DNA of 64,000 nucleotides from Chlorobiota bacterium (GTDB lineage Bacteria > Bacteroidota > Ignavibacteria > Kapaibacteriales > UBA2268). The notes under the pieces are model-generated. The model worked only from the letters and a program-made list of their open reading frames with translations. It did no database searches and had not been told where the DNA came from. The stretch lies in the NCBI GenBank assembly GCA_041596515.1, contig JBFHIJ010000006.1, positions 11,845-75,844 on the forward strand, read 5' to 3'. A program made the position numbers and the translations under genes. Numbering within the stretch: position 1 is the first letter of the stretch; each line of letters starts with the position of its first letter. Shown here piece by piece: positions 1-64,000 of the stretch.

Positions 1-327
1 AGTAAATACGAGTATATTGTTGGAGATTTGAAACATTGTGTCTATCGCCATCCCAAAGCTATCAATTATCTTTTCTTCGTTAGGGTTTACTATATATGCA
101 GTGCCCTTTGCAAGAACTAAAAGTAAATTTGAATTTGGGAGCTCAATCACTTTAGTAAGCTCTGTCCAACTATTTGTAAAATTGGCAACCCAATCAGTAC
201 CATCTTCTTTAAAGAAACGTACGACAAAGCCTTCACTGTATATATTTTTTCCACAATTAGGAATAGATTTATACATTGAACCATAAGGTGGAAGTCCGTC
301 TAATATTTCGTATCTCTTATTTTGCAT
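1..327 (-). CDS. hypothetical protein, N-terminal part; gene runs off the left window edge
   Basis: Minus-strand ATG at 325-327 opens a stop-free frame down to position 1 (MQNKRYEILDGLPPYGSMYKSIP...). It is missing from the ORF track because no stop lies in the window. It overlaps the listed + ORF 38..286, which I consider spurious. Confidence 0.4.
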   Translation of the reverse strand, partial: MQNKRYEILDGLPPYGSMYKSIPNCGKNIYSEGFVVRFFKEDGTDWVANFTNSWTELTKVIELPNSNLLLVLAKGTAYIVNPNEEKIIDSFGMAIDTMFQISNNILVFT

Positions 328-405
328 TATTTTATCTAAATTTTTTAATGATTAGGCTTGCACTTCCATTTTTTTAGCAAAATTCTAGGCTCAAATTTTT
401 TCTAC

Positions 406-915
406 CTACTCTTTACTGCTTTCTTTAGATTTATACAATTTTGCAAAGATATCATATTTGATCACAAGCAATAAGCCAAGTAGAATATTCACACCGCTAA
501 CTGCCCAACGAAAATATTCTTTAGACATGTATTCTTGACCAATCATTTCTGATTTAAATGAGAATAAAGCGTGACTTAGAAAATTTGGAATATTGTCTAA
601 AACCAGAAATCCACCGATGATAAAAGTACATAATTTTATAATGTCAGTTGGTTTTAAGCCACCAAAATCTATTCTGTCCTCATCAAAACCTCTTTCCAGT
701 TTTAAGAGTTTTACAATTTTGTCTGATTTAAATAGAAAAGCAACTGTTAAACCAACTGTAACAGCAATTATAAATATTATCCAAAAGCTTGTAAACAAGT
801 CATTGTTCATACCTATAAATGATAAGCTTGAAGGTATTACTGAAAAAAGTGTTTTGATAATTGAGTAAAGACCGAATATTTTTACCAGCAGAATGAAAAA
901 GTCTCTTTTTGTCAT
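406..915 (-). CDS. multi-pass membrane protein of unknown function
   Basis: 169-aa ORF with several hydrophobic segments typical of TM helices. No recognisable catalytic motif. Confidence 0.5.
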   Translation of the reverse strand: MTKRDFFILLVKIFGLYSIIKTLFSVIPSSLSFIGMNNDLFTSFWIIFIIAVTVGLTVAFLFKSDKIVKLLKLERGFDEDRIDFGGLKPTDIIKLCTFIIGGFLVLDNIPNFLSHALFSFKSEMIGQEYMSKEYFRWAVSGVNILLGLLLVIKYDIFAKLYKSKESSKE

Positions 916-1194
916 TGAATGTCTATCTATTTTTTATGATACAAACTTTGTTTATTAACATATATCAAAATCAATATAACAAAAATAGTAAAAATTCAAG
1001 TATTATATATAATCTTTAAGTATTAATTATTTTACTGATTTCCTTCTTTTATATCGCCAAATGACAAATATTATAGATATCACCACACTTCGACTCACTT
1101 CATTCGCTCAGTGACCTTTTGATAAATTGCAACTAGAATAATTTAGTCTTTCGCAGTTGTCAAGTATTCCTTGTCAGCTGAATCAAGTCTAAAT

Positions 1195-2283
1195 TTACCT
1201 CACTACCACAAACTTCTCTAAATGTGAGCCAATTTTTACAAAATAGATGCCTGCAGGCAAAGATGAAATATCTATTCTGATTGAGTTTTCGTTTGTAGAT
1301 ATTTCGCTTTGTGATATAGTGAAATCTTCCCCATAGCTGTTGTATATTTTTACTGAAGACTCTATCTCAGCCATAAGGTTAACCCTACGGTCGAAATTAT
1401 ATGATATTTCAATATAATCAGATGCCGGGTTAGGGGAGAGAGTTGTTTCTGATTTTGTACTTTCTTCTACATTAGTAATTCCTGCCCAACCTGCTACTCT
1501 GGCGAGCATCCACCAGAAAGCTTTACCTTTTTGCTGGCAGTTGATACATTTTGAGTGGGCACAGCTGCAGTCTTCACATTCTCCCGGATGTGCTTCACAC
1601 CATTCGTCTGCCCAGTTGCCGCCGTCGTAATTGCAAGCGTCATCTGCATTTTTATCGAGGAAATAGTTCCCATCAGGATCATAACTTTCTATATCTGCAA
1701 AGTCAAATAAGATTTTATTATTATCTCTGCAGTACTGTCTGATTTGATTATTTCTCTGATTTACATTTCCATCTTCACCACTTCCTTCTAAGTGCCCTGT
1801 CATATATATAAAAGTAATATCAGGGTAGTCTGTTTCAAGTTTATCCATAAGACTTAAGTAAGTTTCAATATTAGCAACGGAACCATCTACCTGACCGCAC
1901 CACGACCACATCACTATATTGATATTTTTCGTATTATTATCTAGCATAGAGCGGGTTCTGGCTTCCCACGTTACTCTATCAGGATTTCCCAAATCACCTG
2001 CCAGAAGCGAGGCATCATTCAAGTATAAAGAGTTATCACCATCATTGAAAGTATAGAGAGAGCCAGGAAGCTCTTCCAGAATTGTCATACCGGAAACTAT
2101 CTGGCTACCATGAGAGGTGTGCCCATAAGCGATACGAAATTGAGATTTAACTTTTTCGATCCAGTTTTCCGGAACCTGATTTAAATTAGTACAGTTGTGG
2201 TCAATAATAATGGAATTTTCACTACTATACGTTTTTGCAAACGAGATGGATAGAACTAAAAGAAGTAGTACAAACTTTCTCAT
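1195..2283 (-). CDS. secreted protein with T9SS (Por) C-terminal sorting domain; catalytic domain unassigned, possibly hydrolase-like
   Basis: N-terminal signal peptide. C-terminal ~80 aa (NPASDYIEISY...GIYFVKIGSHLEKFVVVR) matches the Por_Secre_tail/T9SS CTD pattern. Confidence 0.6.
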   Translation of the reverse strand: MRKFVLLLLVLSISFAKTYSSENSIIIDHNCTNLNQVPENWIEKVKSQFRIAYGHTSHGSQIVSGMTILEELPGSLYTFNDGDNSLYLNDASLLAGDLGNPDRVTWEARTRSMLDNNTKNINIVMWSWCGQVDGSVANIETYLSLMDKLETDYPDITFIYMTGHLEGSGEDGNVNQRNNQIRQYCRDNNKILFDFADIESYDPDGNYFLDKNADDACNYDGGNWADEWCEAHPGECEDCSCAHSKCINCQQKGKAFWWMLARVAGWAGITNVEESTKSETTLSPNPASDYIEISYNFDRRVNLMAEIESSVKIYNSYGEDFTISQSEISTNENSIRIDISSLPAGIYFVKIGSHLEKFVVVR

Positions 2284-2413
2284 GTGAACTCCTATACAAA
2301 AAATGGAATATGTTGATTCCTTAATATAAAAATTTATACTTAAAATAGTAAGAAATTAATCATATTAGTTGAGCTCTACCTAAAGTATGCACTATAAACA
2401 GCTTCATAAACAA

Positions 2414-3139
2414 CTATTTTTTTTCCAAATCTATAAAAATTGAGTTATAATAAATAGTAGTAGTAGCTTCAAAACCGGAATCAGTGGCGACTATTACCCA
2501 TATTTCTCCCTCAGAGTTTGCTGTAACAGCTATGGGAGTGTCAGTTTTCATAAATTTAAGTTTATATAAATATTTGTCAGTACCATTTGCAAAGTTACCT
2601 ATAATCTGCATGTTGCTACCGCCCAATGCCTGGTTGCCTTTATCAATATTCATTCTGAAATGATTGTCTGAATTATCTAGTACTTTTTGAGGTTCTATAT
2701 TAGCAGCGCCGGCTTTAATATAAACAGATTCACCGGGAGCTCCGCCTACCCCCATCTGACCACTGGCTGCATTTGTTGCTATCTCGACTTCCATGTGTAC
2801 TAAGTACTCTTGATTTGGCTCTAATCCGGTAATTTTCTTTTTTGCAAACATGAATAGGTCGTCGCTGTGATTATTTCCGGTTTGCATCAACGCACCGTTT
2901 TTTGTATCTAACGGCTCAGGTAAGGCGGAATAGGCAAAATCTAATTCAAAGAATTCTTCAATATTTGCATGATTAGGATAGTCCGCAAAATCTCCAATCC
3001 AACCTTCTGTATCAGTATTAAATTCAAATTTATAATCAAATTCTGCTGGATTATCAATTATTGGATTATTATCTTCAGACCCACACGCAAACAGCAAAAA
3101 TAAAACAGATAAACTAAGTGCTAATTTGATGCTATTCAT
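2414..3139 (-). CDS. lipoprotein of unknown function
   Basis: Start placed at internal Met (MNSIKLALSLSVLFLLFACGSE), giving a lipobox-type signal peptide with Cys. Rest of the sequence not recognised. Confidence 0.5.
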   Translation of the reverse strand: MNSIKLALSLSVLFLLFACGSEDNNPIIDNPAEFDYKFEFNTDTEGWIGDFADYPNHANIEEFFELDFAYSALPEPLDTKNGALMQTGNNHSDDLFMFAKKKITGLEPNQEYLVHMEVEIATNAASGQMGVGGAPGESVYIKAGAANIEPQKVLDNSDNHFRMNIDKGNQALGGSNMQIIGNFANGTDKYLYKLKFMKTDTPIAVTANSEGEIWVIVATDSGFEATTTIYYNSIFIDLEKK

Positions 3140-3668
3140 GTCAAAAACCTCAATTAAATAACTAAAAATACTTGCCATAGAAATAGAGTTTATATCATAA
3201 TTACTATTTACTCAAAGAATACTGATCCTATATTTATATATTCTAAGAGTTATTTTTTAGTATTGAATGTTGATTTAAAATACACTCAATTTCTAAATAA
3301 GTTGCTAATGTGTGGCTTTTTAGTTCAGATACAGAAATAGTGAATTTCAATATCTTAGTTTAAAAATAGTAGCAAACAAGTGATCAAACGCTTCAACCAG
3401 TATAGCCAATAGCAAAAGCAAATAGAGTTGGGAAAAGTTAGCATAAGAAATATATCAATAACCCAAAAATGTCATTTGAGAAGATGGAGAAGCTCTAAAG
3501 TCATTGAATGGCAAGGGGTTGAAACCCCTTGTTCAATAAGCTATTACGTAATATTTTCTTACAGAGGAAGTAAGCATGCTCATTGGTTCTACGGTCATTT
3601 ACAGCACTATGATGACATCTAATGACAAATCCGGGATTAACATTTTTAGAGTTCAATTTAAACTAATA

Positions 3669-3699
3669 TAAAAAAACCGCGGTTTTAATCCCACGGTTG
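3669..3699 (-). terminator. intrinsic terminator for the lytic transglycosylase gene
   Basis: On the minus strand: stem aaccgtgg/ccgcggtt followed by a run of 7 T, immediately 3' of the gene ending at 3730. Confidence 0.5.
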
Positions 3700-3729
3700 C
3701 ATAATATTATTTTATTTGTAGATTCTTTA

Positions 3730-4623
3730 CTATTTTTTTGGTACAGCTATTTCCCAGTCAACTCTGTCAGGATGAAGAGGCAGCTCTCTACCGAGTATCC
3801 AAGGATTTAATAGCTTAACTTCTTTATAAGTTGTATTGTTTTCCTTTGCCCAATCTGCAAGATCGGCTACTTTAGTTGCTTTTACTATATTAAATTTATA
3901 AGGCTTGTAATAGTCTTCATCGTCAAGGTAGAAGCCATATTTTTCATGATTTGCCATCAGTTCTTTAATAATTGCAATCCTAAAAATGAAGCGTGATGTT
4001 TCATCATTTAGAAATAAGTCAAAGTAATCTTCTCCATCCTGATAGTTCATACTTCTGGAGATACCTGTTTGTCCCATATTGTAGCCGGCAAGTGTTACTA
4101 ACCAGTTCCCGTGTCGTTCATGGCCTTCCTTTAGGAATTCCATTGCAGCACGAGTGCTCATTTCCGGGTGTTTTCTCTCGTCTACATAATTGCCACACAG
4201 TAGCCCCATATTTCTGCCTGTTCCTTTCATAAACTGCCACAATCCAAGTGCACTTTTACTGGACAGTGCCTGATAAAGGGCCGACTCGGCAACAGAAAGA
4301 TATTTTAAATCATCGGGAAGTTTCTTTTCAGCAATTATTTTTTCGTACATAGGAAAATATCTGCCGGATCTTTTTAGATATAGCATGATTTGGCCGGGTT
4401 GCTGAAGCAGAAGATAAAACTCTCTTTCAGCCCTCTCTTTTACTTCCGGGATGTCCAGTGGCAAACGCTCACCACAAAGAAATAATTCGCTTGGAAGTTT
4501 ATATTCCGAAATATGTAGTCTGTAATTTTCTTTTTTTCTTTTATTCTGATTAGAAAGCAAGCTATGATTATCCTGAGTGCAAGCTAAAACAAACACAACA
4601 AGAATAAGAATAATTTTTTTCAT
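3730..4623 (-). CDS. lytic transglycosylase (SLT domain) lipoprotein
   Basis: SLT motifs LWQFMKGTG ... ERKHPEMSTRAAMEFL ... LAGYNMG. Start moved to internal Met MKKIILILVVFVLAC (lipoprotein signal), which is preceded by a GGGGGG SD-like run. Confidence 0.7.
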   Translation of the reverse strand: MKKIILILVVFVLACTQDNHSLLSNQNKRKKENYRLHISEYKLPSELFLCGERLPLDIPEVKERAEREFYLLLQQPGQIMLYLKRSGRYFPMYEKIIAEKKLPDDLKYLSVAESALYQALSSKSALGLWQFMKGTGRNMGLLCGNYVDERKHPEMSTRAAMEFLKEGHERHGNWLVTLAGYNMGQTGISRSMNYQDGEDYFDLFLNDETSRFIFRIAIIKELMANHEKYGFYLDDEDYYKPYKFNIVKATKVADLADWAKENNTTYKEVKLLNPWILGRELPLHPDRVDWEIAVPKK

Positions 4624-4652
4624 ACCTTTTCTACCCCCCATATAATTATTTA

Positions 4653-5288
4653 TCAATTTTGCTGCTGAATGTCTATAGATTTGTCGCAAAGCTTAATTTC
4701 TCTGTCTTCATTAGAAGCGATAAGCACTGCTCCTCCGTTTGAAATGTGATTTTCAAATATACTTTCTACCGTTTCTATTCCTTCCTTATCCAAGTTGCTT
4801 GTAGGCTCATCCATAAAGAAAAGCTGACCCGGACGTTGTAGAGCAAGTGCAAATTTCATTCGTTGCTTCATGCCTGAAGAGAATTTTTTTATTTCCCTTT
4901 TTCTGGCTTTATAGATACCAACTTTTTCTAGGTTTGTTTTCGCAAACTCCTCGTCATATTTAATACCTTGGATTTCAGCAAAAATCTTTAGATGCTCTAA
5001 CGGAGTAAATTCTTCGTACAAATTCAAGTATGGCGAGACAAAGCAGATGTGCTCATGCCAGTTACTGTTTTCTATCTTATCATTACCGGACATATAAATT
5101 ACTTCACCTTTAGATGGCGTGACTACTCCGGCTATTATCTTTAATAAGGTTGACTTGCCGGATCCGTTAATGCCGGTAACAACCAGAGACTCGCCGTTAG
5201 CTATAGTAAAAGTAATATCCTTGAATAAAAAATTTCTGCCATCAAAGGATTTAGCCAATTTATTTGCTGAAATTTTAAAATCTATCAT
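4653..5288 (-). CDS. ABC transporter ATP-binding protein, with no permease gene adjacent
   Basis: Walker A GINGSGKSTLLKIIAG, ABC signature SSGMKQR, Walker B LFFMDEPTSNLD. Confidence 0.75.
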   Translation of the reverse strand: MIDFKISANKLAKSFDGRNFLFKDITFTIANGESLVVTGINGSGKSTLLKIIAGVVTPSKGEVIYMSGNDKIENSNWHEHICFVSPYLNLYEEFTPLEHLKIFAEIQGIKYDEEFAKTNLEKVGIYKARKREIKKFSSGMKQRMKFALALQRPGQLFFMDEPTSNLDKEGIETVESIFENHISNGGAVLIASNEDREIKLCDKSIDIQQQN

Positions 5289-6937
5289 TCTGTACCCTTT
5301 ACTACAAATTTGCCAAGGTAGTCATTTTCTTCTGTAGAGATTTTATATAAGTATACTCCACTTTGCAAATCTTTTGCTCTGTCGCTGATATCTATCACAA
5401 CTCGGTTATTATCTAAAAATTCAAAATCATAAGAACCGGAAAATACCTCTTGCATATTAGCAGAAAACACCACAATATTAATTTGCTTATACAAATCTGA
5501 TATTTTTGGAATAGGTATAAATATGTTAGGATGTTGCCTTGGAATATACGGATTTGGGAAAGCATAATCAATAAAAACTGCTTTATTTCCCTTGCCAAGG
5601 TAAGGAATAAAGTAAGTTATGTCTTTGGGGTCTTCTTTTTTCCAGAAAACATTTTTATTTTGTTCATTAGTAGCACCGGGGAAATTATCAAACCCACACT
5701 GCAAGTTATAGGATGATTTTACATCGCTAATAACACCTGAATGTTCAAAATCAAGATTGGTTATCATGATATCTAATGTATCATTGCTGGCATCCTGCGA
5801 TTTGAGCATAAATCTTACGCATCGTTGTTCCATTTGGCTTAAGATGCCGGAAGAAAAAGAGCTTCCATTTGAAAATTCCTGTTGCTGATAGAAGTCTATT
5901 TCAGGTAAATCTTTAGCATCATCTAAATACTGACCTTCTATAGCTCTTGATCCCGTGAAATAGATATAAGGTTGGAAATCTTTCCAAGCAATTTCTATGT
6001 TTGCATCTATTTCTTTTAGAGCCATATCTATTGCCTCTACATAGCTTATCCGTCTATCATTTATATCGTCCACTAATTCCCATGCACGTTTGAGCAGTTC
6101 ATCTCCATAAGTATTATCCAGATATTGTGCAAAGATTGAATATGCATATCCGGCTTTGTAGTTATCTATACCAAATGGATATCGATAAAGAGATGCAAAA
6201 AGATAATTGACATATTGATAATAGTCTTTGATTTCAGGGAAAAATTTATGTTCCATATATGTACTTGTCATTTCTGCAAACAGAGCTCCCATTGGCATAT
6301 TGCCATACATATACTGGATAGCATGGTGAAATTCGTGAACTATAGTTACCTTTAGTGCTTCAATTCCATCTGTAGTGTAGGCTTTTACTAATTTGTCTCC
6401 TTGCGATATAGAATCTTTAGGACTGTAATCGTTATCTATTGCTATAAATGAATGGTATTTGGAATAACCCTTGTCTCCTTCGTCCAAAGCTATTGATCTG
6501 TCCGATTGTGTCAGTCCGTAAAGTCTGGCTGTCTTTCCAAGTTCATATAAATATATATCATAAAGGTCATTAGTTCCACCCGGTTCCGGCACTGGTGAGT
6601 AGTACCCCATTTCTACTACTTCTTTTTGGTATGCAAAATCCGCATAGTAAGCTACAGAATCTACATAATCAGGTACGCCGTTCTCATTTTTGTCTACATT
6701 TTCTACGGCGTGATCACCTGATATATCATAATGTATTAGGAACTTACCACTAGGACTAGTGTATGTTTCATCCATTATATGACGCATGGTATAGTCGAAG
6801 TTACATATTTTTACGATAGAGCTTGTCTCTTGCGGAGGCATACAGGTACCACATTTAATTGGCTCTGAAAACATGCCTTCATGAGCATGACTTGCAAATG
6901 GTAGGAGGACTAATAGCAATGTATATATATACTTCAT
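5285..6937 (-). CDS. secreted HExxH zinc metallopeptidase-like protein with T9SS C-terminal sorting domain
   Basis: HEFHH motif (TIVHEFHHAIQY). C-terminus FPNPY...GVYLYKISTEENDYLGKFVVK is T9SS-CTD-like. Start at internal Met MKYIYTLLLVLLPFASHA (signal peptide). Its stop overlaps the ABC gene start (ATGA). Confidence 0.6.
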   Translation of the reverse strand: MKYIYTLLLVLLPFASHAHEGMFSEPIKCGTCMPPQETSSIVKICNFDYTMRHIMDETYTSPSGKFLIHYDISGDHAVENVDKNENGVPDYVDSVAYYADFAYQKEVVEMGYYSPVPEPGGTNDLYDIYLYELGKTARLYGLTQSDRSIALDEGDKGYSKYHSFIAIDNDYSPKDSISQGDKLVKAYTTDGIEALKVTIVHEFHHAIQYMYGNMPMGALFAEMTSTYMEHKFFPEIKDYYQYVNYLFASLYRYPFGIDNYKAGYAYSIFAQYLDNTYGDELLKRAWELVDDINDRRISYVEAIDMALKEIDANIEIAWKDFQPYIYFTGSRAIEGQYLDDAKDLPEIDFYQQQEFSNGSSFSSGILSQMEQRCVRFMLKSQDASNDTLDIMITNLDFEHSGVISDVKSSYNLQCGFDNFPGATNEQNKNVFWKKEDPKDITYFIPYLGKGNKAVFIDYAFPNPYIPRQHPNIFIPIPKISDLYKQINIVVFSANMQEVFSGSYDFEFLDNNRVVIDISDRAKDLQSGVYLYKISTEENDYLGKFVVKGTE

Positions 6938-7015
6938 AGGGTTTCTCACATAAAAAAATTGCACTAAGCGAAAACATAGTGCAATTTGTTAAAAAAATCA
7001 ATGAGATAAAAGGAA

Positions 7016-7444
7016 TTATCTAAACATTTCTTTTATCATTCCCCAAGTTCTTTGAACTGAGTTGATATGCTGAGTAACAGGCACGGGGTCGCTATAAGAA
7101 ATAGAGCCATCTTCGCCTACGAATTTCAGTCTATAAAAATAATCTTTACCTTTCAAAATTTGGTCGTCAGCATCGCCTTTAGACATAAATGCTTTATCAT
7201 CTACGTAAGTATATTGGGAGTTATCTCCCTGAGCCTCTTCTGTAGATACATAGATAAAGCTGCTTTGGTCGCTCTTTCTCTCTATCTGATATTCTTTGAG
7301 GTTTACCTCAGTAGAAGAAGTCCATTCGACGATAATATCAGTATCGCTTGTTTTAGCAGATAATGACCGAATAGTAGTCCCTGCAGCATAAATTGCTACC
7401 GATGCCATCACTATAAAAAGTGCTATTATAAGTCTATTTTTCAT
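7016..7444 (-). CDS. small secreted protein, possibly a beta-sandwich/FN3-like fold
   Basis: Signal peptide MKNRLIIALFIVMASVAIYA. No catalytic motifs. Confidence 0.4.
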   Translation of the reverse strand: MKNRLIIALFIVMASVAIYAAGTTIRSLSAKTSDTDIIVEWTSSTEVNLKEYQIERKSDQSSFIYVSTEEAQGDNSQYTYVDDKAFMSKGDADDQILKGKDYFYRLKFVGEDGSISYSDPVPVTQHINSVQRTWGMIKEMFR

Positions 7445-7633
7445 ATCAATACTTTTTTTGTAATCAACATACGACTAATATACATTTTTTAGATTTAATA
7501 ATCAATTCAATTTCTTGTTAAATATGTGTTAAGTAGCAAAATTTTGCTGTTCCTTATATAAATATACAATTTTGTTGAAAACTTATTGTCTATTTATTTG
7601 TAGAGTTCATTATTTAGTAAAGGCTAATGACTG

Positions 7634-9595
7634 ATGAAGCAATATTATCCATATAGTTTAATACTCTTTATTGGACTAATAGGTTCAATTATATCATGCA
7701 ATGCTGACTATAATGTAGACAATCATGATGCCAAAAAGTTACACACACAGAAAGGGAAAGATATGAAATACGCAGGGACTGTCAACGCACCGGACTTTCA
7801 GGATGGACTGGAATGGCTAAATACCGAAAAACCATTATCTATTAAAGAGCTGAAAGGCAAAGTTATTCTGCTTGATTTTTGGACTTACTGTTGTATAAAT
7901 TGCATACATGTGATGCCAGATCTGAAAAAGCTGGAAGAAGAGTTTGCTGATGAGCTGGTAGTCATTGGTGTGCATTCTGCTAAATTTGAAAATGAAAAGC
8001 TAACCGAAAACATAAGAGAAGCAATAATAAGGTATGAAATTGCGCATCCGGTAGTAAATGATAAAGATTTTAAAGTATGGAGGGAGTATGGGGCACGCTC
8101 ATGGCCTTCATTTGCTCTCATAAATCCAAGAGGTAAACTGCTGGGGATGACTTCCGGCGAAGGGATTTACTTAAAAATAAGAGATGTGATAGCTGATGTA
8201 ATAGCTGAGTTTGATGAGATTGGGGAGATAGATCGCTCTCCCCTTAATCTTGCATTGGAAAAAAACTCGAGACCTAAGTCACTATTAAGTTATCCCGGGA
8301 AAATCAGTTATGACCAAACTCATAAAATCTTATGGATTAGTGATTCAAATCACAACCGTATTTTAGGTATAGATGAAGATGGAAATCCTGAATATGTGAT
8401 TGGAACAGGTATAAGCGGAATGAAAGATGGTGCTTTTGATCAGGCTCAGTTTTTCAGACCGCAGGGCGTTTTCTATTCATCTGCCCAAAATGCAGTTTAT
8501 GTAGCGGACACTGAAAATCACTCAATACGCAAAATAGATCTCCAAGATGGAACAGTTACTACACTTGCCGGAACCGGTGAGCAGGGAGCTTGGGGTGAGC
8601 AGGGGGGTGATGCACTGACCGAGGAACTCAATAGTCCTTGGGACTTAATGCAGGTAGGTGATAGCCTGATTGTAGCCATGGCCGGCCCGCATCAAATATG
8701 GGCAATTGATTTGGAACAATCATTAAGTGGAATATACGCCGGTAACGGGCGTGAAGACATAATAGACGGAACTCGCAGTAACTCTTCGTTTGCTCAGCCG
8801 AGTGGGATAGCTTTCGACGGAAATAATTTCTACATTGCTGATAGTGAAGTTAGCGGCATTAGAAAAATAGATAGCCAATCCGGCAAGGTATCTACACTAG
8901 TAGGGCAAGGGCTATTTGAGTTTGGAGATGTGGACGGAAGCTTCCCTAAATCCAGACTTCAGCATGCTATCGGATGCACTTACCACGATGGATTAATATA
9001 TATAGCAGATACTTACAACCACAAGATTAAAGTGCTGGATCCTAAGACAAAGAAATTAAAATCTCTTATAGGAACAGGGGAGAGAGGATATAAAGATGGT
9101 AGTTTTGAAGATGCAATGCTTAACGAACCAAATGATGTGGAAGTAGTTGGCAATATACTATATATCACTGATACCAATAACGACTTGGTGCGAGTAGCAA
9201 ATCTAAATACTAAAGAAGTGAGCACTTTAAAAATCAATGCCAATAATAAGATGCAACTCAAAGAAAAGCTTAGCGAGGAGAAATTTATCGCAAAAGCAAT
9301 CAGTAACTTTAGAATAAATATTGATTTGCCGGAAAAGCTGAAATTTACAGAGGACGCTCCGGCATTATTCCGTTACTCCTTTGACGGAAGCAATTGGGAA
9401 AGCGCCGCCGAGCTAAGCGATATCAATATCGACCTAAGCGGCAGACCAAAACACCTTTGGTTGGACTACAGCATCTACTACTGCGAAAAAGACAAAGAAG
9501 CCAAATGCTACGTCGCCTTCGACAAAAAGAAACTATTATTAGAATATATAGATAGTGGCAAATCCGGCTATGAGATAGAGTTGATGGGTGAGTAG
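7634..9595 (+). CDS. thioredoxin-like domain fused to an NHL-repeat beta-propeller protein
   Basis: N-terminal redoxin-like region with WTYCCINC (CxxC). This is followed by repeated NHL-like blades (…YVADTENHSIRKID…, …YIADSEVSGIRKID…, …YIADTYNHKIKVLD…, …YITDTNNDLVRVAN…). Confidence 0.7.
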   Translation: MKQYYPYSLILFIGLIGSIISCNADYNVDNHDAKKLHTQKGKDMKYAGTVNAPDFQDGLEWLNTEKPLSIKELKGKVILLDFWTYCCINCIHVMPDLKKLEEEFADELVVIGVHSAKFENEKLTENIREAIIRYEIAHPVVNDKDFKVWREYGARSWPSFALINPRGKLLGMTSGEGIYLKIRDVIADVIAEFDEIGEIDRSPLNLALEKNSRPKSLLSYPGKISYDQTHKILWISDSNHNRILGIDEDGNPEYVIGTGISGMKDGAFDQAQFFRPQGVFYSSAQNAVYVADTENHSIRKIDLQDGTVTTLAGTGEQGAWGEQGGDALTEELNSPWDLMQVGDSLIVAMAGPHQIWAIDLEQSLSGIYAGNGREDIIDGTRSNSSFAQPSGIAFDGNNFYIADSEVSGIRKIDSQSGKVSTLVGQGLFEFGDVDGSFPKSRLQHAIGCTYHDGLIYIADTYNHKIKVLDPKTKKLKSLIGTGERGYKDGSFEDAMLNEPNDVEVVGNILYITDTNNDLVRVANLNTKEVSTLKINANNKMQLKEKLSEEKFIAKAISNFRINIDLPEKLKFTEDAPALFRYSFDGSNWESAAELSDINIDLSGRPKHLWLDYSIYYCEKDKEAKCYVAFDKKKLLLEYIDSGKSGYEIELMGE

Positions 9596-9735
9596 GTTGC
9601 TACAATGTAAGGAAAGTGTTGTTTTTATGTAGCCTCATATTTTATCAACATGCCGTACGAAATTTAAACTATTAATTAAATTATTTATAGTTATATTTGC
9701 TTATGTAGTTAAGCGTTTAGTTTATAAACGAGTTA
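9557..9735 (+). repeat. direct repeat copy 1: last 12 codons of the NHL gene plus ~140 bp downstream
   Basis: The 39-bp core GGCAAATCCGGCTATGAGATAGAGTTGATGGGTGAGTAG recurs at 11078 with one mismatch. The following ~140 bp recur there with roughly 70% identity. Confidence 0.7.
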
Positions 9736-9774
9736 TGTGTTTAATTAAGACGAACCCAAAGGACAAGATAAAAG

Positions 9775-10650
9775 ATGGAAATGCCAAAATTTCATGAGAC
9801 TTTCATTCCAATTTTAAAAGTGTTAGAAAATGGAGAAACTCTCCAAGCAAGAGAATTGTATAAAAAAGTAATCGCTCAATTCTATACGGAACTTTCAAAA
9901 GAGCAATTGGAAGAAAAAACAAAAAGTGGAGACCTTTTAATAATTAACAGGATCGCTTGGGGGAAGTCTTACTTAAAAAAGGGAGGATATATTGAATTCC
10001 CAAAAAGAGGATTTGTAAGAATAACAGAAAAAGGAAAAACTCAAACAACATCAGACTTGACTTTAAAACAAGTTGAAAGCTCTGATAATTACCTTGAATT
10101 TTACAATGAGGAAAACTCCCAAAAAGAATCGACTCCTTCAATAATTAAGAACGCATCACCACAAGACCTAATTGACGAAGGTTTTAATCAAATTGACATT
10201 CAGGTAAAAGATGAATTATTAGAAAAACTAAAGGAAATTGATCCATTCTATTTTGAGAAAGTTATTCTTATTCTTCTCAAAAAAATGGGATACGGTGATT
10301 TTGTTGAAACAGCAAAAACTGGAGATGGTGGAATAGATGGGATAATTAATGAAGATAAACTTGGATTGGATAAAATATACATTCAAGCTAAGCGATATGG
10401 AGAAAATAAAGTACGTGAAAAGGACATTCGTAATTTTATCGGAGCAATGAGTGGAGATACTCAAAAAGGTGTTTTCGTTACCACATCATCCTTTGATACA
10501 GGAGCAATTAAAAAAGCTCACGATGCTCATCATACAATTATCTTAATTGATGGTTTAAAATTGGTAGATCTTTTGCATCAATATAATGTTGGTATTCAGG
10601 TTAAAGCAGTTTATGAAGTAAAAGAGTTGGATAATGATTTCTTCGAGTAA
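9775..10650 (+). CDS. mrr: Mrr-family type IV (modification-dependent) restriction endonuclease
   Basis: N-terminal Mrr_N winged-helix region. C-terminal Mrr_cat PD-(D/E)xK core (GDGGIDGII...LDKIYIQAKRY). Confidence 0.75.
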   Translation: MEMPKFHETFIPILKVLENGETLQARELYKKVIAQFYTELSKEQLEEKTKSGDLLIINRIAWGKSYLKKGGYIEFPKRGFVRITEKGKTQTTSDLTLKQVESSDNYLEFYNEENSQKESTPSIIKNASPQDLIDEGFNQIDIQVKDELLEKLKEIDPFYFEKVILILLKKMGYGDFVETAKTGDGGIDGIINEDKLGLDKIYIQAKRYGENKVREKDIRNFIGAMSGDTQKGVFVTTSSFDTGAIKKAHDAHHTIILIDGLKLVDLLHQYNVGIQVKAVYEVKELDNDFFE

Positions 10651-10860
10651 AATAATTAATATGTAGATTTATGGCTAATCGATTGGAAATTTTAAAAAAA
10701 TACAGAAGAAATTTTCAAAGATGGAGATGCTAAATATGTTTATTGAGGTGTAGTATATTCGAATGAAAACAATTTCCGAGAAAACAAATCATCAAGTGAG
10801 TATTTTGTAAATGAGTTTAATATTAATATTAATATTATTGACAATATAGCTCTTTGTTGT

Positions 10861-11094
10861 ATGTTATGTGATGCAAGTAAAGGCTCGAAACTACTTGAGG
10901 ACTGGCTTGAAAGTGACTCCTGTAAGAAAAAAGAAATACTGGTTGATTCTGTTGCTGACGTTGTGAAAATGGTATTAAGAATCCATCGAAACGTTATAGT
11001 TAATATTCTGATTGACAATGAAGTTTTGTCCGACAAGATTAGAGCTGAAATTCAATTTGATAGCAATTTGGAAACCAGGCAAATCCGGCTATGA
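10861..11094 (+). CDS. hypothetical small ORF inside the Mrr cassette, possibly a gene fragment
   Basis: 77-aa ORF with no recognisable domain. It runs into repeat copy 2 in a different frame from the NHL gene tail. Confidence 0.2.
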   Translation: MLCDASKGSKLLEDWLESDSCKKKEILVDSVADVVKMVLRIHRNVIVNILIDNEVLSDKIRAEIQFDSNLETRQIRL

Positions 11095-11275
11095 GATAGA
11101 GTTGATGGGAGAGTAGAGAGGTTTTTTATGTGAGGTAAGTTTTGTTTTAAGATAGCCTAATATCCAATTTATTGATATGTTATACGTATTTTAAACGAGT
11201 AATGAAAATATATTTTGCTATATTTGCTTGTATAGTTAATCGTTTTATACCTTAAAACTGTTGTGCAAAAGTCGA
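11078..11275 (+). repeat. direct repeat copy 2 (displaced or duplicated NHL gene 3' end)
   Basis: Core is near-identical to 9557-9595 and would encode ...GKSGYEIELMGE* in frame. The flanking ~160 bp align to 9596-9735 with many substitutions. Confidence 0.7.
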
Positions 11276-11288
11276 TACTGGAGGTATT

Positions 11289-12122
11289 ATGGACAAGTTT
11301 TTTAATACTTTACATACTACATTTTCTTATGAAGCATTTTTAAATACAATAATTAACTTTCTTCCTAATTTAATTGCTGCATTATTCATACTATTTGCTT
11401 TTCATATTTTATGGAAGCTACTAAATAAATTTTTAAATGTGTTATTTAAAAAAATATCAATAGATGGAACATTTCAAAACTTTATTAACAATATTACCAA
11501 AAATATTCTTTTATTAATTGGAATAATTACTGCACTATCTCAAGTAGGTATTAATACTGGTTCTATGTTAGCAAGTTTAGGTGTCGCAGGTTTAACTATT
11601 GGTTTCGCTGCAAAGGATGCATTATCGAATATTATTTCCGGGTTATTTATTTTTTGGGACAGACCTTTCGTAATTGGTGATTTAATTGAAATAAATAATC
11701 AATATGGTAAAGTTGAAGAAATCACGATGAGGTCAACAAGACTTATTACAGTTGATGGTAAAATGTTATCAATACCTAATTCACAAATTTTAAATTCCAT
11801 GGTTGCCTCATATACAAATTTCCCTAATTTGCGAATTGATATCGATTTCACTGTTTCTTCAATTACAAATCTTAACAAGTTACGTATGTTTTTATTTGAA
11901 TTAGTTCAAGATAATGAGATTTATCTCTCTAAGCCTGAACCTGAAATTGTATTAAACAAAATTAATGACTATAATATCGAATTATTGTTTAGAGTATGGA
12001 TAAAAAATGAGAAAGAGCATGTAAAAATCAGATTTAAATTAAGGGAAAAAATACTCGATAAATTGATTGAAAATAAAATTGAAATGCCGTATGAAACTAT
12101 AAATATTGTAATGGATAAATAA
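11289..12122 (+). CDS. mscS: small-conductance mechanosensitive channel (MscS family)
   Basis: TM helices followed by the conserved MscS beta-domain (GDLIEINNQYGKVEEITMRSTRLITVDGKMLSIPNSQI). Confidence 0.75.
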   Translation: MDKFFNTLHTTFSYEAFLNTIINFLPNLIAALFILFAFHILWKLLNKFLNVLFKKISIDGTFQNFINNITKNILLLIGIITALSQVGINTGSMLASLGVAGLTIGFAAKDALSNIISGLFIFWDRPFVIGDLIEINNQYGKVEEITMRSTRLITVDGKMLSIPNSQILNSMVASYTNFPNLRIDIDFTVSSITNLNKLRMFLFELVQDNEIYLSKPEPEIVLNKINDYNIELLFRVWIKNEKEHVKIRFKLREKILDKLIENKIEMPYETINIVMDK

Positions 12123-12546
12123 TCGTAGCAGTTTAGACTTCCGCAGAACACAGCATAGCTGCTGCACTTTCTGTAGTTGCTTGGCCTTTAACACATTTGC
12201 TTCCGAGGCACTGCGGCAAAGGTCGGCTATGCTTGAACGTTACATGTAAGCTTGAAAATCAAGAAATGATAAAAATCATAAGTATCATAAGTATTTTATT
12301 CACATTTGGATTCCATGGTTTAAAAATTATGTATTACTTGTATCATCTCCAATGCAATGAAATTGCAAAATTGCATTGCATCAGATATTAAAATACAAAA
12401 TTGATAGTTAATATAGTGAAGTAATGTGAGTGTCATTTTGATATTACTAAGCAACTCCAGCACCTCACCAATAAAGAATTACTACATTCCAATTTAAAAT
12501 AAAAAATTATATATTCGGCTAATTGCTTGAATGTGGCAATAATTCT

Positions 12547-12586
12547 GCAAAAAAAAAGACGCAATTACAATGCGTCTTTTTCAAAA
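12547..12586. terminator. bidirectional intrinsic terminator
   Basis: Stem aagacgca/tgcgtctt flanked by A9 on one side and T5 on the other. It lies just 3' of the minus-strand gene ending at 12612. Confidence 0.55.
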
Positions 12587-12611
12587 TCTATAGTTTTACT
12601 CGAATCTATCT

Positions 12612-13412
12612 TTAAAACGGTGGATACCAGATAACACCAAATCTTGGAATAGAGAAGAATTCTGATACCTCTGCAGGGCGTGAATCACCCTCAATTTCTA
12701 CAGACATCGCTTCACTGCCAAACTTAAAGTCTACGCGCCATTCGGCTGATAAGGTAAGCATGCCATAAGTATCCATATCAAAATTGAAGAACATCCCCAG
12801 ACCAACATTCATGCCCAACTGATTATTTGTTTTAGGAACCCTTGCATCCAGCGCTTCATCATAAATAGAGATATTGCTGGAAAAGTAAGTCATACCAATA
12901 GTAGCAAAAAAGTTGATACGATTTTTAGGATTAGGTATCCAGTGAGAAGATAAATTATATACTGTATATGTAAATGGATCTATGTTTACATTTTCTTCTG
13001 ATACTTTAGTATTTTTAGAGTAGGTATAAGCACCCTCTAAAAGCAGATAGTCAGTAACGCCATACATAATTCTTCCACCATAAGCAACGATACCGTCGTA
13101 AGAAACTGACTTATCTAATGTGCCACCTTCTTTTTGAGATATTAGTTGTGACTGCACAACGGTATTAGTACCAATGACAGGACCAAAACCAATATATCTG
13201 ACAAAAGGGTTCATCATAATTTCGCCGGTTTCTTCATCTATATATTCACCGTCTTGGAGTTCTACTTCCTCTCCTTCATATTCCTCTTCGTAGTATTCGC
13301 CTTCTTCGTAAGCCTCTTCAGTTTCCTGGGCATATAAAGAGAAGGAACTAATAATAAATACAAAGGCAAGTATAAAAAGATTGAAAAGATGTTTTGCATT
13401 ATTTGTAGTCAT
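12612..13412 (-). CDS. outer-membrane beta-barrel protein with acidic E/Y-rich N-terminal region; candidate internal start within the TatD ORF
   Basis: Internal Met (MTTNNAKHLFNLFILAFVFIISSFSLYAQ) gives a signal peptide. The C-terminus ends ...FGVIWYPPF with a terminal Phe, typical of OM beta-barrels. It is in frame with TatD, with no stop codon between them. Confidence 0.5.
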   Translation of the reverse strand: MTTNNAKHLFNLFILAFVFIISSFSLYAQETEEAYEEGEYYEEEYEGEEVELQDGEYIDEETGEIMMNPFVRYIGFGPVIGTNTVVQSQLISQKEGGTLDKSVSYDGIVAYGGRIMYGVTDYLLLEGAYTYSKNTKVSEENVNIDPFTYTVYNLSSHWIPNPKNRINFFATIGMTYFSSNISIYDEALDARVPKTNNQLGMNVGLGMFFNFDMDTYGMLTLSAEWRVDFKFGSEAMSVEIEGDSRPAEVSEFFSIPRFGVIWYPPF

Positions 13413-14132
13413 AGATATTACCTCTTCTGTAGAAATTGATTTTATTTCTGCAATTTTTTCTGCCACATATTTCACTCTTTCAGGTTCATTCCTCTTACCT
13501 CTGAAAGGTACAGGAGTCATATATGGAGAATCTGTTTCTATCATAATTTTGTCTAAGGGGGCGGCTCTTACGACCTCGCCCAAAGTAGATTTCTTAAACG
13601 TAATATTTCCCGTAAAAGAGACCATGAAGCCCAAATCTAATGCTTGTTTTAATACATTTACATCAGACGAAAAGCAATGCAGTACGCCTTTTAAAGTGCC
13701 GTCTTGCATATCTTTTAACGTGCTAATCAAGTCTTCGTCAGACTCTCGGTTATGGATAATTACAGGCAGATTTAACTCTTTTGCCAACGCTAATTGATTT
13801 TTAAAAGCACTGATCTGCACATCTTTTGGAGTAAAGTCATAATAGTAGTCAAGCCCAATTTCGCCAATAGCTTTTACATTGTCATCATTTGCTATCTTTC
13901 TAATATTATCCGCAACTACTTTATTATACTCAGCTGCATTATGCGGATGAACTCCCAGACCGCAGTATATATTTTTGTTCTTTTGCGCTAATAATATTAC
14001 TCTTTCAAAATCTTTTGGTTCAATTCCGGGAATAATTATAGCTTCCAAACCACTGTCCATAGCTCTGCGTATAACTTCCTCTCTATCCTGATCGAATGCT
14101 TCAGTATCTAAGTGTGCGTGAGTGTCTATCAT
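13374..14132 (-). CDS. tatD: TatD-family metal-dependent hydrolase/DNase domain; the ORF has no own stop and reads through into the downstream barrel
   Basis: MIDTHAHLD start, then GEIGLDYY, HNRES, ETDSPY and C-terminal ...NAKHLFNL, which together are the full TatD motif set. The 3' end coordinate is approximate; it marks where TatD homology ends. Confidence 0.75.
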
Positions 14133-14219
14133 AAGTCCTATATTCTATATTATAAATAATAACAAATATACTCATTATTGCAGAAAAAATTGTAGTAATG
14201 GAATAATGTAAATACTTTA

Positions 14220-14957
14220 TCAGACGGATTTAGACATTATTCTGGAGATTGATTCTATAAGCTGTTTATTAATAGCAGTCAAACTGTTTTCTATATTTCC
14301 CTGATTGATATGGCAATCATGCAATATATTTTTTTCAGTTAATATGCTTGAAAGAGCCAGTGTGGAACCGCAAACCGAATCATGTTCGCCGGATGCTAAG
14401 TAAATATGTCGTCTGCTTTTTAAGAAAGTCATCCAATATGGATCAGTCAGGTTAGGCAGGAAGTGAACGGGAGAGTTATAGTAACAGTTATCATCAAAAT
14501 ATTCGCCGGTTGATATAGATAAATCATATTGACCACTAACGGCAATAGTACCAATAAATATATCAGGTCTTCTAAAAAAAGTATTAGCTGCGTGGTAGGC
14601 TCCTTCCAGAGCTCCTGCAGTTATAATAGGTACGGGAGTGCCACAGCTATTAAAAATGTAAGGCAATACTTCAGAAGTCAGAAACAAATTAAAGTCGAGC
14701 AACATTTCTGATTTTTCATTTAAAGCACGCGAATTCTTCCAAATGTGATTGGATGGGTTTGCAACTGAGTATATTTTGCATTTTCCTTTTTTCAAAAGAG
14801 GCAAAAGCATTTCAATCAAGCCGTCTTTCTCAGACTGTAAAATATTATCTTCGCCTGAAGAAAATAGTACAATAGCTACACCGCATTTTCCATAGACAGC
14901 GATGTCAGTATTACCACCATAAAAATGGCTATCAATATGTTTAATCTCTCGTTTCAT
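14220..14957 (-). CDS. hypothetical protein, possibly an alpha/beta-hydrolase/esterase-like fold
   Basis: 245-aa ORF lying just upstream of tatD on the same strand. No clear GxSxG motif. Confidence 0.35.
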   Translation of the reverse strand: MKREIKHIDSHFYGGNTDIAVYGKCGVAIVLFSSGEDNILQSEKDGLIEMLLPLLKKGKCKIYSVANPSNHIWKNSRALNEKSEMLLDFNLFLTSEVLPYIFNSCGTPVPIITAGALEGAYHAANTFFRRPDIFIGTIAVSGQYDLSISTGEYFDDNCYYNSPVHFLPNLTDPYWMTFLKSRRHIYLASGEHDSVCGSTLALSSILTEKNILHDCHINQGNIENSLTAINKQLIESISRIMSKSV

Positions 14958-15202
14958 AGTAACATCAATATACTTATCACAGCTGATAATATCAAACTAA
15001 AATATGTAACGTGTAGAAATATATACGGATCTATGGGCTAAGCTAATATGTGTCAATATTAAAAATTTTGTATATCAACAAAGAATAAACCACGAAAGAC
15101 AACTAAAGGTAATTAGTAAAAGTTTACGATTAAATTGTTATCATTGTGGAAAACTCTAACTTGTTTATTCCCAAAGCGTTTGGAATATTCTAATTATTTT
15201 CC

Positions 15203-15210
15203 TAAATTTG
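15203..15210 (+). promoter_or_regulatory. TAnnTTTG (Bacteroidota sigma-A -7-like) motif upstream of tpl
   Basis: TAAATTTG lies ~105 nt upstream of the ATG. Motif match only. Confidence 0.2.
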
Positions 15211-15313
15211 TTACTCTTAATAGAAAAACTACTTATACAAGCGGTTTAATAGATAGTTAACATAAACCCGAAAAGCGGGGATGTTACATTGATGAATTTT
15301 AAGAAGGATTTAA

Positions 15314-16702
<1,389 letters not shown>

Positions 16703-16733
16703 TCATTATAAATTAGTATTTTGACAGAGCAAA

Positions 16734-16772
16734 AGTGCCCCGCATTCAGAAATGGTGCGGGGCATTTTTCGA
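16734..16772 (+). terminator. intrinsic terminator of tpl
   Basis: GC-rich stem tgccccgc/gcggggca with an 11-nt loop, followed by TTTTT. Confidence 0.8.
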
Positions 16773-16863
16773 TTTTGAAATATTTGGAGCAGATTAATCT
16801 ATAACATAACTCTTCATGTATGGGTATGAGAAAGTTGCATAATAAAAAATCCGCACTCCGAAA

Positions 16864-17256
16864 TTAGAAATATGAAAAAGGCAAATCTTTAACTCCTCTG
16901 TCGAGTCTATTGATAACTTGCACCAAATTTCGGAAATTGAATGTTTTACTGATATATATATCTGCTCCGTATTGTTTAGCTTGATTGATTAGCCACTGCT
17001 CAGTAAGTGCAGATAAAATAACAATTTTCAATTCGTTATTAGATTCTCTAATTTTGCGTAGAGCTTTGATACCATCCATTTCAGGCATATTTAAATCTAA
17101 TAATAGCAAATCAGGTTGCTCCTCTTGCACTTTTTGGAGCACTTCCTTTCCATTTGCTGCAATCGAGATATCCTTCTGATTAAAACTAATACTTAAATAC
17201 TTGCTAAGTAGTTCCGCAGAAAGTCTATGGTCATCGGCGATAAGTATCTTTTTCAT
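16864..17256 (-). CDS. single-domain response regulator (CheY-like receiver)
   Basis: Receiver motifs ILIADD, LLLLDLNMPEMDG and K near the C-terminus. 130 aa with no output domain. Confidence 0.75.
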   Translation of the reverse strand: MKKILIADDHRLSAELLSKYLSISFNQKDISIAANGKEVLQKVQEEQPDLLLLDLNMPEMDGIKALRKIRESNNELKIVILSALTEQWLINQAKQYGADIYISKTFNFRNLVQVINRLDRGVKDLPFSYF

Positions 17257-17532
17257 CAGATTGCCTATTAATATATCTATTAACTAATTGATATAATATA
17301 CAATATATTCAGAATGCAAAAATACGTATTTTATAAAAAAGGTAGTTAGTACCGATATAAAAGATTAATACTTACTTGAGGTTAGGTATAAAAAAATTAT
17401 ATATACTGGTATCAATATAGGTATTACAACGGAAATATATAAAAATAAGTAATATTAGTTTGAGCTTAAAAATAATTATTGTATATTACTTATTCAAAAT
17501 CAAACTTATATGATTAATATAGGTAATAAGGC

Positions 17533-18192
17533 ATGAAAGTTAGTAGAGTCTTTGTCGCAGATGATGAGCCTTTGTTTTCTTCTCTTCTTCAACAGTTAGT
17601 TCAAGAAAATAAGCAAATGGAGTTGGTTGGTGCCGCAAAAAATGGCAGTGAGGTGTTGGCATTCGTTAATAGTTCAAATACAGACTTACTTGTATTAGAT
17701 ATTAAAATGCCTGACAAATATGGTGACGAAGTTCTTGAACAGTTAATTCCGGAAAATCCTGATTTGAAGGTTATGATGCTTTCCGCAGAGTTAGATCCTA
17801 AATTGATTAAAAAAACACTCAATTTAGGAGCCAAGGGGTTTGTAAGTAAAAATGTAGACGTAGAAGAACTTGTGTGTGCTATGGAAAAGATATTGGAAGG
17901 GAAACAATATTTATGTTCTGATGTAACTATGGCACTGGTTCAAAATAGAACTCCAAACAAAGTCAATTGCTGTCTTGGACATGAATTTACTTCTCGCGAG
18001 AGAGAAGTATTAGATTATATGTTAGAAGGCTTTACAACTTCTGAGATAGCTACAAAACTATGTTTAAGTCCACGCACCATAGAGACTCACCGCAGAAATA
18101 TGCTGGCGAAGTTTGGGGCACGAAATGTACCACATCTTATCAATATTATCTATTCTAAAAAGGAAGACGATAGCCGAAAAGATTTTAAATAA
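17533..18192 (+). CDS. response regulator, NarL/FixJ family (REC plus LuxR-type HTH)
   Basis: Receiver (VFVADDEP, DLLVLDIKMPDKYG) followed by a LuxR HTH (LTSREREVLDYMLEGFTTSEIATKLCLSPRTIETHRRNM). Confidence 0.8.
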   Translation: MKVSRVFVADDEPLFSSLLQQLVQENKQMELVGAAKNGSEVLAFVNSSNTDLLVLDIKMPDKYGDEVLEQLIPENPDLKVMMLSAELDPKLIKKTLNLGAKGFVSKNVDVEELVCAMEKILEGKQYLCSDVTMALVQNRTPNKVNCCLGHEFTSREREVLDYMLEGFTTSEIATKLCLSPRTIETHRRNMLAKFGARNVPHLINIIYSKKEDDSRKDFK

Positions 18193-18199
18193 AAAAATA

Positions 18200-18232
18200 T
18201 GGGGGCTAACGCCCTTTTTTTTTATCCCGTTT
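18200..18232 (+). terminator. weak intrinsic terminator after the LuxR-type regulator
   Basis: Stem gggc/gccc, loop taac, then T9. Confidence 0.35.
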
Positions 18233-18925
18233 GAGACTAATAATTCAAAACCAATTGTTTAAACCCAATCTATACTCCCAAATTCCTTTGTGCATATCAA
18301 TCAATACCACAAACAAACTATAGTATTTGAAAAAAGATAGACTTTTAGATATTTATATTCTAAATACGCAAAATAGTTGCTAAAAAAGCTATTGAACCTT
18401 TCATAATATATACGTACTAATCCGCAAATTCTACTAATTATTTCAAAAACTACGCAGATATAATTAAAAATGCGAAATATCAAAAAAAAATAAAATTAAA
18501 TATCAAAAAGTATAAATAATAATAACATAAATATTTGTTTAAAAGCAATCTTCCTAAATATAGTGATAGCCGAAAGAATACGAGAATGATGGTTAATATT
18601 ACCTTGAAAAATTAGAAGAGAAATCCTAAGGGTTTTCCGCAGAATTAAGTATTATTTGCTATCTATTGACAAGTAATATACAATACTTATTCTCTTATTT
18701 TCAGGGACTTATGGTATTGTGTAGCTACTGTTTTAGAAGTAAATTGCTTGTGAAAGTTATGACATGGTTGACCAAACACTAATCAAACAAAAAACAATCA
18801 ATGACATAACTTACCCGAATAAATCGGGACTGGATTTTAAAAATTACTTCACATCCTAGGCACGAAGTAAATACAAAATCCAAAAGTTAACAAAACATTT
18901 AAATAATCCATAAAGGAAAAGTAAG

Positions 18926-19417
18926 ATGAAAAAGTTTTTCGCAATCGCTCTCGCTTTCGCAATGTTCGCTTCTGTTAATATGTTCGCTGATGATGTAACT
19001 GGTCCTGGTATTGAATTAATGCCTGCAACAGCAGATGCAACAATCAATTTAACAGTATTACAACAAATAGTAGTAACTACTGAGTCTGTTCTTGATTTTG
19101 CTGTAGTTGAAGGTACAGATTCTTACAATCCTGAAACTGGTAGTTTAGAAGCACTTTCTTATAATGTAATATCTACAAATGGCTATGCATTGACTTATGG
19201 TTTAGATTTTGTGATAGCTACACAACCAACAGGTTCTACAGATGCTACAGCTCCTACTATCTCTTTTGCTGACGCTACAGATGGTGAAGTAGCAGTTGGT
19301 AGTAACGATGGTGATATTGATTTAGACTTTACAGTGAATGGAATTAGTGCAATGGATTCTGAAGCTGGCGATTATTCATATACTTACACTCTAAGTGTGT
19401 ACTATACAAACTTCTAA
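18926..19417 (+). CDS. pilin-like secreted protein, SCPU/Csu-type (archaic chaperone-usher subunit), gene 1 and candidate major subunit
   Basis: Signal peptide. C-terminus GDYSYTYTLSVYYTNF resembles CsuA/B ...GDYKDTLLVTVNF. It is followed by a 10-bp-stem hairpin. Confidence 0.55.
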   Translation: MKKFFAIALAFAMFASVNMFADDVTGPGIELMPATADATINLTVLQQIVVTTESVLDFAVVEGTDSYNPETGSLEALSYNVISTNGYALTYGLDFVIATQPTGSTDATAPTISFADATDGEVAVGSNDGDIDLDFTVNGISAMDSEAGDYSYTYTLSVYYTNF

Positions 19418-19429
19418 GAAGATTATCTC

Positions 19430-19460
19430 ATATAGTAGGGACTAAGTATGTCCCTACTAT
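19430..19460 (+). terminator. hairpin between pilin genes 1 and 2 (attenuator or partial terminator)
   Basis: Perfect stem ATAGTAGGGA/TCCCTACTAT with a 9-nt loop. No strong T-run follows. Confidence 0.35.
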
Positions 19461-19483
19461 ATAAATTAAATAGGAGAGTGTAT

Positions 19484-20068
19484 ATGTATTTATTCAAAAA
19501 AATCTTTGCAATATTGATTGCAATAATAATAATCTCTCCGGTATATGTTTATAGTGCTGAAACGCAACCAGACCCAGAACCAACTAATCAAGCAACTGTT
19601 AACATCGAAATATTAGAGCAGCTTACTTGCATAATCGATCCAATTAGTAATGCTGGTGTTGGAAGTTCGGACTTGATATTGGTGCAAGGCACTAGTAGGA
19701 CTGAAGATGAATTTGAAGGTGGATATATTGAACCAACTTATACATTTAAAGCTTGGGGTAAACGAGACCAACCTATTACAATTAACTTCAATGCTACAAA
19801 TTGTGCAAGTTCTGGTGAGATGAAATATTGCGACCCGACTAATCAGGTTAAAGCAACTGTTTCATGGCACTCAGCATCACGACCAAATGAGTTCAACAAA
19901 TTGAACACAAATGTTTGGGAAACGGGATTATATGAAACTCAAAGTGATCCCCATGTGGGAATTGAACAAGCTTATATGATTATTACAAAAATAGAAGCTG
20001 CGGAAGGTACTCCTCCAGGGAATTATACTATCCCATTCACAGTAAGTGTTTATTATACCGGATTTTAA
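19484..20068 (+). CDS. pilin-like secreted protein, SCPU/Csu-type, gene 2
   Basis: Start moved to MYLFKKIFAILIAIIIISPVYVYSA (signal peptide; AGGAGA SD 10 nt upstream). C-terminus PGNYTIPFTVSVYYTGF. Confidence 0.55.
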   Translation: MYLFKKIFAILIAIIIISPVYVYSAETQPDPEPTNQATVNIEILEQLTCIIDPISNAGVGSSDLILVQGTSRTEDEFEGGYIEPTYTFKAWGKRDQPITINFNATNCASSGEMKYCDPTNQVKATVSWHSASRPNEFNKLNTNVWETGLYETQSDPHVGIEQAYMIITKIEAAEGTPPGNYTIPFTVSVYYTGF

Positions 20069-20079
20069 TAGAAAAAATA

Positions 20080-20117
20080 TAAAATCCCTGACTTTGGCTA
20101 AGACAGGGATTTTTTAA
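20080..20117 (+). terminator. hairpin/terminator between pilin genes 2 and 3
   Basis: Stem AAATCCCTG/CAGGGATTT (9 bp) followed by TTTTTAAC. Confidence 0.4.
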
Positions 20118-20132
20118 CAAGGAATCAAAAAA

Positions 20133-20594
20133 GTGAAATACTTTTATATAATCATATTTGTTTTATTAATGCAGGTAGCGGCAGATGCGCAAGTAAATGT
20201 GAATTCCTATTGTCATAATAACAATCAACCCATTCCACTTCAGGTTACTGTTTCTAATGATATAGATTTGGGTGCTGTGGTAGCTGGTTCGACTTCGACA
20301 TTTGAGTCGCCATTTAACGAAAGTATATTTACAATATCAGGTCAGCAGTTAAAATGGATATGTACAGATATCGATACAGAAACAACAAAGCAAGGGATTG
20401 TTCTTGATTTGAGCTTCAAATATAGCCACACAGGCCAATGTTTATGGATATGTTATTTTAACGGTCTTCACAATTTACTAACTGGCAATATCTACGTAAA
20501 GATGAATGTAAACTCGATACAAGTGTCACCGAGCACTCCTCCGGGAGAGTACACTTTTACTCAGTTCGTTCAAGTGGAATACTGTACTTTTTAG
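20133..20594 (+). CDS. pilin-like secreted protein, SCPU/Csu-type, gene 3 (GTG start)
   Basis: Signal peptide MKYFYIIIFVLLMQVAADA. C-terminus PGEYTFTQFVQVEYCTF has the same terminal pattern as genes 1 and 2. Confidence 0.5.
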   Translation: MKYFYIIIFVLLMQVAADAQVNVNSYCHNNNQPIPLQVTVSNDIDLGAVVAGSTSTFESPFNESIFTISGQQLKWICTDIDTETTKQGIVLDLSFKYSHTGQCLWICYFNGLHNLLTGNIYVKMNVNSIQVSPSTPPGEYTFTQFVQVEYCTF

Positions 20595-20703
20595 ACTATA
20601 GACTTTACTGGCAAAAAGTAAAGACATCGCTATAAGTTATTGTATTGCAAAAAGTATGTAGAGATTGAAATTCTAAATTTTACTTATAATAGAGGTAGCA
20701 ATA

Positions 20704-21546
20704 ATGAAAAAGCACATAATAATAATCTTATCTTTTCTATTCTTTTCTTTGACACTTAAAGCGCAAGTGGCGGTAATGCCACCCGCTGTATTCATAGATA
20801 AACACTCACGATCTGCAGAAATGTTTGTAGCTAATTCGAGCAATGAAGTACAAGAAGTAACTGTAGGACTTGAATATGGCTATCCTGCACCTGACTCCTT
20901 AGGCAATATAGCTATGAAATATAACGACTCACTCACTGCAGAGCAATACTCAATAGCGAATCGTCTGGCAATTTTTCCTAAAAAGTTTGAACTAAAACCC
21001 GGAGAAAGGCAAACAGTTCGATTCTTACTAAGAGGTTCCGGCAACTTGGAAGATGGCTTCTATTGGTCTCGAATAAGAACTACAGGCATGAAAACCGCTA
21101 AACAAATAGATTCCTCCAACGCCGAAGGCGATGTAAAAGTAGGGATTAACCTTGCATTCTCTATGGTTACTTTTATTGGGTATAAAAAAGGAGAAACAAA
21201 CACTAATTTAGATATAGTTTATCTTGCAGTAGGTACTGATAGTGCGAACACTAATCTTCTTTTAAATTATAAACGTACGGGTAACTCTCCACTTCTAAGC
21301 AAAACAAAGATAGAAATATTTGATGAAATCGGTAATCTTGTAGCTGAAAAAGAAGAGCCATGCCCATATTATTTCGAGGGTAAGCGTAAGTTTAACTTTC
21401 CCAAAACAGATTTGCCAGCGGGCTCGTACAAAGCCAAATTTTCCTTCAATAACGATTTAGATGATATACCAAAAGACTATCGAGCATCATTTACCCCTTT
21501 TGATAAAACTTTTGATATAAAAGTTAAAGCAGAAAGAGGAAACTAA
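20704..21546 (+). CDS. periplasmic pilus chaperone (PapD/CsuC-like)
   Basis: Signal peptide, then the N-domain motif FELKPGERQTVRFLL, which fits the F.L.PG..Q.VR pattern of fimbrial chaperones. 280 aa. Confidence 0.6.
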   Translation: MKKHIIIILSFLFFSLTLKAQVAVMPPAVFIDKHSRSAEMFVANSSNEVQEVTVGLEYGYPAPDSLGNIAMKYNDSLTAEQYSIANRLAIFPKKFELKPGERQTVRFLLRGSGNLEDGFYWSRIRTTGMKTAKQIDSSNAEGDVKVGINLAFSMVTFIGYKKGETNTNLDIVYLAVGTDSANTNLLLNYKRTGNSPLLSKTKIEIFDEIGNLVAEKEEPCPYYFEGKRKFNFPKTDLPAGSYKAKFSFNNDLDDIPKDYRASFTPFDKTFDIKVKAERGN

Positions 21547-21672
21547 TTTATAAGTGTTTCGGTAAAAAATAGAGATAGCATTTACTTTCAAAAGCCATGG
21601 ATTGACTGTGCTTTAGTATATGCTTATGTATTAGTGAAGTAAACAATATATCATCTAAACGGAAATTATTTA

Positions 21673-24324
21673 GTGCGTGCAACTCTGTACATAAAAATTG
21701 CACTTATGTGCTTTTTGCTATCTCTGATGCCTTCGGTGGTTTCTTGCTCGGAAGCTGTCGAGGGTGTCTTTTCTTTCAAATATGTAAATTTTGAAAAAGA
21801 CATGATAGTGTATATACAAGAAGATGCAGTGTACTTCCCGATTTTCGAGATATTCGATTTCCTCCGTATTTATAAAGAATATGACCCATCTTCCAAAATA
21901 CTATCAGGCTATGTAAGCTCAGAGGAGAGAAGTTATTCTATAGATTTTACCACGTATGAAGCTACTAACCTGCAAGGCGATTCTTATCAAATTGAGAAAG
22001 ACAGCATCATCATAAATGAATTAGATATGTACATAACTGCGTCAGAATTTAGTAAAATACTGGACGTGGAAATCTTTGTCAGCAAGCTTGGATTAATCGG
22101 TCTTCTCAAATCTACGTATGAAATGCCGCTTTTAGAAGAATACAACCTAAGATATAACAAGTTAAAACTAAAAGGATTGGCAAGCGAAGAAGTTTTTGCT
22201 CCTTTGATGTACGGGCGAGACTTCAAGATAATAGATGGAGGTGTGGTAAACTACGGAATCAATTCGAATACAAACAAGCAGTCAACTGTAATCGGGTTAA
22301 ACACTAACCTCGGGATGCAATTATTAGGTGGGGAATTGGCAATAAACAATAGCTATATTTATAATACCTACAGCCAAACAAAATTTCAAAATATTAGATA
22401 CAACTGGCAGTTTCCGTTCAATAAAAATAAATATCTTAATTCTCTAAGAGTTGGTTATGTAACAGGAAATTCTTTAAACTTTGGTTCCTCCGGTTCTAAT
22501 ATCAGGAATAAATATTCAAACCTACAGGGAATATCTATTTCAAATAGAGAAATGGATAATCGAAAGGTATTTGATGAATTTCAGTTTGAAGATATTACTG
22601 AACCATACAGTTTGATAGAAATATATGTAAATTCTCGCTTAGTCAAGCAATTCAGATGCGAGGAAGACGGACGCTACCGATTTGCTTTGCCACTGACTTA
22701 TGGTAATTCAATTATCGAAACAAAAATTTATAGTCCTTCGGGGCAAAGAGATTATAAAAAGGAAACAGTCAATATCCCGGGCATGATGCTTCAGCCCGGC
22801 CAAGTTAGGTATACGCTAACGAGTGGTAAAGATATAAATTATGAAGAATATATTGTAGATGGCATAGTAGAGACTGGGGTTACAGATTGGCTGAGTACTT
22901 CTGTTAGTAATGTTTATAATATAGATAATAAAGTAAATTTACTTGTCAGCAATAGTACTGTTAGGCTAATGGGCGGAGCATACAGCAGCTTTGCATATTC
23001 TCATGATAACTTTTACAGAACTATGATAGCTTATGCTAATTCGCAGATAGGCCACTACGAGTTGTCGTATATGAAATATAAGAGTGATTCGGAAGTTGAT
23101 AAATATGGCAAAGAAGCTGAATATCAATTAAATGTCAACCTGCCACGAATACCCTATTTACCTTTTAGTTTGCGACTTCGAGCAGATGTAGACCAATATA
23201 GTAACAGACTGACCGGAAACTATTCTGTTAACACTTACGGTAATATTGGTTCTATTAGAATAAATAACTCCTACCGATTAGCTCAAACTATAATGAAAGA
23301 TCTGGACAATAGCTACAATCACTATATTAATTGTGGAGTATCTTACTATTTGCAACTTCCATTTCTTAAAGATTCAAGAGCATTAGGCAGAACAAGTATT
23401 TCAACAAACTTCAATTATGATTTGAATATTGGGCAGTTTACTAACTTAAGCGCCTCTATCTCTCAAAGTCTATTCCGAATATTATCTATAAGTGCAAACT
23501 ATAGAAATAATTTAGTAAGTAATTACTCAAGTTTCAATATTAATTTGAGTCTCAATATGGATTTCGCAAGGTTTAGCAGCAGAGCTGAGCTAAGCGAGTC
23601 AAATCAAAGCATTAATAATAACTTGGATGGTTCTTTAGGGTTTGATACTGATAGATTTAACGTCTTTCCTAGTAAGCGCCTTAGTTATACCGGCAACTCC
23701 GGACTTGCCACTATCAAATGCTTTATAGATAGCAATGGTAACTTAAGCTATGACGATGGCGAGGAAGTTTTAACCGGAGTGCCTATTAGAGTGCCGCGCG
23801 CATCTGTTCTCGGAGATAGAGACGATGAATATAAAACAGTTTCTAACTTACGTCCGGGCTATCAATATAATGTTATTATTAATAATAGTGGACTCAAAAA
23901 TCCATTACTTCGTCCATTATGGGATGATTTCTCTTTTATAGCAGATCCTAATACTTTTAAATCGATAGATATACCATTTACTGTTACAGGATTAATAGAA
24001 GGTCAGGTGTTTACTCAAGATTCTTCTGGGAACAGAAATGGTAAATCGGGTGTAAAACTGCATATTATCAGTAAAAAAACAGGTAAAGATGTTACAGTAA
24101 ACGTATTCTCTGATGGCAGTTTTTACCATCTCGGACTTTTTCCGGGATATTATGATGTTTATGTAGATAAAACTCAGCTCGGACTTTTGAATATGATAAC
24201 TGATCCTCCAAGTCAGGAAATATACATCGGTTTCTCTGAAGATGGCGATATGAAGTCAGGAATAGATTTCAGGCTTTTACCTAATAAAGATTCGGGTGGT
24301 GTTGTCTCTCCAAGTGCAGATTAG
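21673..24324 (+). CDS. outer-membrane usher (CsuD-like) with C-terminal CarbopepD_reg-like beta-sandwich
   Basis: 883 aa with signal peptide and a long beta-rich, Y/N/S-rich barrel region. C-terminal GQVFTQDSSG...YYDVYVD resembles a carboxypeptidase-regulatory-like domain. Placed in the operon after the chaperone gene. Confidence 0.55.
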   Translation: MRATLYIKIALMCFLLSLMPSVVSCSEAVEGVFSFKYVNFEKDMIVYIQEDAVYFPIFEIFDFLRIYKEYDPSSKILSGYVSSEERSYSIDFTTYEATNLQGDSYQIEKDSIIINELDMYITASEFSKILDVEIFVSKLGLIGLLKSTYEMPLLEEYNLRYNKLKLKGLASEEVFAPLMYGRDFKIIDGGVVNYGINSNTNKQSTVIGLNTNLGMQLLGGELAINNSYIYNTYSQTKFQNIRYNWQFPFNKNKYLNSLRVGYVTGNSLNFGSSGSNIRNKYSNLQGISISNREMDNRKVFDEFQFEDITEPYSLIEIYVNSRLVKQFRCEEDGRYRFALPLTYGNSIIETKIYSPSGQRDYKKETVNIPGMMLQPGQVRYTLTSGKDINYEEYIVDGIVETGVTDWLSTSVSNVYNIDNKVNLLVSNSTVRLMGGAYSSFAYSHDNFYRTMIAYANSQIGHYELSYMKYKSDSEVDKYGKEAEYQLNVNLPRIPYLPFSLRLRADVDQYSNRLTGNYSVNTYGNIGSIRINNSYRLAQTIMKDLDNSYNHYINCGVSYYLQLPFLKDSRALGRTSISTNFNYDLNIGQFTNLSASISQSLFRILSISANYRNNLVSNYSSFNINLSLNMDFARFSSRAELSESNQSINNNLDGSLGFDTDRFNVFPSKRLSYTGNSGLATIKCFIDSNGNLSYDDGEEVLTGVPIRVPRASVLGDRDDEYKTVSNLRPGYQYNVIINNSGLKNPLLRPLWDDFSFIADPNTFKSIDIPFTVTGLIEGQVFTQDSSGNRNGKSGVKLHIISKKTGKDVTVNVFSDGSFYHLGLFPGYYDVYVDKTQLGLLNMITDPPSQEIYIGFSEDGDMKSGIDFRLLPNKDSGGVVSPSAD

Positions 24325-24378
24325 TGGGTTAATTTCAATTGTTGTATATTGCGGATACAATCTAAAAGGAGAATTAGT

Positions 24379-24633
24379 ATGAATTTCAAAGAACTATTTA
24401 AAATTGCATCACTGGCTGTACAGGACTCCTACGAAAAAGACATATTTGATATAAGGTTAGAGCAAGTAGAAAAAGATGGTGATAACTACTTAGTTGTGGT
24501 CTCGTTTGTGATAGAAGATAAAATGAAAGAAGAAAGTTTAATTGCTTTTACCGGGAAATATGAGCGTATATACAAGCAAATCAGAATAGACAAAGATAAA
24601 AGTGTTGTTGGATTGTATATGTTTAAATTCTGA
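24379..24633 (+). CDS. small protein of unknown fold, candidate antitoxin partner of the downstream PIN gene
   Basis: Strong SD AAAGGAG 7 nt before this ATG; the ORF-track start at 24349 lacks one. Its stop overlaps the next start (TGATG). Confidence 0.4.
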   Translation: MNFKELFKIASLAVQDSYEKDIFDIRLEQVEKDGDNYLVVVSFVIEDKMKEESLIAFTGKYERIYKQIRIDKDKSVVGLYMFKF

Positions 24634-25094
24634 TGGTAGTAATTGATACTAATGCTTTGGTAGTTTATGTCTTGGGGCTTATGAATCCAGCATTGATAGA
24701 GACACATAAGCGTACTTCTATTTATGATAAAGCGGATTTTGAATACTTACTAAAACTCACTTACAAAAAAGAAATATTTACTTTGCCAGATATTCTAAGT
24801 GAAGTAGATAATTTACTAAATAAATTTAAAGGGAAATACAGAAGAATATATGCCAAGAAATTTTTAGATTTTGTAAAATATTCAAGTGAAAGATATCTGG
24901 AAAGCTTAATAATTGAATCAAATTTTGAATTATTTCAAGAAATTGGACTGACAGACTTAAAGGTTTTAGAACTATCAGAACAGGCTGAATATTTAATTAC
25001 CGCGGATTCTAAATTGGCTGATTATGCAAGCTGTTATGGAATAAAGGTTATAGATTTAGTTAAGAATAGAAATGTTCGCCTACTCTCCACTTAA
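24633..25094 (+). CDS. PIN-domain protein (VapC-like putative toxin)
   Basis: N-terminal VVIDTNALV and later LITADSKLADYA fit the PIN acidic-residue pattern. Translationally coupled to the upstream small ORF. Confidence 0.5.
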   Translation: MVVIDTNALVVYVLGLMNPALIETHKRTSIYDKADFEYLLKLTYKKEIFTLPDILSEVDNLLNKFKGKYRRIYAKKFLDFVKYSSERYLESLIIESNFELFQEIGLTDLKVLELSEQAEYLITADSKLADYASCYGIKVIDLVKNRNVRLLST

Positions 25095-25142
25095 TCATTC
25101 CGCAAAAAATCCATATATTCGCATATTATAAATGGGGATATT

Positions 25143-25907
25143 ATGCGAATCTTAGTTTTAAAAATTGAGTATGACGGAACTGATTTTTCCGGTTGGCAGT
25201 TTCAACCTAAAGAGCGTTCCGTGCAAGGGGAAATAGAGAAGGCTATGCGTAGGCTTACGGGTGCTGAGTATAGATTAGACGGTTCGGGTAGGACTGATGC
25301 AGGAGTGCATGCATCAGGTCAGGTGGCTTCACTAAAGCTTGATGATAACTTTTCTATTCCATCAGACAAAATCGTGACGGCATTCAATACCAGATTACCT
25401 AAAGACATTCGAATAAAATCTGCTTTAATATTAGATAAAGATTTCCATCCTCGGTTTCATGCAATAGGCAGAGAGTATAGTTATAATTTGATTCTAAGCG
25501 AAAGTGTGTTCAAAAGTCGTTTTCATGCATATTATAAGTACCCTATAAATCCGGAATTAATGATAGACCTGCAGCATATCTTTTTAGGAGAAAAAGATTT
25601 TACTCCTTTCTCAAAATACAATCCTGCCAAAAAATTCTATCGCTGCAATGTAACTAAGTGCGAATGGATAAAAATATCTGAAGATGAATACAGACTTGAT
25701 ATAGCGGCTAATCGTTTTGTATATAGTATGGTTCGTATCATCGTCGGAGCATCACTGGATGTAGCACGTGGGAGGCTTACAAAAGCGGATTTGGAAGAGG
25801 CATTCCGAAGGTCAGATCGCTCTTTGCAAGTCAAAGTAGCTCCGCCGGAGGGATTGATTCTTAGCAAAGTGAGTTATCCTGAAGAATTTGGCTTAAATAA
25901 TTTGTAA
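25143..25907 (+). CDS. truA: tRNA pseudouridine(38-40) synthase
   Basis: Motifs YDGTDFSGWQ.Q and GRTDAGVHA, including the catalytic Asp. Confidence 0.85.
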   Translation: MRILVLKIEYDGTDFSGWQFQPKERSVQGEIEKAMRRLTGAEYRLDGSGRTDAGVHASGQVASLKLDDNFSIPSDKIVTAFNTRLPKDIRIKSALILDKDFHPRFHAIGREYSYNLILSESVFKSRFHAYYKYPINPELMIDLQHIFLGEKDFTPFSKYNPAKKFYRCNVTKCEWIKISEDEYRLDIAANRFVYSMVRIIVGASLDVARGRLTKADLEEAFRRSDRSLQVKVAPPEGLILSKVSYPEEFGLNNL

Positions 25908-25959
25908 ATGAATATAATATTTGGTTTATTATACTATTGCTCAATATAAGGACTTAATA

Positions 25960-26787
25960 ATGCTTAAACTGCAAAAGACTTATACGCTATTTATAGTATC
26001 TTTCATGATGCTTTTACTGGGCTCATGCTCAGATGTAGATGATATTACGACAATCAATATCTTCTCAGCTAATGACGATATTAAATTAGGTCAGGATTTG
26101 GATGCTCAGATACGCTCGGACAATGTAGAGTATCCCATATTAAATAATACAGCTGCTACAAAATATGTTCAGGATATGGTAGATCAGATAATCGACTCGC
26201 CTGAGATAGAGTATAGAGATAAATTCGCCTATACTGTTACTTTGATAAATAGGGACGATGTTGTAAATGCTTTTGCAGCTCCCGGTGGATATATTTATGT
26301 ATATACCGGTTTGCTTAAGTTTTTGGATAATGAGGCTACTCTAGCCGGAGTTATGGCTCATGAGATAGCTCATGCAGAAAGAAGACACTCAACTAAAAGG
26401 CTGACAAAAGCTTATGGTGCCGAATTCCTTTTAGGTTTAGTGCTGGGAACTGACCCTGATGCTACTGCAGAACTGGCTGCCGGAATACTTACTAACGTTG
26501 CATTTATGCAGAACAGTCAGTCTGACGAATTTGAAGCAGACGAGTATTCTTTCAAGTATCTTGAAACTAGTAAATGGTACCCCGGTGCTATTAAGCTATT
26601 CTTTAATAAGATAACTGAAAATGGTGGTAGCTCCAGTAATTTCTTAGAGAAATTGCTTTCTACTCACCCGATGCCGGAGGAAAGGATACAAAAAGTAGAT
26701 GAATTAATTAAAGAGAATAATATTTCAGAACCGACAGAAGCTAATATATTTACAGATAAATATCAGCAATTTAAAAAATCTTTATAA
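25960..26787 (+). CDS. M48-family zinc metalloprotease lipoprotein
   Basis: HEIAHAERRH (HExxH) in an M48-like context. Start moved to MLKLQKTYTLFIVSFMMLLLGSC (lipoprotein signal); the ORF-track start is a TTG. Confidence 0.7.
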   Translation: MLKLQKTYTLFIVSFMMLLLGSCSDVDDITTINIFSANDDIKLGQDLDAQIRSDNVEYPILNNTAATKYVQDMVDQIIDSPEIEYRDKFAYTVTLINRDDVVNAFAAPGGYIYVYTGLLKFLDNEATLAGVMAHEIAHAERRHSTKRLTKAYGAEFLLGLVLGTDPDATAELAAGILTNVAFMQNSQSDEFEADEYSFKYLETSKWYPGAIKLFFNKITENGGSSSNFLEKLLSTHPMPEERIQKVDELIKENNISEPTEANIFTDKYQQFKKSL

Positions 26788-26796
26788 CGGGGAAAC

Positions 26797-27594
26797 ATGA
26801 AAGCCTTTGAAAAACTAAAATTTGCAATTGAAAAGACTAATTCGATTTTATGCGTTGGCTTAGATACAGATATAAGTAAACTTCCTGAAGGAATATCGAA
26901 AGATTTTGCAGGGATGGTGGAGTTTAATAAAGCAATAATAGATGCAACTAAAGACATAGCACCTGCTTTTAAAATCAATTATGCATTCTATGAGCAATAT
27001 GGAATAAAGGGGTTTGAAGTACTGGAAAAAACTATGGAGCTTATTCCTGACGAAAGCTTTGTAGTGGCAGATGCTAAACGGGGAGATATCGGAAATACTT
27101 CCAAGGCTTATGCTAAGTCATGTTTTGAGCACTTTAATGCCGACTCTATTACTGTACATCCTTACATGGGTAGCGACTCTGTAGAGCCATTCCTTAGCTA
27201 TACTGATAAGATGGTTTTTGTGCTTGGTCTTACTTCTAACAAAGGCTCAAAAGACTTTCAATATCTCAAAGCAGACGGCAAAACCTTGTATCGCCATGTA
27301 ATCGAAACTACTTCGAAATGGGCTTCGTTTGAAAATATAGGATATGTTGTTGGTGCGACTCACCCTAGCGAACTTGCTGAGATAAGAGAAGTTATTCCCA
27401 ATAACTGTTTGCTTATTCCGGGAGTTGGTGCTCAGGGTGGAGATATAGAAGCAGTAATAAAAGCTAATGCGGGTGGTCCGGCTATTATCAATGCTTCACG
27501 TGGTGTGATTTATGCTTCATCAGGCGCAGATTTTGCAGATAAAGTAAGAGAAGTGGCTCTGAATTATAGAAATGAGTTTAACAAATATATGTAG
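26797..27594 (+). CDS. pyrF: orotidine-5'-phosphate decarboxylase
   Basis: VGLDT, ADAKRGDIGNT and other OMPdecase motifs. Confidence 0.8.
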   Translation: MKAFEKLKFAIEKTNSILCVGLDTDISKLPEGISKDFAGMVEFNKAIIDATKDIAPAFKINYAFYEQYGIKGFEVLEKTMELIPDESFVVADAKRGDIGNTSKAYAKSCFEHFNADSITVHPYMGSDSVEPFLSYTDKMVFVLGLTSNKGSKDFQYLKADGKTLYRHVIETTSKWASFENIGYVVGATHPSELAEIREVIPNNCLLIPGVGAQGGDIEAVIKANAGGPAIINASRGVIYASSGADFADKVREVALNYRNEFNKYM

Positions 27595-27598
27595 TGCT

Positions 27599-28276
27599 AT
27601 GAGATACTTCCTTTCTGCTCTAATGATGATTTTTATCATATCTTGTGCTGGTGAAGATGAAACAACAACTGTCGTAAATCCACCAATAGATACTTATACC
27701 CCTGATACGATATGGAAACCTCAGGTAGGTGGGGTATTCAAATATAAATCACAAGACGGACAGGAAGCTCAATTAGAAATTTTAACAGAAGGCGAGTATA
27801 AGTGGTGTCTAGAGTTTTGGGACACTACCGGACTTGCCACTTACCATACATATATTTGCAAGTTTACAGAGTATGAAGGCACTTTCCCTAATGTTACTAT
27901 GTTCGGTGCGGCAGTTGATGATACTAATATTTACTGGGGAAAGCGTGATATCAATATAATAGATAAGTATGACAGGCTTCCTTTCTATGTTTCGCTTTTC
28001 AAACTAAATAAGGAGCTCACTGATACCACCATAGCTAAAGAATATCACTTTAAAATAGCTAATGTAGATTATCGCTGTGCAGATAGTGTTATCTATTCAC
28101 CTAAGGGAACATTTATTTATGATGATAGTCTCTTTGCTAAGCAGTATCTTATTCGTTCTATAAAGAAAAATTCCTACGGAGAACTGCCAAGTGAGGGGGA
28201 TGAGTTCATTTTCGCTGAGAAGTTTGGTTTTACTCGCTTCTGGAAGTATGAAATATATGACTATGTGCAGGAGTAG
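27599..28276 (+). CDS. lipoprotein of unknown function
   Basis: Start moved to MRYFLSALMMIFIISCAG (lipobox). The ORF-track start would overlap pyrF. Confidence 0.5.
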   Translation: MRYFLSALMMIFIISCAGEDETTTVVNPPIDTYTPDTIWKPQVGGVFKYKSQDGQEAQLEILTEGEYKWCLEFWDTTGLATYHTYICKFTEYEGTFPNVTMFGAAVDDTNIYWGKRDINIIDKYDRLPFYVSLFKLNKELTDTTIAKEYHFKIANVDYRCADSVIYSPKGTFIYDDSLFAKQYLIRSIKKNSYGELPSEGDEFIFAEKFGFTRFWKYEIYDYVQE

Positions 28277-28282
28277 AAAAAG

Positions 28283-29269
28283 ATGAAATTGACAGAGAAA
28301 CAACTTCAACCAAAACTGCATAAGTATATTTCTAATCCTGCATTGGTATTTGAAACTTTGTCCGGGAAAAGATTGCAAATACTCTCGCCCGGTAAGCTTA
28401 ATGTAAAGGAAGGGCCAGATTTGCTTGATATAGCAATTTTATTAGACGGGATGGTATATATAGGAGATGGAGAGTTTCACCTAAAAAGTTCGGACTGGAC
28501 TCACCATAAACATTCAGAAGACCAACGATACAGCAATGTGATTTTACATATAGTATGCGAAAATGTTAAAGAGCAAACAGGAAAATTCGATACTTTAATA
28601 ATTCCAAATGATACATTAGAGAAAGTGGAATACTCCATAGAGCATGAAATTGATTTGCAGAGTATAGATGTTCTTCAAAATTTTGCGCTTCTTAGACTTT
28701 TGAGAAAAGCAACTGAGTCAAAAAATCTACTGAAAAAGCTAAATATAAAGGAAGCACTCTCTGATTATACCCGTCAGTTTATGGAGAGGTATAACAAACG
28801 CAGACGTCGCCCGGCTTATACAAAACAGGATTTAGGAGAGATAATAAGTGGAATTTCAAATACTATTTTGTATGACGGGCTCAAAGAAATTTCCATAGAA
28901 TCTACTTTTGTTGCAGAAGATCTCCATGTACTCAATAAAAATAATATAATGAGCGAAGGTCAGGCATTACGCACAGAAATACTGATTAATATTTTTCTTC
29001 CTATGGCAATTGCACTTTCAAATGATAGGACTAGGATAGAGCTGTTTGTTTGGTATTGGTCAGCAAAATCAAAAAACAGATATGGACATCTAGCAAGAAG
29101 ATTCCCTACTATCAAGCAGAGTTTTGTATGGCAGCAGCAGGGACTTTTAGAGTACCTCAAAGAATACGGCGAACGTGGAGAATCAGTGATGAAACTGAGC
29201 GAGTACAACTTTGGTGATATTTTAGACTTCTACTATTGCAGCAGTTCCGAAGATATTTTCGAAGATTAG
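28283..29269 (+). CDS. hypothetical protein (conserved uncharacterised family, DUF-like)
   Basis: 328 aa, basic, with no catalytic motif recognised. Confidence 0.45.
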   Translation: MKLTEKQLQPKLHKYISNPALVFETLSGKRLQILSPGKLNVKEGPDLLDIAILLDGMVYIGDGEFHLKSSDWTHHKHSEDQRYSNVILHIVCENVKEQTGKFDTLIIPNDTLEKVEYSIEHEIDLQSIDVLQNFALLRLLRKATESKNLLKKLNIKEALSDYTRQFMERYNKRRRRPAYTKQDLGEIISGISNTILYDGLKEISIESTFVAEDLHVLNKNNIMSEGQALRTEILINIFLPMAIALSNDRTRIELFVWYWSAKSKNRYGHLARRFPTIKQSFVWQQQGLLEYLKEYGERGESVMKLSEYNFGDILDFYYCSSSEDIFED

Positions 29270-29325
29270 AAATATTCATTTCTTACATTCGTTACATAAA
29301 CAAAGTAATTAATAGGAGTCGAAAA

Positions 29326-29496
29326 TGGAATATGATTTGAAAAACATCAGCCAGGAAACTGCAGAAAAAGTTGAAGAATTTTTGGCATCAATTGATTTCA
29401 ATGAAGCATATATTTATCACTTTTTACAGGAAGCTGATGAAAAAGAAAATCCTGTAGAATATATAAAAAAGAAATATTTAAATATAGAGCTTTAAT
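29326..29496 (+). CDS. possible small acidic protein (56 aa)
   Basis: MEYDLKNISQETAEKVEEFLASIDFNEAYIYHF... It falls below the ORF-track size cutoff and converges on the kinase gene end. Confidence 0.2.
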
Positions 29497-30679
29497 CACT
29501 TTCTTCTTTCAAAGGGCGGGGCATGACTATTTTAAAAGTTGCACCGCTTTTTTTTGCTTCATCAGTATGCTCGAACCAAACTTCCCCATTCATTGCTTCT
29601 ATTAGCCTTTTTACTATAGATAGTCCTAAACCTGAAGACATTTCGTTGTCAGTAGGCTTGTTTGAGGTATTAGAAAATTTATCAAATAGTTTACCTTGCT
29701 CTTCCTCTTTTACTCCGGGACCTTCATCACTGATAGCAATAAGCATAGATTTAGAAGTTTTATTAAGCTTATCAAAGTCATCTATTGTTATTGTTATTTT
29801 AGTATAAAATGGAGAAAACTTAAAGGCATTGGAAATTAGATTTTCTATTACTTGCTCCATTTTGACTTCATCTGCCAATATCAGCTTGTTTAGAGTGTTA
29901 GACTTATATTCTATATTGATTCGTTTCTTTTTGGATACAGTCGAATAGCTTTTTAAAATTTTACTGAATACTCTATCAATATTGATTTTGGTGATATTAA
30001 ACTGTAGCTTGCCTTCTTCCATTTTATTTATTTCTAGTAAATCATTGACTATATTGAACATCCTTTGAGTTATGCTTTCTATCTGGTCTAATCGCTCTTT
30101 TTTTTGGTCTTCATTCATTTTATGGCTATATTTTCTAAGAAGTTCAATATTACTCAATACTGAATGTAGAGGATTGCGTAAATCATGAGCAGTGATGCCC
30201 ATAAACTCATTTTTATCGTGGAGTAGTTTCTCCATTTTAAGATTTTGTTCCGTAATTTTTTTATTCTGTTCTAATATCCTGTCTTTAGCAAATTTGAGTT
30301 CAAGATGAGTACGCGTTCTAGCGAGTAGTTCGTTTTGCTTTGCCGGTTTTATTACATAATCAACAGCCCCAAGCTGGAATCCTTTCATAAGCTTGTCAGT
30401 TTCGTCGAGCGAAGTGAAAAAGATGACTGGTACATCTTTAAGTCTTTCATTAGCTTTGATGTTTTGTATAGTCTCAAAACCATCCATTTTTGGCATGACA
30501 ATATCCAACAGAATCAGATCAGGTGTGAGTTTTTCTAAAATCTTCAATGCCTGCAATCCATCCTGAGCCATCGAGATGTTCAATCCGGCTTGTTTGAGAT
30601 AGCCACCAACCTCTTTAAGATTTTTTATCATATCATCTACTATAAGTACAGTAGGTCTTGAGCTATTGCTACTTTCCAT
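29492..30679 (-). CDS. hybrid response-regulator receiver / histidine kinase (REC-HisKA-HATPase)
   Basis: REC domain (VLIVDD, LILLDIVMPKMDG), H-box ITAHDLRNPL, then an ATPase region (GLGLSIVKRL). Confidence 0.75.
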   Translation of the reverse strand: MESSNSSRPTVLIVDDMIKNLKEVGGYLKQAGLNISMAQDGLQALKILEKLTPDLILLDIVMPKMDGFETIQNIKANERLKDVPVIFFTSLDETDKLMKGFQLGAVDYVIKPAKQNELLARTRTHLELKFAKDRILEQNKKITEQNLKMEKLLHDKNEFMGITAHDLRNPLHSVLSNIELLRKYSHKMNEDQKKERLDQIESITQRMFNIVNDLLEINKMEEGKLQFNITKINIDRVFSKILKSYSTVSKKKRINIEYKSNTLNKLILADEVKMEQVIENLISNAFKFSPFYTKITITIDDFDKLNKTSKSMLIAISDEGPGVKEEEQGKLFDKFSNTSNKPTDNEMSSGLGLSIVKRLIEAMNGEVWFEHTDEAKKSGATFKIVMPRPLKEESD

Positions 30680-32852
30680 ATTGCTTTTCTAAATTTATAA
30701 ATAAATTTAAATAGTTTTCAATATCTACCAAATCAAAATTTTCGCAATAAGCTCCAAGCTCTTCAGAAAACTGTATAATATCGATTGCGTCGTATTGTTT
30801 TGATAAGTCATTCAGCTTTGATGCAAATAGATTAATATCGTCAATCAGCATAGTTTCTAATAGTTGTTTGGCTTGTGGAATGTAGTCATGTAGTATAATT
30901 TCCAATAGCACTTCGTCAAGTGTATCTATGTCAATTTGAGCAGCTGGGTGATGCTCTGATAACATTTCATCAAATATTTCTTCGTCCTCAATAGACAAAC
31001 TATCTGCTTCTAAAGGGCTAATATTATTAGGAGTTAAAGACACATTATTGCCTATAGGTAGTTCAAACTTGAAAGTGCTTCCTTTGCCAATTTTACTTTC
31101 AACGTATAGTTTACCTTGGTTTTTTTGAATGAACTCATTACAAAGGATCAGTCCAAGCCCTGTGCCGGTTTCTTGCTGAGTTCCCATTGTAGAATGATAA
31201 ATATCAATTTTAAATAGATTGTCAATGTCTTCTTTTCTTATACCAACTCCGTTATCAGAAATTGAAATTTCTACTATATCAGATTTTCCTATGCTTGTTA
31301 CGAGTATTTTACCACCCGGGTGAGTAAATTTAATGGCATTGGAAATCAAATTTCTAATTACTGTGTAAACCATATTCTCATCTGCATAAGCTATTTGGTT
31401 GCCTAGGTGCTTGCTAATAAGACTAATATTTTTATTAGCTGCATATTGATCTAATAATGAAATATTGTGTGCAATTAGTTGATCTATATGTATGTTCTCA
31501 GGTTGAATGTTTATTCTATTGGTTTGGGTTCTGGACCATTGGAGCAGATTTTCAAGTAAATTTGTTAACTGTTTTGCAGACTTATATATAGCTTGTAATA
31601 GTTCTAATGTTTCAGTTTTATCTAAAATATCAAAATCTTTTAAAATGACTGCTGTCAAATTTGTAAAAGAGTGAATAGGTCCTTTCAAGTCGTGTGCAAT
31701 AATAGAAAAGAATTTATCTTTAGTTGCATTTGCTTGCCTTAGTTGCTCTTCCGAATCTGCTAAACGTTCGTTTAATGATATAGCTCTAAAGGCATCTTGA
31801 GTAATTGTGTCTCTGGAAGCGGTGAGCTCTTCTATAAGTTCTTCTTTATAATATTGAGTTTGTTTCATCTCAGTTATATCTGTGGCAATTCCCCAAAAGC
31901 TAATATCTGAAATAGGGTACTCATTTTTAAAAGTTGTAAATGAAAGTACAGTTTTATTTCCGTCTAAATCATATTCTAATTCTTTATTTACCATAGATTC
32001 TTTTTTTTCTATCAACATAAAGAAATCGTTGTTTATATAGTTTTTTTCTACTATTTGCTCGAATATGTCTTTCCAGTTTTTATTGATTGCTTTGTGTCTC
32101 TCTATGCCTGATAACTTCGTAGCTGATTTATTCCAAAGCATAATTTTATTATTATAGTCTATAGCAAAGAGTAGAATAGGTAGACTATCTATCAATTTGA
32201 GTAGTCTGTTATAATCCTTAAGTAAGTTATCACTTTTTTGCACCAAGTTAGAAATATCCCAGAACATGAATGTAGATGTAGTTTCTGAGTTTTCAATTAT
32301 TGTTTTGCAGATAATATTTGCATGTGTCTTTGATTTCAGATGAAGAGTAATCCCTTTTGCAGGAGCTATTTCTTCCAATTGAAGTTCTTTATGTTTATTA
32401 ATCTTCTCAATTTCAGCTGGATAAAATAAACTCTTTAGAGTAATATTTTGAGTGGTATCTATAGCTTGACCTATTAAATTCTGGAATGCAGTGTTCACAG
32501 ACACTATCCTACCATTAGATTCTATTAGCTTAGGAATAGCTGTCTCATTAAAATTATTTATTTCAATAATATTATCCGCAATAAACTCGGCAGTGAACAT
32601 TTGTATGTTATCACTAATCAAAGATTTGATATGTATATTAAATCTAAAACCTGAAATTTCTTTTTCTAAGATATGAGTTCTAAATAAATCTGTATTCTCT
32701 AAAATATCAGCAATTAGTGTAGCAGTATTTTCAGGAGAGCTCAGTGCCTTAAGTGATGAGTTTTGATGCAAAACTTCACCATTGGTATTAAATAAGCAAA
32801 TAGGTGTTTGCAAATTATCTAAAATAGTATGAATAGAATTTTCCAAAAACAC
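30669..32852 (-). CDS. PAS-domain sensor histidine kinase with a C-terminal Hpt-like extension
   Basis: PAS-like regions, H-box IIAHDLKGP, and N/G boxes (GTGLGLILC). It overlaps the downstream hybrid kinase by 11 nt. Confidence 0.7.
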   Translation of the reverse strand: MFLENSIHTILDNLQTPICLFNTNGEVLHQNSSLKALSSPENTATLIADILENTDLFRTHILEKEISGFRFNIHIKSLISDNIQMFTAEFIADNIIEINNFNETAIPKLIESNGRIVSVNTAFQNLIGQAIDTTQNITLKSLFYPAEIEKINKHKELQLEEIAPAKGITLHLKSKTHANIICKTIIENSETTSTFMFWDISNLVQKSDNLLKDYNRLLKLIDSLPILLFAIDYNNKIMLWNKSATKLSGIERHKAINKNWKDIFEQIVEKNYINNDFFMLIEKKESMVNKELEYDLDGNKTVLSFTTFKNEYPISDISFWGIATDITEMKQTQYYKEELIEELTASRDTITQDAFRAISLNERLADSEEQLRQANATKDKFFSIIAHDLKGPIHSFTNLTAVILKDFDILDKTETLELLQAIYKSAKQLTNLLENLLQWSRTQTNRINIQPENIHIDQLIAHNISLLDQYAANKNISLISKHLGNQIAYADENMVYTVIRNLISNAIKFTHPGGKILVTSIGKSDIVEISISDNGVGIRKEDIDNLFKIDIYHSTMGTQQETGTGLGLILCNEFIQKNQGKLYVESKIGKGSTFKFELPIGNNVSLTPNNISPLEADSLSIEDEEIFDEMLSEHHPAAQIDIDTLDEVLLEIILHDYIPQAKQLLETMLIDDINLFASKLNDLSKQYDAIDIIQFSEELGAYCENFDLVDIENYLNLFINLEKQYGK

Positions 32853-33023
32853 TTCTCACAATATGCTTATTTTATTTATTAGCTGTATATAGCAAATATA
32901 TTACAAAATCAACTATCTTGCAAGCGTATCTTAAAAAATACGTAATACTACTTAAGAAAAAGGCTCAATGAATATTCTCGTTGAGCCTTTGACCATGTAT
33001 GTTATTTTCTTGTAAAAGATAAA

Positions 33024-34313
33024 TTATATCAATTCACAGAAGATTTTATTGCCGTGTCTGTGTGTCAGTTTTACTCTGTAGAAGTCCTTTTTTAGTAAGC
33101 CACTGCCACTGAATGTAACTCTTACATAGTTCTCTGTCCAGCCGGTCCAGAGACCTGTGTCTGAATTAAATGATTCCGGGAGAACAATTTTTGTTTTGCC
33201 AATTTGAGAGTCATAAAATGCTTCTTGCTTGCGTTCGCTAAGTTCCCTTAGTATTTTGGTTCGCTCTTTTCTCATGTTCATCGGCACAACTTCGCTATAG
33301 CCTGCTGCAGGAGTATTGTCTCTTTCTGAGTAAGTGAATACATGTAAATATGATATAGGCAAAGACTCAAGTAAGTCATAGGTCTCTTGAAAATGTTTGT
33401 CAGTTTCACCCGGAAATCCAACAATGACATCATTACCAATGCAAACATCAGGAATACTATTATGTATATTAAAAATAACTTCTTTAAAAAAGTCTATGCT
33501 GTAACGCCTTTTCATTAGTTTTAGTATGTCTGCCGAACCGCTTTGCAGAGGTATATGGAAGTGAGGGCAAAAGTTTTTAGATGACTTAAGTCTATCCACT
33601 AATGAGCTTTTTGCTTTGTTTGGCTCAAGCGAGGAAATTCTCACACGAATTCCAAAATCAAAGCTATCTATATGCTGAATTAAGTCTTCAAAGTTCTGTC
33701 CGGTGCCTGTTTTGTACTCTGCAAGGTTTATTCCGGAGATGATTACTTCTTTTGCGCCGGAGTTAGCTACTTGCTCAAATTCTTGTTTTACCTGCTCAAA
33801 AGGCATTGACCTGCTTTTGCCACGAGCCAGAGGAATGGTGCAGTAAGTACATCTATAATCGCAACCATCTTGTAGCTTCATAAAGACTCTTGTTCGTTCT
33901 TTATTTTCTAAACTGGATGAAGCTGTAAAAGCAAGATCTGTCATGTCTGAAGTATATACACAAGCTCCGGATTCTGATTTGTAGGATTCGATAATGTCAG
34001 GTATGTCAAACTTTTCTTTTGTACCGAAGACACCGTTTACCCCCTCAATCTTAGCTATCTCAAGAGGTTTCAGTTGTGCGTAGCAACCCATAACACCAAT
34101 ATAAGCATCAGGGAGCATCCTTTTAGTTTTGCGGATTATTTTACGCGCATCTGTGTCAGCATTATTAGTGACAGTGCAAGTATTGATAAATACTGCATCA
34201 GCTTCGTCTCCGAAGGGAACAGTAATGTGTCCTCTGTCTTCAAAAAGTTCCTGCAACTTAGACATATCGGCATAATTGACTTTACAGCCGATATTATAAT
34301 AGGAAATTCTCAT
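33024..34313 (-). CDS. mtaB: radical-SAM methylthiotransferase, MtaB-like (tRNA ms2t6A)
   Basis: N-terminal MTTase domain with GCKVN, a radical SAM CxxxCxxC (CTYCTIP), and a TRAM-like C-terminus. Confidence 0.7.
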   Translation of the reverse strand: MRISYYNIGCKVNYADMSKLQELFEDRGHITVPFGDEADAVFINTCTVTNNADTDARKIIRKTKRMLPDAYIGVMGCYAQLKPLEIAKIEGVNGVFGTKEKFDIPDIIESYKSESGACVYTSDMTDLAFTASSSLENKERTRVFMKLQDGCDYRCTYCTIPLARGKSRSMPFEQVKQEFEQVANSGAKEVIISGINLAEYKTGTGQNFEDLIQHIDSFDFGIRVRISSLEPNKAKSSLVDRLKSSKNFCPHFHIPLQSGSADILKLMKRRYSIDFFKEVIFNIHNSIPDVCIGNDVIVGFPGETDKHFQETYDLLESLPISYLHVFTYSERDNTPAAGYSEVVPMNMRKERTKILRELSERKQEAFYDSQIGKTKIVLPESFNSDTGLWTGWTENYVRVTFSGSGLLKKDFYRVKLTHRHGNKIFCELI

Positions 34314-34606
34314 ATATTTTAGTCAATTATATTCTGTAAAAAATTATAAGTACATATTTGCAAACTTATTAGATACAAATATACCTGCTTTTATTGCAGG
34401 AAAAAATTTTCTGATTTCATTTTAAGCAATAATTATTGTTAGTTAGCTAAATCTAAATATTAACATCAAACACTTACTAAAGATAAAATGTTGGAAGTAA
34501 GGTCTTTATCAAATGTAAGAGGAGCACAAAATTTCAGATACAGATACAGAATAAAAAAAAATCGCAACTCTTCTATTAAATTACTTATTCTTATCCTCAA
34601 AAAAAT

Positions 34607-34614
34607 GTATCTTT
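34607..34614 (+). promoter_or_regulatory. TAnnTTTG -7-like motif upstream of hldE
   Basis: TATCTTTG lies ~35 nt before the ATG at 34649. Confidence 0.25.
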
Positions 34615-34648
34615 GTAGTAGTATTCCTAAATATTGAAAATTTATAGT

Positions 34649-35653
34649 ATGCAAAACTTAACACGTGATAGAGCAAATGAAATAATTAACAACGCATCCG
34701 GCAAAAAAATTGCAGTGATTGGCGATGTTATGCTTGATAGGTATTTTTGGGGTGGTGTGAGCAGAATTTCTCCTGAAGCTCCTGTGCCTGTAGTCGATGT
34801 AGAAAAAGAAACTTACCATCTAGGTGGTGCAGCTAACGTTGCCAAAAATCTTAAATCACTTGGCATGGAACCATTGCTTTGTGGCGTATTGGGTAATGAC
34901 AGTTCGGGTGCTACGTTTGTTGAAATTTGTAAAAAAATTGGCTTAGATTCAAATGGACTTTATTTAGATGATGAAAGACCTACTACAGTCAAAACAAGAA
35001 TTATCGGAAATAATCAGCAGCTAATCAGATTGGACCGCGAAGTCAGAGATGAGCTGTCTGACGAGGGCGAGCTTTTTATACTGGAATTACTTGACAAGAC
35101 AAAGGGACTCGCAGGTATCATCTTTGAAGATTATAACAAAGGGACCATCTCAGAGGGACTCATCAGAGAGATTATCTCCAGAGCTAAGCAGCATAAAGTC
35201 CCTGTATTTGTTGATCCAAAATTCGCTAATTTCTTTACTTACAAAGGCGTAACAGTCTTTAAGCCAAATAGAAAAGAAGCTAAGGAAGCATTAGGTATAG
35301 ATATAAATTCTCCTAAGGATGTAGAAAAAGCCGGAAATATGCTTTTAGAAAAATTAGATAGCGAAAACATACTCCTTACTTTAGGTAAAGATGGTATGAT
35401 GCTTTTTGAAAGAAATGGTGACATTTCTTCCGTTCCTACTCGTGCCAAAAATGTTTCGGATGTTTCAGGTGCAGGTGACACGGCTATTGCTACTTTAGCA
35501 ATGTCTATTGCAGGTCAGTCATGCATCAAAGAAGCTGCGGCTTTGGCTAACTTTGCTTCAGGCGTAGTCTGCGAGCAGCCCGGCATAGTATCTATTAAAA
35601 TAAATGAGTTATTAGACACAGTTGCAAGAAATGGTGTAGATGCTGATAAGTAG
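34649..35653 (+). CDS. hldE: D-glycero-beta-D-manno-heptose-7-phosphate kinase (RfaE domain I; hldA-type)
   Basis: PfkB/ribokinase-like fold with GAGD near the C-terminus. ATG at 34649 is preferred over the upstream TTG used by the ORF track. Confidence 0.8.
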
Positions 35654-36101
35654 AGATACATTAAAGTTAGTTTGTGCTGAACTGAAGCAGAGCGGCAAGA
35701 AAGTAGTTTTTACTAATGGCTGTTTTGACATTCTGCATATTGGACACGTAACATATCTCGAAAAGGCAGCACGACTTGGAGATGTGTTAGTTATTGGTCT
35801 TAATAGTGACGAATCTGTTTCGAAGCTAAAAGGGCCGAGTCGTCCGGTGAATAAAGAAAGTGATCGTGCCGGTGTGCTTTCAGCATTGAAATTTGTCGAC
35901 TATGTGACAGTATTTGGTGAAGAGACCCCCTTTGAGCTTGTGTCTGCCATTATACCCGATGTTATAGTAAAAGGTGGTGACTATACACCTGAAACTATTG
36001 TGGGTGCAGACATTGTTACTCACAATGGGGGAGAGGTCGCCGTTATACCGTTAGTAGAAGGCAAGTCGACAACAAATATCATCAATAGAATCAATGAGTA
36101 A
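35640..36101 (+). CDS. hldE: D-glycero-beta-D-manno-heptose-1-phosphate adenylyltransferase (RfaE domain II; hldC-type)
   Basis: Cytidylyltransferase motif [14 protein letters not shown] separate ORF that overlaps the kinase ORF by 14 nt. Confidence 0.8.
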
Positions 36102-36673
36102 TGATTACTACAGTAAATATAGATCAAGAATTTAAAGATTTGAATATGCAGGAGTCCGGGCTTAGTTCTTATGAGTTTGACTCCTGCATCTTTAAAGATT
36201 GCGATTTTTCAAAATCTGACTTCAATGGTGCAGTCTTTAAAGATTGTACATTTCATAACTGCAACTTAAGTATGCTCAGCCTTAAAGATACTTCTTTTAA
36301 AGAGGTAGAGTTTTATGACTGTAAGATGCTTGGGATAAACTTCCAGTCCATAAATGATTTTCTACTTTCTTTTAAGTTTGAAAACTGCATACTTCGGATG
36401 TCCTCATTTTATAACTTAAATATAGCAGAAACTGAGTTTATTTCATGTGATTTGCAAGAAGTGGACTTTGTTAGTGCTAATCTGAGTAAAGCTGTGTTTG
36501 AGAGCTGTGATCTTAAAAAAGCCATCTTTACCCAAACCAATCTCCAGAAAGCTGATCTGACTACTGCAATCAACTATGCCATCAATCCCAGCGAAAACAA
36601 TATAAAAAAAGCAAAATTCTCTTCAATTTCTATTGTGGGGTTACTTGCACATTTAGATATTGAAGTGGTTTAG
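36101..36673 (+). CDS. pentapeptide-repeat protein
   Basis: Tandem five-residue repeats of the A(D/N)LxX type (FKDCDFSKSDFNGAVFKDCTFHNCNLSM...). Confidence 0.7.
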   Translation: MITTVNIDQEFKDLNMQESGLSSYEFDSCIFKDCDFSKSDFNGAVFKDCTFHNCNLSMLSLKDTSFKEVEFYDCKMLGINFQSINDFLLSFKFENCILRMSSFYNLNIAETEFISCDLQEVDFVSANLSKAVFESCDLKKAIFTQTNLQKADLTTAINYAINPSENNIKKAKFSSISIVGLLAHLDIEVV

Positions 36674-36697
36674 AGCATCCTTCTCCAAACATACTAA

Positions 36698-36736
36698 CCT
36701 TCACCCAAACGCTTGCGCTTCTGCCAAGATTATCGG
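36698..36736 (-). repeat. degenerate copy C of the pbpC 3'-end repeat
   Basis: CCTTCACCCAAACGCTTGCGCTTCTGCCAAGATTATCGG matches copy A across CTTGCGCTTCTGCCAAGATTATCGG. On the minus strand it would encode ..DNLGRSASVWVKV.. with no stop. Confidence 0.6.
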
Positions 36737-36744
36737 AATTATTT

Positions 36745-37401
36745 TTACGCATTTCCATTCACAGATAAACTATAATATGCTTTTTTATCTAAGTTTATTA
36801 TTAAATTGAAGTGACACTTACCGCCATCAAAAACAAAAAGTAGAGTATTTCTATATTTTCCCCAATTGTTACCACAAAAACAATTCACCCAAACTTCTTT
36901 TTCATCATTTTCATTTGTATAAGGTACTAACTGTCTTTTATAGTCTGACAAATTTATTTGAATACTAGATTTTTCTTCACTTGATTCCAAAACTACATTG
37001 TATTGTTTTTGATATTGTTCAACAATGGAAGTATTATATTCTTTGATACTTCTTTTCAATATTACTTCCAAAAGATTTATCTCTTCATCATTCAGAGTAG
37101 TAGATTTGAATTTTGGATTATTTGGACCAAAAGGATAAGGATTGATTACATCATAATCCAGTATCACATATTTAGAAGTATCGGGTTGTGAAATTAACAA
37201 ATCATTGTCACTTACATTTACCTTATGAAGGATTGGACGATGTTCTATTTTTGAAGAATCAGACTTTGCTAATAACACATCAAGAATACTATTTTCTACA
37301 TTATTAGAAACAGCTTGATTTTTTTCACTCTTTTCTTTTTCTTGGTAGTCGCATGCTATTACCAAAACAAAACACAATACTAATAAGATTGATTTCATCA
37401 C
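36745..37401 (-). CDS. lipoprotein of unknown function (cargo of cassette 1)
   Basis: MMKSILLVLCFVLVIACDYQ lipobox. 218 aa. Confidence 0.5.
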   Translation of the reverse strand: MMKSILLVLCFVLVIACDYQEKEKSEKNQAVSNNVENSILDVLLAKSDSSKIEHRPILHKVNVSDNDLLISQPDTSKYVILDYDVINPYPFGPNNPKFKSTTLNDEEINLLEVILKRSIKEYNTSIVEQYQKQYNVVLESSEEKSSIQINLSDYKRQLVPYTNENDEKEVWVNCFCGNNWGKYRNTLLFVFDGGKCHFNLIINLDKKAYYSLSVNGNA

Positions 37402-37470
37402 TATTAATCCAGATTATAAATATATTTTAAGCTAATATACAATTTTACATTGTAATATTGAATTAATTCC

Positions 37471-37536
37471 CTAAAACACTGTCAGTTTCACCCATCCACT
37501 TGAACTTCTGTCAAGATTATCGGTGCAGGTGATTTT
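37471..37536 (-). repeat. copy B of the pbpC 3'-end repeat
   Basis: On the minus strand it encodes KITCTDNLDRSSSGWVKLTVF*, against the pbpC tail KITCTDNLGRSASIWVKVTVF*. Confidence 0.7.
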
Positions 37537-37676
37537 ATTATTGTAATTATCATACAATTATATTTTTCTATCTTGCAGTATATTCTTATATTATAGTTAT
37601 AATTGTTTTAACTTTTTAAAAATACTAATCTACTTTAATTAATAAGTATATTTAGAAATTTGAGAGATTTACTCTT

Positions 37677-39227
37677 ATGATTTTCAAGCATTATACCAAT
37701 TATTTTGATTCGAATTCGATTGCATCCAAGTATATCATTCTTATACTGACATCGCTTTTATTACTTTTGGTATCAAATACTTACCTAAAATCACAACAGC
37801 TAAAACCAATAGACCGAGATTCCAATTACATCGGAAGAATTTATATTTATTTGGACATGAACAGCTGCGCTGCTTATGTGCATAATGTAAATCATGTTGA
37901 AAAAATGACAAAAAAGTATAATCTGGAACGAGTTGTTTTCCTGCAACAGGAAGCCCCCGGCGATGTAGATTCTATAAGATCTAAGCAAAAGTGGCAATCA
38001 AAATGTATCGCTGATGAATATCAAATATTTAGAGAATACTATGCTTTTAGAAATGTTCCCGGATTTTTATTATTGAATTCAGAAGGTAAAGAAATAATCA
38101 ATACTAGACTTGACGGTGCTCATATTAAATTTCCTGAATTAAAGTCACTCTTAGATTCGTTATCTAAGAATGTAAAAAAATCAAATCCATTAAAAGTACT
38201 TTCTAAAGTCAAAGTTCTGCGTAATGGAAAAAGCAAACGTTCCGGCTTCCATAAATTTGGGACTTATGATAATATCAATAATGTTACTTATATGCGGTTT
38301 AACGGCTCGTATTCTTTATGGAAAATAGATTCGACTGGTGACGCTGAAATACTAACTTCGAAAAAATCTCATCCAATTCTGGATATTAAAAGAAAATCTT
38401 ATTATGGTATGTATATGAATGGGAGTTGTGACACCATTATTTCCCTATTTAAGGGTGAATATTACACCAAAGAAAATAAGCTATTTTTATATGATATTGA
38501 AGAGAACAAGTATACTTATAACACATTAGATATATCGAAGATTTCAGATACTACATTCATTTCTAATTCTTATACATACTTAGATGATAAAATATTTATC
38601 TCATATGACACTTGGTATAACACAAAACCTGGTGGAAATAAAGACTGGAAAAGCTTCTATATTTTTGATTTGAACGGCAAATATGAAACATCTTTTGGTG
38701 AGCCATCCGGCTTCTTTAGAGAAAATTTTCTGGGACGTAGATACATTGATTATATTCAGAGTGACGGGAAGCAATATTACTCTTTGCAGAGACTGCAAGA
38801 TACTATTAGAGTTTGGGATAAAGAGTATAATTTTCTAAAATATATTCCTATTAAAATGGGTAAAGCTTATAACGAAGTACTTGCTAAGATTGAAGAAGAA
38901 ATAGCTCAATGTAAAACTCCTGAAGATTATTCTAAACTTAATTTACATACTGCAATTATCAGACATTTTGTTTATGATGAAATTAGCAAAACTTTCATGG
39001 TTTCATATGATACTGAAATTATTAATGCCAATAAGCAAATAGAAGAAAATACATATTATACTTTCTTCGATATCAATGGAAACAGAATATTTGAGGATGA
39101 TATAAAAGTAAGAACAAACTCAAAACCTTACTATTTCAAAAACGGAATCATTATGTCCGCAGAATCTAATTCTAAAAACGAAGTGGAAATTGTTAAATAT
39201 CAGATTCCAGCAGAAAAGTTGAAATAG
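37677..39227 (+). CDS. hypothetical membrane-anchored protein (cargo of cassette 2)
   Basis: 516 aa with an N-terminal TM segment. No domain recognised. Confidence 0.45.
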   Translation: MIFKHYTNYFDSNSIASKYIILILTSLLLLLVSNTYLKSQQLKPIDRDSNYIGRIYIYLDMNSCAAYVHNVNHVEKMTKKYNLERVVFLQQEAPGDVDSIRSKQKWQSKCIADEYQIFREYYAFRNVPGFLLLNSEGKEIINTRLDGAHIKFPELKSLLDSLSKNVKKSNPLKVLSKVKVLRNGKSKRSGFHKFGTYDNINNVTYMRFNGSYSLWKIDSTGDAEILTSKKSHPILDIKRKSYYGMYMNGSCDTIISLFKGEYYTKENKLFLYDIEENKYTYNTLDISKISDTTFISNSYTYLDDKIFISYDTWYNTKPGGNKDWKSFYIFDLNGKYETSFGEPSGFFRENFLGRRYIDYIQSDGKQYYSLQRLQDTIRVWDKEYNFLKYIPIKMGKAYNEVLAKIEEEIAQCKTPEDYSKLNLHTAIIRHFVYDEISKTFMVSYDTEIINANKQIEENTYYTFFDINGNRIFEDDIKVRTNSKPYYFKNGIIMSAESNSKNEVEIVKYQIPAEKLK

Positions 39228-39236
39228 AAAAATCTC

Positions 39237-39306
39237 CTAAAACACAGTCACCTTCACCCATATACTTGCGCTTCTGCCAAGATTATCGGTGCAGGTGATT
39301 TTTTTT
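39237..39306 (-). repeat. copy A of the repeat, which is the functional 3' end of pbpC
   Basis: Encodes the last 22 codons of pbpC plus its stop. It shares the core AAGATTATCGGTGCAGGTGATTTT with copy B. Confidence 0.7.
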
Positions 39307-41513
39307 GTGCTGCTTGTTTCTGGAGTGTAAAATATCTTTTCGTCTGACTTGCAGCTACCTACTTTCAGATTATCTACAAACCAGGTCATTTCTTTTGCAT
39401 CCTGCGCAATTACGGCGGAAAGTTCTAATTTGAACTGCCCTTTTTCTGCAAGATATTCCTGATTTGCTATTGGTGAAGTAATCGAAGGATTATTTATTGT
39501 GGAAAAACGTGTGCATTTTGGATTATGCGGTAAGCGTTCTTTGTATTTAATATTTTGACTTTTGTAAAAATCAATCAATTCAGGCGGATAGCTTTCTGAC
39601 TGTATAGTTTTATAACCTTTCTCAGGCAGACAGTCCAAACAGTATTCATATTTACCGTCTTTAGAAACAAAAATATCACTGCTGTGAGTACACTCTTCAT
39701 TTGACGAAACAAAAGGAATATAGCCATCAGTCACTTTAGAGCAGTATTTTCCGGCTTTTTTACCTGTTACACTACAAACTTCCCTTTTCGGTATATCTAA
39801 TAACTGTAGCTTACCTGAGGGGTCTATTTTTTCTAATATCCTAAATATATCAAATAGTAGAGGAGTTGCTACTGATGCTCCTGTGAGAGTCGCAGCACCT
39901 TTGTTATCAAAGTTGCCAGCCCACACTGCTACTGTATATTTCTTAGCAAACCCTATACTCCAAGCATCTTTCCTTCCATAAGAGGTACCTGTTTTCCAGG
40001 CAATTTCCGGTAAATCTTTAGTATATTGATAAGACAGTGGATAATCGGGTCTTTCCAATTTGGTAAGCATTTTTGCTACCATCTCACTTGCAAGCGGATT
40101 GAAAATTGTATCTAATTTATTAGCAGTAGTATCTTTAAAATAGATTGGCTTAGAGTACACGCCTCGGTTTGCTATACATCTGTATAGACCGCAGAGTTCT
40201 TCCAGTGAAACACCGCAAGCACCAAGCACAGCCGAAAGTCCCATATCCTTCTTGTTTTTACTGATTTTTTCGAAGTGCATTTGTGTCAATTTTGAAGCAA
40301 AATCATCTTTGCTGAGTTGATTTAGCAGATATACCGCAGGGATATTAAGAGATTTTGCCAAGGCATCTTCAGCATTAACCCATCCGGAAAAAGTTTTATC
40401 AAAGTTATCAGGTGAATATAATCCAAAATCCATAGGTATATCTAATATTTTAGTCTTAGGAGTAATGATTCCTTCTTCTATCGCCATCATATAAACTACA
40501 GGCTTTAATGCACTTCCCGGTGAGCGTATAGCTTTTACTCCGTCTACTTGCCCGGCATGATCATAATCGAAGAAGTTGCTCGAACCGACATAAGTTAATA
40601 CTTCGCCTGTGCTATTATCCATAACTACAACTGCAGAATTATAAATATCACGATTTGCCAAGCCTTTGGTATATGTATAACATAACTTTTCGATAGGCGA
40701 CTGCATTTTTAAATTTATTGTTGTGTTTAGATTGTAGCTCTGTGAGTGCATATTTTTAATGTTTTCGCATAAGTGGAGTGCGTATTTAGGTCTGTCTCTA
40801 CGTTTAGACCTAAATTCTTCGTTCATCGCAGTTTTAATTCTATCTTTAGCAAATGTACCAGCAGAGCTATGATAATCAAGCCAGAATAGTTTCTCTTCGT
40901 TTATTGCGGTATTATTTTTACCTATTTTAAACTTATTCGGATTATTTGGAATAAAGGATAAACAGACTGCTTCTGCCAGAGATAAGTTCATGGGGGCCTT
41001 GCCAAGGAAAAACAAAGAGGCTGATTTGACACCCTCCACATTCCCGCCAAAGGGAATCCGATTCAGGTACATAGTCAGTATCTCATCTTTGGAATAATGC
41101 AGCTCCAACTGCATTGCACGAAAGACTTCAACAATCTTATTAATAAATGTACGGTTTTTGGGTTCTAAAAGGCGGGCAAGCTGCATGGTAATAGTAGATG
41201 CACCTGAAACGATATCACCGGAAGTAATATTTTGATAAGCCGCTCGGGCAATAGCCAAAGGATCAAATCCAAAATGATAATAGAAGCTCTCATCTTCTTT
41301 TGCAATAATAGCTTTTCGTAAATCAACTGAAATTTCATCCAAATTAGCTTCGAGCCGCCATTTGTCATGGGTGTTTAGGAATGTCGCCAGCACATACCCA
41401 TTAGTATCATAAACCGTAGTAGAATAATCCTTAGCAGGACGAAACGGAAACGCTAAGTCCAGGATAAAGAACAGAGCAAGCGCTGCTATTACTATTATGA
41501 TTGCTTTTTTCAT
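39237..41513 (-). CDS. pbpC: penicillin-binding protein 1C (transglycosylase/transpeptidase)
   Basis: GT51 motifs (EDESFYYHFG, ASTITMQLARLL), then a transpeptidase SxxK/SxN/KTG(T/S) set (PGSALKP, KTGTS) and a C-terminal PBP1C-specific domain. Start placed at MKKAIIIVIAALALFF. Confidence 0.8.
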   Translation of the reverse strand: MKKAIIIVIAALALFFILDLAFPFRPAKDYSTTVYDTNGYVLATFLNTHDKWRLEANLDEISVDLRKAIIAKEDESFYYHFGFDPLAIARAAYQNITSGDIVSGASTITMQLARLLEPKNRTFINKIVEVFRAMQLELHYSKDEILTMYLNRIPFGGNVEGVKSASLFFLGKAPMNLSLAEAVCLSFIPNNPNKFKIGKNNTAINEEKLFWLDYHSSAGTFAKDRIKTAMNEEFRSKRRDRPKYALHLCENIKNMHSQSYNLNTTINLKMQSPIEKLCYTYTKGLANRDIYNSAVVVMDNSTGEVLTYVGSSNFFDYDHAGQVDGVKAIRSPGSALKPVVYMMAIEEGIITPKTKILDIPMDFGLYSPDNFDKTFSGWVNAEDALAKSLNIPAVYLLNQLSKDDFASKLTQMHFEKISKNKKDMGLSAVLGACGVSLEELCGLYRCIANRGVYSKPIYFKDTTANKLDTIFNPLASEMVAKMLTKLERPDYPLSYQYTKDLPEIAWKTGTSYGRKDAWSIGFAKKYTVAVWAGNFDNKGAATLTGASVATPLLFDIFRILEKIDPSGKLQLLDIPKREVCSVTGKKAGKYCSKVTDGYIPFVSSNEECTHSSDIFVSKDGKYEYCLDCLPEKGYKTIQSESYPPELIDFYKSQNIKYKERLPHNPKCTRFSTINNPSITSPIANQEYLAEKGQFKLELSAVIAQDAKEMTWFVDNLKVGSCKSDEKIFYTPETSSTKKITCTDNLGRSASIWVKVTVF

Positions 41514-41631
41514 CTTGGTAAAATAGGAAATTAGTGCGGAATCAGGAAATATAATACGAGCTATTTGCATATAAAAAGTGCCCATATTCTAAAATACGAG
41601 CACTTCATTTAGCAAGGTATGTGGGATGTAA

Positions 41632-43587
41632 TTATTTTAAGCTATTAGAGTAAATAGCCCAAGTATCTAAAGTAGGCATGCCTTCTTCTGCCTGCATAAC
41701 TACAATATACTTAGTACCATCAGAGTTAAAGAAGCAATATTTTGCATCTGGTTTGAAAAACTTATACCCATTGTTCCCGTCTGGAATAGAGAACTTCGGT
41801 AGGTTAATTTCTTTTTCAAAATTCAGATAATTTGCATCAAATATTCTTAATTTCTCAGCTAATTTTGGAGAGTAATAATCATTTGTAGCAAATGCCGCAC
41901 AAATCTTATTAGATTCAGAGGAATGATCAACACAGTTTAGCGTGCCAGTTCCTTCTAAGACACCTGCATATTTAAAGTCATGTTCTTGAGATGTAGACAA
42001 CCTATATACATTTTTAGACTTTGTAAATACTCTTTCTCCATCTTCACTATACCAAAAATCTCCACCTGTGTTGACATTTTGACCGTAATTACTGCTATAA
42101 AGGAATTTTATCGAATCTGTACTAACATCATATTTATATAAATTTGATGACGACGAGCCTTGGTTAGTGAGAAGGTACTGACCAGTTGGATCTAATTTTA
42201 TCATTCCTTGCGAATAATAACTTCCACCATTTTGAGTTTTTTCTAATCCGGTAGAAAGGTCTAAACCAAATACTCCATCATTGTAGCTATTACTAGATGT
42301 AAAATATGCCCATTTTCTATCTGACATTACTATATCATAACAATCAACAGAAACAGTATAAAATCCCAATTCTGTTTTATTATTTAAATCCAAGTAACTG
42401 ACAGCTGCATTATGCCCTACCACTGCATATTTACCATTTGGAGATACCGATAAACATTTCGGTGTTTTATTAATTTGGATAGATTCCATTGTCTTATTTT
42501 CTGTGTTGCAGATAAGCAATTTATGCGGATCTGCAGTTAGAATTAGTAGTTTTTCTAATTTGTCATTATATTCTGCGTCAATTACTTCCCCTTCTATCAT
42601 CCATTTGGATTTATCTACATGGATAACTTTGACAGGTAAGTTAGATACAGTATAATTTTGAGAATTTTTTATTTCTAAATTGAAATTATTTACACCTGAT
42701 ACGAGCTTGCTAGTTATGGCATTTACATCGATTTTAACAGAATCACTTACCGAGATACTGCCTGAATTAGGACTACAATCCAATGCTTTAGATTCATTTC
42801 CTATAGAATAATTAAATTGTGTATTTCCGACATTTTTCAAGTAAAATGACTTTGTTGTTTCATTGATATTAAAATATAAAGTATCTAGTCCTGGCACTGC
42901 TTGCTCTATTTCCGGCACTTCTGCAGTAACTTTAATTTTAGTACTATCTTCATAATTATTATAGTACATAATTAACTCGCCTTCAAGTGTTCCTAAAGGT
43001 TGATTTGATCTGTCTATATAAACTGTAATATCTCGGCTATCTGAAGGGTATATACTTAAACCGTTTGAACTTAAAACAATCCATTCATTTCTCGAAAAAA
43101 TACTTCCGGATAATACACCTTTACCTTTATTTCTAATTGTCAAGCGTTGTTGCATTTGTTGCTCATTAAAGTGGATTGATTCCGGTTCGAACACTGGATC
43201 AGGATATTGATTTACATACACTTCTATTTGAGATGAGCATATTCCTGCTCCATCAGACATTATAGACAATATACCTGAAAGATGTCCTGTCTGAACTATT
43301 TCTGTATTTATTGTACCCTTAATTTCAATCATATTTTCTGATATTTTCCCTTCTTCTTGAGAAAGATTCAACCATTTTGGCTTAGATGTAACTTGCCAAG
43401 TATGAGAACTTTTAGGCTGAGTTGACAGATAAAAAGTAATAGTATCTCTGTCATTTGCTGCTATTTGTTGTGGAGCCATAATAATTTGCGATTCGACAAC
43501 AGGAGCTACAGAATTGTCATCGTCATCTCCACAAGCTGCGAAAAATAATATTCCAAATAATATAAAAAGCAAATAATAAAACTTCAT
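41632..43587 (-). CDS. secreted lipoprotein of unknown function, probably a beta-propeller/Ig-like multi-domain protein
   Basis: LFFAACGDDDDNS lipobox. 651 aa, beta-rich. Confidence 0.45.
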   Translation of the reverse strand: MKFYYLLFILFGILFFAACGDDDDNSVAPVVESQIIMAPQQIAANDRDTITFYLSTQPKSSHTWQVTSKPKWLNLSQEEGKISENMIEIKGTINTEIVQTGHLSGILSIMSDGAGICSSQIEVYVNQYPDPVFEPESIHFNEQQMQQRLTIRNKGKGVLSGSIFSRNEWIVLSSNGLSIYPSDSRDITVYIDRSNQPLGTLEGELIMYYNNYEDSTKIKVTAEVPEIEQAVPGLDTLYFNINETTKSFYLKNVGNTQFNYSIGNESKALDCSPNSGSISVSDSVKIDVNAITSKLVSGVNNFNLEIKNSQNYTVSNLPVKVIHVDKSKWMIEGEVIDAEYNDKLEKLLILTADPHKLLICNTENKTMESIQINKTPKCLSVSPNGKYAVVGHNAAVSYLDLNNKTELGFYTVSVDCYDIVMSDRKWAYFTSSNSYNDGVFGLDLSTGLEKTQNGGSYYSQGMIKLDPTGQYLLTNQGSSSSNLYKYDVSTDSIKFLYSSNYGQNVNTGGDFWYSEDGERVFTKSKNVYRLSTSQEHDFKYAGVLEGTGTLNCVDHSSESNKICAAFATNDYYSPKLAEKLRIFDANYLNFEKEINLPKFSIPDGNNGYKFFKPDAKYCFFNSDGTKYIVVMQAEEGMPTLDTWAIYSNSLK

Positions 43588-43716
43588 AAATCTAATCCTT
43601 AAAATGTATCAATAAGTAAAATCAAAGATAGAAAAAATGTATATTTATTGCAATCAATAAATAACAATAATATACGATAATGCAGAATTATTATCAGAAT
43701 TATTAATAATTATCGA

Positions 43717-44466
43717 CTAAACCAAACCCAATAACCTAACCGCCATAATAAGAATAGCTACAATCATTACTATTTTGATGACTTTTTCGCCTTTTTTAAC
43801 TGCTAATTTAGCTGAGATCCAGGCGCCTGTGGATGTTCCGGCAGCTATTGCAAGACCAAGAACCCAGTTTACATTTCCGGTGAGGGCAAAGATAAGTAGG
43901 GAGGGGATTGTAAAGAAGAAGACTATAAATACTTTGTGCATATTTACATAATCTAATGTGAGTCGAAGTAAGTAGTACAAAGATGCCATCAGTAAAAAGC
44001 CAACTCCTACCTGCATAAAGCCGCCATAAAAACCTATTAGAAACATTGCTATATATACTTTCCAGCTTCTGTTGCCTTCCGGGCTTGCAATTAGCTCTAC
44101 TTTTTTACGGGGCAGGAGCATAGAGATAACAACTCCAATCATCACTATGCCGAGTATTATCTTAAATGCTTCATTGCTGAGATTGATGGCAAATAAAGCA
44201 CCTGTAATTGCACCAGGCAAAGTAGCTAAAGCCATTTTTAGGCTTATTTTGAAGTTAGAATAGTTCTCTTTTTTAAAAGAGAGTATCGCTGATAAATTTT
44301 GTAAAAGTATACCGACTCGATTTGTTCCGTTTGCCATAGGAGCATCCATACCCATGAATATCAATGCGGGCAAAAGCAAAGTCGAACCACCACCTGCCAT
44401 AACATTGATAAAGCCGGCTATAAGTCCTAAGCCAAATAACATTAGAATATTTTCGGGCGTTATCAC
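43717..44466 (-). CDS. TauE/SafE (TSUP) family membrane exporter
   Basis: GLIAGFINVMAGGGSTLLLPALIFMG plus an internal repeat of the same motif. Confidence 0.75.
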   Translation of the reverse strand: MITPENILMLFGLGLIAGFINVMAGGGSTLLLPALIFMGMDAPMANGTNRVGILLQNLSAILSFKKENYSNFKISLKMALATLPGAITGALFAINLSNEAFKIILGIVMIGVVISMLLPRKKVELIASPEGNRSWKVYIAMFLIGFYGGFMQVGVGFLLMASLYYLLRLTLDYVNMHKVFIVFFFTIPSLLIFALTGNVNWVLGLAIAAGTSTGAWISAKLAVKKGEKVIKIVMIVAILIMAVRLLGLV

Positions 44467-45833
44467 TTCGTCTCCTGTGCCTCAATTTTTATAGCACTAA
44501 ATACTTGACCGGATCTCAATTTAATAGAGAGATTTTGCACTGTACCGTCTTCCTTAAATTCAAATTCAAGAGGAGATTCCATATCCTCAATAATAAATTT
44601 TGTATCTGATAATGGAATCAGTCTATATATGCCCCAGCTCGCACTTTCCAAAGTCAGATAGTCCAATTCGCGGTTTATCGAAATAGTTTCCCATGGTAAG
44701 CTGTAATTGCCGATATACTTCTTAAAATTATCTTCTGGTATTTCAATTTTTTCTATCTTTTTGGGGTTTTCCGGCAAAAAAGCGATAGGTGCGTCTGGGT
44801 TAGGATCTTTTTCAATAGCATCAACAGCCTGGAGACACATCTTTTCAAAATCTACATAAGTAATAGATTTACCGGCGTAAGTATCCATTCTGTTAACAAT
44901 TACTATATTTGCTTTTGGGATAACTGCTAAGTAATGCCCACCTGCTCCAACAGCTATAATTGCTTCCTGCTTCGCCAGTTCACCCTTGGGTAGCCACCAC
45001 ATAAGACCACACCCTGAAAATACTTGACTAAAAGTGCCAAGTTCAGTGCTTCGTGGGTATGTAGATACATCATACCATTCTTCTGAAAATAATCGCTGAT
45101 TGCCCCATTTCCCTTTATTTATATATAAAACACCTAATCTCGCCAAATCTCTGGCTGACATCTTAATTGGAAAAGCAGGAAAGTAGGAGTGTTTCGCTTC
45201 CCAGTGATGATAGCCATCTATAAAACGGAAGTCCTGCATCCCTAAATTTCTTGCTATCTTAACCATGAGTAGTTCGAAGAAGTCCTGCTTAAAACCACTT
45301 TCCAAGATTTGCCCTAAAACATTAGAGTCCCAGTTATTTAAATAGAAGTAAGAACCGGGAGCAAGTGTGTCTCTCGTTGGTTTAGAAGCTCTTGAACGAG
45401 GAGATTCGTAAGCTGCATCATGAAAAACACAGGAACGCATTGCAAGCAAATCAATTATCTTGGCACTTTTCTCATTATCAGAGAGCTTATCCATGTCATC
45501 TAATCCCATTTGCGCGATAGTCAGATTAGTATCTATCTGATTTTGTGATACATAAGAACCATAAAGAGCATGTATAAGATTATTACGCAAAGAGTGTAGC
45601 ATATATCTACGATAAATATCACCCCAAGAAGCTGCAACACGGCCATTTCGAATAACCATAAAGGCATCACTATTCAAAGTGTCAAAACTTGTTTTCAGGA
45701 TTTCCATTTTTTTCGGATTTAACCCTGCATCTTCGTAGCTTTTATAAATTTGCCACTCGCCTGCTTTCAAAGAGGTAGATGCCAGCACTATTACTATTAA
45801 CCATATATATTTTATCTTCAATGTAAACTCCAC
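44463..45833 (-). CDS. secreted protein, possibly a beta-lactamase-related serine hydrolase family member
   Basis: Signal peptide. YxN (YFYLNN) and G-x-G-G (GAGGHY) elements are present, but no clear SxxK. Overlaps the TauE gene by 4 nt. Confidence 0.35.
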   Translation of the reverse strand: MEFTLKIKYIWLIVIVLASTSLKAGEWQIYKSYEDAGLNPKKMEILKTSFDTLNSDAFMVIRNGRVAASWGDIYRRYMLHSLRNNLIHALYGSYVSQNQIDTNLTIAQMGLDDMDKLSDNEKSAKIIDLLAMRSCVFHDAAYESPRSRASKPTRDTLAPGSYFYLNNWDSNVLGQILESGFKQDFFELLMVKIARNLGMQDFRFIDGYHHWEAKHSYFPAFPIKMSARDLARLGVLYINKGKWGNQRLFSEEWYDVSTYPRSTELGTFSQVFSGCGLMWWLPKGELAKQEAIIAVGAGGHYLAVIPKANIVIVNRMDTYAGKSITYVDFEKMCLQAVDAIEKDPNPDAPIAFLPENPKKIEKIEIPEDNFKKYIGNYSLPWETISINRELDYLTLESASWGIYRLIPLSDTKFIIEDMESPLEFEFKEDGTVQNLSIKLRSGQVFSAIKIEAQETK

Positions 45834-46087
45834 ATAGACAAAAATATAAATATATCAATTTCAATACCATTTTCTGCAAAGTAATATTCTTATTTGACGT
45901 GAGCAATGTATATGGATTACAAATTTTACAATGTTTTGCCTACATATTTTATTTAATCGACAATATTGTCGATATAAACTATAGAGTAAAACTTGGTAAT
46001 TGCCATAAATAAGGGATTTTAACTTATGGCATGATACTTGTAAATATAGAAACAGAAACTTCTATAATTTATATTTTGGAGATAAAG

Positions 46088-46375
46088 ATGAAGAAATTTT
46101 TTGCGACGCTTATGTTGGGTGCCTTTTTATTTGGTGCTAACTCAATGGTAATGACTGCTCAAGACAATATGAAACCTGTAGATAAAAAAGAAATTATATC
46201 TGCTGATAAAAAAGTTGCCAAAAAAGCAGCTTGCTGCGATAATACTAAGAAAAAAGACGGCACTTGCACTGATAAAAAAGTAGATAAAAAAAGCTGCTGC
46301 CCAGATGCAAAATCTAGTTGCGAAGGGACTGCACCAAAAGGTCACAAACACACTGGTTGCAGTGGCAAAAAATAA
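46088..46375 (+). CDS. small secreted Cys/Lys-rich protein (possible metal-binding)
   Basis: Start at MKKFFATLMLGAFLFGANSMV (signal peptide). The mature part contains CC, CxD, CC, C and HKHTGC, with 9 Cys in total. Confidence 0.45.
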   Translation: MKKFFATLMLGAFLFGANSMVMTAQDNMKPVDKKEIISADKKVAKKAACCDNTKKKDGTCTDKKVDKKSCCPDAKSSCEGTAPKGHKHTGCSGKK

Positions 46376-46405
46376 GCATTAGAAAAAGATAGACCCAATA
46401 AAAAT

Positions 46406-46450
46406 AAAGCCCTGTACTTACATTATAAGTGCCGGGCTTTGTTTATTTTA
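46406..46450. terminator. bidirectional terminator between convergent genes
   Basis: Stem AAAGCCC/GGGCTTT with T-runs on both sides. Confidence 0.55.
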
Positions 46451-46469
46451 TGAGGCCTATCGATTCCAT

Positions 46470-46922
46470 TTACTTCGGATACTTACCAAACAGTTTGTTA
46501 ATGCTTTTGTGGAAATTATGTATACCTTTTACAGGCTCTAAATACATTAAAAGACATTGCTTGCAGATAATATTTGAGTCTGACTGCTTAGCTTTTGTGA
46601 TGATATAGTCTGTCTCAGAAGTTTGTTGCACCCAAATATTTTGAAAACCACTAGCTAATGCTTCCTTAAAAATTCCATCCGAGTGCTCTTTACCTGTCAC
46701 TATTACTATACTTTTGGTATTGAGAGGCAGAGCGTCCAGAGAAGTATAACATTTTTCATTGTCAAACTTCTCCATATTAGGATTGACCGGGATTACATTT
46801 TTTCCAAGCTTTTTGAGTTCTTTATATATTATATTGCCAAACTTTTTCTCGTTTCTTGAGACTCCTGCAACGGCTATATAATCGGACTCAAAAAAACTAT
46901 CAATTTGAGATTTGCTTACCAT
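46470..46922 (-). CDS. CoA-binding domain protein (YccU-like)
   Basis: IAVAGVSRNEKKFGNIIYKEL is the Rossmann-like CoA-binding signature. Confidence 0.65.
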   Translation of the reverse strand: MVSKSQIDSFFESDYIAVAGVSRNEKKFGNIIYKELKKLGKNVIPVNPNMEKFDNEKCYTSLDALPLNTKSIVIVTGKEHSDGIFKEALASGFQNIWVQQTSETDYIITKAKQSDSNIICKQCLLMYLEPVKGIHNFHKSINKLFGKYPK

Positions 46923-46934
46923 GCTAAACTCCTG

Positions 46935-47681
46935 TTAGAATCTAAAAGTAACACCCATACGAATAGCAAGTAAATCAGTTTTTGAAGTTGCTTCTTCGTA
47001 GGATACAGCACCATCGCTTACTTGTTTTGATTTAGGAACTATGTACTGAGCTGTGCCTCCTAATAAATAGTTTGCATTCAAATCTATCAGTAATTCCCAG
47101 TATCTGGAATTGTTTTCTAATTGACCTCTATAGACATTAAATGCGATACCACCACCGACACCATAGTTATAAGTCCAATCCGATTTGTCGTCAGATGATG
47201 CGATATTGTTATCTTCATTGTTACTATTTATGTCTTCAACTGTAGTTGTAGTAGAAAGATTATTGAAACCTGCCAACATTTCTACATAAGGACGAATCGG
47301 CCCCCAGTCAGGCATCAGTTTAATACCAAAATCCATATTATACATTTGATAATCAGTCGTTACATCAACTCGCAAATCAGGTATGGTAGTACTCCAAGGT
47401 CTTTCATCAGTTTCAGAAGCAAAGCTCATAAAACCAAACTTGCCTCCAATATAAATCGGAGTGTTCTCTACATTAAAAAACAAATCAGCACCTATACCAA
47501 ATCCTGTCTTGTTATTATTATCTTCAAATTCGCCTTGCGGCATTCCGGCAAGGAAACTAATATTGAAAGCAACAGGGTAGTATTGATCTTGAGAAGCTGC
47601 GTCATTGTTTACCTGTTTTTGAGCGAGCATGTTAATTGTACCAATAATTAACAGTACTACTAAGATAAGAAGATTTTTCAT
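46935..47681 (-). CDS. outer-membrane beta-barrel (porin/OmpA-like barrel) protein
   Basis: Signal peptide, alternating amphipathic strands, and a C-terminal ...VTFRF. Confidence 0.6.
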   Translation of the reverse strand: MKNLLILVVLLIIGTINMLAQKQVNNDAASQDQYYPVAFNISFLAGMPQGEFEDNNNKTGFGIGADLFFNVENTPIYIGGKFGFMSFASETDERPWSTTIPDLRVDVTTDYQMYNMDFGIKLMPDWGPIRPYVEMLAGFNNLSTTTTVEDINSNNEDNNIASSDDKSDWTYNYGVGGGIAFNVYRGQLENNSRYWELLIDLNANYLLGGTAQYIVPKSKQVSDGAVSYEEATSKTDLLAIRMGVTFRF

Positions 47682-48073
47682 TTTTGACCCTTTGATTATA
47701 AAAACAGTGCTAATACGTTGGATTAAGTTAAGAGTTGCATAAATTATCGAATAGTGTTCGGTAATATTTTGAATTTACCAAAAATAAAGCATTTAGCAAA
47801 TACATGAATATGCAAAAAAGAAACTATATTTACAGTAGTCGAATTTTTAAAATTAGACTGCCCAAAGATTTGATTTCAATGCCACATAATAATTTTCAAT
47901 AGTATTTATATGTATCTGGTTTGAGTATCAGAAAAGATTAGAATATAATAATATGATTTGTTAAATTACTAACGCATAAAAAAATGGGACTGTCTTCTGA
48001 ATTGAGCAAGGATGTTATAGGAAGTAAACCATAAATCTTTTCAAAAGCAGTCCCAAAAGATAATATCAAAGTG

Positions 48074-48766
48074 TTAGAAATTTACACCTTTAAAGTCTTC
48101 AATAAATGCTAACCCATTTTTAGCTTTTACATCATCCGGGTCCAACTCCAAAGCTTTTTTGTATGATACCCTAGCATCATAATTTTTACCTAAGTTCATA
48201 TAGGCATCACCCAATAATGCAAAAGCAGAAGGGCTATCAGGATTTTTTAGTATCATTTTTTCCAAACTTTTAGCAGCTTCTTCGTAGAATCCTAAACGTA
48301 AGTCTGTAACACCTAAATGGAAAAATGCTATTGTAAATTCAGGGGCTTTTTCTACAACTGATTTGTAATATGTTCTTGCTTTATGTAAATCACCGCAGTG
48401 GTAATTCATAATACCAAGCCAATAATCAGCCATTAGAAATTCAGAATCCATCTCTAAGACTAACTCTAATTCTGAGATAGCTACTTTGATTTTGCCCATT
48501 CTATAGTATGCCAATGCCAGATCGTATCTGGCAGTAGGGAATTCCGGTAGTTTTTCGATCGCTTGCTTTAGAAACTGAACACTCTGATCTAACAGACCTA
48601 ATCTATAGTATACATTACCAATATGCTTGTAGACTATTCCCAAATCAGGATTATCTTTTAGGGCTTCTTTATAGAATTCTATTGCTTTAAGGTATTCTCC
48701 ATTAGTTTCTGCCTGATATGCCGAAAGCACGTGTTTATTGTCCGAGTCGAAATTTGAGTAAGTCAT
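48074..48766 (-). CDS. TPR-repeat protein
   Basis: Six or more 34-aa TPR-like units (AxxYxxAL...P pattern). Confidence 0.7.
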   Translation of the reverse strand: MTYSNFDSDNKHVLSAYQAETNGEYLKAIEFYKEALKDNPDLGIVYKHIGNVYYRLGLLDQSVQFLKQAIEKLPEFPTARYDLALAYYRMGKIKVAISELELVLEMDSEFLMADYWLGIMNYHCGDLHKARTYYKSVVEKAPEFTIAFFHLGVTDLRLGFYEEAAKSLEKMILKNPDSPSAFALLGDAYMNLGKNYDARVSYKKALELDPDDVKAKNGLAFIEDFKGVNF

Positions 48767-48837
48767 TCTATTGTCTCCTAAATGAACTGTTTATATTATT
48801 AAAATAAACGCTTATATAAATTTAAAATTTTATTTTA

Positions 48838-49737
48838 TTATTTCAGATTTGCTTTAAATGAGAAATCTACCGGATAAGGTGTAGCTCCAGAATAATCATA
48901 AAACCCTCTACCTGATTTTCTTCCGTAATGCCCTGCGTTCACTAATTTTCTAAGCAAAGGAGCAGGTCTATACTTGCTATCTCCTAAATCATTATGCAAA
49001 ACTTCCATAATAGATAAAGTCGTATCTAAACCAATCAAATCAGCTAATAGCAAAGGTCCCATTGGGTGAGCAAAACCAAGCTTCGCTACTTCGTCAATGC
49101 CATCAACAGTCCCTACATTTTCCATAAGAGAAAATACTGCTTCATTAATAAATGGCATTAATATTCTATTCGCAATAAAACCGGGGTAATCATTTGCAGT
49201 AACCGGGACTTTATGCATAGTTATAGTAGTGTCTACTACAGCTCTGTATACTTTATCATCTGTAGAAATTCCTCTTATTATTTCTACAAGTTTCATCATG
49301 GGTACTGGATTCATGAAGTGCATACCAATTACCTTGTCAGGTCTTTTAGTCTGTGCGGCTATCTCAGTGATGGATATGGTAGAAGTATTACTTGCCAAAA
49401 TCGCTTCAGGCTTCGCTAACTTATCCAATTTTCGAAAAAGCTCAAATTTGATTTCTTTATTTTCAGTAGCGGCTTCAATTACTAAGTCAGCATCTTTTCC
49501 ATCATTTAAATCAGTAGAAATTTGGATTCTATGCAAGATGGCAGATAAATCATCTGTTGTGATTATTCCTTTTTTTAGTTGTCTGTTTAAGTTCTTTTCG
49601 ATTACAACAAGTGCTTTCTTTAAAGCGTCTTCAGCAATGTCGAACATTATAACATCAAAGCCGTATTGGGCAAATGTATGAGCGATTCCGTTTCCCATTG
49701 TGCCGGCACCAACTACCATTACTTTATTTAGTGTCAT
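48838..49737 (-). CDS. hbd: 3-hydroxybutyryl-CoA dehydrogenase
   Basis: [16 protein letters not shown]-binding motif and 3HCDH N- and C-domains. Confidence 0.8.
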
Positions 49738-49861
49738 CTTTTAAACTCCTGTATCTGTATTTTTAGAATAAAAATTGCTAATTTGTATTTTGGGAATTGA
49801 ATAATCCACTCAAAATTATTATTATGTCGAATTAATAATATATTTATTTAATATATGAGGA

Positions 49862-50860
49862 ATGAAGATGAGAAATATTGAATACAAAGCAATGTTCGTA
49901 AGAGAAATCGAAGAAAAAAAGTTTGAAAGGAAAGTAGAGACTTTGGAAACAAAAGACCTCCCACAAAATGGCGTTTTAATCAGAGTCTTATATTCTTCGC
50001 TTAATTACAAAGATGCTCTCTCTGCCTCAGGACATAAAGGCATAACCAGAAATTTCCCTTTTCAGCCCGGTATTGACGCTGCTGGGATAGTCGAAGAATC
50101 TAACTCTGATTTATGGAAATCGGGAGACGAAGTCATAGTAACAGGGCAAGATTTAGGTATGGATACCTATGGAGGCTTTGGACAATTTATCAATGTTCCT
50201 GCCGAATGGATTGTTCCAAGACCAGCAGGTCTTTCTCTCAAAGAAGCTATGATGTTTGGCACAGCTGGTTTTACTGCCGGAGTTAGTGTATATGAGCTCG
50301 AGAGGAACAATGTGAAGCCCGGCGACACTGTGCTTGTAACGGGTGCTTCCGGCGGAGTAGGAAGCATTAGTGTAGCTATACTCTCCAAATTAGGCTACAA
50401 AGTAATTGCTTCTACAGGAAAAAGAGACGAAGAATTTTTCTCAAAACTTGGCAATCCTGAGATTATAGACAGAAGTGAAGTCTATGACGACACTGCTCGG
50501 CCGCTACTGTCAGCAAGATGGCATGGTGCTATCGACACAGTTGGTGGTAAAACGCTTTCCACAGTTATCCGCTCTACTAAGCAAAGAGGTTGTGTAACAG
50601 TAATGGGCAACGTCGAATCCAACGATTTGAATATTACAGTGCTTCCATTCTTGCTGCGTAGTGTTACAGTGCAAGGTATTGCTTCTGCTTCAACTCCAAT
50701 GGATATAAGAAGAGTGATATGGATGCATTTATCAGAAGATTGGAAAGTAGATCTAAACTTCATGATTAAAGAGGTTGGGCTCGCTGGACTTAGCGATGAA
50801 ATAGATACTATACTTAAAGGCGGACAGAAAGGCAGAGTAGTAGTTGATTTGTGGAAGTAG
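49862..50860 (+). CDS. YhdH/YhfP-family (AcuI-like) NADPH-dependent quinone/acrylyl-CoA oxidoreductase
   Basis: Collinear identity with E. coli YhdH: SSLNYKDAL, NFP..PGID, GTAGFTA, VTGASGGVGS, GAIDTVG. Confidence 0.75.
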   Translation: MKMRNIEYKAMFVREIEEKKFERKVETLETKDLPQNGVLIRVLYSSLNYKDALSASGHKGITRNFPFQPGIDAAGIVEESNSDLWKSGDEVIVTGQDLGMDTYGGFGQFINVPAEWIVPRPAGLSLKEAMMFGTAGFTAGVSVYELERNNVKPGDTVLVTGASGGVGSISVAILSKLGYKVIASTGKRDEEFFSKLGNPEIIDRSEVYDDTARPLLSARWHGAIDTVGGKTLSTVIRSTKQRGCVTVMGNVESNDLNITVLPFLLRSVTVQGIASASTPMDIRRVIWMHLSEDWKVDLNFMIKEVGLAGLSDEIDTILKGGQKGRVVVDLWK

Positions 50861-50977
50861 AGTAAATAATTATTAAATATAAACAATGTTCAAGCTTCTA
50901 AAAAATATTTGTATAAGTCCTCTTGAAAAAGGGGACTTATAGTGAAAAGGCTGCTATATTTGATATATAAAAAAATA

Positions 50978-52510
50978 TTACTTCCTCGAAAAGCCGGCTA
51001 ATCTCATTAGTATTAAATCTTGAAGATTCTCAGCTAAGCTATGCGGCACAGTATAATTATTTATCATGATAGCAAAAGCTAACTCCTCATTATCTCTTGT
51101 AATTACGTATCCTGCTATGTTAGCAATGTGATTCATAGAGCCTGTCTTTGCTTTTACTTTTTTTTCAGCTAATGACATTTTAAGCCTGTTAGCCAAAGTT
51201 CCATCTTTATTAGGCTCGGCAAGCGAAGCGAGAAAGTTATCTCTGTGTTTGGATCTATACATAGCCACTAAGTAATTGACAATGTACCTAGGCGAAATCA
51301 GATTCATTCGCGAAAGTCCGGAACCATCTACTATTGAACTATTAGAAACTGAAACGCCTTTCTTTTTCAGGAAATCCTGCACACAATCTATACCATTAGC
51401 AGTGCTGCCATACCCACGAAATTCTCTACCTATGCTTTTTAACAGAATTTCTGCATTTATGTTAGAGCTTTTTTTGTTTATAATTTTAATAATATCTTTA
51501 AGCTCAGGGGACAAATGCTCGGCTATTAATCTCATATTGGTATAATCTAATTTTTCATTCCAGTTGTTGACGTTGAGCAAAGCACCTCTAAATCTAATAT
51601 TTTTCTGCTTTAAAGCAAGCTGAAATTGATTTAGAAAAAACAGAACAGGATTATCAATAGCAACAATTTTGTGCAACACATGTGTGCCTAAAGAGTCAAA
51701 GTTAATAGCACCGTATAACTCTATAATATTTGAATTTGGTTCTTTAAAAACTAACACGTCTTCAGGGACTTTGTTGTCAGTAGTAGTAATGTAATTTATC
51801 ACTCTTACATAATTGTTTTCCGGATATACAGAAAGAATGGCTGGTGAGCCAATAGTGTCGCCCTGAGTTACTCTAATGTCTATAACATTGTCGTTATAGG
51901 ATAAACCACTAATCTGGGCTGAATAATCATTAGACAAATCATCCCATGCCCAACCGGGGGCGTAATGAATCTCGTCTAAATAATTTGCATCTCCTAGGAT
52001 ATTACCTCTAATGGAGGTAATATTGAGAGAATCCATTATATCAGCCCAAGATTCTAAGATGAGCTGAGGATTGATACCATAAGTAGTGGAGAGACTTGGG
52101 TCGGCATTACCTTGAATGATAATATTGCCTAGGAATTCACCATTTTCAGAAGTGATTCCATCAAGATATACATTGGTAGAAAACTTATAATTAGGCCCCA
52201 GATATTCAAGGCCGGTGCCGGTAGTAAAGATTTTTAAAGTAGAAGCAGGTGTAAAGTTTTTAGTATAATTGTGCTTGTAAAGATATTCGCCAGTTTTGAT
52301 AGATTGTACGCAAACGCCGACTATAGCATTTGCAAAATCGGGGTTATCTAGGATAGCGTGTAAATCTTCTTTTAGCTCATCTATTTTGTTGGTCTTTGGC
52401 ACTATAATTTTATTTATCGTGTCAAGCGTGGATGTGCTATCTTGAGCATGTAATGAAAAGCTCAGGAAAAGTGCTAAAATAATAGATATTGATAGTCTTA
52501 AATATTGCAT
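50978..52510 (-). CDS. dacB: D-alanyl-D-alanine carboxypeptidase/endopeptidase (PBP4, peptidase S13)
   Basis: SxxK in ASTLKIF, an SxN-like DGSGLS, and KTG in KAKTGSM. Confidence 0.75.
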   Translation of the reverse strand: MQYLRLSISIILALFLSFSLHAQDSTSTLDTINKIIVPKTNKIDELKEDLHAILDNPDFANAIVGVCVQSIKTGEYLYKHNYTKNFTPASTLKIFTTGTGLEYLGPNYKFSTNVYLDGITSENGEFLGNIIIQGNADPSLSTTYGINPQLILESWADIMDSLNITSIRGNILGDANYLDEIHYAPGWAWDDLSNDYSAQISGLSYNDNVIDIRVTQGDTIGSPAILSVYPENNYVRVINYITTTDNKVPEDVLVFKEPNSNIIELYGAINFDSLGTHVLHKIVAIDNPVLFFLNQFQLALKQKNIRFRGALLNVNNWNEKLDYTNMRLIAEHLSPELKDIIKIINKKSSNINAEILLKSIGREFRGYGSTANGIDCVQDFLKKKGVSVSNSSIVDGSGLSRMNLISPRYIVNYLVAMYRSKHRDNFLASLAEPNKDGTLANRLKMSLAEKKVKAKTGSMNHIANIAGYVITRDNEELAFAIMINNYTVPHSLAENLQDLILMRLAGFSRK

Positions 52511-52559
52511 TAGTCTATACGAATAAAATATATTAATGTAAATAATCGTGACAATTTTT

Positions 52560-52575
52560 TATCTTTGTACCTTTG
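52560..52575 (+). promoter_or_regulatory. two overlapping TAnnTTTG motifs upstream of htpG
   Basis: TATCTTTG and TACCTTTG lie ~150 nt before the start. Confidence 0.2.
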
Positions 52576-52726
52576 ACAAGTTACGCATTTGAGTAAAGAA
52601 TACTGATTTAAAAAACGATTCAAATTATCAGCTGTATAAGATAACAAATTTTCAATAGCTGTAATATTTTTTCGTCAATTTATTGGAATTTCTTGTTTTG
52701 TTTAACAATTATGATGGTAGTACGAG

Positions 52727-54586
52727 ATGGAACAGAATAAAAGCATGGCAGCAGAAAAATTCGAATTTAAGGCAGAAATGAAGCAGTTGCTGCAATTGAT
52801 TATCCACTCCCTTTACACAAATCCGGAAATATTCTTACGAGAGCTGGTTTCTAACTCTTCTGATGCTCTTAATAAAGTTAGATTTCTAAAACTTACGAAT
52901 CCGAACATTAACGATTCAGATGCTGAACTCAGTATCAAAATTAATGTTAATTCTGAAACGCAAGAGTTCTCAATAGAAGATACCGGCATCGGAATGGCTA
53001 AAGAAGATTTGACTGGTAAACTTGGCACGATCGCAAGCTCCGGCACTATGGAATTTATCAGACAAATGAAGGAAAATCAGCAAACCTTAGATGCTAATAT
53101 GATTGGTCAGTTTGGTGTAGGTTTTTATTCTTTGTTTATGGTAACTGATGAAGTAACAGTAGAAACTAAATATGCTGAAAAAGATGCCCAAGCTTATAGA
53201 TGGATTTCTTCAGGACAAGATACATTCAGTATCGAAGAAATAGACAAAGAAACCAGAGGAACTAAAATATCTTTCAAATTGAAAGAAGAATATAAAGATT
53301 TAGCCAGTGATTACAGAATCAAAGATATTCTACAAAAATACTCTAATTTTGTAGATTTCCCACTGTATGTAGGCGAAGAGAAAGTAAATAAAGTGACAGC
53401 TCTTTGGCATAAACGCAAGGATGATATCCAAGAAGAAGAGTTAACTGATTTTTATAAGTTTATTTCTAATGATTATCAAGAGCCATTGGGGCACTTGCAT
53501 TTGAATATTGAAGGTAACATAAACTTCAAAGCTCTGTTGTTTGTGCCAAAAGTAGCTCCACCAGACGTATTTAAAGCTTCTCAGGATAAATCTTTGCAGC
53601 TATATTCCAGCAAAGTGTTTATCCAGGATGATGCAAAAAACCTTTTGCCTGATTATTTGAAATTCCTGAAAGGTGTTGTAGATACTGAAGATTTACCTCT
53701 TAATGTATCCAGAGAAGTTACACAAAACAGTCCTGTTATGGCAAAAATAAAAAATATATTAACAGGAAAAATTTTAGGCTTATTAGAAGACTGGGCTGAT
53801 AAAGACAAAGAAAAATATGAAACTTTCTATAATAACTTTGGCAGTCTTTTCAAAACAGGTGTAAATGCTGACTTTACAAATAAAGACAGAATAGTAGAGC
53901 TTTTAAGATTTGAATCAACGAAAACTGAAGTAGGTGAGTTGACTTCATTCAACTCCTACGTAGCAAGAATGACAGAAGCTAATGATAATAAAGTTTACTA
54001 TATATCAGGAAATACCAGAGAGTCGGTGGAGGCTAATCCGAACCTTGAGTATTTTAAGAAAAATAAAATAGAAGTAATATTGCTTACTGATCCTGCAGAC
54101 ATTTTTACTATCCCTTATATTAATGAATATGATGGCAAGCAAATAGTTTCAATAGACAAAGCAGACATTAAAAAAGAAGAAGGCAACTCAGATAAATTAG
54201 ATGAAACAAAATCTAACTCAATTATAGATTATTTCAAAGAAGTGCTTGGCGAAGAGGTGGAAGACGTAGTCGAATCGCAGAGATTAGTTGATTCGGCCGT
54301 AACTCTTATCGTGGGTAAGGCAGGAATGGATGCTCACATGGAAAAAATGATGCAGATGTTAGATAAACAGTTCAAAGGCTCTAAGAGAATATTAGAAATC
54401 AATACTTCTCACAAACTTATTAAAAACTTATCCGCACTGTTAGAAGAGAATAAAGAAAGTGATGTACTTAAAGAAAGTGTAGAGCAACTATATCAGGGAG
54501 CTTTACTGATAGAAGGCTATATACAGAAGCCAACAGATTTTGTCAAACGCATGACAGAATTTATGGAAAAAGCTACATCTAAGTAA
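52727..54586 (+). CDS. htpG: chaperone HtpG (Hsp90)
   Basis: LQLIIHSLYTNPEIFLRELVSNSSDA, GIGMAK and GQFGVGFYS, the hallmark Hsp90 N-domain. Confidence 0.9.
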   Translation: MEQNKSMAAEKFEFKAEMKQLLQLIIHSLYTNPEIFLRELVSNSSDALNKVRFLKLTNPNINDSDAELSIKINVNSETQEFSIEDTGIGMAKEDLTGKLGTIASSGTMEFIRQMKENQQTLDANMIGQFGVGFYSLFMVTDEVTVETKYAEKDAQAYRWISSGQDTFSIEEIDKETRGTKISFKLKEEYKDLASDYRIKDILQKYSNFVDFPLYVGEEKVNKVTALWHKRKDDIQEEELTDFYKFISNDYQEPLGHLHLNIEGNINFKALLFVPKVAPPDVFKASQDKSLQLYSSKVFIQDDAKNLLPDYLKFLKGVVDTEDLPLNVSREVTQNSPVMAKIKNILTGKILGLLEDWADKDKEKYETFYNNFGSLFKTGVNADFTNKDRIVELLRFESTKTEVGELTSFNSYVARMTEANDNKVYYISGNTRESVEANPNLEYFKKNKIEVILLTDPADIFTIPYINEYDGKQIVSIDKADIKKEEGNSDKLDETKSNSIIDYFKEVLGEEVEDVVESQRLVDSAVTLIVGKAGMDAHMEKMMQMLDKQFKGSKRILEINTSHKLIKNLSALLEENKESDVLKESVEQLYQGALLIEGYIQKPTDFVKRMTEFMEKATSK

Positions 54587-54598
54587 AATATAACACAT

Positions 54599-54650
54599 CT
54601 CGTTAACGAGTTCTCTATTTTATAAACTTAGAGAACTCGTTATGCTTTTT
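54599..54650 (+). terminator. htpG terminator (nested hairpins followed by a T-run)
   Basis: CTCGTTAACGAG palindrome and a CGAGTTCTC/GAGAACTCG stem, followed by TTATGCTTTTT. Confidence 0.6.
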
Positions 54651-54702
54651 AATATCCGATAAGAAAAATATCTAAATATATACTACGAAAAGGGCAGAGT
54701 CT

Positions 54703-55746
54703 ATGAAACTATCAGAATTTAAGTACGTACTCCCTAAAAATTCTATCGCTAAGTATCCGGCAGATCCCAGAGATTCTGCTAAGATGATGGTGGTTAATCG
54801 GGAAACAGGAGAAATGGAAAACAAGCAGTTCTCTGAGATTCTAGATTATTTCCAAAAAGGCGATTGCATTGTTTTGAATGAAACTAAAGTTTTCCCGGCA
54901 AGACTTTACGGCAAAAAGGAAAAAACAAATGCAAAAATTGAAGTAATGCTTTTACGCGAACTCAAATCTGACGAAAGAATCTGGGACGTACTGGTAGAGC
55001 CGGCTCGTAAAGTTAGAATCGGTAATAAAATCTATTTTGATAATGGAAAATTTTACTGCGAAGTCATAGATAATACAACTTCTCGTGGAAGGACTGTCCG
55101 GTTTAGCTATGAAGGTAATCTATTTAAAGTGATAGAACGCATAGGGGAGATGCCTTTGCCCGAATATATTAAACGTGATCCGGAAGAAAAAGATAAAGAA
55201 ACTTACCAGTGCGTATTTGCCAATCCTACGCAATTAGCTTCAATAGCTCCTCCGACTGCAGGTTTGCACTTTACAGAAGAGATGATACAAGCTTTGGAAG
55301 ATAAAGGCGTGCGAGTGGCGAGAGTAATTTTAAATATTGGGCAGGGAGTTTTTGAAAAAATCGAAGTAGAAGACCTGACTAAACACAGAATGTACTCCGA
55401 ATACTTTGAAATTTCAATGAAATCTGCTGAAACTATAAATAAATCTCTGAAAGCTAAAAAGAATATTTATGCAATAGGCACTTCAGTAGCAAGGGCTTTA
55501 GAAGCATCTGTATTGACTACCGGTGCTGTGAAACCGAACAAAGGTTGGACAGATAAATTTATATATCCTGCTTACGATTTTAAAATAGTAACAAGATTTT
55601 TAACGAATTTCCATCCGCCTGCATCACCATCTTTGTTAGTTGCCTCTGCTTTTGGAGAAAAAGAGTTAATATTCAAGGCTTATAAACAAGCAATCAAAGA
55701 TGACTATAGATTTCTTGCTTATGGCGACGCAATGCTCATAATCTAA
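54703..55746 (+). CDS. queA: S-adenosylmethionine:tRNA ribosyltransferase-isomerase
   Basis: QueA motifs PAD..DSAKMMVV ... TAGLHFT ... and a C-terminal LAYGDAMLI. Confidence 0.85.
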   Translation: MKLSEFKYVLPKNSIAKYPADPRDSAKMMVVNRETGEMENKQFSEILDYFQKGDCIVLNETKVFPARLYGKKEKTNAKIEVMLLRELKSDERIWDVLVEPARKVRIGNKIYFDNGKFYCEVIDNTTSRGRTVRFSYEGNLFKVIERIGEMPLPEYIKRDPEEKDKETYQCVFANPTQLASIAPPTAGLHFTEEMIQALEDKGVRVARVILNIGQGVFEKIEVEDLTKHRMYSEYFEISMKSAETINKSLKAKKNIYAIGTSVARALEASVLTTGAVKPNKGWTDKFIYPAYDFKIVTRFLTNFHPPASPSLLVASAFGEKELIFKAYKQAIKDDYRFLAYGDAMLII

Positions 55747-55867
55747 GCTTAATAAAAAAACTAACAGTTATTTATGTAAGTTTTTGATTAAATAGCACTA
55801 AGATTGGCAAAAATCTTTTTTCAGTATTTGTTTTTCTTTTTAATTTGGATAAATTATTAAGACGTTT

Positions 55868-55899
55868 AAGGCACACTTAACTGTGTGCCTTGTTTGTAT
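55868..55899 (+). terminator. hairpin between queA and the mutase genes
   Basis: Stem AAGGCACAC/GTGTGCCTT, loop ttaact, then GTTTGTAT. Confidence 0.4.
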
Positions 55900-55921
55900 A
55901 AAAAAATTCAAGTGAATAGCT

Positions 55922-58066
55922 ATGTCAGTTGAAATTACTAAAGACTTTTTCGGCGAGTTTCCTATACCTTCTTACGAAGACTGGAAAGTTGCTGCTGAGA
56001 AAGCACTAAAAGGTGCACCTTTTGATAAAAAAATGTACACCGAGACTTACGAAGGTATCACGCTCAGTCCTATTTATAATAAAGAGGATCGTGATAGTTT
56101 ACCGCAAATGGAAAGCCAATACTCAGGGGCTTATCCATATTTGAGAGGTACTTCTGCAGCGGGATATACGAATGGTACTTGGTTTATTAGCCAAGATATA
56201 CCATATCCTACTCCTGAAGAGTTTAATGCTGCAGCTAAAAATGACCTTTCTCGTGGTCAGAGTGCATTAAATATTCAATTAAACAAAGCATCTGCAAAAA
56301 TTAGTGCAAATGCAATTAAAAATGCTAACGATGCTTACCAAGGCTTATATCTTTCTAATGTCAATGACATGGAAAAAGCTTTTAATGGTATCGATTTGAC
56401 TAAAGTACCTGTGTATATCAATGCAGGAACTCAGGCAGTAGCTGCTACAGCTCAATTTGCTGCATTTTGCCGTAAAAACGGCATCGACATTAAATCTGTT
56501 AGCGGCAGCATAGAAATGGACGTTATCGGTGAACTTGCCGGTGCAGGTAAAGTATGTGGCTCTTTAGAAGCTCTTTTCTTAGAAGCTTGCAGATTGACCG
56601 GCTGGATGAAAGAAAACGCTCCACAGATGAAATCTGTAACCATTAACGGTGCTGTATTTGCTGATGGCGGTGCGTCTGCAGTACAGGAATTAGCTTATGC
56701 TATGTCTTCTGCAGTTGAGTATATCCGACGATTTATGGAATTAGGCTTATCTATTGATGATATTGCTCCTCGTTTCAGATTTAAATTAGGTATTGGTCAA
56801 AATTTCTTTATGGAAATTGCTAAGTTCAGAGCAGCAAGAATGCTTTGGGCGAAAATAGTTAAAGAATTTGGTGGAAATGAAGAATCTCAAAAAATCTTTA
56901 TGCATGCCAAATCTTCGACTGTAAATAAAACTAAATACGATCCTTACGTTAATTTGCTTCGTATTACTTCAGAAGCGTTCTCTGCTGTTATCGGTGGTTG
57001 TGATTCTATGCACTTGGCTTATGTTGATGATGCTTACGGTCTCCCAAATGACTTTACCCGCAGAGTAACAAGAAACGTACAAAACGTATTTGCTGATGAA
57101 ACTCATTTCAAAGAATTAGTAGATCCTGCCGGTGGTTCTTATTACGTAGAAGTGCTTACTAACCAAGTTGCTGAGAAAGCTTGGGAACTTTTCGCTGATA
57201 CTGAAAAAGTTGGTGGCATGGTTGCATCTCTTCAATCAGGTACAGTGCAAAATGTAATCAATGATGTTATTGCAAAAAGAAATAAAAACCTTGAATTGCG
57301 TAAAGATACTTTGCTTGGCACTAATAAGTATGCCAATCTTCAAGAAAAACCTGTAACTACTGCTAAAGTATACGGACAGGAAGTTTTTGATAATAGAATG
57401 AAAGCATTTAGCGACTTCTGCAATAATCGCGATAGCGAAAGAGTATATGGCCTATTGAAAAACTTGACTGAAGAAGTTAAATCTCAAGCCGGCAAATGCT
57501 TTGATATCGCTATTGATGCGGCTCAGGCTGGTGCTAGCTCTTCCGAATTACTTAATATCTTTAAAGATATGAGAGGTGAAGCTACAGAAGTAGAACCAAT
57601 TAAAGAATTTAGAGCGGGTGCTAAGTTTGAAGAACTAAGACAAGTGGCTGAAGACTACAAAGTAGCTAACGGCGACTTTCCAAAAGTCTATCTGGCTAGC
57701 TTTGGTGCAGTGCGTGACTGGAAAGCAAGAAGTGATTTTTCTCTTGACTTCTTCCAGGTGGCTGCATTTAAAGCTGTTGAATCCAAAGGTTTTGATAATA
57801 ACGAAGATGCTTGCAAAGCATTTTTAGAATCAGGTGCTGATATTGTTGTCGTTTGTTCTACAGATGAAAAATATCCTGAATTTGTACCTGAATTTACTAA
57901 AATGGTAAAAGAAGCAAAACCAAATGCTAAAGTTGTTGTGGCGGGTTACCCTAAAGAACATATCGAAGCATTTAAGCAAGCAGGCGTAGATGAATTCATA
58001 CACGTTAAAGCTAATGCTTATGATATCACATTCAACTTGCAAAAAGAAACCGGTATCAGGAAATAG
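55922..58066 (+). CDS. mutA: methylmalonyl-CoA mutase small (beta) subunit
   Basis: MM-CoA mutase TIM-barrel homology. A C-terminal B12-domain-like fold lacking the DxHxxG His. It is followed by the large subunit gene. Confidence 0.8.
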   Translation: MSVEITKDFFGEFPIPSYEDWKVAAEKALKGAPFDKKMYTETYEGITLSPIYNKEDRDSLPQMESQYSGAYPYLRGTSAAGYTNGTWFISQDIPYPTPEEFNAAAKNDLSRGQSALNIQLNKASAKISANAIKNANDAYQGLYLSNVNDMEKAFNGIDLTKVPVYINAGTQAVAATAQFAAFCRKNGIDIKSVSGSIEMDVIGELAGAGKVCGSLEALFLEACRLTGWMKENAPQMKSVTINGAVFADGGASAVQELAYAMSSAVEYIRRFMELGLSIDDIAPRFRFKLGIGQNFFMEIAKFRAARMLWAKIVKEFGGNEESQKIFMHAKSSTVNKTKYDPYVNLLRITSEAFSAVIGGCDSMHLAYVDDAYGLPNDFTRRVTRNVQNVFADETHFKELVDPAGGSYYVEVLTNQVAEKAWELFADTEKVGGMVASLQSGTVQNVINDVIAKRNKNLELRKDTLLGTNKYANLQEKPVTTAKVYGQEVFDNRMKAFSDFCNNRDSERVYGLLKNLTEEVKSQAGKCFDIAIDAAQAGASSSELLNIFKDMRGEATEVEPIKEFRAGAKFEELRQVAEDYKVANGDFPKVYLASFGAVRDWKARSDFSLDFFQVAAFKAVESKGFDNNEDACKAFLESGADIVVVCSTDEKYPEFVPEFTKMVKEAKPNAKVVVAGYPKEHIEAFKQAGVDEFIHVKANAYDITFNLQKETGIRK

Positions 58067-58101
58067 TTTCTGATAGACTTTTGTAAAAGAAAATAATTGA
58101 A

Positions 58102-60294
58102 ATGGAGTTTGATAAAATGAAAACACCTGACTTTTCTAATATAAAATTTGAAGAAGCTTTCCCCGGACTTAGTAGGGAAGATTGGAAGCTTAAATTCGAA
58201 AAGGAAACAGGTAAGGACTATGCTGAGATGATTTCCAACTCTATGGAAAAAATCGACATTAATCCTATTTATACCTTAGATGATAATAAAGATTTAGCAC
58301 ACTTGCCTTTTACTGCAGGTATTGCTCCTAACTTGCGTGGCCCTTACCCTACTATGTATGTGGCTCGCCCTTGGACAGTTCGTCAGTATGCAGGTTTTTC
58401 TACTGCAGAAGAATCTAATGCATTCTACCGCAGGAACTTGGCTGCTGGCCAGAAAGGTTTGTCAGTTGCATTTGACTTAGCTACACACCGTGGCTATGAC
58501 TCTGATCACCCACGCGTAGTAGGTGATGTAGGTAAAGCCGGTGTAGCTATTGATTCTATAATGGATACTAAAGTTTTGTTTGACGGTATTCCATTGGATA
58601 AAATATCTGTATCTATGACTATGAATGGTGCAGTGCTTCCTGTTATGGCTTTTTATATATCTTCTGCTTTGGAGCAGGGTGCCAAATTGGAACATCTATC
58701 AGGTACTATTCAAAATGATATCCTGAAAGAATATATGGTGCGTAATACTTACATCTACCCACCACAAATTTCTATGCAGATCATTGCTGACATATTTGAG
58801 TATACTTCTCAAAAAATGCCTAAATTTAATAGCATTTCTATTTCAGGTTATCACATGCAGGAAGCCGGTGCTACTGCTGATATTGAAATGGGATATACTT
58901 TGGCCGATGGTCTGGAATATTTGAGAACAGGTATTGCTGCCGGTATCGATGTAGACGCATTTGCGCCTCGCTTGTCCTTCTTCTGGGCAATCGGCATGAA
59001 TTACTTCATGGAAATTGCAAAAATGCGTGCAGCACGTGTTCTTTGGGCTAAAATTGTTAATCAGTTTAATCCTAAAAATCCGAAATCTCTCGCATTGCGT
59101 ACTCACTCTCAGACTTCAGGCTGGTCTCTTACTGAGCAAGATCCATATAACAACGTTGCTCGTACTTGTATCGAAGCAATGGGTGCTGCTTTGGGGCATA
59201 CTCAGTCATTGCACACAAATGCTCTTGATGAAGCTATTGCGTTGCCGACTGATTTCTCTGCTCGTATTGCTCGTAACACTCAGATTTACTTGCAGGAAGA
59301 AACAAGCATCACTCGAGTTATTGACCCTTGGGGAGGCTCATACTATGTAGAAGCTCTTACTAATGAGCTAATCAAAAAAGGTTGGGCTCACATCCAGGAA
59401 GTAGAATCACTTGGTGGCATGGCTAAAGCTATTGAATCAGGTATCCCTAAAATGCGTATCGAAGAAGCAGCTGCTCGTAAACAAGCTAGAATTGACTCAG
59501 GTACTGAAATTATCACAGGTATTAACAAATACCGTATGGATAAAGAAGATCCTCTTGAAATTCTTGAAATCGACAATACTTCTGTTCGCTTATCACAAAT
59601 CAAACGTTTGGAAGAGTTGCGTGCTAATCGTAATGACGACGATGTGCGTTACTGGCTTGATGCAATCACTAAAAGTGCTGAAACAGGTGAAGGTAATTTA
59701 CTTGATCTTTCAGTCAAAGCAGCTCAAGCTCGTGCTTCACTTGGTGAAATCTCTTACGCAATTGAAAAAATATCCGGCAGACATCAAGCTGTTATTCGTT
59801 CTATCTCCGGTGTATACTCAAGCGAATATGCTGAGCAATCTGTGATAGACGAAGTAAGAGCTATGACTGATAAATTTGAAGAGCAAGAAGGTCGTCGTCC
59901 ACGTATCATGATTGCAAAAATGGGACAGGACGGACACGATCGCGGTGCAAAAGTTGTTGCAACTGCTTATGCAGATTTAGGCTTTGACGTAGATATGGGA
60001 CCATTGTTCCAAACTCCGGAAGAGTCAGCTAAGCAAGCAGTAGAAAACGACGTACACATCGTAGGTGTTTCTTCTTTGGCAGCAGGTCATAAGACTTTAG
60101 TTCCTCAACTTATCGAAGAGCTAAAGAAACTCGGACGTGATGACATTGTAGTTATCGCCGGTGGCGTAATTCCACAACAGGATTACGAATTCTTGTATAA
60201 CTCAGGTTGTGCAGAGATTTTTGGACCTGGCACAGTTATCCCTGATGCAGCGGTAAAACTAATGAATATATTATTTGAAGCAGTTTCTGAATAA
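58102..60294 (+). CDS. mutB: methylmalonyl-CoA mutase large (alpha) subunit
   Basis: RGPYPTMY and the [27 protein letters not shown] catalytic barrel. C-terminal B12-binding [12 protein letters not shown] (DxHxxG). Confidence 0.9.
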
Positions 60295-60320
60295 GATATT
60301 ATTCTAGTTTTTATATTTAA

Positions 60321-60358
60321 GGCGAATCGTTTTCAATAGCGATTCGCTTTTTTTTTTC
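60321..60358 (+). terminator. intrinsic terminator of the mutase operon
   Basis: Perfect stem GCGAATCG/CGATTCGC, loop ttttcaata, then T10. Confidence 0.8.
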
Positions 60359-60451
60359 CACTTCCATAAAAATCAATAATTCCTACAATAATAATTCAAT
60401 ATTTGGGATTATATTAGTATCTAAGTTAAATGTGTAAATTGAAGTGAATTT

Positions 60452-61564
60452 ATGATATATATAGTAGTTTTTGGGATTATAGTTTATTTGTTTAGGATTT
60501 ATGTAATGCATTCCGGAGCATTGCAGCAGAGGAAGTTGTCTGATTTTGACGTTAATGTGGATTTAGATGACTTACCTTTTGTTTCTGTGATTATTCCTGC
60601 CAAAGATGAAGAACACAATATAGAAAGGGCTGTCAGATCAGTAGCAGAATGTGAGTATCCTGACGGCATGTACGAGATAATAGCCGTAAATGACAGATCC
60701 CTGGATAGCACCGGTGCTATTTTGGACAAATTAGCCTCAGAGATACCTAATTTAAAGGTCTTGCATAGGAAAGAGTCCGATGTAGAAAAAAATCTACTGG
60801 GAAAGCCAGGAGCGATACAATTTGCAGCTGATGTAGCCAAAGGTGAGTTCTTATTACTTACAGATGCAGATTGTAAAGTTCAAAAAAAATGGATTTCAAC
60901 AATTGTCGGAGCATTTCGCAAATATTACGTAGATTTAATACCGTCTTTTACACATGTAGAAAGTAACTCGCTTTTTGACAAAATTCAAGCGGTTGAGTGG
61001 TTATATATGCATACAATGGCAAGTGCCGGCGTAAGTCATAAGAAAGTGCTAGGTGCATATGGAAATAATTTCAATATTCGTTCATCAATATTTAGAAAAA
61101 TTGGTGGCTATCGTAACATAAAATTTTCAGTAACTGAAGATTTAGCATTAATGCAAGCAGTCGATGAGATTGGAGGGAAGATTATATATTTAAACAATTA
61201 TAACTCATCTGTAATAACATATGGATGTAAAACCTTCACAGAATATATGAATCAAAAACATCGCTGGGCAGTAGGTGGTAAAGCTTTAGGGTATAAAGCT
61301 TCAATCTTTGTTTTTACTTCTTTGGCTATATGGATTTCATTATTAGTGTCCATTATCTCCGGTAACGTATTATGGATATTTGCTGTTTTGTTTACTAGAC
61401 TCTATGGAGACTATTTAGTTGTTAATATATCAATAAGTTCTCAAAAAAAAGAAAATTTAAAACCCTTCGTACTTTTGTCATTAGCATTTTTTATGTCAAT
61501 AGAACTCTTAATCCCTTGGACTTTGTTAAAACAGAATGTTATTTGGAAAAATCAGAGATTCTAA
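60452..61564 (+). CDS. family-2 glycosyltransferase, membrane-anchored
   Basis: N-terminal TM helix. VSVIIPAKDEE and TDADC (DxD) GT-A motifs. C-terminal TM helices. Confidence 0.7.
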   Translation: MIYIVVFGIIVYLFRIYVMHSGALQQRKLSDFDVNVDLDDLPFVSVIIPAKDEEHNIERAVRSVAECEYPDGMYEIIAVNDRSLDSTGAILDKLASEIPNLKVLHRKESDVEKNLLGKPGAIQFAADVAKGEFLLLTDADCKVQKKWISTIVGAFRKYYVDLIPSFTHVESNSLFDKIQAVEWLYMHTMASAGVSHKKVLGAYGNNFNIRSSIFRKIGGYRNIKFSVTEDLALMQAVDEIGGKIIYLNNYNSSVITYGCKTFTEYMNQKHRWAVGGKALGYKASIFVFTSLAIWISLLVSIISGNVLWIFAVLFTRLYGDYLVVNISISSQKKENLKPFVLLSLAFFMSIELLIPWTLLKQNVIWKNQRF

Positions 61565-61732
61565 AAAAGAAATAAAGTAATGTTCTATTCTAATTGATTC
61601 AAAATAATTTTTAGAAACAAACCTTTGTATTATTTTTTACCTGACAGGAACACTCAATTTTACTATACAATATTTGTTAGTAAAATTAATGACATGGTTC
61701 AATATTTTATACCCAATGTAAGGTAAAATGTT

Positions 61733-64000
61733 ATGGGAATTTTCAAAAAAACAGGCATTTCTATAAAAATAAGCTTGCCTTTTATTCTGGTTACAATTGC
61801 AATGTACTTTGCTTTGGATTATTATTTAATGCCTAAAGTTGAGGAGGTATTAATCCAAGATGTACAAGAATCATTAGTTGATGTAAGTAGTATTCCTATT
61901 TCGATGATAGAGAAAACTAAATCAAAAAATAAAGATGATGAAGATAAAATAGATAATGTATATCAAGATGTACTTAATAATTTGTCTGAAATATCATATC
62001 ATACAGGCAATGGTATTTATGTTATCAATGATACAAAGATTATCTCTTCTCCTCAAAATGAATATACAGGACAGGAAGTTCTTAGTTACAAAGATGTGGA
62101 TGGCATTGCTATCTTGGCAAAAATGGCGAATGATGTTAGAAATAATAAATCTATGTATACAAAATATACTATTGCTAAAGGTGACACCGTAGTCGAAAAA
62201 ATTGCTTATGCACATCTTGATAAAGATTTGGGATGGGTTGTAATAGCTGATTATGATTTAGATTCTTACAACTCTAAGAGGGCTGGTCTTCATACTTTGT
62301 TACTCTTCTTTGTACTTGGTAGTATTATATTTTTGAACATAGCTTTGATATTTATTGGACGTATTTCCGTTGTTAATCCTCTGAAAAAACTTAAAAAAAT
62401 GGCTGAGGATATAACAAGTGGTCAACTCGAAATAGATAGAGAAATCAAGGGTAACGATGAAGTTTCTGATGTGCAGCGAGCATTTGTTAAAGTTTCAGTT
62501 ACACTAGACGAAATGAATCAACAAGTACAGGCACTTGTTCAGGCTTCTAAAATGGGAAAATTGGATTATAGAGCGAGTTCTGATAAACTGCAAGGTGCAT
62601 ATTCTGAAATCATAGACGGTATGAACCAAAGTGTTGATACTTTTATTCGACCTCTTAATCTTGCTGCTGAATATATAGATCGAATAAGTAAAGGTGACTT
62701 ACCTCAGAAGATAGAAGATGAGTTCCGAGGAGACTTTGCAGAGATAATAAATAACATTAACACATGTATCGATTCAATTAATCGGTTAGTTTTAGATGCC
62801 AATACTCTAAATCATGTAGCTGAAGAAGGTAAATTAGACGTACGAGCAGATGAATCACTCCATAATGGCGATTATCGCAAAATTATCACAGGAATGAATA
62901 AGACTTTAGATAACGTAGTAGAACCATTTGAAACAGCAATTGACTTTATAGACAGAGCAAGTAGGGGTGATGAGTTACTTGAAGTAACTAAAGACTATAA
63001 AGGCATATATGGAGATTTAAAAACCAGGATTAATCGCCTACGAGAGGTGCTATACAAATTAGTATTTACAATGATGGATCAGTCAGAAGCAACTCTTAAC
63101 GGTCGCTTAGATGTACGTGCAGATTTAACCGGATTAGAAGGCGAATGGTTAAATATTTTTGGGAACTTCAATAAGTCACTTGATGCAGTAATTGGCCCGC
63201 TAAACTTATCAGCCGAATATATAGACAGAATAAGTAAAGGGGACATACCACCTAAGATAGAAGATGACATGAAAGGTGATTTCAACGAAATTAAAAATAA
63301 TCTGAATATGTGCATAGATTCCATCAACAAACTTGTATCAGATGCAAATGTACTGAACCAATCTGCAGAAGATGGCAAGTTGGATGTAAGAGCGGATGAG
63401 ATGTTGCATAATGGCGATTATCGCAAAATTATCACAGGAATGAATAGGACTTTAGATAACGTAGTAGAGCCATTTGAAACAGCTATTGACTTTATTGACA
63501 GAGCAAGTAGGGGTGATGAGTTACTTGAAGTAACTAAAGACTATAAAGGCATATATGGAGATTTGAAAACAAGGATTAATCGCCTACGAGAGGTGCTATA
63601 CAAATTAGTATTTACAATGATGGATCAGTCAGAAGCAACTCTTAACGGTCGCTTAGATGTACGCGCAGATTTAACCGGATTAGAAGGCGAATGGTTAAAT
63701 ATTTTTGGGAACTTCAATAAGTCACTTGATGCAGTAATTGGCCCGCTAAACTTATCAGCCGAATATATAGACAGAATAAGTAAAGGGGATATACCACCGA
63801 AGATAGAAGATGACATGAAAGGTGATTTCAACGAAATTAAAAATAATCTGAATATGTGCATAGACACATTAAATAATATGCACAATTCCTTGTTTACTAC
63901 TATAAAACTTCAAAAATTGGGTACAACTAGTAGTAGATGTGATTTAACCGGAATGAGCGGAATCTATCGAGATTTGATGGGCGGCATTAACGAGGTATTA
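61733..64000 (+). CDS. transmembrane sensor with a periplasmic domain and a poly-HAMP array (output domain lies beyond the window); 5' part only
   Basis: TM1, ~160-aa extracytoplasmic region, TM2, then repeating HAMP-like units (ISKGD.P.KIED...GDF.EI.NN.N.CID and GKLDVRAD...GDYRKIITGMN.TLD). The frame stays open to the window end. It is missing from the ORF track because no stop lies in the window. Confidence 0.7.
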   Translation, partial: MGIFKKTGISIKISLPFILVTIAMYFALDYYLMPKVEEVLIQDVQESLVDVSSIPISMIEKTKSKNKDDEDKIDNVYQDVLNNLSEISYHTGNGIYVINDTKIISSPQNEYTGQEVLSYKDVDGIAILAKMANDVRNNKSMYTKYTIAKGDTVVEKIAYAHLDKDLGWVVIADYDLDSYNSKRAGLHTLLLFFVLGSIIFLNIALIFIGRISVVNPLKKLKKMAEDITSGQLEIDREIKGNDEVSDVQRAFVKVSVTLDEMNQQVQALVQASKMGKLDYRASSDKLQGAYSEIIDGMNQSVDTFIRPLNLAAEYIDRISKGDLPQKIEDEFRGDFAEIINNINTCIDSINRLVLDANTLNHVAEEGKLDVRADESLHNGDYRKIITGMNKTLDNVVEPFETAIDFIDRASRGDELLEVTKDYKGIYGDLKTRINRLREVLYKLVFTMMDQSEATLNGRLDVRADLTGLEGEWLNIFGNFNKSLDAVIGPLNLSAEYIDRISKGDIPPKIEDDMKGDFNEIKNNLNMCIDSINKLVSDANVLNQSAEDGKLDVRADEMLHNGDYRKIITGMNRTLDNVVEPFETAIDFIDRASRGDELLEVTKDYKGIYGDLKTRINRLREVLYKLVFTMMDQSEATLNGRLDVRADLTGLEGEWLNIFGNFNKSLDAVIGPLNLSAEYIDRISKGDIPPKIEDDMKGDFNEIKNNLNMCIDTLNNMHNSLFTTIKLQKLGTTSSRCDLTGMSGIYRDLMGGINEVL
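62861..63952 (+). repeat. tandem in-frame 546-bp duplication (two ~98% identical di-HAMP units) inside the sensor gene
   Basis: The same anchors recur at +546: cataatggcgattatcgc at 62861 and 63407, and cgcctacgagaggtgctatac at 63035 and 63581. There are about 9 mismatches across a ~458-bp core. Confidence 0.85.

What the first reader, a model, noticed from the sequence alone, without database searches (positions are those of the whole stretch)
9557..11275. Mrr type IV restriction gene inserted as a cassette between duplicated copies of the NHL-gene 3' end
Seen directly: the last 12 codons plus stop of the thioredoxin/NHL gene (GGCAAATCCGGC...GAGTAG, 9557-9595) recur at 11078-11116 with a single mismatch. 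The ~140-160 bp that follow each copy are also homologous but far more diverged (~70%). The 1.5-kb interval between them holds an Mrr-family modification-dependent restriction endonuclease and a 77-aa ORF, preceded by a (TTAATA)3 tract and a TTGACA box.

The near-perfect conservation of the 39-bp coding core against the diverged arms is the pattern expected of a recombination crossover (att core) site.

Inference: this is a defence-gene cassette acquired by 3'-end-targeting integration, the same architecture as the pbpC locus. Without the insertion the NHL gene would be followed directly by mscS.
Basis: partly seen in the sequence, partly recalled or inferred. Interest (0 to 1): 0.7.

Follow-up and report, generated by a model that had tools for sequence, protein, structure and literature searches.

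The report
Gene-exchange hotspot with duplicated gene tail
The repeat is real, but it marks a gene-swapping hotspot behind a housekeeping gene, built by ordinary recombination, and the restriction gene inside it is a widely travelling integron-type cassette that got stranded there.

Summary
The last 39 nt of the thioredoxin/NHL gene (9557-9595) recur at 11078-11116 (38/39), followed by ~150 nt at ~70% identity.

The closest relative (95% identical flanks) lacks the whole 2979-bp block 9597-12575, mscS included, so mscS is not the original neighbour.

A second relative has two perfect 48-nt tails around different genes. Identity to it jumps across each tail, so the tail is a crossover point.

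No recombinase lies in the block or the 64-kb window. The junctions on either side of the gene remnant upstream of tail 2 are microhomology joins (GAATCCA, GGCAA). At the pbpC locus the tail copies group by genome (gene conversion), which can explain a conserved core with diverged arms without an att site.

The "77-aa ORF" is debris: a dead HNH gene fused to 37 codons of another gene.

The mobile unit is mrr plus a 109-aa HNH gene (window 9732-10991). It is 80-99% identical in nucleotide sequence across nine contexts from at least three Bacteroidota classes and carries an attC-like hairpin site in some of them. The tail repeats themselves are not attC-like.

Verdict: a recombination-driven hotspot holding a stranded integron-type defence cassette. 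Moderately interesting.

The parts
7634..9595 (+). Thioredoxin-like/NHL-repeat gene (653 aa), the conserved left flank of the hotspot
   Evidence: Pfam NHL, Thioredoxin_8 and AhpC-TSA. Orthologues in Ca. Kapaibacterium MAGs at 95, 79, 73 and 72%.
9339..9595 (+). Recombination tract: the last ~260 nt of the NHL gene
   Evidence: Window-L003 identity is 55-77% over the first ~1700 alignment columns and 90-98% over columns 1701-1900. L002-L003 shows the same jump, while L001 stays at 52-71%.
9557..9595 (+). Tail copy 1: the functional last 12 codons plus stop of the NHL gene
   Evidence: 38/39 identical to 11078-11116. 38/39 to both L003 tails.
9596..9731 (+). Spacer I, non-coding, AT-rich (26% GC). 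It contains the conserved block TATATTTG at 9692-9699.
   Evidence: About 70% identical to spacer I' and 77% to the L003 spacer. No Rfam hit and no conserved fold. The promoter reading (Bacteroidota -7 motif TAnnTTTG) is inference from my own knowledge.
9732..10991 (+). Stranded integron-type cassette mrr + psi-hnh. Its left end is GTT(AT)GTGTTTAATTAAG. Its right end and its attC are deleted.
   Evidence: 85-89% nucleotide identity to Flavobacterium nitratireducens and metagenomic Bacteroidota, 79% to Draconibacterium orientale. The edges fall at about -40 to -50 and +1231 to +1233 relative to the mrr ATG in nine contexts. Intact copies carry an attC-like site.
9775..10650 (+). mrr, type IV modification-dependent restriction endonuclease, intact (291 aa, 3 residues shorter than relatives)
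   Evidence: Pfam Mrr_N and Mrr_cat. PADLOC mREase_IV E=1.3e-57. 97.4% nucleotide identity to the L003 copy. 85-96% amino-acid identity across Bacteroidota.
10671..10991 (+). psi-hnh: dead copy of the 109-aa HNH-like partner gene, including the (TTAATA)3 tract
   Evidence: tblastn with intact 109-aa proteins gives E=4e-32 with two in-frame stops, SWEH changed to SSEY and CNASKG to CDASKG. Intact homologues hit HNH_5 at E=0.007 (below the Pfam cutoff) and PADLOC PtuB at 8e-6.
10979..11077 (+). 3' remnant (last ~33 codons) of a 399-aa gene, joined to psi-hnh on GAATCCA microhomology (10979-10985)
   Evidence: 99/99 identical to L003:11710-11808. Both parental sequences share GAATCCA at the join.
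11078..11116 (+). Tail copy 2: non-functional copy of the NHL 3' end. Its first 5 nt (GGCAA) are microhomology with the native end of the 399-aa gene.
   Evidence: Same left junction as L003 tail B, with 60 nt identical upstream. Family members end ...ETRQL..., so R and Q are native to the 399-aa gene.
11117..11288 (+). Spacer I' and mscS leader. It has TATATTTG at 11219-11226 and an uninterrupted GTTGTGC at 11260-11266, the position where copy 1 is interrupted by the cassette.
   Evidence: Alignments. Cassette left ends read GTTGTGCTTAATTA in other genomes.
11289..12122 (+). mscS-family channel gene, accessory in this lineage
   Evidence: Pfam MS_channel domains. Absent from L002. Nearest homologues 74% and 68%, outside Kapaibacteria. 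25.5% GC.
12123..12575 (+). Non-coding right end of the variable block. 12452-12528 is a remnant of the region upstream of a T9SS-sorted gene in L003.
   Evidence: 77% identity to L003:13039-13114. Collinearity with L002 resumes at 12576.
12612..14132 (-). TatD-DNase/OMP beta-barrel gene, the conserved right flank (convergent)
   Evidence: Pfam TatD_DNase E=5e-88. 95% identical to L002, where it directly follows the NHL gene.
39231..39305 (-). pbpC 3' tail, functional copy A (second locus with the same architecture)
   Evidence: pbpC Pfam Transgly, Transpeptidase and BiPBP_C. Repeat families D2 and D3.
37465..37539 (-). pbpC tail copy B. A 516-aa gene (37677-39227, +) lies between copies A and B.
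   Evidence: 85% identical to copy A. The same arrangement occurs in L001 (13783-13850 and 12014-12079). B copies resemble their own genome's A copy (58/66) more than each other (52/66).
36682..36736 (-). pbpC tail copy C (shorter). A 218-aa lipoprotein gene (36745-37401, -) lies between copies B and C.

Best explanation
The space between the convergent core genes NHL (7634-9595) and tatD (12612-14132) is a gene-exchange hotspot in Candidatus Kapaibacterium. Accessory blocks are swapped between lineages by homologous recombination anchored in the 3' end of the NHL gene. They are joined on the other side either in a pre-existing tail copy or by illegitimate, microhomology-mediated joins.

The second NHL tail is the scar of such an event. 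Incoming DNA brought its own complete NHL end, and the join fell 39 nt upstream of the resident stop codon, leaving the resident tail behind. Once two tails exist they serve as short portable homology (39-48 nt). They are kept alike by gene conversion with the selected, functional copy, and they act as crossover points that re-sort blocks.

Separately, the restriction gene arrived as a two-gene integron-type cassette (mrr + a 109-aa HNH gene + attC-like site) that circulates widely in Bacteroidota. It landed at a GTT in the spacer downstream of a tail. It has since lost its HNH gene to mutation and its attC to a microhomology deletion, so it is now fixed in place. mrr is probably expressed from the spacer.

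Shown: absence of the block in the nearest relative, the recombination tract, the mosaic identities, the microhomology at both junctions flanking the gene remnant upstream of tail 2, grouping of pbpC tail copies by genome, and the cassette edges and attC-like hairpin in other genomes.

Inferred: the order of events, the one-sided-homology origin of the first duplication, and promoter activity of the spacer.
For: 1. Hotspot. All five Kapaibacteria genomes differ immediately after the NHL stop. Window and L002 are collinear at 95% up to 9596 and from 12576 onward, with 2979 bp in the window against 119 bp in L002 between those points.
2. Homologous recombination at the flank. Window-L003 identity jumps from 55-77% to 90-98% over the last ~260 nt of the NHL gene.
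3. Mosaic with breaks at the tails, window vs L003: NHL 3' end 94%, tail 38/39, spacer 77%, mrr 97.4%, psi-hnh 75.5%, 399-gene remnant 99/99, tail 37/39, spacer I' 69%. Zero differences in 99 nt of a non-functional remnant, next to ~24% divergence in other unconstrained parts, means at least two exchange events of different ages.
4. Illegitimate joins. The psi-hnh::remnant junction lies on GAATCCA. The remnant::tail junction lies on GGCAA, since 399-family proteins natively end ...ETRQL....
5. Gene conversion. pbpC tail B copies share lineage-specific substitutions with their own A copy (58/66), against 52/66 between the two B copies. The duplication and the gene between the tails predate the window-L001 split. 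L003's two NHL tails are 48/48 identical and share GCT where both window tails have GG(T/A).
6. No recombinase anywhere in 64 kb.
7. Cassette. mrr+hnh shows 80-99% nucleotide identity, with the same edges, in nine different contexts. The edge 10-mer occurs 16 times in 1.22 Mb against 2.3 expected, and 15 of those are at cassette edges. In L105, GCACAAC...GTTGTGC folds into an imperfect hairpin of -21.4 kcal/mol between two consecutive cassettes.
8. The framework is established: many hotspots lack mobile-element genes and show excess homologous recombination in flanking core genes (PMC5635113).
Against: - Only two independent genomes (the window and L003; L092 is the same organism) carry duplicated NHL tails, so the history cannot be reconstructed uniquely.
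- Recombination on only 39-48 nt of identity is inefficient for RecA-type systems, and nothing is known about transformation or recombination in Kapaibacteria.
- Two loci in one genome with duplicated 3' gene ends, and three copies at pbpC, is also the classic footprint of integrase-mediated accretion.
- A trans-acting recombinase elsewhere in the genome cannot be excluded.
- The first ~30-35 nt of the tails are invariant in every copy, which could also mark a protein-binding site.
Confidence: 0.55

Rival explanations
1. The tails are att sites. The blocks are decayed integrative elements (CIME-like) that a tyrosine or serine integrase once inserted into the 3' ends of the NHL and pbpC genes and accreted in tandem. 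The integrase genes have since been lost or act in trans from elsewhere in the genome.
For: - Direct repeats made of the target gene's 3' end flank the inserts at two loci, with three copies at pbpC.
- L003 has perfect 48-nt repeats around different cargo.
- The relative L002 has a single tail.
- Identity discontinuities put crossovers in the tail.
- Tandem accretion at a gene's 3' end, with elements that retain attL/attR but no integrase, is documented (PMC5704250).
Against: - No recombinase in any block or in 64 kb.
- The blocks are only 0.7-1.9 kb and hold one or two ordinary genes.
- The left edge of the second NHL tail is a single inherited junction lying on microhomology with the truncated 399-aa gene.
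- pbpC copies B and C start at different positions of the gene (69 vs 53 coding nt).
- The pbpC duplication predates the divergence of the window and L001 lineages.
- The unit that really moves between genomes (mrr-hnh) has other ends.
Confidence: 0.22
2. An active, integron-like platform. The unit [gene tail + promoter spacer + GTTGTGC] is a landing pad (attI-like) at which an integron-type integrase encoded elsewhere inserts attC-bearing cassettes such as mrr-hnh. The duplication of the unit would be part of how the array grows.
For: - Both repeat copies end in the same core-like heptamer position. Copy 2 has an uninterrupted GTTGTGC 22 nt before the mscS ATG, and copy 1 is interrupted at that point by a cassette whose left end in other genomes is GTTGTGCTTAATTA.
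- The spacer carries a conserved promoter-like block upstream of the insertion point.
- Cassettes can insert at non-attC/attI genomic sites (10.1101/2025.06.18.660453).
Against: - The tail+spacer is not attC-like. Inner-arm pairing of -4 to -5 kcal/mol is reached by 18-48% of shuffles, against -14.6/-17.3 for the L105 control. A stringent scan finds no attC-like site in the window or in any Kapaibacteria locus.
- The three spacers show no covariation.
- mscS is not a cassette elsewhere: it sits in a tight operon context in Calditrichaeota.
- No intI in the window.
- Integron insertion does not duplicate the upstream platform.
Confidence: 0.08
3. Assembly artefact. The true chromosome reads NHL-tail-I'-mscS, and the 1521-bp segment belongs to another strain or molecule and was threaded in at the shared 32-mer.
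For: The k-mer contigs L089 (= window 9559-11107) and L090 (starting at 11080) break at the tails, so the short-read graph alone cannot tell the two paths apart.
Against: - L003/L092 show the same kind of integrated arrangement, with a 48-nt repeat, in Mb-scale contigs.
- The two tails differ at position 33 and in what follows, so reads longer than ~50 nt resolve them.
- A 1.5-kb circle without replication genes is not a plausible replicon.
- The remnant::tail junction is shared with L003.
Confidence: 0.04

Closest known systems
[quoted passage not shown] 2017, PMC5635113); also the core defence hotspots of Pseudomonas aeruginosa (PMC10250203, seen only as title and abstract in the search listing)
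   Same: Variable accessory and defence content between two conserved core genes. No integrase or transposase. A recombination tract in the flanking core gene. Rapid turnover leaving gene remnants.
   Different: Here the 3' end of the flanking gene itself is duplicated inside the hotspot and reused as a crossover point, at two loci in the same genome. The passages of that paper that I read do not mention such duplications.
CIMEs and tandem accretion of integrative elements at the 3' end of a gene (ICESt1/CIME at fda in Streptococcus thermophilus; reviewed in PMC5704250)
   Same: Arrays of blocks separated by direct repeats that consist of the target gene's 3' end. Blocks without their own integrase. 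A single copy in empty-site relatives.
   Different: No integrase or trace of one. Blocks are 0.7-1.9 kb rather than several kb of element backbone. Junctions lie on microhomology. Repeat extents differ between copies.
Integron gene cassettes carrying phage-defence genes (BRiCs, bioRxiv 10.1101/2024.07.02.601719) and attC clusters lacking an integrase (CALIN; 10.1101/2025.06.18.660453)
   Same: mrr+hnh is a compact unit with constant ends in many unrelated contexts. In L105 and L098 it is followed by a ~130-nt imperfect palindrome bounded by ...AAC and GTT... cores. L105 has two such units in a row. Homologues without an attC outside integrons are described for BRiCs.
   Different: No integron integrase was seen within 6 kb in any context. 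The cores deviate at one position from RYYYAAC/GTTRRRY. The window copy has lost its attC and is not in an attC array. The taxa are Bacteroidota and Kapaibacteria rather than the well-studied Proteobacteria.
Homology-facilitated illegitimate recombination in transformable bacteria (recalled from my own knowledge of work on Acinetobacter and Streptococcus pneumoniae; not checked in the paper library)
   Same: One homologous anchor (the NHL 3' end) plus a microhomology join (5-7 nt) at the other end.
   Different: Usually described as causing deletions or replacements in the recipient. Here the join fell upstream of the anchor gene's end, producing a duplication. Competence is unknown for this lineage.

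Membership tests
Mrr-type type IV (modification-dependent) restriction endonuclease | N-terminal Mrr_N winged-helix domain plus C-terminal Mrr_cat PD-(D/E)xK nuclease domain, full length | tested here: met
   Pfam Mrr_N 6-89 (E=1.9e-21) and Mrr_cat 152-267 (E=1.3e-33). PADLOC mREase_IV covers 1-291 of 291, E=1.3e-57.
Mrr-type type IV (modification-dependent) restriction endonuclease | Cleaves modified (methylated) DNA and needs no cognate methyltransferase | not testable with these tools
   No methyltransferase gene lies next to it in any of the nine contexts, which is consistent. Activity itself is untested.
Integrase-mediated integrative element / CIME flanked by att repeats | Direct repeats made of the target gene's 3' end flank the insert, and the empty site has one copy | tested here: met
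   38/39 repeat in the window. 48/48 repeat in L003. One tail in L002.
Integrase-mediated integrative element / CIME flanked by att repeats | A tyrosine or serine recombinase gene, or its remnant, in the element or adjacent to it | tested here: not met
   None among the ORFs of at least 100 aa across the 64-kb window or in the L003 block. All six frames of 10651-11116 contain only HNH and 399-gene debris.
Integrase-mediated integrative element / CIME flanked by att repeats | The repeat boundaries are the ends of the unit that moves, reproducibly in independent events | tested here: not met
   The unit shared with other genomes ends at ~9732 and 10991, not at the tails. The tail-2 left junction is one inherited event on microhomology. 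pbpC copies B and C have different extents.
Integrase-mediated integrative element / CIME flanked by att repeats | Precise excision to a circle and a restored single site | not testable with these tools
   Read-level data are needed. The short-read contigs break at the tails.
Integron gene cassette (the mrr-hnh unit) | attC site: inverse core ...AAC and core GTT... bounding a 57-141-nt imperfect palindrome (consensus from my own knowledge; IntegronFinder not available) | tested here: met
   Met in relatives, not in the window copy. L105:7227-7356 is 130 nt, GCACAAC/GTTGTGC are 7/7 complementary, inner arms -14.6/-17.3 kcal/mol (0 of 60 shuffles reach this), MFE -21.4. L098 is similar. In the window copy the attC is deleted.
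Integron gene cassette (the mrr-hnh unit) | Same unit with the same ends in unrelated genomic contexts | tested here: met
   Nine contexts with edges at -40 to -50 and +1231 to +1233, at 80-99% nucleotide identity.
Integron gene cassette (the mrr-hnh unit) | [quoted passage not shown] | tested here: inconclusive
   L105 has two consecutive attC-like sites. No integrase Pfam hit within 6 kb in any context. The window has no attC-like site at all.
attC or attI-type site (the tail + spacer repeat itself) | Imperfect palindrome with paired cores | tested here: not met
   The best candidate arms are -4.2 to -4.9 kcal/mol, reached by 18-48% of shuffles. The alifold covariation term is +0.79. No Rfam hit.
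Horizontal-transfer hotspot driven by recombination at flanking core genes | Different gene content between the same core genes in related genomes, plus recombination signal in a flanking core gene, without mobility genes | tested here: met
   for the absence of mobility genes. The right flank (tatD) is shared only with L002; the other relatives are rearranged.

The most novel reading that the evidence does not exclude
Kapaibacteria might use the 3' tails of conserved genes, together with a promoter-bearing spacer ending in GTTGTGC, as reusable landing pads. A recombinase encoded elsewhere would then insert, excise and reorder small gene blocks, including integron-type cassettes. That would be a gene-tail-based, integron-like exchange system operating at several chromosomal loci.
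Probability: 0.08. Interest if true: 0.75.

Novelty: new member of a known kind. Interest (0 to 1): 0.4.

Why it matters
It gives a worked example, in a barely studied phylum-level lineage, of how a defence gene reaches a chromosome in two steps. An integron-type cassette supplies long-range mobility: the same mrr-hnh unit is found at 80-99% nucleotide identity in at least three Bacteroidota classes and in Kapaibacteria. A recombination hotspot behind a core gene then supplies local exchange.

It also shows that a 'conserved core with diverged arms' flanking an insert is not enough to call an att site. Gene conversion with a selected gene end, together with microhomology joins, gives the same picture.

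If the tails turned out to be recombinase targets, it would be a new cassette-exchange system, but the present evidence leans against that.

Tried and rejected
- **Rfam on 9400-12700.** Nothing found.
- **Sigma-70 promoter/terminator scan.** Chance level, so the TTGACA box was dropped.
- **Consensus folding of the three spacer copies.** No covariation, so a structured RNA or attC-like reading of the spacer was rejected.
- **attC-like scans of the window and Kapaibacteria loci, stringent and relaxed.** Negative for the tails and spacers.
- **'Tail 2 is a conserved mscS leader'.** The nearest mscS homologues (74%, 68%) have unrelated upstream regions. This is a weak test because no close orthologue exists.
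- **'mscS is also an integron-type cassette'.** Rejected, because it sits in a tight operon context in Calditrichaeota.
- **Plasmid or phage vehicle for mrr-hnh.** No phage hit, and only a 71% hit on a Chondrinema plasmid record (338,635 bp).
- **Tail duplication as a general property of NHL-gene homologues.** Only L003 among 69 loci.
- **Terminal inverted repeats as a transposon signature.** Reinterpreted as the two cores of attC-like sites after L105 showed four copies bounding two consecutive genes.

Full report
**1. The observation**

The repeat is real. Positions 9557-9595 (the last 12 codons plus stop of the 653-aa thioredoxin/NHL gene) recur at 11078-11116 with one mismatch. The first 32 nt are an exact run, whereas the longest exact repeat in 30 Markov resamples of the window averaged 16.4 nt with a maximum of 19. 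Homology begins exactly at GGCAAATCC, with nothing upstream. It continues for about 150 nt past the stop at ~70% identity, 76% in gapless blocks. An independent short-read assembly holds the same sequences at 100%, and its contigs break exactly at the two tails.

Between the copies lies an intact Mrr: Mrr_N and Mrr_cat in Pfam, and PADLOC mREase_IV at E=1e-57. MscS follows the second copy.

**2. What the relatives show**

The window belongs to Candidatus Kapaibacterium. Only four other genomes with a close NHL orthologue exist in the collections searched.
- **L002**, the nearest, is collinear with the window at 95% up to 9596 and again from 12576. It has 119 bp where the window has 2979 bp. 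It therefore lacks mrr, the second tail and also mscS. Its NHL gene is followed directly by the convergent tatD-like gene.
- **L003** (L092 is the same organism) has the NHL gene, then genes of 168 aa and 399 aa, then a second tail, then a spacer and a 97.4%-identical mrr. Its two tails are 48/48 identical.
- **L001 and L091** have yet other neighbours.

So the region after the NHL gene is a variable hotspot. The same tail bounds different cargo in different genomes, and mscS is accessory. Its best homologues are 74% and 68% identical and lie outside the lineage, and it is 25.5% GC against 37-40% for the flanking core genes. Among 69 more distant NHL-homologue loci only L003 has a duplicated tail.

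**3. The interval is a mosaic of remnants**

The 77-aa ORF is not a gene. Its first part is the 3' portion of a dead 109-aa HNH gene: two in-frame stops, lost H and N motif residues, tblastn E=4e-32. Its last 37 codons are the end of the L003-type 399-aa gene, 99/99 nt identical.

The two pieces are joined on a shared GAATCCA. The 399-gene remnant runs into tail 2 with the same junction as in L003, 60 nt identical upstream. Family members of the 399-aa protein end ...ETRQL plus 3-18 more residues, whereas this one ends ...ETRQIRL*. The R and Q codons are therefore native, the first five bases of the 'tail' (GGCAA) are shared by both parents, and the gene lost only its last few codons. That is a microhomology join.

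A 77-nt piece at 12452-12528 is a remnant of the region upstream of a T9SS-sorted gene that follows mrr in L003.

**4. Evidence on mechanism**

- *Homologous recombination at the flank.* Window-L003 identity is 55-77% along the first ~1700 alignment columns of the NHL gene and 90-98% over columns 1701-1900. L002-L003 shows the same jump, and L001 does not.
- *Crossovers in the tails.* Compared with L003, identity runs: NHL 3' end 94%, tail 38/39, spacer 77%, mrr 97.4%, psi-hnh 75.5%, remnant 99/99, tail 37/39, spacer I' 69%. The same remnant::tail junction is linked to different spacers in the two genomes, so at least one exchange happened inside or at the end of the tail. The zero divergence of a functionless remnant, next to ~24% in other unconstrained parts, means the events are of different ages.
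- *Gene conversion.* At the pbpC locus the tail is present three times in the window (39231-39305, 37465-37539, 36682-36736), with a 516-aa gene and a 218-aa lipoprotein gene in between. The A/B pair around the orthologous gene also exists in L001. Yet each B copy resembles its own genome's A copy (58/66) more than the other B copy (52/66), sharing lineage-specific substitutions. L003's NHL tails share GCT where the window's share GG(T/A). Homogenisation against the selected functional copy explains 'near-perfect core, diverged arms' without an att site.
- *No recombinase.* No integrase, transposase or other recombinase occurs in the blocks or anywhere in the 64-kb window.

**5. The real mobile unit**

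This Mrr is 85-96% identical in protein sequence in Flavobacterium, Polaribacter, Formosa, Draconibacterium, Saprospiraceae, Algoriphagus and others, while the NHL protein falls to about 50% outside Kapaibacteria.

In all the other contexts examined where the downstream sequence is intact, mrr is followed about 10 nt later by a 109-aa ORF. That ORF hits HNH_5 weakly (E=0.007) and PADLOC PtuB at 8e-6. In L106 the homology ends at about +947 and no hnh gene is called. At the DNA level window ~9732-10991 is 85-89% identical to these genomes and 79% to Draconibacterium. The edges are constant, at about -40 to -50 and +1231 to +1233 relative to the mrr ATG.

The edges are inverted repeats, GTTGTGCTTA...TAAGCACAAC. 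In L105 it occurs four times, bounding mrr-hnh and then a 254-aa gene. The 130 nt between the first GCACAAC and the next GTTGTGC fold into a long imperfect hairpin of -21.4 kcal/mol with the cores paired. L098 has the same design, L100 a degenerate one, and L093, L108 and L109 keep only the first core.

This is the anatomy of an integron attC site and cassette (core consensus from my own knowledge). No integron integrase was seen within 6 kb, so the arrangement is CALIN-like at best. Defence genes in integron cassettes, homologues lacking attC outside integrons, and insertion at non-canonical genomic sites are all described (10.1101/2024.07.02.601719; 10.1101/2025.06.18.660453).

In the window the cassette starts where the homology between spacer I and spacer I' ends. 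Spacer I' has an uninterrupted GTTGTGC at 11260-11266 at the matching position. The cassette's right end and attC were removed by the GAATCCA deletion.

**6. What the tails are not**

The tail+spacer units are not attC-like. Their best arm pairing is -4 to -5 kcal/mol, reached by 18-48% of shuffles, against -14.6/-17.3 for the L105 control. A stringent scan finds none in the window or the Kapaibacteria loci. The units show no covariation and no Rfam match. The sigma-70 promoter scan is at chance. The conserved spacer block TATATTTG fits the Bacteroidota -7 motif, but that is inference. mscS is not a cassette elsewhere. The module is not on catalogued phages, and the only plasmid match is at 71%.

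**7. Best explanation and rivals**

The best-supported reading (confidence 0.55) is a hotspot that diversifies by homologous recombination anchored in the NHL 3' end, together with microhomology joins. The second tail is a scar that then serves as short portable homology and is kept similar by gene conversion. The restriction gene is a stranded integron-type cassette.

Rivals:
- Decayed integrase-mediated elements accreted at gene 3' ends, CIME-like (0.22). This fits the geometry but lacks any recombinase and conflicts with the junction evidence.
- An active tail-based landing-pad system (0.08).
- Assembly artefact (0.04).

The limits are the tiny sample (two independent genomes with duplicated NHL tails) and the lack of read-level data.

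**8. Novelty**

Each component belongs to a known kind: a core-gene-flanked hotspot, an integron-type defence cassette, and a type IV restriction enzyme. Two things are less usual. A core gene's 3' tail is reused as a crossover point at two loci in one genome. And one mrr-hnh cassette is very widely spread and very well conserved across Bacteroidota.

Noticed in passing
window 9732-10991; L093:5962-7233, L098:5951-7350, L100:5989-7350, L105:5958-7356, L106, L108, L109: The mrr + 109-aa HNH pair is one unit at 80-99% nucleotide identity in at least three Bacteroidota classes and in Kapaibacteria, always in a different chromosomal context. In L105 and L098 it is followed by an attC-like ~130-nt hairpin site. 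Many copies sit on 1.1-1.5-kb k-mer contigs, which suggests repeat-bounded or multi-context units in many metagenomes.
   Followed up: partly
window 36682-39305 and L001:12014-13850: The pbpC 3' tail is present three times in the window and twice in L001. The first ~30 nt (AAAATCACCTGCACCGATAATCTTGGCAGA) are identical in three of the four A/B copies, with one mismatch in window B. The B copies group by genome, which indicates gene conversion. The 516/553-aa gene between copies A and B has no Pfam or PADLOC hit.
   Followed up: partly
L001:8001-16058: In L001 the NHL gene and pbpC are convergent neighbours about 3.8 kb apart, with an IS3-family transposase (rve domain), a 209-aa gene and the 553-aa gene between them. 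In the window the two loci are about 30 kb apart. The two tail-duplication loci may once have been a single hotspot.
   Followed up: no
window 62634-63864: Tandem duplication with a 546-nt period. It has exact stretches of 40-125 nt (for example 63119-63243 = 63665-63789), and the 62634-62933 stretch is only 74% identical to its partner copy. It lies where no complete ORF of at least 100 aa is listed, near the window end, and could be a recent internal domain duplication.
   Followed up: no
window 18926-25094: A run of six same-strand ORFs (163, 206, 153, 280, 883 and 153 aa) with no Pfam match at E<=0.001.
   Followed up: no
window 10645-10650 vs L003:12897-12911: The window Mrr is 291 aa rather than 294. 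GAG TAA replaces GAG GAA AAT AAT TAA, a premature stop that removes the last three residues.
   Followed up: no
L100:4700-5950: A 28-nt direct repeat (TTTGGGAAATAAGCGG..., 82% identical) flanks a VbhA-Fic toxin-antitoxin pair immediately upstream of the mrr-hnh unit. This is another small repeat-bounded block in an unrelated genome.
   Followed up: no
L098:5560-5810: An array of 42-nt periodic repeats with nested inverted repeats (AAACA(G/T)TTGTTT cores) lies just upstream of the mrr-hnh unit in Draconibacterium orientale.
   Followed up: no
L093:5504-5521 and 7276-7293: An 18-nt hairpin-forming direct repeat, AGTCCCGACA(C/T)TTCGGGA, flanks the mrr-hnh unit in Flavobacterium nitratireducens with 1772-nt spacing.
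   Followed up: no
L109:2014-3312: A reverse-transcriptase gene (RVT_1, 432 aa) lies 2.7 kb upstream of mrr-hnh, so this context may be a small defence island.
   Followed up: no

Follow-up and report, generated by a model that had tools for sequence, protein, structure and literature searches.

A probable deep-branching chaperone-usher operon with DUF4402-type subunits in an FCB-group genome

Five co-directional genes for secreted proteins lie at 18926-24324 on the + strand of the window, a stretch of 64,000 nucleotides from a Chlorobiota bacterium, in the order three small subunits, chaperone, usher. The first-pass annotation, made from the sequence alone, read them as a complete archaic (Csu/sigma-type) chaperone-usher (CU) pilus operon and a candidate horizontal acquisition, which raises the question of what the operon encodes and where it belongs among CU systems. 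Our analysis indicates that it is, with good probability, a complete CU fibre-assembly system of a deep-branching DUF4402 type, ancestral to its lineage and outside the sigma clade. The five open reading frames agreed exactly in coordinates, strand and length (163, 206, 153, 280 and 883 aa) with those first described, and the C-termini quoted for the three small proteins were correct, as was that of CsuA/B ('...GDYKDTLLVTVNF', compared with PDB 7zl4). The description of the host as a T9SS-bearing member of the FCB group also held: a cargo protein with a Por_Secre_tail (E 3e-12) is encoded at 1195-2283, and the nearest genome is a Candidatus Kapaibacterium MAG (96% identity), which places this genome in the FCB group. 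The operon and the regulator gene upstream of it comprise the following features.

17533..18192, + strand: LuxR-type response regulator (REC + GerE HTH; Pfam Response_reg 7e-24, GerE 7e-17)
18926..19417, + strand: subunit A, 163 aa, divergent DUF4402/SCPU-like pilin, presumed major subunit (ORF)
19448..20068, + strand: subunit B, 206 aa (194 aa if translation begins at 19484 instead), paralogous pilin-like protein (ORF)
20133..20594, + strand: subunit C, 153 aa, Cys-rich paralogue adjoining the chaperone gene (ORF)
20704..21546, + strand: periplasmic PapD-like chaperone, 280 aa, two Ig-like domains (AF2 pLDDT 87, Foldseek, hhalign)
21673..24324, + strand: outer-membrane usher, 883 aa (AF2 pLDDT 86.3, Foldseek, hhalign)
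21757..22113, + strand: usher N-terminal periplasmic domain, aa 29-147 (modelled with confidence as an alpha/beta domain)
22231..22542, + strand: usher barrel strands beta1-beta6, aa 187-290 (model DSSP; aligned to PapC residues 172-262)
22570..22776, + strand: usher plug, aa about 300-368, separating barrel strands 6 and 7 (modelled as six short strands)
22789..23646, + strand: usher barrel strands beta7-beta24, aa 373-658 (model DSSP, 18 long strands)
23701..24282, + strand: usher C-terminal periplasmic beta-sandwiches CTD1 (aa 677-756) and CTD2 (aa 762-870) (model)

Standard family models miss this previously unannotated branch of CU systems by virtue of its divergence. None of the five window proteins matched the SCPU, PapD or Usher models (PF05229, PF00345, PF02753, PF00577) in Pfam or NCBIfam, single-sequence and profile HMM searches returned no CU family from either collection and no PDB match whatever, and Pfam Usher was matched by 0/42 usher relatives. 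We used Foldseek searches with predicted structures and hhalign comparisons against profiles built from known CU operons (csu, pap, mrk, pef and fae; n=4 sequences each for the chaperone and usher comparators), in which all six mismatched controls scored below 1%. Through these comparisons a chaperone fold, a full usher fold and SCPU-related small proteins were all recovered, in support of the proposal that the CU operon is complete.

As had been proposed, the 280-aa protein is a periplasmic, PapD-like chaperone of two domains. Its model matched dozens of CU chaperones in Foldseek, including CfaA, CsuC, SafB, FimC, EcpB, PapD and Caf1M (E 1e-9 to 1e-6), and thus has the same two-domain fold as the classical PapD and FimC; in hhalign its family reached 91% with archaic chaperones and 93% with classical ones (E about 1e-6; controls <1%). 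Sub-threshold PapD_N matches were found in 7/15 homologues. The top Foldseek matches, ahead of the CU chaperones, were Gram-positive WxLIP proteins (DUF916/DUF3324, Enterococcus faecium; 9i1y and 9i25, E about 2e-10), which are likewise two-domain Ig-like proteins, and weak WxLIP_PGBD Pfam matches occurred in 5/15 homologues. However, WxLIP proteins are Gram-positive surface proteins without an usher partner, whereas the present gene, from a diderm host, is flanked by pilin-like genes and an usher gene, and its product carries the CU-chaperone proline and arginine. The motif F.L.PG..Q.VR noted earlier is present as FELKPGERQTVR at residues 95-106. Invariant in the chaperone family are P92 at the D1 kink, R123 in strand F1 and Y242 in a late strand of domain 2, and the G1 strand shows alternating hydrophobics (residues 144-152). 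P92, the universal D1 proline shared with CsuC, aligned with CsuC Pro59 in an hhalign alignment that ends at residue 119-124; from strand assignment and from spacing (31 residues between the proline and R123, 30 in CsuC), we infer that R123 and Y242 are equivalent to CsuC Arg89 and Tyr196, the F1 arginine and domain-2 tyrosine of the carboxylate anchor. Archaic and alternative chaperones use such a non-classical anchor, of which the F1 arginine is a hallmark (PMC4654587). The classical anchor pairs a conserved Arg in strand A1 with a Lys in G1; it is missing here, no conserved basic residue having been found for it in the present chaperones.

The 883-aa protein is an outer-membrane usher with an N-terminal domain, a plugged barrel of 24 strands (DSSP of the model) and two C-terminal beta-sandwiches, and the first reading of it as an usher is borne out by the full usher fold in the model and in Foldseek. 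The top 19 Foldseek matches were exclusively FimD or PapC (best FimD 3rfz, with PapC 7lhg also among the best; E 1.5e-29 to 5e-12, over as many as ~920 columns), beyond which the E-values jumped to 5.6e-8. By hhalign, classical ushers gave the top score (98.5%, E 2.2e-15) and archaic ushers, whose overall architecture is the same, 97.4% (E 1.6e-11). The alignment with FimD and PapC begins at usher aa 189, so that equivalence of the N-terminal domain lies outside it; from its position, aa 29-147 is the presumed docking site for chaperone-subunit complexes. As in PapC, the plug is inserted between strands 6 and 7, and it aligned to the PapC plug segment ITGIAETNARVVV...EVIEQNGRK. The beta7-beta24 section opens with QPGQVRYTLTSGK, near-identical to PapC RPGQVRYKLVSGR and sharing with it the motif PGQVRY.L.SG. 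At the C-terminus, CTD1 aligned to PapC residues 682-725, whereas CTD2, unlike in archaic ushers, is a transthyretin/CarboxypepD_reg-like beta-sandwich in the model. The CarbopepD_reg-like C-terminus that had been suggested was thus upheld in part: Pfam gave no such match for the window protein, but CarboxypepD_reg was found in 33/42 relatives (CarboxypepD_reg or SdrD_B in 33-34/42), and the model has a beta-sandwich at 762-870. In relatives the protein continues beyond this point, again unlike archaic ushers, with peptidoglycan-binding SPOR, OmpA or LysM modules; because these come after it, the C-terminal end is placed in the periplasm, and the idea that a C-terminal extension of the usher acts as adhesin is unlikely. 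With 5,266 cluster representatives at E<=1e-3, of which 2,147 also pass E<=1e-30, the usher family marks a large CU branch in phyla where the CU pathway had not been described.

The three small proteins are Sec-exported, are mutual paralogues and form a divergent branch of Pfam DUF4402 (PF14352). Although they are themselves too divergent to match the Pfam model directly, 25/36 pooled subunits from homologous operons matched it (best E 2e-15), the window-clade subunits matched the DUF4402-type neighbours in hhalign (96%, E 4.8e-9), and a DUF4402-neighbour HMM matched subunits A (E 1e-4) and C (E 8e-7). Subunit B, which contains an insertion, is a paralogue of A and C and an orthologue of a 176-aa protein in locus L001; it is matched by the A4 HMM and was also placed in the A7 alignment. 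Profile comparison indicates that DUF4402 is in turn remotely related to the SCPU pilins that form archaic CU pili: the pooled subunit family matched SCPU at 96.7-97.1% (E 4e-10 to 6e-11, 134-162 columns), whereas the match to classical pilins was confined to the last 32 C-terminal columns. The window's own three subunits matched SCPU weakly (26.6%), the link running via DUF4402. Of the earlier description as SCPU-like pilins, the remote relationship therefore stands, and the family assignment does not, since Pfam and NCBIfam assign none of the three to SCPU. DUF4402 is a family of unknown function without functional annotation, and our literature search found no paper on it; the present analysis gives it a proposed role, as CU fibre subunits.

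SCPU pilins and the present subunits share an N-terminal donor-like strand, an 'LDFG' motif and a C-terminal 'G.Y.....V..(Y/F)' strand. Most subunits have an N-terminal alternating-hydrophobic segment, aligning with the CsuA/B donor strand; it is ATINLTVLQQIVV in subunit A, which also has a signal peptide, the C-terminal motif GDYSYTYTLSVYYTNF and no cysteine, and ATVNIEILEQL in subunit B. The chaperone-proximal subunit has 9-11 residues before the LxFG motif in loci L001, L003 and L010, against ~20 or more in the others, and subunit C keeps a 12-residue N-terminal segment, though a polar one (QVNVNSYCHNNNQ). Gene position suggests that A is probably the major subunit, and C is a candidate tip or initiator subunit, because its gene adjoins that of the chaperone and its N-terminus has no canonical donor segment.

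Could the operon still be a true member of the archaic clade, with SCPU pilins, whose sequences have simply diverged? Its gene order is that of csu, the order pilins, chaperone, usher being common to Acinetobacter baumannii CsuA/B-A-B-C-D-E and Pseudomonas aeruginosa CupE; its subunits are nearer to SCPU (96.7%, 134 columns) than to classical pilins (32 C-terminal columns), with one of 36 touched by Pfam SCPU (E 0.015); the F1 arginine is invariant, and the fold search ranks CfaA and CsuC over classical chaperones. Against this, the family models fail as described above, as they do for the classical CU families. Archaic pilins carry a conserved disulphide (PMC4654587, PMC10104325), and the two cysteines present in 11/11 SCPU pilins compared are missing here, 25/36 subunits being Cys-free and no alignment column being conserved for Cys. 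A two-domain tip adhesin is encoded 3' of the usher in 4/4 complete archaic operons compared, but none is encoded at this operon; as had been noted, no CsuE-like gene follows the usher, and the ORFs of 94 and 153 aa that lie downstream are unrelated. Archaic profiles gave the usher and chaperone no higher scores than classical ones did, and all these scores are far below that of archaic against classical: for the usher, 107 and 139 compared with 380 (E 3e-47). Because it is much farther from archaic and classical ushers than those are from each other, the usher falls outside the sigma clade; these score triads, from profiles of four sequences and not from a phylogeny, place it as an apparent outgroup to both. 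By the same profile comparisons the chaperone also falls outside the archaic-plus-classical group, and the subunits alone appear specifically SCPU-like. Finally, the sigma clade has been reported from Proteobacteria, Cyanobacteria or Deinococcota, a distribution that excludes the FCB group to which the present hosts belong. We consider archaic membership unlikely, and the absent family matches, the absent pilin disulphide and the outgroup position of the usher led us to drop the 'archaic/Csu/sigma-type' label. Type V (FimA/Mfa) pili, which belong to Bacteroidota and thus to the broad group of the present hosts, likewise polymerise on a strand-exchange principle. Their pilins are protease-processed lipoprotein precursors that need neither a chaperone of the PapD type nor an usher, and in Pfam, NCBIfam and Foldseek searches none of the five proteins resembled them.

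A CU-derived machinery that builds no polymeric pilus and instead exports the DUF4402 proteins, or displays them, as monomers, as short oligomers or as a coat resembling a capsule or S-layer, or that has some other outer-membrane role, seems quite improbable. It would fit the missing adhesin gene and the SPOR, OmpA or LysM modules tethering the usher to peptidoglycan in many relatives, to our knowledge not a trait of known pilus ushers; some CU systems, Caf1 among them, form amorphous capsule-like polymers, and Myxococcus SCPU proteins are spore-coat components. Yet most subunits have the N-terminal segment expected of a donor strand, each operon encodes several paralogous subunits, as is typical of heteropolymeric fibres, and Caf1 and the spore-coat CU products are themselves polymers formed by donor-strand exchange. 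That a Bacteroidota-group genome recently acquired the operon horizontally, from Proteobacteria for instance, is highly improbable. In favour of such a transfer, earlier reports of CU systems came only from outside the FCB group, the leader is AT-rich, and strains differ at the junction downstream of the usher, where the 94-aa and 153-aa ORFs are missing from close relatives. However, the operon does not stand out from the window in GC, GC3 or codon usage (operon GC 0.354-0.365 against a background of 0.359+-0.033; codon-usage distance 0.58 against 0.86+-0.18 for ordinary genes), a tryptophanase-like lyase and two response regulators flank the locus in relatives at just 47-50% protein identity as well, the nearest relatives are FCB-group lineages throughout, and no search returned a close proteobacterial relative. 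On composition, codon usage and synteny, the operon is ancestral to its lineage. The order subunits, chaperone, usher recurs in ~18 loci, far beyond chance, spanning Kapabacteria, Ignavibacteria, Balneolaceae, Bacteroidales, Prolixibacteraceae and Neomarinimicrobiota.

As a DUF4402-type CU system, the operon would work as follows. Sec would carry the subunits over the inner membrane, where the G1 strand of the chaperone may cap the incomplete Ig-like fold of each subunit, with R123 and Y242 anchoring the subunit C-terminal carboxylate in the non-classical manner of archaic and alternative chaperones. The chaperone-subunit complex would then dock on the usher and the plug be displaced, and donor-strand exchange through the N-terminal alternating-hydrophobic segment would polymerise the subunits into a fibre threading out through the barrel, with C as the first-assembled tip, B as a minor or adaptor subunit and A probably as the major one.

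The AT-rich leader of ~730 bp described upstream of the first subunit gene was confirmed, at 27.1% GC against ~35% for the window, and contains the following elements.

18193..18925, + strand: leader/promoter region, 733 bp, AT-rich (GC 0.271)
18201-18216, + strand: terminator-like hairpin of the upstream gene
about 18684-18783, + strand: conserved ~100-bp core
18814-18828, + strand: conserved hairpin

An Rfam search of the leader gave no match, and covariation analysis gave no support for a structure. Sigma-70-like sequences matched best at 18656-18693. The core keeps 81% identity in loci L001 and L008, where the operon proteins are at just 35-50% identity. In three Kapabacteria loci (L001, L006, L008) an orthologue of the LuxR-type regulator lies next to the operon, as does a related regulator in L002 and L017; this adjacency makes it a candidate transcriptional regulator, and expression is probably driven from the conserved leader, possibly under its control.

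The operon at 18926-24324 is best described as a deep-branching chaperone-usher (CU) fibre system, inherited vertically, widespread among FCB-group bacteria and here called DUF4402-type. CU pili are textbook adhesion and biofilm machinery, and to our knowledge they have been thought limited to Proteobacteria, apart from archaic members, which also occur in Cyanobacteria and Deinococcota. ORF listing gave five co-directional genes, matching the first-pass annotation exactly:

18926-19417, + strand, subunit A, 163 aa
19448-20068, + strand, subunit B, 206 aa
20133-20594, + strand, subunit C, 153 aa
20704-21546, + strand, chaperone-like protein, 280 aa
21673-24324, + strand, usher-like protein, 883 aa

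Signal-peptide-like N-termini were present on 5/5 of the proteins, and A, B and C show weak paralogy to one another. The subunit C-termini quoted in that annotation and the FELKPGERQTVR motif were both found in the sequence, and the AT-rich leader it described is a 733-bp intergenic region of 27% GC. Its placement of the operon in a T9SS-bearing FCB-group genome was borne out by a Por_Secre_tail T9SS cargo gene at 1195-2283 (E 3e-12) and by the closest genome, a Candidatus Kapaibacterium MAG (96% identity). The proposed assignment of the proteins by profile search did not hold: 0/5 matched SCPU, PapD_N, PapD_C or Usher in Pfam and NCBIfam scans. Searches of PDB sequences with the operon proteins by phmmer and family-profile hmmsearch returned nothing relevant, and none of the 7 usher relatives and 16 chaperone relatives retrieved by a word-indexed search of 5.8 billion sequences carried a CU annotation.

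Profile comparison recovered the relationship. The CsuA/B sequence was verified against PDB 7zl4 and then used as the query for archaic operons, of which four complete ones formed the archaic set (A. baumannii csu, Burkholderia, Novosphingobium and Paracoccus); the classical set (pap, mrk, pef and fae) was retrieved with PapD. Comparison of the subunit profile with the single CsuA/B sequence recovered the C-terminal motif only (1.3%), and a real SCPU profile was therefore needed.

Local hhalign comparisons of CU components
Subunits against SCPU pilins: 96.7-97.1%, E 4e-10 to 6e-11, 134-162 columns
Subunits against classical pilins: 84%, 32 columns, C-terminal only
Chaperone against archaic chaperones: 91.1%, E 1e-6
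Chaperone against classical chaperones: 93.0%, E 3.5e-7
Archaic against classical chaperones: 96.5%, E 8e-10
Usher against archaic ushers: 97.4%, E 1.6e-11, score 107
Usher against classical ushers: 98.5%, E 2.2e-15, score 139
Archaic against classical ushers: 100%, E 3e-47, score 380

Mismatched control pairs all fell below 1% (6/6), and from these scores we conclude that subunits, chaperone and usher are each truly, if remotely, homologous to their CU counterparts. The original CU reading stands at the superfamily level, and the chaperone and usher folds were also recovered by modelling.

For the usher, an AF2 model built on a 42-sequence alignment reached a pLDDT of 86.3. Its top 19 Foldseek matches in the PDB were all FimD or PapC (E 1.5e-29 to 5e-12, up to ~920 columns), and the match after these covered a local domain only (E 5.6e-8). 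The following parts, including the strand count of 6 + 18, were read off the DSSP string of the model:

aa 29-147, N-terminal domain
ahead of the insert, first six long strands of the barrel
aa ~300-368, plug insert of six strands
after the insert, eighteen further long barrel strands, 24 in total
aa 677-756 and 762-870, two C-terminal sandwiches

The predicted structure follows the outer-membrane usher blueprint, a 24-strand barrel with a plug between strands 6 and 7 and with periplasmic N- and C-terminal domains on either side. The insert aligns with the PapC plug, and the motif that follows it, QPGQVRYTLTSGK, is near-identical to PapC RPGQVRYKLVSGR. The signal sequence of the usher (21673-21760) ends ...LMPSVVSC/SEA, which fits a lipobox, and in most relatives the site is an AQ-type one for signal peptidase I; a lipidated usher would be unusual.

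Among the 42 relatives, 33-34 have a CarboxypepD_reg or SdrD_B-like C-terminal domain, and some extend beyond the ~880-aa core with peptidoglycan-binding modules (SPOR 9/42, OmpA 3/42, LysM 1/42; P0005, P0024, P0025 and P0035 of the usher alignment are among them), which the window usher lacks. From their domain content, these relatives would be cell-wall-tethered ushers, and we know of none among described CU systems. Since the modules stand at the extreme C-terminus of the relatives, the usher C-terminus is placed in the periplasm, as in known ushers, and this location rules out the earlier suggestion that the C-terminal extension acts as the adhesin.

The chaperone model, based on a 15-sequence alignment, is all-beta with two domains (pLDDT 87), and Foldseek matched it to hundreds of CU chaperones in the PDB (E 1e-9 to 1e-6), among them CfaA, CsuC, SafB, FimC, EcpB, PapD and Caf1M. 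In two-domain Ig-like PapD-type periplasmic chaperones, the D1-strand proline is invariant (PMC4654587). Chaperone P92 is likewise invariant, lies at the 88-91/94-97 strand break and is paired by hhalign with CsuC Pro59, and the model predicts a PapD-like two-domain Ig-like fold with this invariant D1 proline. The non-classical carboxylate anchor consists of an Arg in strand F1 (CsuC Arg89) and a Tyr in F2 (Tyr196) (PMC4654587). R123, which is invariant, falls in the predicted F1 strand, with a proline-to-Arg spacing of 31 against 30 in CsuC, and Y242, also invariant, in a late domain-2 strand; from strand position, we infer that these residues are candidate counterparts of Arg89 and Tyr196. 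The hhalign alignment to CsuC ends just before R123, and CsuC Arg174 has no clear counterpart.

By contrast, chaperones of classical CU systems (alpha, beta, gamma, kappa and pi clades) anchor the subunit through an Arg in A1 and a Lys in G1 (PapD Arg8/Lys112; Caf1M Arg20/Lys139; PMC4654587), whereas no conserved basic residue was found in A1 (residues 22-30, pattern V.V.P...F) or G1 (residues 144-160) across the 15 homologues of the window chaperone. G1 shows alternating hydrophobics at residues 144-152 and is the sole low-confidence stretch of the model, as expected of a loop that orders only upon subunit binding.

Two WxLIP entries from the Gram-positive Enterococcus (9i1y and 9i25) ranked ahead of the CU chaperones in Foldseek, and WxLIP_PGBD matches were found in 5/15 chaperone homologues (P0008-P0022), which hints that WxLIP proteins are PapD-like relatives. 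A WxL-type system is ruled out by the usher in the locus and the diderm host. Domain 2 of the chaperone (residues 198-250) weakly resembles T9SS C-terminal sorting domains (CHU_C, E 1.3e-3), and Por_Secre_tail matches 5/15 homologues.

The subunits connect the operon to Pfam DUF4402 (PF14352), which is matched by the small genes of related loci: 25/36 pooled subunits match DUF4402 (best E 2e-15), and 1/36 matches SCPU (E 0.015). Window subunits A, B and C gave no match to the DUF4402 model at E<=1 (for A, none at E<=10) and none to SCPU (PF05229) at E<=1, so that remote SCPU homology was seen at the profile-profile level only. The window-clade subunits are linked to their DUF4402-type neighbours by hhalign (96%, E 4.8e-9, 152 columns), and A and C match the HMM of those neighbours directly (E 1e-4 and 8e-7). 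When aligned with CsuA/B, the subunits match in the N-terminal strand, at the 'LDFG' motif and along the C-terminal 'G.Y.....V.Y' strand, and the 134-162 columns of SCPU homology take in the donor-strand region. N-terminal segments with alternating hydrophobics occur among the subunits, that of A being ATINLTVLQQIVV. Indirectly, the SCPU homology and these segments would fit subunits with an incomplete Ig fold, to be completed by a donor strand supplied first by the chaperone and later by the following subunit. Pfam DUF4402 would thereby gain a putative function as fibre subunits.

Most subunits have at least 20 residues between the signal peptide and LxFG, with an alternating-hydrophobic strand. 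The chaperone-proximal subunit in three related loci (L001, L003 and L010) has only 9-11 residues before LxFG, and the matching segment in window subunit C is polar (QVNVNSYCHNNNQ). Because CU logic places a non-donating subunit at the distal tip, we propose with modest confidence that C may be the tip or initiator, with A as the probable major and B as the probable minor subunit. Third-position GC of the subunit A gene is 0.177, compared with 0.297±0.039 in 37 background genes, with typical overall GC, possibly reflecting expression-related codon bias of a major subunit. A tblastn search of plasmids with a DUF4402 subunit found only a hypothetical protein of Cetobacterium somerae (Fusobacteriota; NZ_CP092522.1, 122985-123473), with 27% identity (E 2e-5); this DUF4402-like gene is solitary, with no chaperone or usher nearby.

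The first-pass annotation had filed the operon as an archaic (Csu/SCPU) system of the sigma clade, a filing that fails on four defining points. Archaic pilins belong to the SCPU family, whereas the window subunits do not and are linked to DUF4402 instead. The archaic pilin domain has a conserved cysteine pair forming a disulphide (PMC4654587, PMC10104325), and 11/11 SCPU pilins had two Cys at two conserved columns; by contrast, 25/36 DUF4402-type subunits are Cys-free, at most 3/36 have Cys in any column, and A has none. Archaic ushers fall in PF00577 (Usher) and group with sigma ushers in usher-based classification, whereas this model is unmatched by the window usher and by 42/42 relatives, and the window usher scores lower against archaic (107) than against classical ushers (139), and far lower than these two groups score against each other (380). 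Finally, a two-domain tip adhesin follows the usher in 4/4 archaic operons, whereas no CsuE-like tip adhesin gene was found in the window, as originally stated, or in related loci. By hhalign scores, the usher and chaperone appear to lie outside the archaic-plus-classical group, and the SCPU-specific likeness is, at the level of sequence profiles, confined to the subunits.

Horizontal acquisition had also been proposed for this operon. It is typical of the window in GC content (0.354-0.365), in GC3 and in codon usage, its RSCU distance is 0.58 against 0.86±0.18 for ordinary genes, and its flanking genes are kept in relatives at only 47-50% protein identity. Given typical composition and flanking genes conserved in such distant relatives, recent transfer is unsupported and was rejected as an explanation.

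The usher profile, run exhaustively through HMMER, retrieved 5,266 cluster representatives at a cut-off of E<=1e-3 (2,147 at E<=1e-30), mostly matched over their full length, and cluster look-up showed usher relatives named only 'hypothetical' or 'FtsN' at source. In a further indexed search, for which the 42-sequence usher alignment served as query, transthyretin-domain words dominated the matches and no additional family members emerged. Context look-ups and species-representative genomes revealed the order of one to four small subunits, chaperone and usher in ~18 loci from Kapabacteria, Ignavibacteria/Ignavibacteriales, Fodinibius/Aliifodinibius/Balneolaceae, Bacteroidales, Prolixibacteraceae and Neomarinimicrobiota. 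One related operon (L005:1-16831) has four DUF4402-type subunits; upstream of it lie a DUF4900 protein and several further small ORFs, and directly downstream the flagellar motor genes fliG, motA and motB. Literature searches on DUF4402 and on CU systems in Bacteroidota, Bacteroidetes or Ignavibacteria gave nothing relevant, and no description of a DUF4402-type CU system was found in the searchable literature, the coverage of which is incomplete; hints of such a system may already exist among structure-based database annotations.

On balance, we lean towards the view that the operon represents an unrecognised and ancient CU branch, basal to all described usher clades and comprising thousands of clusters in FCB-group and related environmental bacteria. 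That branch would be marked by DUF4402-type subunits, disulphide-free pilins, the absence of a two-domain adhesin and ushers that are often peptidoglycan-tethered. Were this correct, the CU pathway would be older and of far wider distribution than the Proteobacteria, Cyanobacteria and Deinococcota picture, and the Bacteroidota group would have a second strand-exchange pilus system alongside type V pili. A complete CU system has been missed by standard Pfam and NCBIfam models, which suggests an adhesion system in environmental Bacteroidota-group bacteria that current annotation overlooks. The DUF4402-type system offers an outgroup from which the evolution of ushers and chaperones can be rooted, and through its peptidoglycan-tethered ushers and its subunits free of disulphides it could show how the pathway operates when classical parts are absent.

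Two divergent response-regulator genes lie just upstream of the operon and are kept in the Kapabacteria loci L001, L006 and L008:

16864-17256, - strand, stand-alone receiver protein, 130 aa
17533-18192, + strand, REC-GerE LuxR-type response regulator

A LuxR-type response regulator adjoins the operon in Kapabacteria and in some distant loci, and no cognate histidine kinase is adjacent to the two regulators. The regulator gene is set off from the leader (18193-18925) by a terminator-like hairpin. Within the leader, a ~100-bp core (18684-18783) is 81% identical among Kapabacteria, compared with 35-50% for the operon proteins. Conserved blocks are TATGGTATTGTGTAGC, GTAAATTGCT..GAAAGTTATGAC, the palindrome ATCCTAGGCA and a hairpin, CCCGAATAAATCGGG, at 18814-18828 (CTCG...CGAG in L001). 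The leader matched no Rfam family and showed no covariation in RNAalifold with four sequences; its core could be where a regulator binds, or an element of the 5'-UTR.

Downstream, the interval between the usher gene and truA (24349-25094) holds two overlapping small ORFs of 94 and 153 aa that are absent in all Kapabacteria relatives; the 153-aa ORF has weak PADLOC matches only (PDC-M11A, 5.5e-4). At this usher-truA junction, the genome with 96% identity (L006) has another segment, of ~2.5 kb, which marks the junction as a strain-variable spot.

Follow-up and report, generated by a model that had tools for sequence, protein, structure and literature searches.

The end of pbpC, the gene for penicillin-binding protein 1C, recurs beyond the gene itself, with one gene lodged between each copy and the next, and this raises the question of how a piece of coding sequence came to be repeated around unrelated genes. 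A first-pass annotation of the window (the whole 64,000-nucleotide stretch of DNA that was analysed) had read the array as the footprint of site-specific integration into the 3′ end of a protein-coding gene. We examined this reading by comparing the window with four related Candidatus Kapaibacterium genomes, of which L001 is the sister at the pbpC locus.

Copies of the pbpC tail and the genes between them

The pbpC gene lies on the minus strand (39237..41513) and carries the Pfam domains Transgly, Transpeptidase and BiPBP_C. It is taken here in its 758-aa form, starting with MKKAIIIV (the mechanical ORF extends to 41585); its orthologues also have 758 aa and are 94, 84 and 81% identical to it. 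Three copies of its tail, all in the same orientation on the minus strand, were confirmed. Copy A (39231..39305) comprises the last 22 codons of the gene, the stop codon and 6 nt past it, and translates as KITCTDNLGRSASIWVKVTVF*. Copy B (37465..37539) is 85% identical to A over 75 nt and, as had been claimed for the reading frame at 37471, could still encode KITCTDNLDRSSSGWVKLTVF*, including the stop. Copy C (36687..36736) is 88% identical to A and 76% to B over 50 nt; it reads DNLGRSASVWVKVSMFGEG, and its stop codon is gone. As the annotation had described, these copies bracket a 516-aa gene (between A and B) and a 218-aa lipoprotein gene (between B and C). Common to all three copies is CAAGATTATCGG (CCGATAATCTTG in the sense of pbpC); the extension TGCAGGTGATTTT is confined to A and B. 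Two exact occurrences of the 24-mer AAGATTATCGGTGCAGGTGATTTT were counted in the window, against none in 100 dinucleotide-preserving shuffles. The 12-nt core CCGATAATCTTG (39278-39289 in copy A) is unchanged in 9 of 9 copies from four genomes, the non-coding copies included.

Copy C adjoins the end of a convergent pentapeptide-repeat gene (36101..36673, plus strand; Pfam Pentapeptide families), a conserved neighbour that in L001 directly adjoins the second tail copy. Conservation of the flanks of the pbpC locus is limited to the window and L001. Each related locus holds two tail copies, against three in the window, and the repeats are found only in genomes with cassettes; relatives at 52% identity have neither cargo nor repeats. 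Within genomes, the sequences of A and B co-vary, which points to gene conversion.

The first cargo gene (37677..39227, plus strand) is convergent with pbpC and encodes a 516-aa protein with an N-terminal signal anchor. Its GC content is 30.2%. The protein had no match in Pfam, NCBIfam, PADLOC or PDB sequences, and its single-sequence structure model was unusable (pLDDT 37). Orthologues in L001, L002 and L003 (96, 91 and 59% amino acid identity) show a divergence in step with that of pbpC, and in each of the four genomes of the genus two tail copies flank the gene. This genus-wide arrangement of pbpC, the 516-aa gene and a second tail indicates that the insertion is old and fixed; judged from these alignments, the 516-aa cassette is not a recent mobile unit.

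The tail has a second property. In copy A, a hairpin (39249-39298) is followed by eight T residues on the plus strand (39299-39306); the DNA folds at −14.4 and −13.8 kcal/mol (z −2.9 and −3.4) and the RNA at −26.8 (z −3.7). A stable GC-containing hairpin and a T-run behind a stop codon are features of an intrinsic (rho-independent) terminator, and copy A is probably a bidirectional terminator of pbpC and the convergent 516-aa gene. The same hairpin is retained in all A copies and in the B copies of L001–L003, that of L001 having gained a perfect 9-bp outer stem, while the fold of copy B in the window is no better than that of shuffled sequence. Moreover, the boundaries of the repeat unit are those of the hairpin plus T-run, and in L001, L002 and L003 the copies stand exactly behind convergent genes. 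The extra copies may have been retained because the repeat looks like a terminator for such genes, and selection on the hairpin alone could explain the conservation of the repeat. The annotation had foreseen that the similarity might be confined to a low-complexity, terminator-like motif. Half of this holds, the repeat being a coding tail as well as a terminator-like hairpin with a T-run; a low-complexity terminator and nothing else was rejected, since the coding tail is real and its frame is kept even in the alien copy described below, with termination retained as a second function. No tRNA, tmRNA or Rfam family was found in the window, and a known RNA gene beneath the repeat was therefore also rejected.

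The 218-aa cassette and its empty site

The second cargo gene (36745..37401, minus strand; GC 27.9%) encodes a predicted 218-aa lipoprotein with the lipobox VIAC. Its structure model is confident and matched only generic cystatin/NTF2-like folds, an α+β fold that is the one predicted for its C-terminal domain. Like the 516-aa protein, it had no match in Pfam, NCBIfam or PADLOC. The gene belongs to a 787-bp segment (36737..37523, minus strand) that is present in the window and missing from L001, with the order, in the sense of pbpC, core, alien tail, 63-nt spacer, 218-aa gene and 8 nt. Two blocks of the alignment between the window and L001, 41541-37487 and 36736-28448, both align to a single L001 copy (13991-14027), which equals the left part of B joined to the right part of C, the intervening 787 bp missing. 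Both junctions of the cassette fall inside the 12-nt core CCGATAATCTTG. The adjacent flanks are 96–97% identical to L001, with no imported, divergent recombination tract around the cassette. The comparison with relatives suggested by the annotation thus yielded a precise empty site for the 218-aa cassette, whereas the 516-aa gene and the second tail are conserved in the genus. The 218-aa insertion is probably strain-specific and took place in the window's own lineage; the L001 arrangement could equally have arisen by deletion between the 12-nt repeats. The predicted circle junction of the excised cassette is ...GCGTAAAAATAATT + core + ACAGAAGTTCAAG....

Copy B is a chimera. Its left arm (37524-37539) and core (37512-37523) run on from resident sequence, and its left flank equals that of copy B in L001. 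Its right part (37465-37511) matches the other copies at only 27–34 of 42 positions, with 8/42 differences from A and 15/42 from C. Copy C, in turn, consists of the core (36725-36736) and what was the right half of the resident second copy; it matches the right part of copy B in L001 at 37/42 positions, and the downstream flank is identical. Although divergent, the right part of B in the window has kept an intact frame and a stop codon, ending in DNLDRSSSGWVKLTVF* (nucleotides ACAGAAGTTCAAGTGGATGGGTGAAACTGACAGTGTTTTAG), as well as a compensatory pair in the inner stem. This suggests that its evolution as a genuine pbpC tail took place elsewhere, and that the target was not freshly duplicated. 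By this pattern of matches, the 218-aa cassette brought the right part of B with it as an alien pbpC tail, in agreement with the claim that the incoming element carries a replacement 3′ end, here one that preserves the frame.

A cassette with its own divergent in-frame tail argues against a target-site duplication. A transposon was rejected as the source of the repeat, the right parts of B and C matching at only 27/42 positions despite flanks that are 96–97% identical to L001; neither a transposase nor terminal inverted repeats were found. The identity available for the event was 12 nt (19 with one mismatch), which is too short for efficient RecA recombination. The annotation had further supposed that each newcomer displaces the old tail outward. 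The 218-aa cassette, however, lies in the distal copy and not at the functional end of pbpC, and so a simple outward-push order is not the most parsimonious one.

A second array behind a thioredoxin-like/NHL-repeat gene

The same architecture had been claimed for a locus with an Mrr gene, and this was borne out: tail repeats bracket Mrr, one relative (L010) has an empty site and another (L011) has the Mrr unit with its tail. The last 39 nt (9557-9595) of a thioredoxin-like/NHL-repeat (Trx/NHL) gene (7634..9595, plus strand) recur at 11078-11116 with 38/39 identical positions, and about 150 nt of downstream intergenic DNA are repeated as well, at ~78% identity. The Mrr unit (9557..10794, plus strand) comprises tail copy 1, the leader IG1 (9596 to ~9746) and an Mrr type IV restriction gene (9775-10650). 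A remnant block (10966..11265, plus strand) comprises the 3′ end of a 399-aa gene (10966-11091), tail copy 2 (11078-11116) and the leader IG2 (11117 to ~11265), with mscS (11289-12122, plus strand) downstream. In the sister L010, the whole block 9597..12575 (plus strand), containing Mrr, an HNH-like scrap, the 399-aa gene remnant, tail 2, mscS and 450 nt of non-coding DNA, is missing, and the Trx/NHL gene and tatD are 119 bp apart. The GC content is 31.5% for Mrr and 25.5% for mscS, and all the cargo genes of the two arrays (25.5–31.5%) are AT-richer than the core ORFs (37.0 ± 2.3%).

The Mrr unit is 91.7% identical to positions 13857-15097 of the distant species L011, against 72.6% for the core genes of the same two genomes, and it starts at the same tail position in both. 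By these identities, the Mrr unit was transferred horizontally between species, tail included. The remnant of the 399-aa gene matches the 399-aa protein of L011 (tblastn, 93% over 42 aa), and window 11040-11108 is 100% identical to L011 13819-13887; the same junction between this gene and the tail is present in the two species. The 399-aa protein had no domain match and was rejected as a hidden recombinase, looking mostly α-helical by eye and showing no recombinase motifs. The Trx/NHL tail of the window matches distant L011 at 38/39 positions and sister L010 at 33/39, and looks replaced. In L011, the Trx/NHL gene is 90–98% window-like over its final 260 nt and ~72% upstream of them, which marks a recombination breakpoint. 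The cargo downstream of this gene differs in every genome, and the far flank is not conserved. The extension of the repeat by ~150 nt into intergenic DNA, together with the breakpoint in L011, indicates that homologous recombination shapes these arrays.

The annotation had reported no integrase in the 64 kb, and none of the recombinase Pfam families was found in the ORFs of the window, by direct scan or through annotation via synteny tables. The window and the 10 kb around the site in five related genomes yielded no tyrosine or serine recombinase, or fragment of one, and no integrase-bearing element using either tail site. Recombinase domains are likewise missing from inside the cassette units, which hold cargo ORFs only. 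A degenerate core-plus-tail pattern matched only three related species among the GTDB species genomes and had no match in JGI metagenomes or IMG/VR; the locus-2 tail pattern had no match, and no further copy of either tail was found in these three collections. Exact-protein look-ups with the 218-aa, 516-aa and Mrr proteins gave matches only in sample SRR29257459. No motif common to the pbpC and Trx/NHL loci was evident. Mobilisation in trans and a general mechanism, both put forward in the annotation, remain conjecture because neither a recombinase nor further copies were found.

Origin of the tail repeats

The explanation that we prefer, and to which we give about an even chance, is that site-specific integration into the 3′ ends of pbpC and the Trx/NHL gene left the tail repeats as attL/attR-type scars, the incoming DNA carrying a replacement gene end, and that the units are now integrase-less relics resembling cis-mobilizable elements (CIMEs). 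The joining by a recombinase and the order of events are what we infer from the arrangement; on the best reading, the units were later shuffled by recombination. A unit with the 516-aa gene would have entered the pbpC tail in the ancestor of the genus, duplicating ~95 nt. The duplicated stretch would also have served as terminator hairpin and T-run for the convergent genes, and we propose that selection retained both copies for this reason, with occasional homogenisation by gene conversion. Later, probably in the lineage of the window, the 787-bp unit (the 218-aa gene and a divergent tail) would have recombined with the distal copy inside CCGATAATCTTG, splitting the distal terminator into copies B and C.

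Several observations argue for integration: the precise presence or absence of the 218-aa cassette with both junctions in an invariant 12-nt core; the alien tail of copy B with its intact frame; the one-sided homology of copy C and of tail 2 at the second locus, both of which begin at a sharp edge and continue as far as the end of the gene, as would be expected if the element restores a 3′ end; the mere 12 nt of identity at the 218-aa event and the AT-rich cargo; the empty site in L010 and the excess of identity of the Mrr unit over the core (91.7% vs 72.6%) with the same tail start; and the confinement of the repeats to cassette-carrying genomes. The failure to find a recombinase in the window and within 10 kb in the five genomes, an integrase-bearing element or further tail copies counts against it, and the two loci, having no common motif, would need two different recombinases. 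The reading first proposed is supported in part, by the empty site, the replacement tail and the abrupt copies, while the 516-aa cassette turned out to be old and fixed genus-wide.

A purely local origin, in which tandem duplication or slippage copied the terminator and tail on the spot so that every convergent gene had one, and nothing foreign was integrated, is very improbable. The agreement of the repeat limits with the hairpin and T-run would fit it, as would the placement of copies exactly 3′ of convergent genes in three relatives; however, the cargo between copies is unrelated and AT-rich, the right part of B is an outlier tail with no recent derivation from A or C, and relatives at 52% identity lack both cargo and repeats. 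The alien tail and the foreign composition of the cargo have largely refuted this account. Improbable too, if less so, is an active, integron- or pdif-like system in which a chromosomal recombinase encoded elsewhere excises and inserts single-gene cassettes in trans, with the 3′-terminal hairpins of housekeeping genes as att sites; this would amount to integron-like capture without attC, with Mrr-type cassettes circulating among Kapaibacterium species always behind the same gene. The compact one-gene units with ORF stops 3–8 nt from the junctions speak for it, as do a conserved imperfect hairpin as attachment sequence, two such loci within 64 kb, the movement of the Mrr unit between species and a core unchanged even in non-coding copies. 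It is at odds with a 516-aa cassette that has been immobile since the genus diverged, with cassettes oppositely oriented relative to the repeat, and with two loci that share no motif; on inspection there is no attC-type R″/R′ core (GTTRRRY) or dif-like dyad, and beyond the three pbpC-tail copies in the window and two per related locus, the public collections searched held no others.

A route independent of any recombinase is possible, although we lean against it. The regions 3′ of pbpC and the Trx/NHL gene would then be integrase-less hotspots, where DNA was added by illegitimate or microhomology joining, or by a Campbell-type single crossover of a circularised fragment with a homologous gene tail, and spread from strain to strain by homologous recombination, the direct repeats being a by-product retained as terminators or promoter leaders. 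The failure to find recombinases in the window and within 10 kb of the site in the five genomes speaks for this route, together with the breakpoint in the L011 Trx/NHL gene, the long (~190 nt), diverged repeats of the second locus with their intergenic DNA, the cargo that varies there in every genome and the gene conversion suggested by A/B co-variation; the minimal mobile element concept, in the description given in PMC3082526, provides a precedent. Yet the 218-aa junctions lie in just 12 identical nt at the very edge of homology, no imported tract reaches into the flanks, and double-crossover exchange does not produce bracketing repeats. In addition, two species share the 399-gene/tail junction as well as the point where the Mrr unit begins, which fits a defined site better than random joints.

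If site-specific integration is the true explanation, very small cargo units, with defence genes such as Mrr among them, land at the 3′ ends of genes and not only at tRNA genes in an uncultivated lineage of the FCB group, and a displaced gene tail can be retained for a second job as the terminator of a neighbour gene. If no recombinase exists, the loci are instead a clean natural example of foreign genes added beside essential genes without damage. Short displaced gene tails are also a cheap marker of old insertions and variable hotspots in metagenome-assembled genomes without recognisable mobile-element genes. The array looks like the scar of an insertion at a gene 3′ end, a known kind of event, which refines known biology and introduces no new principle.

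Among known systems, integrons and CALINs resemble these arrays in having single-ORF cassettes separated by hairpin-forming repeats of ~60–100 nt, with no recombinase within the array. Here, however, there are two cassettes only, with opposite orientations (the 516-aa and 218-aa genes are on opposite strands) and their own upstream regions (spacers of 137 and 63 nt), and a housekeeping gene's coding end makes up the repeat; this class was rejected, as inspection of the sequence and folds revealed no attC core sites (RYYYAAC ... GTTRRRY) on either strand and the window has no recombinase. A Xer/dif-like site was also discarded, no dyad arms being visible in the repeat. The minimal mobile elements of Neisseria (Saunders & Snyder 2002; Snyder et al. 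2007, as described in PMC3082526) have different whole-gene cassettes between conserved genes, no recombinase, and exchange by homologous recombination. Our loci resemble them in part: no recombinase was found here either, the cargo behind the Trx/NHL gene varies but its far flank is not conserved, and exchange is marked by the L011 Trx/NHL breakpoint but by no divergent tract around the 218-aa cassette. As far as that description goes, minimal mobile elements are not bracketed by copies of flanking gene ends, and a 12-nt junction with an alien tail is unexpected from flank-mediated exchange.

Tycheposons are stacked at tRNA genes in Prochlorococcus with partial tRNAs between them (10.1101/2020.12.28.424599). 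Older elements are displaced outward there as new ones integrate at a single site, with partial target copies between cargo and degenerated remnants, a pattern that our arrays resemble; but tycheposons target tRNA genes and carry tyrosine recombinases, whereas our repeats are tails of protein-coding genes, and a tycheposon or other tRNA-targeting island was rejected given that the window has no tRNA, tmRNA or recombinase. Prophage e14 (and phage 21) in E. coli icd, with its displaced icdC 3′ fragment (PMC13626634), is similar in that the incoming DNA provides a slightly different functional replacement 3′ end and leaves the old end as a pseudogene fragment on the far side. Unlike the units at pbpC and the Trx/NHL gene, which have no recombinase, e14 (15 kb) encodes its own integrase and is excised upon SOS induction.

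A further comparison is with the CIMEs and accretion arrays left by ICEs and IMEs at gene 3′ ends, such as those of ICESt1/ICESt3 at fda in Streptococcus thermophilus (PMC5704250). Our units differ in being far smaller (0.8–1.8 kb, one gene each, one of them fixed genus-wide), in that the second insertion at pbpC lies in the distal repeat and not in the functional gene end, and in that no cognate integrase-bearing element was found for either site (within 10 kb, in five related genomes). Like CIMEs, they are devoid of integration and transfer genes, stand in tandem at one site and leave the target gene intact. They are bracketed by copies A, B and C at pbpC and by tails 1 and 2 at the Trx/NHL gene, and they show empty-site polymorphism, L001 being without the 787-bp unit whose junctions lie in CCGATAATCTTG and L010 without the Mrr/mscS block.

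Copies of the pbpC tail and the genes between them

The pbpC gene (mechanical ORF 39237-41585, minus strand; the 758-aa form common to orthologues starts at 41513) encodes a protein with transglycosylase, transpeptidase and BiPBP_C domains. Its tail occurs three times in the same orientation: copy A (39231-39305, minus strand) comprises the last 22 codons, the stop codon and six further bases, copy B (37465-37539) is 85% identical to A, and the partial copy C (36687-36736) is 88% identical to A and 76% to B. Copies A and B translate as KITCTDNLGRSASIWVKVTVF and KITCTDNLDRSSSGWVKLTVF, and C retains DNLGRSASVWVKV, its stop codon being gone. Chance does not account for the shared 24-mer, for which 100 shuffles gave not a single match. 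A 516-aa ORF (37677-39227, plus strand), convergent with pbpC, was located between A and B, and a 218-aa lipoprotein-like ORF (36745-37401, minus strand) between B and C, which confirms the report of the first-pass annotation that the pbpC tail is repeated around two genes.

We found pbpC homologues with 94, 84 and 81% identity in MAGs labelled Candidatus Kapaibacterium or 'uncultured bacterium' (loci L001, the sister, L002 and L003). All three show the same order, pbpC, the convergent 516-aa gene and then a second pbpC-tail copy, and the block including both genes is 93.8% identical to L001 and 85.5% to L002, the 516-aa gene diverging in step with pbpC. In contrast, two relatives at 52-53% identity (L004 and L005) have other neighbours and lack both the 516-aa homologue and the tail repeat. 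This distribution indicates that the A/516/B arrangement had a single origin before the genus diversified and has been immobile since. The low GC content of the 516-aa gene (30.2%, versus 37.0 ± 2.3% for core ORFs) nonetheless marks it as acquired DNA. No family assignment was found for its product, and the single-sequence structure model was unusable. The protein exhibits a faint local match to the Trx/NHL protein (7634-9595), in the thioredoxin-fold part of the latter (33% over 42 aa, pairwise E 4e-4), and in L002 and L003 the two genes are no more than 4 kb apart; they may be distant paralogues.

The surroundings of pbpC differ in other ways. In L004 (7094-12749), the relative at 53% identity, a WYL regulator and a Pnkp/Hen1 RNA-repair cassette come after pbpC and tail repeats are absent, so the region downstream of pbpC is variable outside this genus too. 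Just upstream (41542-43716), the window encodes a 651-aa BACON-domain protein, likewise present in L002 and L003, in place of which L001 has an oppositely oriented ApeA/HEPN defence-type gene (8614-9972); no noteworthy flanking repeats were observed at this gene difference.

The 218-aa cassette and the repeat as a putative terminator

L001 contains only two tail copies, the second of which directly adjoins the pentapeptide gene. Alignment of the window with L001 gave two blocks (41541-37487 and 36736-28448), both ending on one single L001 copy. At base level, this copy consists of the left flank and left arm of window B followed by the right part and right flank of window C, and therefore 787 bases (36737-37523) are extra in the window. 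Both junctions fall inside CCGATAATCTTG, a 12-mer invariant in 9 of 9 tail copies from four genomes. The part of B after this core is the outlier among all copies (27-34 of 42 positions match the others); despite this divergence its frame and stop codon are intact, and the inner hairpin stem retains a compensatory pair. Just beyond the junctions, identity to L001 is 96-97%, and comparison of these flanks revealed no divergent recombination tract accompanying the cassette. A fresh target-site duplication is ruled out by the divergent right part of B beside such flanks; the combination also speaks against an imported tract and indicates that the cassette arrived with a pbpC tail of its own, one that had evolved as a real tail in another lineage. 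Copy C has no pbpC homology upstream of the core, and its one-sided homology, from the crossover to the gene end, is the same as that of elements rebuilding a gene 3' end.

A single gain by the window would be a more parsimonious account of the 787-bp difference than at least two losses, yet precise loss between cores would be easy. The order proposed in the first-pass annotation, in which a newcomer displaces the old tail outward, would need the 218-aa cassette to be older than the genus-wide 516-aa cassette, and we judged it less likely. The search with the 218-aa protein found no close homologue and more than 1000 remote ones, none with an assigned function, and its confident structure model shows only a generic cystatin/NTF2-like C-terminal domain.

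Copy A forms a long imperfect hairpin (DNA fold −14.4 kcal/mol, z −2.9; other strand −13.8 kcal/mol, z −3.4; RNA fold on the 516 strand −26.8 kcal/mol, z −3.7). Its pbpC-strand flank is GUGUUUUAGG; the A8 flanking it on that strand corresponds to T8 at 39299-39306 on the 516-gene strand, where the stop codon of the 516-aa gene (39227) lies ahead of the hairpin and T8. All A copies retain the same hairpin, as does copy B in L001, L002 and L003, and each copy bearing it lies directly behind a convergent gene (for B, the pentapeptide gene of L001 or the 209/224-aa gene of L002/L003). The B copy of L001 is under no coding constraint, and a G-to-T change there gives it a perfect 9-bp outer stem. 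Only window B and C, the two halves left by the 218-aa cassette, are no more stable when folded than shuffled sequence. The repeat unit extends from the A-run to a point shortly beyond the stop codon, and the putative terminator has these same limits. The pbpC tail repeat thus appears to double as a putative bidirectional terminator, a coincidence that would explain why a displaced gene tail survives genus-level divergence. The first-pass annotation had set a mere terminator-like motif against its own reading; the repeat is terminator-like, but it is a coding tail as well. Variants common to A and B within a genome (CGTT in L001, TATA in L002, TCTT in L003) indicate occasional gene conversion; A and B are 98% identical over 53 nt in L001, 97.5% over 81 nt in L002 and 96.6% over 59 nt in L003.

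The Trx/NHL gene and the Mrr unit

At the second locus, the last 39 nt of the Trx/NHL gene (7634-9595) recur at 11078-11116 (38/39 identical), and a leader of ~150 nt downstream of the tail is also repeated with ~78% identity. The copies enclose the gene for Mrr, a type IV restriction enzyme, and mscS comes after the second one. In the sister (L010), the Trx/NHL gene is followed by 119 bp and then tatD, window 9597-12575 being absent. L011 is a more distant species, with 72.6% nucleotide identity to the window in core genes. Its Trx/NHL tail (11927-11974) has a second, perfect 48-nt copy (13857-13904) downstream of two genes, of 168 and 399 aa, and this copy leads into the leader and Mrr gene known from the window; window 9557-10794 is 91.7% identical to L011 13857-15097. 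In the window, tail 2 is fused to what remains of the 399-aa gene, 42 codons, and the junction is 100% identical to L011 over 69 nt.

The Trx/NHL tail of the window is nearer to L011 (38/39) than to the sister (33/39), suggesting that it arrived together with the cassette. The L011 gene (10001-11965) is a mosaic relative to the window (~72% over positions 1-1700, 90-98% over the last ~260 nt), and contains a clear breakpoint that indicates inter-species homologous recombination. Since the tail repeats occur only in the two cassette-carrying genomes, this locus supports the horizontal movement of a unit beginning with a gene tail; it also shows these arrays to be reshuffled by ordinary recombination.

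Between Mrr and the 399-aa remnant, a short ORF fragment (10845-10920; …CCMLCDASKGSKLLEDW…) resembles the C-terminal motif of HNH nucleases; it looks like a scrap of another defence-type gene, and the region like a junkyard or hotspot. Downstream of mscS, ~450 nt of non-coding DNA (12123-12575) with palindromes (e.g. GCAATGAAATTGCAAAATTGCATTGC) and a terminator-like hairpin (12548-12580) are absent from L010. The sister also lacks the 169-aa membrane-protein gene (406-915) of window 344-1194, having 97 bp there; its 72%-identical L011 homologue (12074-12580) has Trx/NHL tail 1 on one side and the 399-aa gene on the other. In L010, a 178-bp direct repeat (824-1001 and 1456-1632; 92%) corresponds to the 5' 'head' of a 159-aa gene, which is 92% conserved in L011 (5332-5487), where the body of the gene is another one; this may be a head-swapping gene family.

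Origin of the tail repeats

Neither the scanned window ORFs nor the neighbourhoods annotated in five related genomes showed a recombinase domain, and the window contains neither tRNA nor Rfam family. Apart from the three relatives, no GTDB species genome gave a further copy of the pbpC or Trx/NHL tail, nor did JGI metagenomes or IMG/VR. Near the right end of the window, where complete ORFs are few, is a 300-nt direct repeat (62634-62933 and 63180-63479; 74% identity, 546-nt spacing) without an Rfam match.

The most likely explanation of the repeats at both loci, with about an even chance of being right, is that they are relics of site-specific integration. We favour it because the 12-nt crossover core is fixed, homology is one-sided, the tail is a replacement, the empty site is clean, and the identity available at the 218-aa cassette junctions is too short for RecA-mediated exchange. 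A core of ~12-14 bp is typical of Bacteroidota NBU-type integrases. The five supporting features are all hallmarks of elements integrating into gene 3' ends, as exemplified by e14 in icd (PMC13626634) and by ICE/IME/CIME arrays (PMC5704250). The total absence of recombinases from the regions searched and the homologous recombination seen at the second locus point instead to the main rival, a recombinase-independent origin with illegitimate or Campbell-type joining first and homologous recombination afterwards, in the same spirit as minimal mobile elements (PMC3082526); we consider it possible but rather doubtful. The stronger claim of the first-pass annotation, an active cassette system mobilised in trans, is improbable; its interpretation overall is supported in part, as regards the 3'-end integration scars. 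A purely local duplication of the tail is essentially excluded, being contradicted by the divergent tail brought by the 218-aa cassette and by the foreign cargo.

Worth keeping are the attachment sequence that serves also as a putative bidirectional terminator and the Mrr defence-gene unit that crossed species boundaries to the same gene tail. The loci are a further instance of a known structure, that of integrase-less units with flanking att-like repeats at the 3' ends of protein-coding genes.
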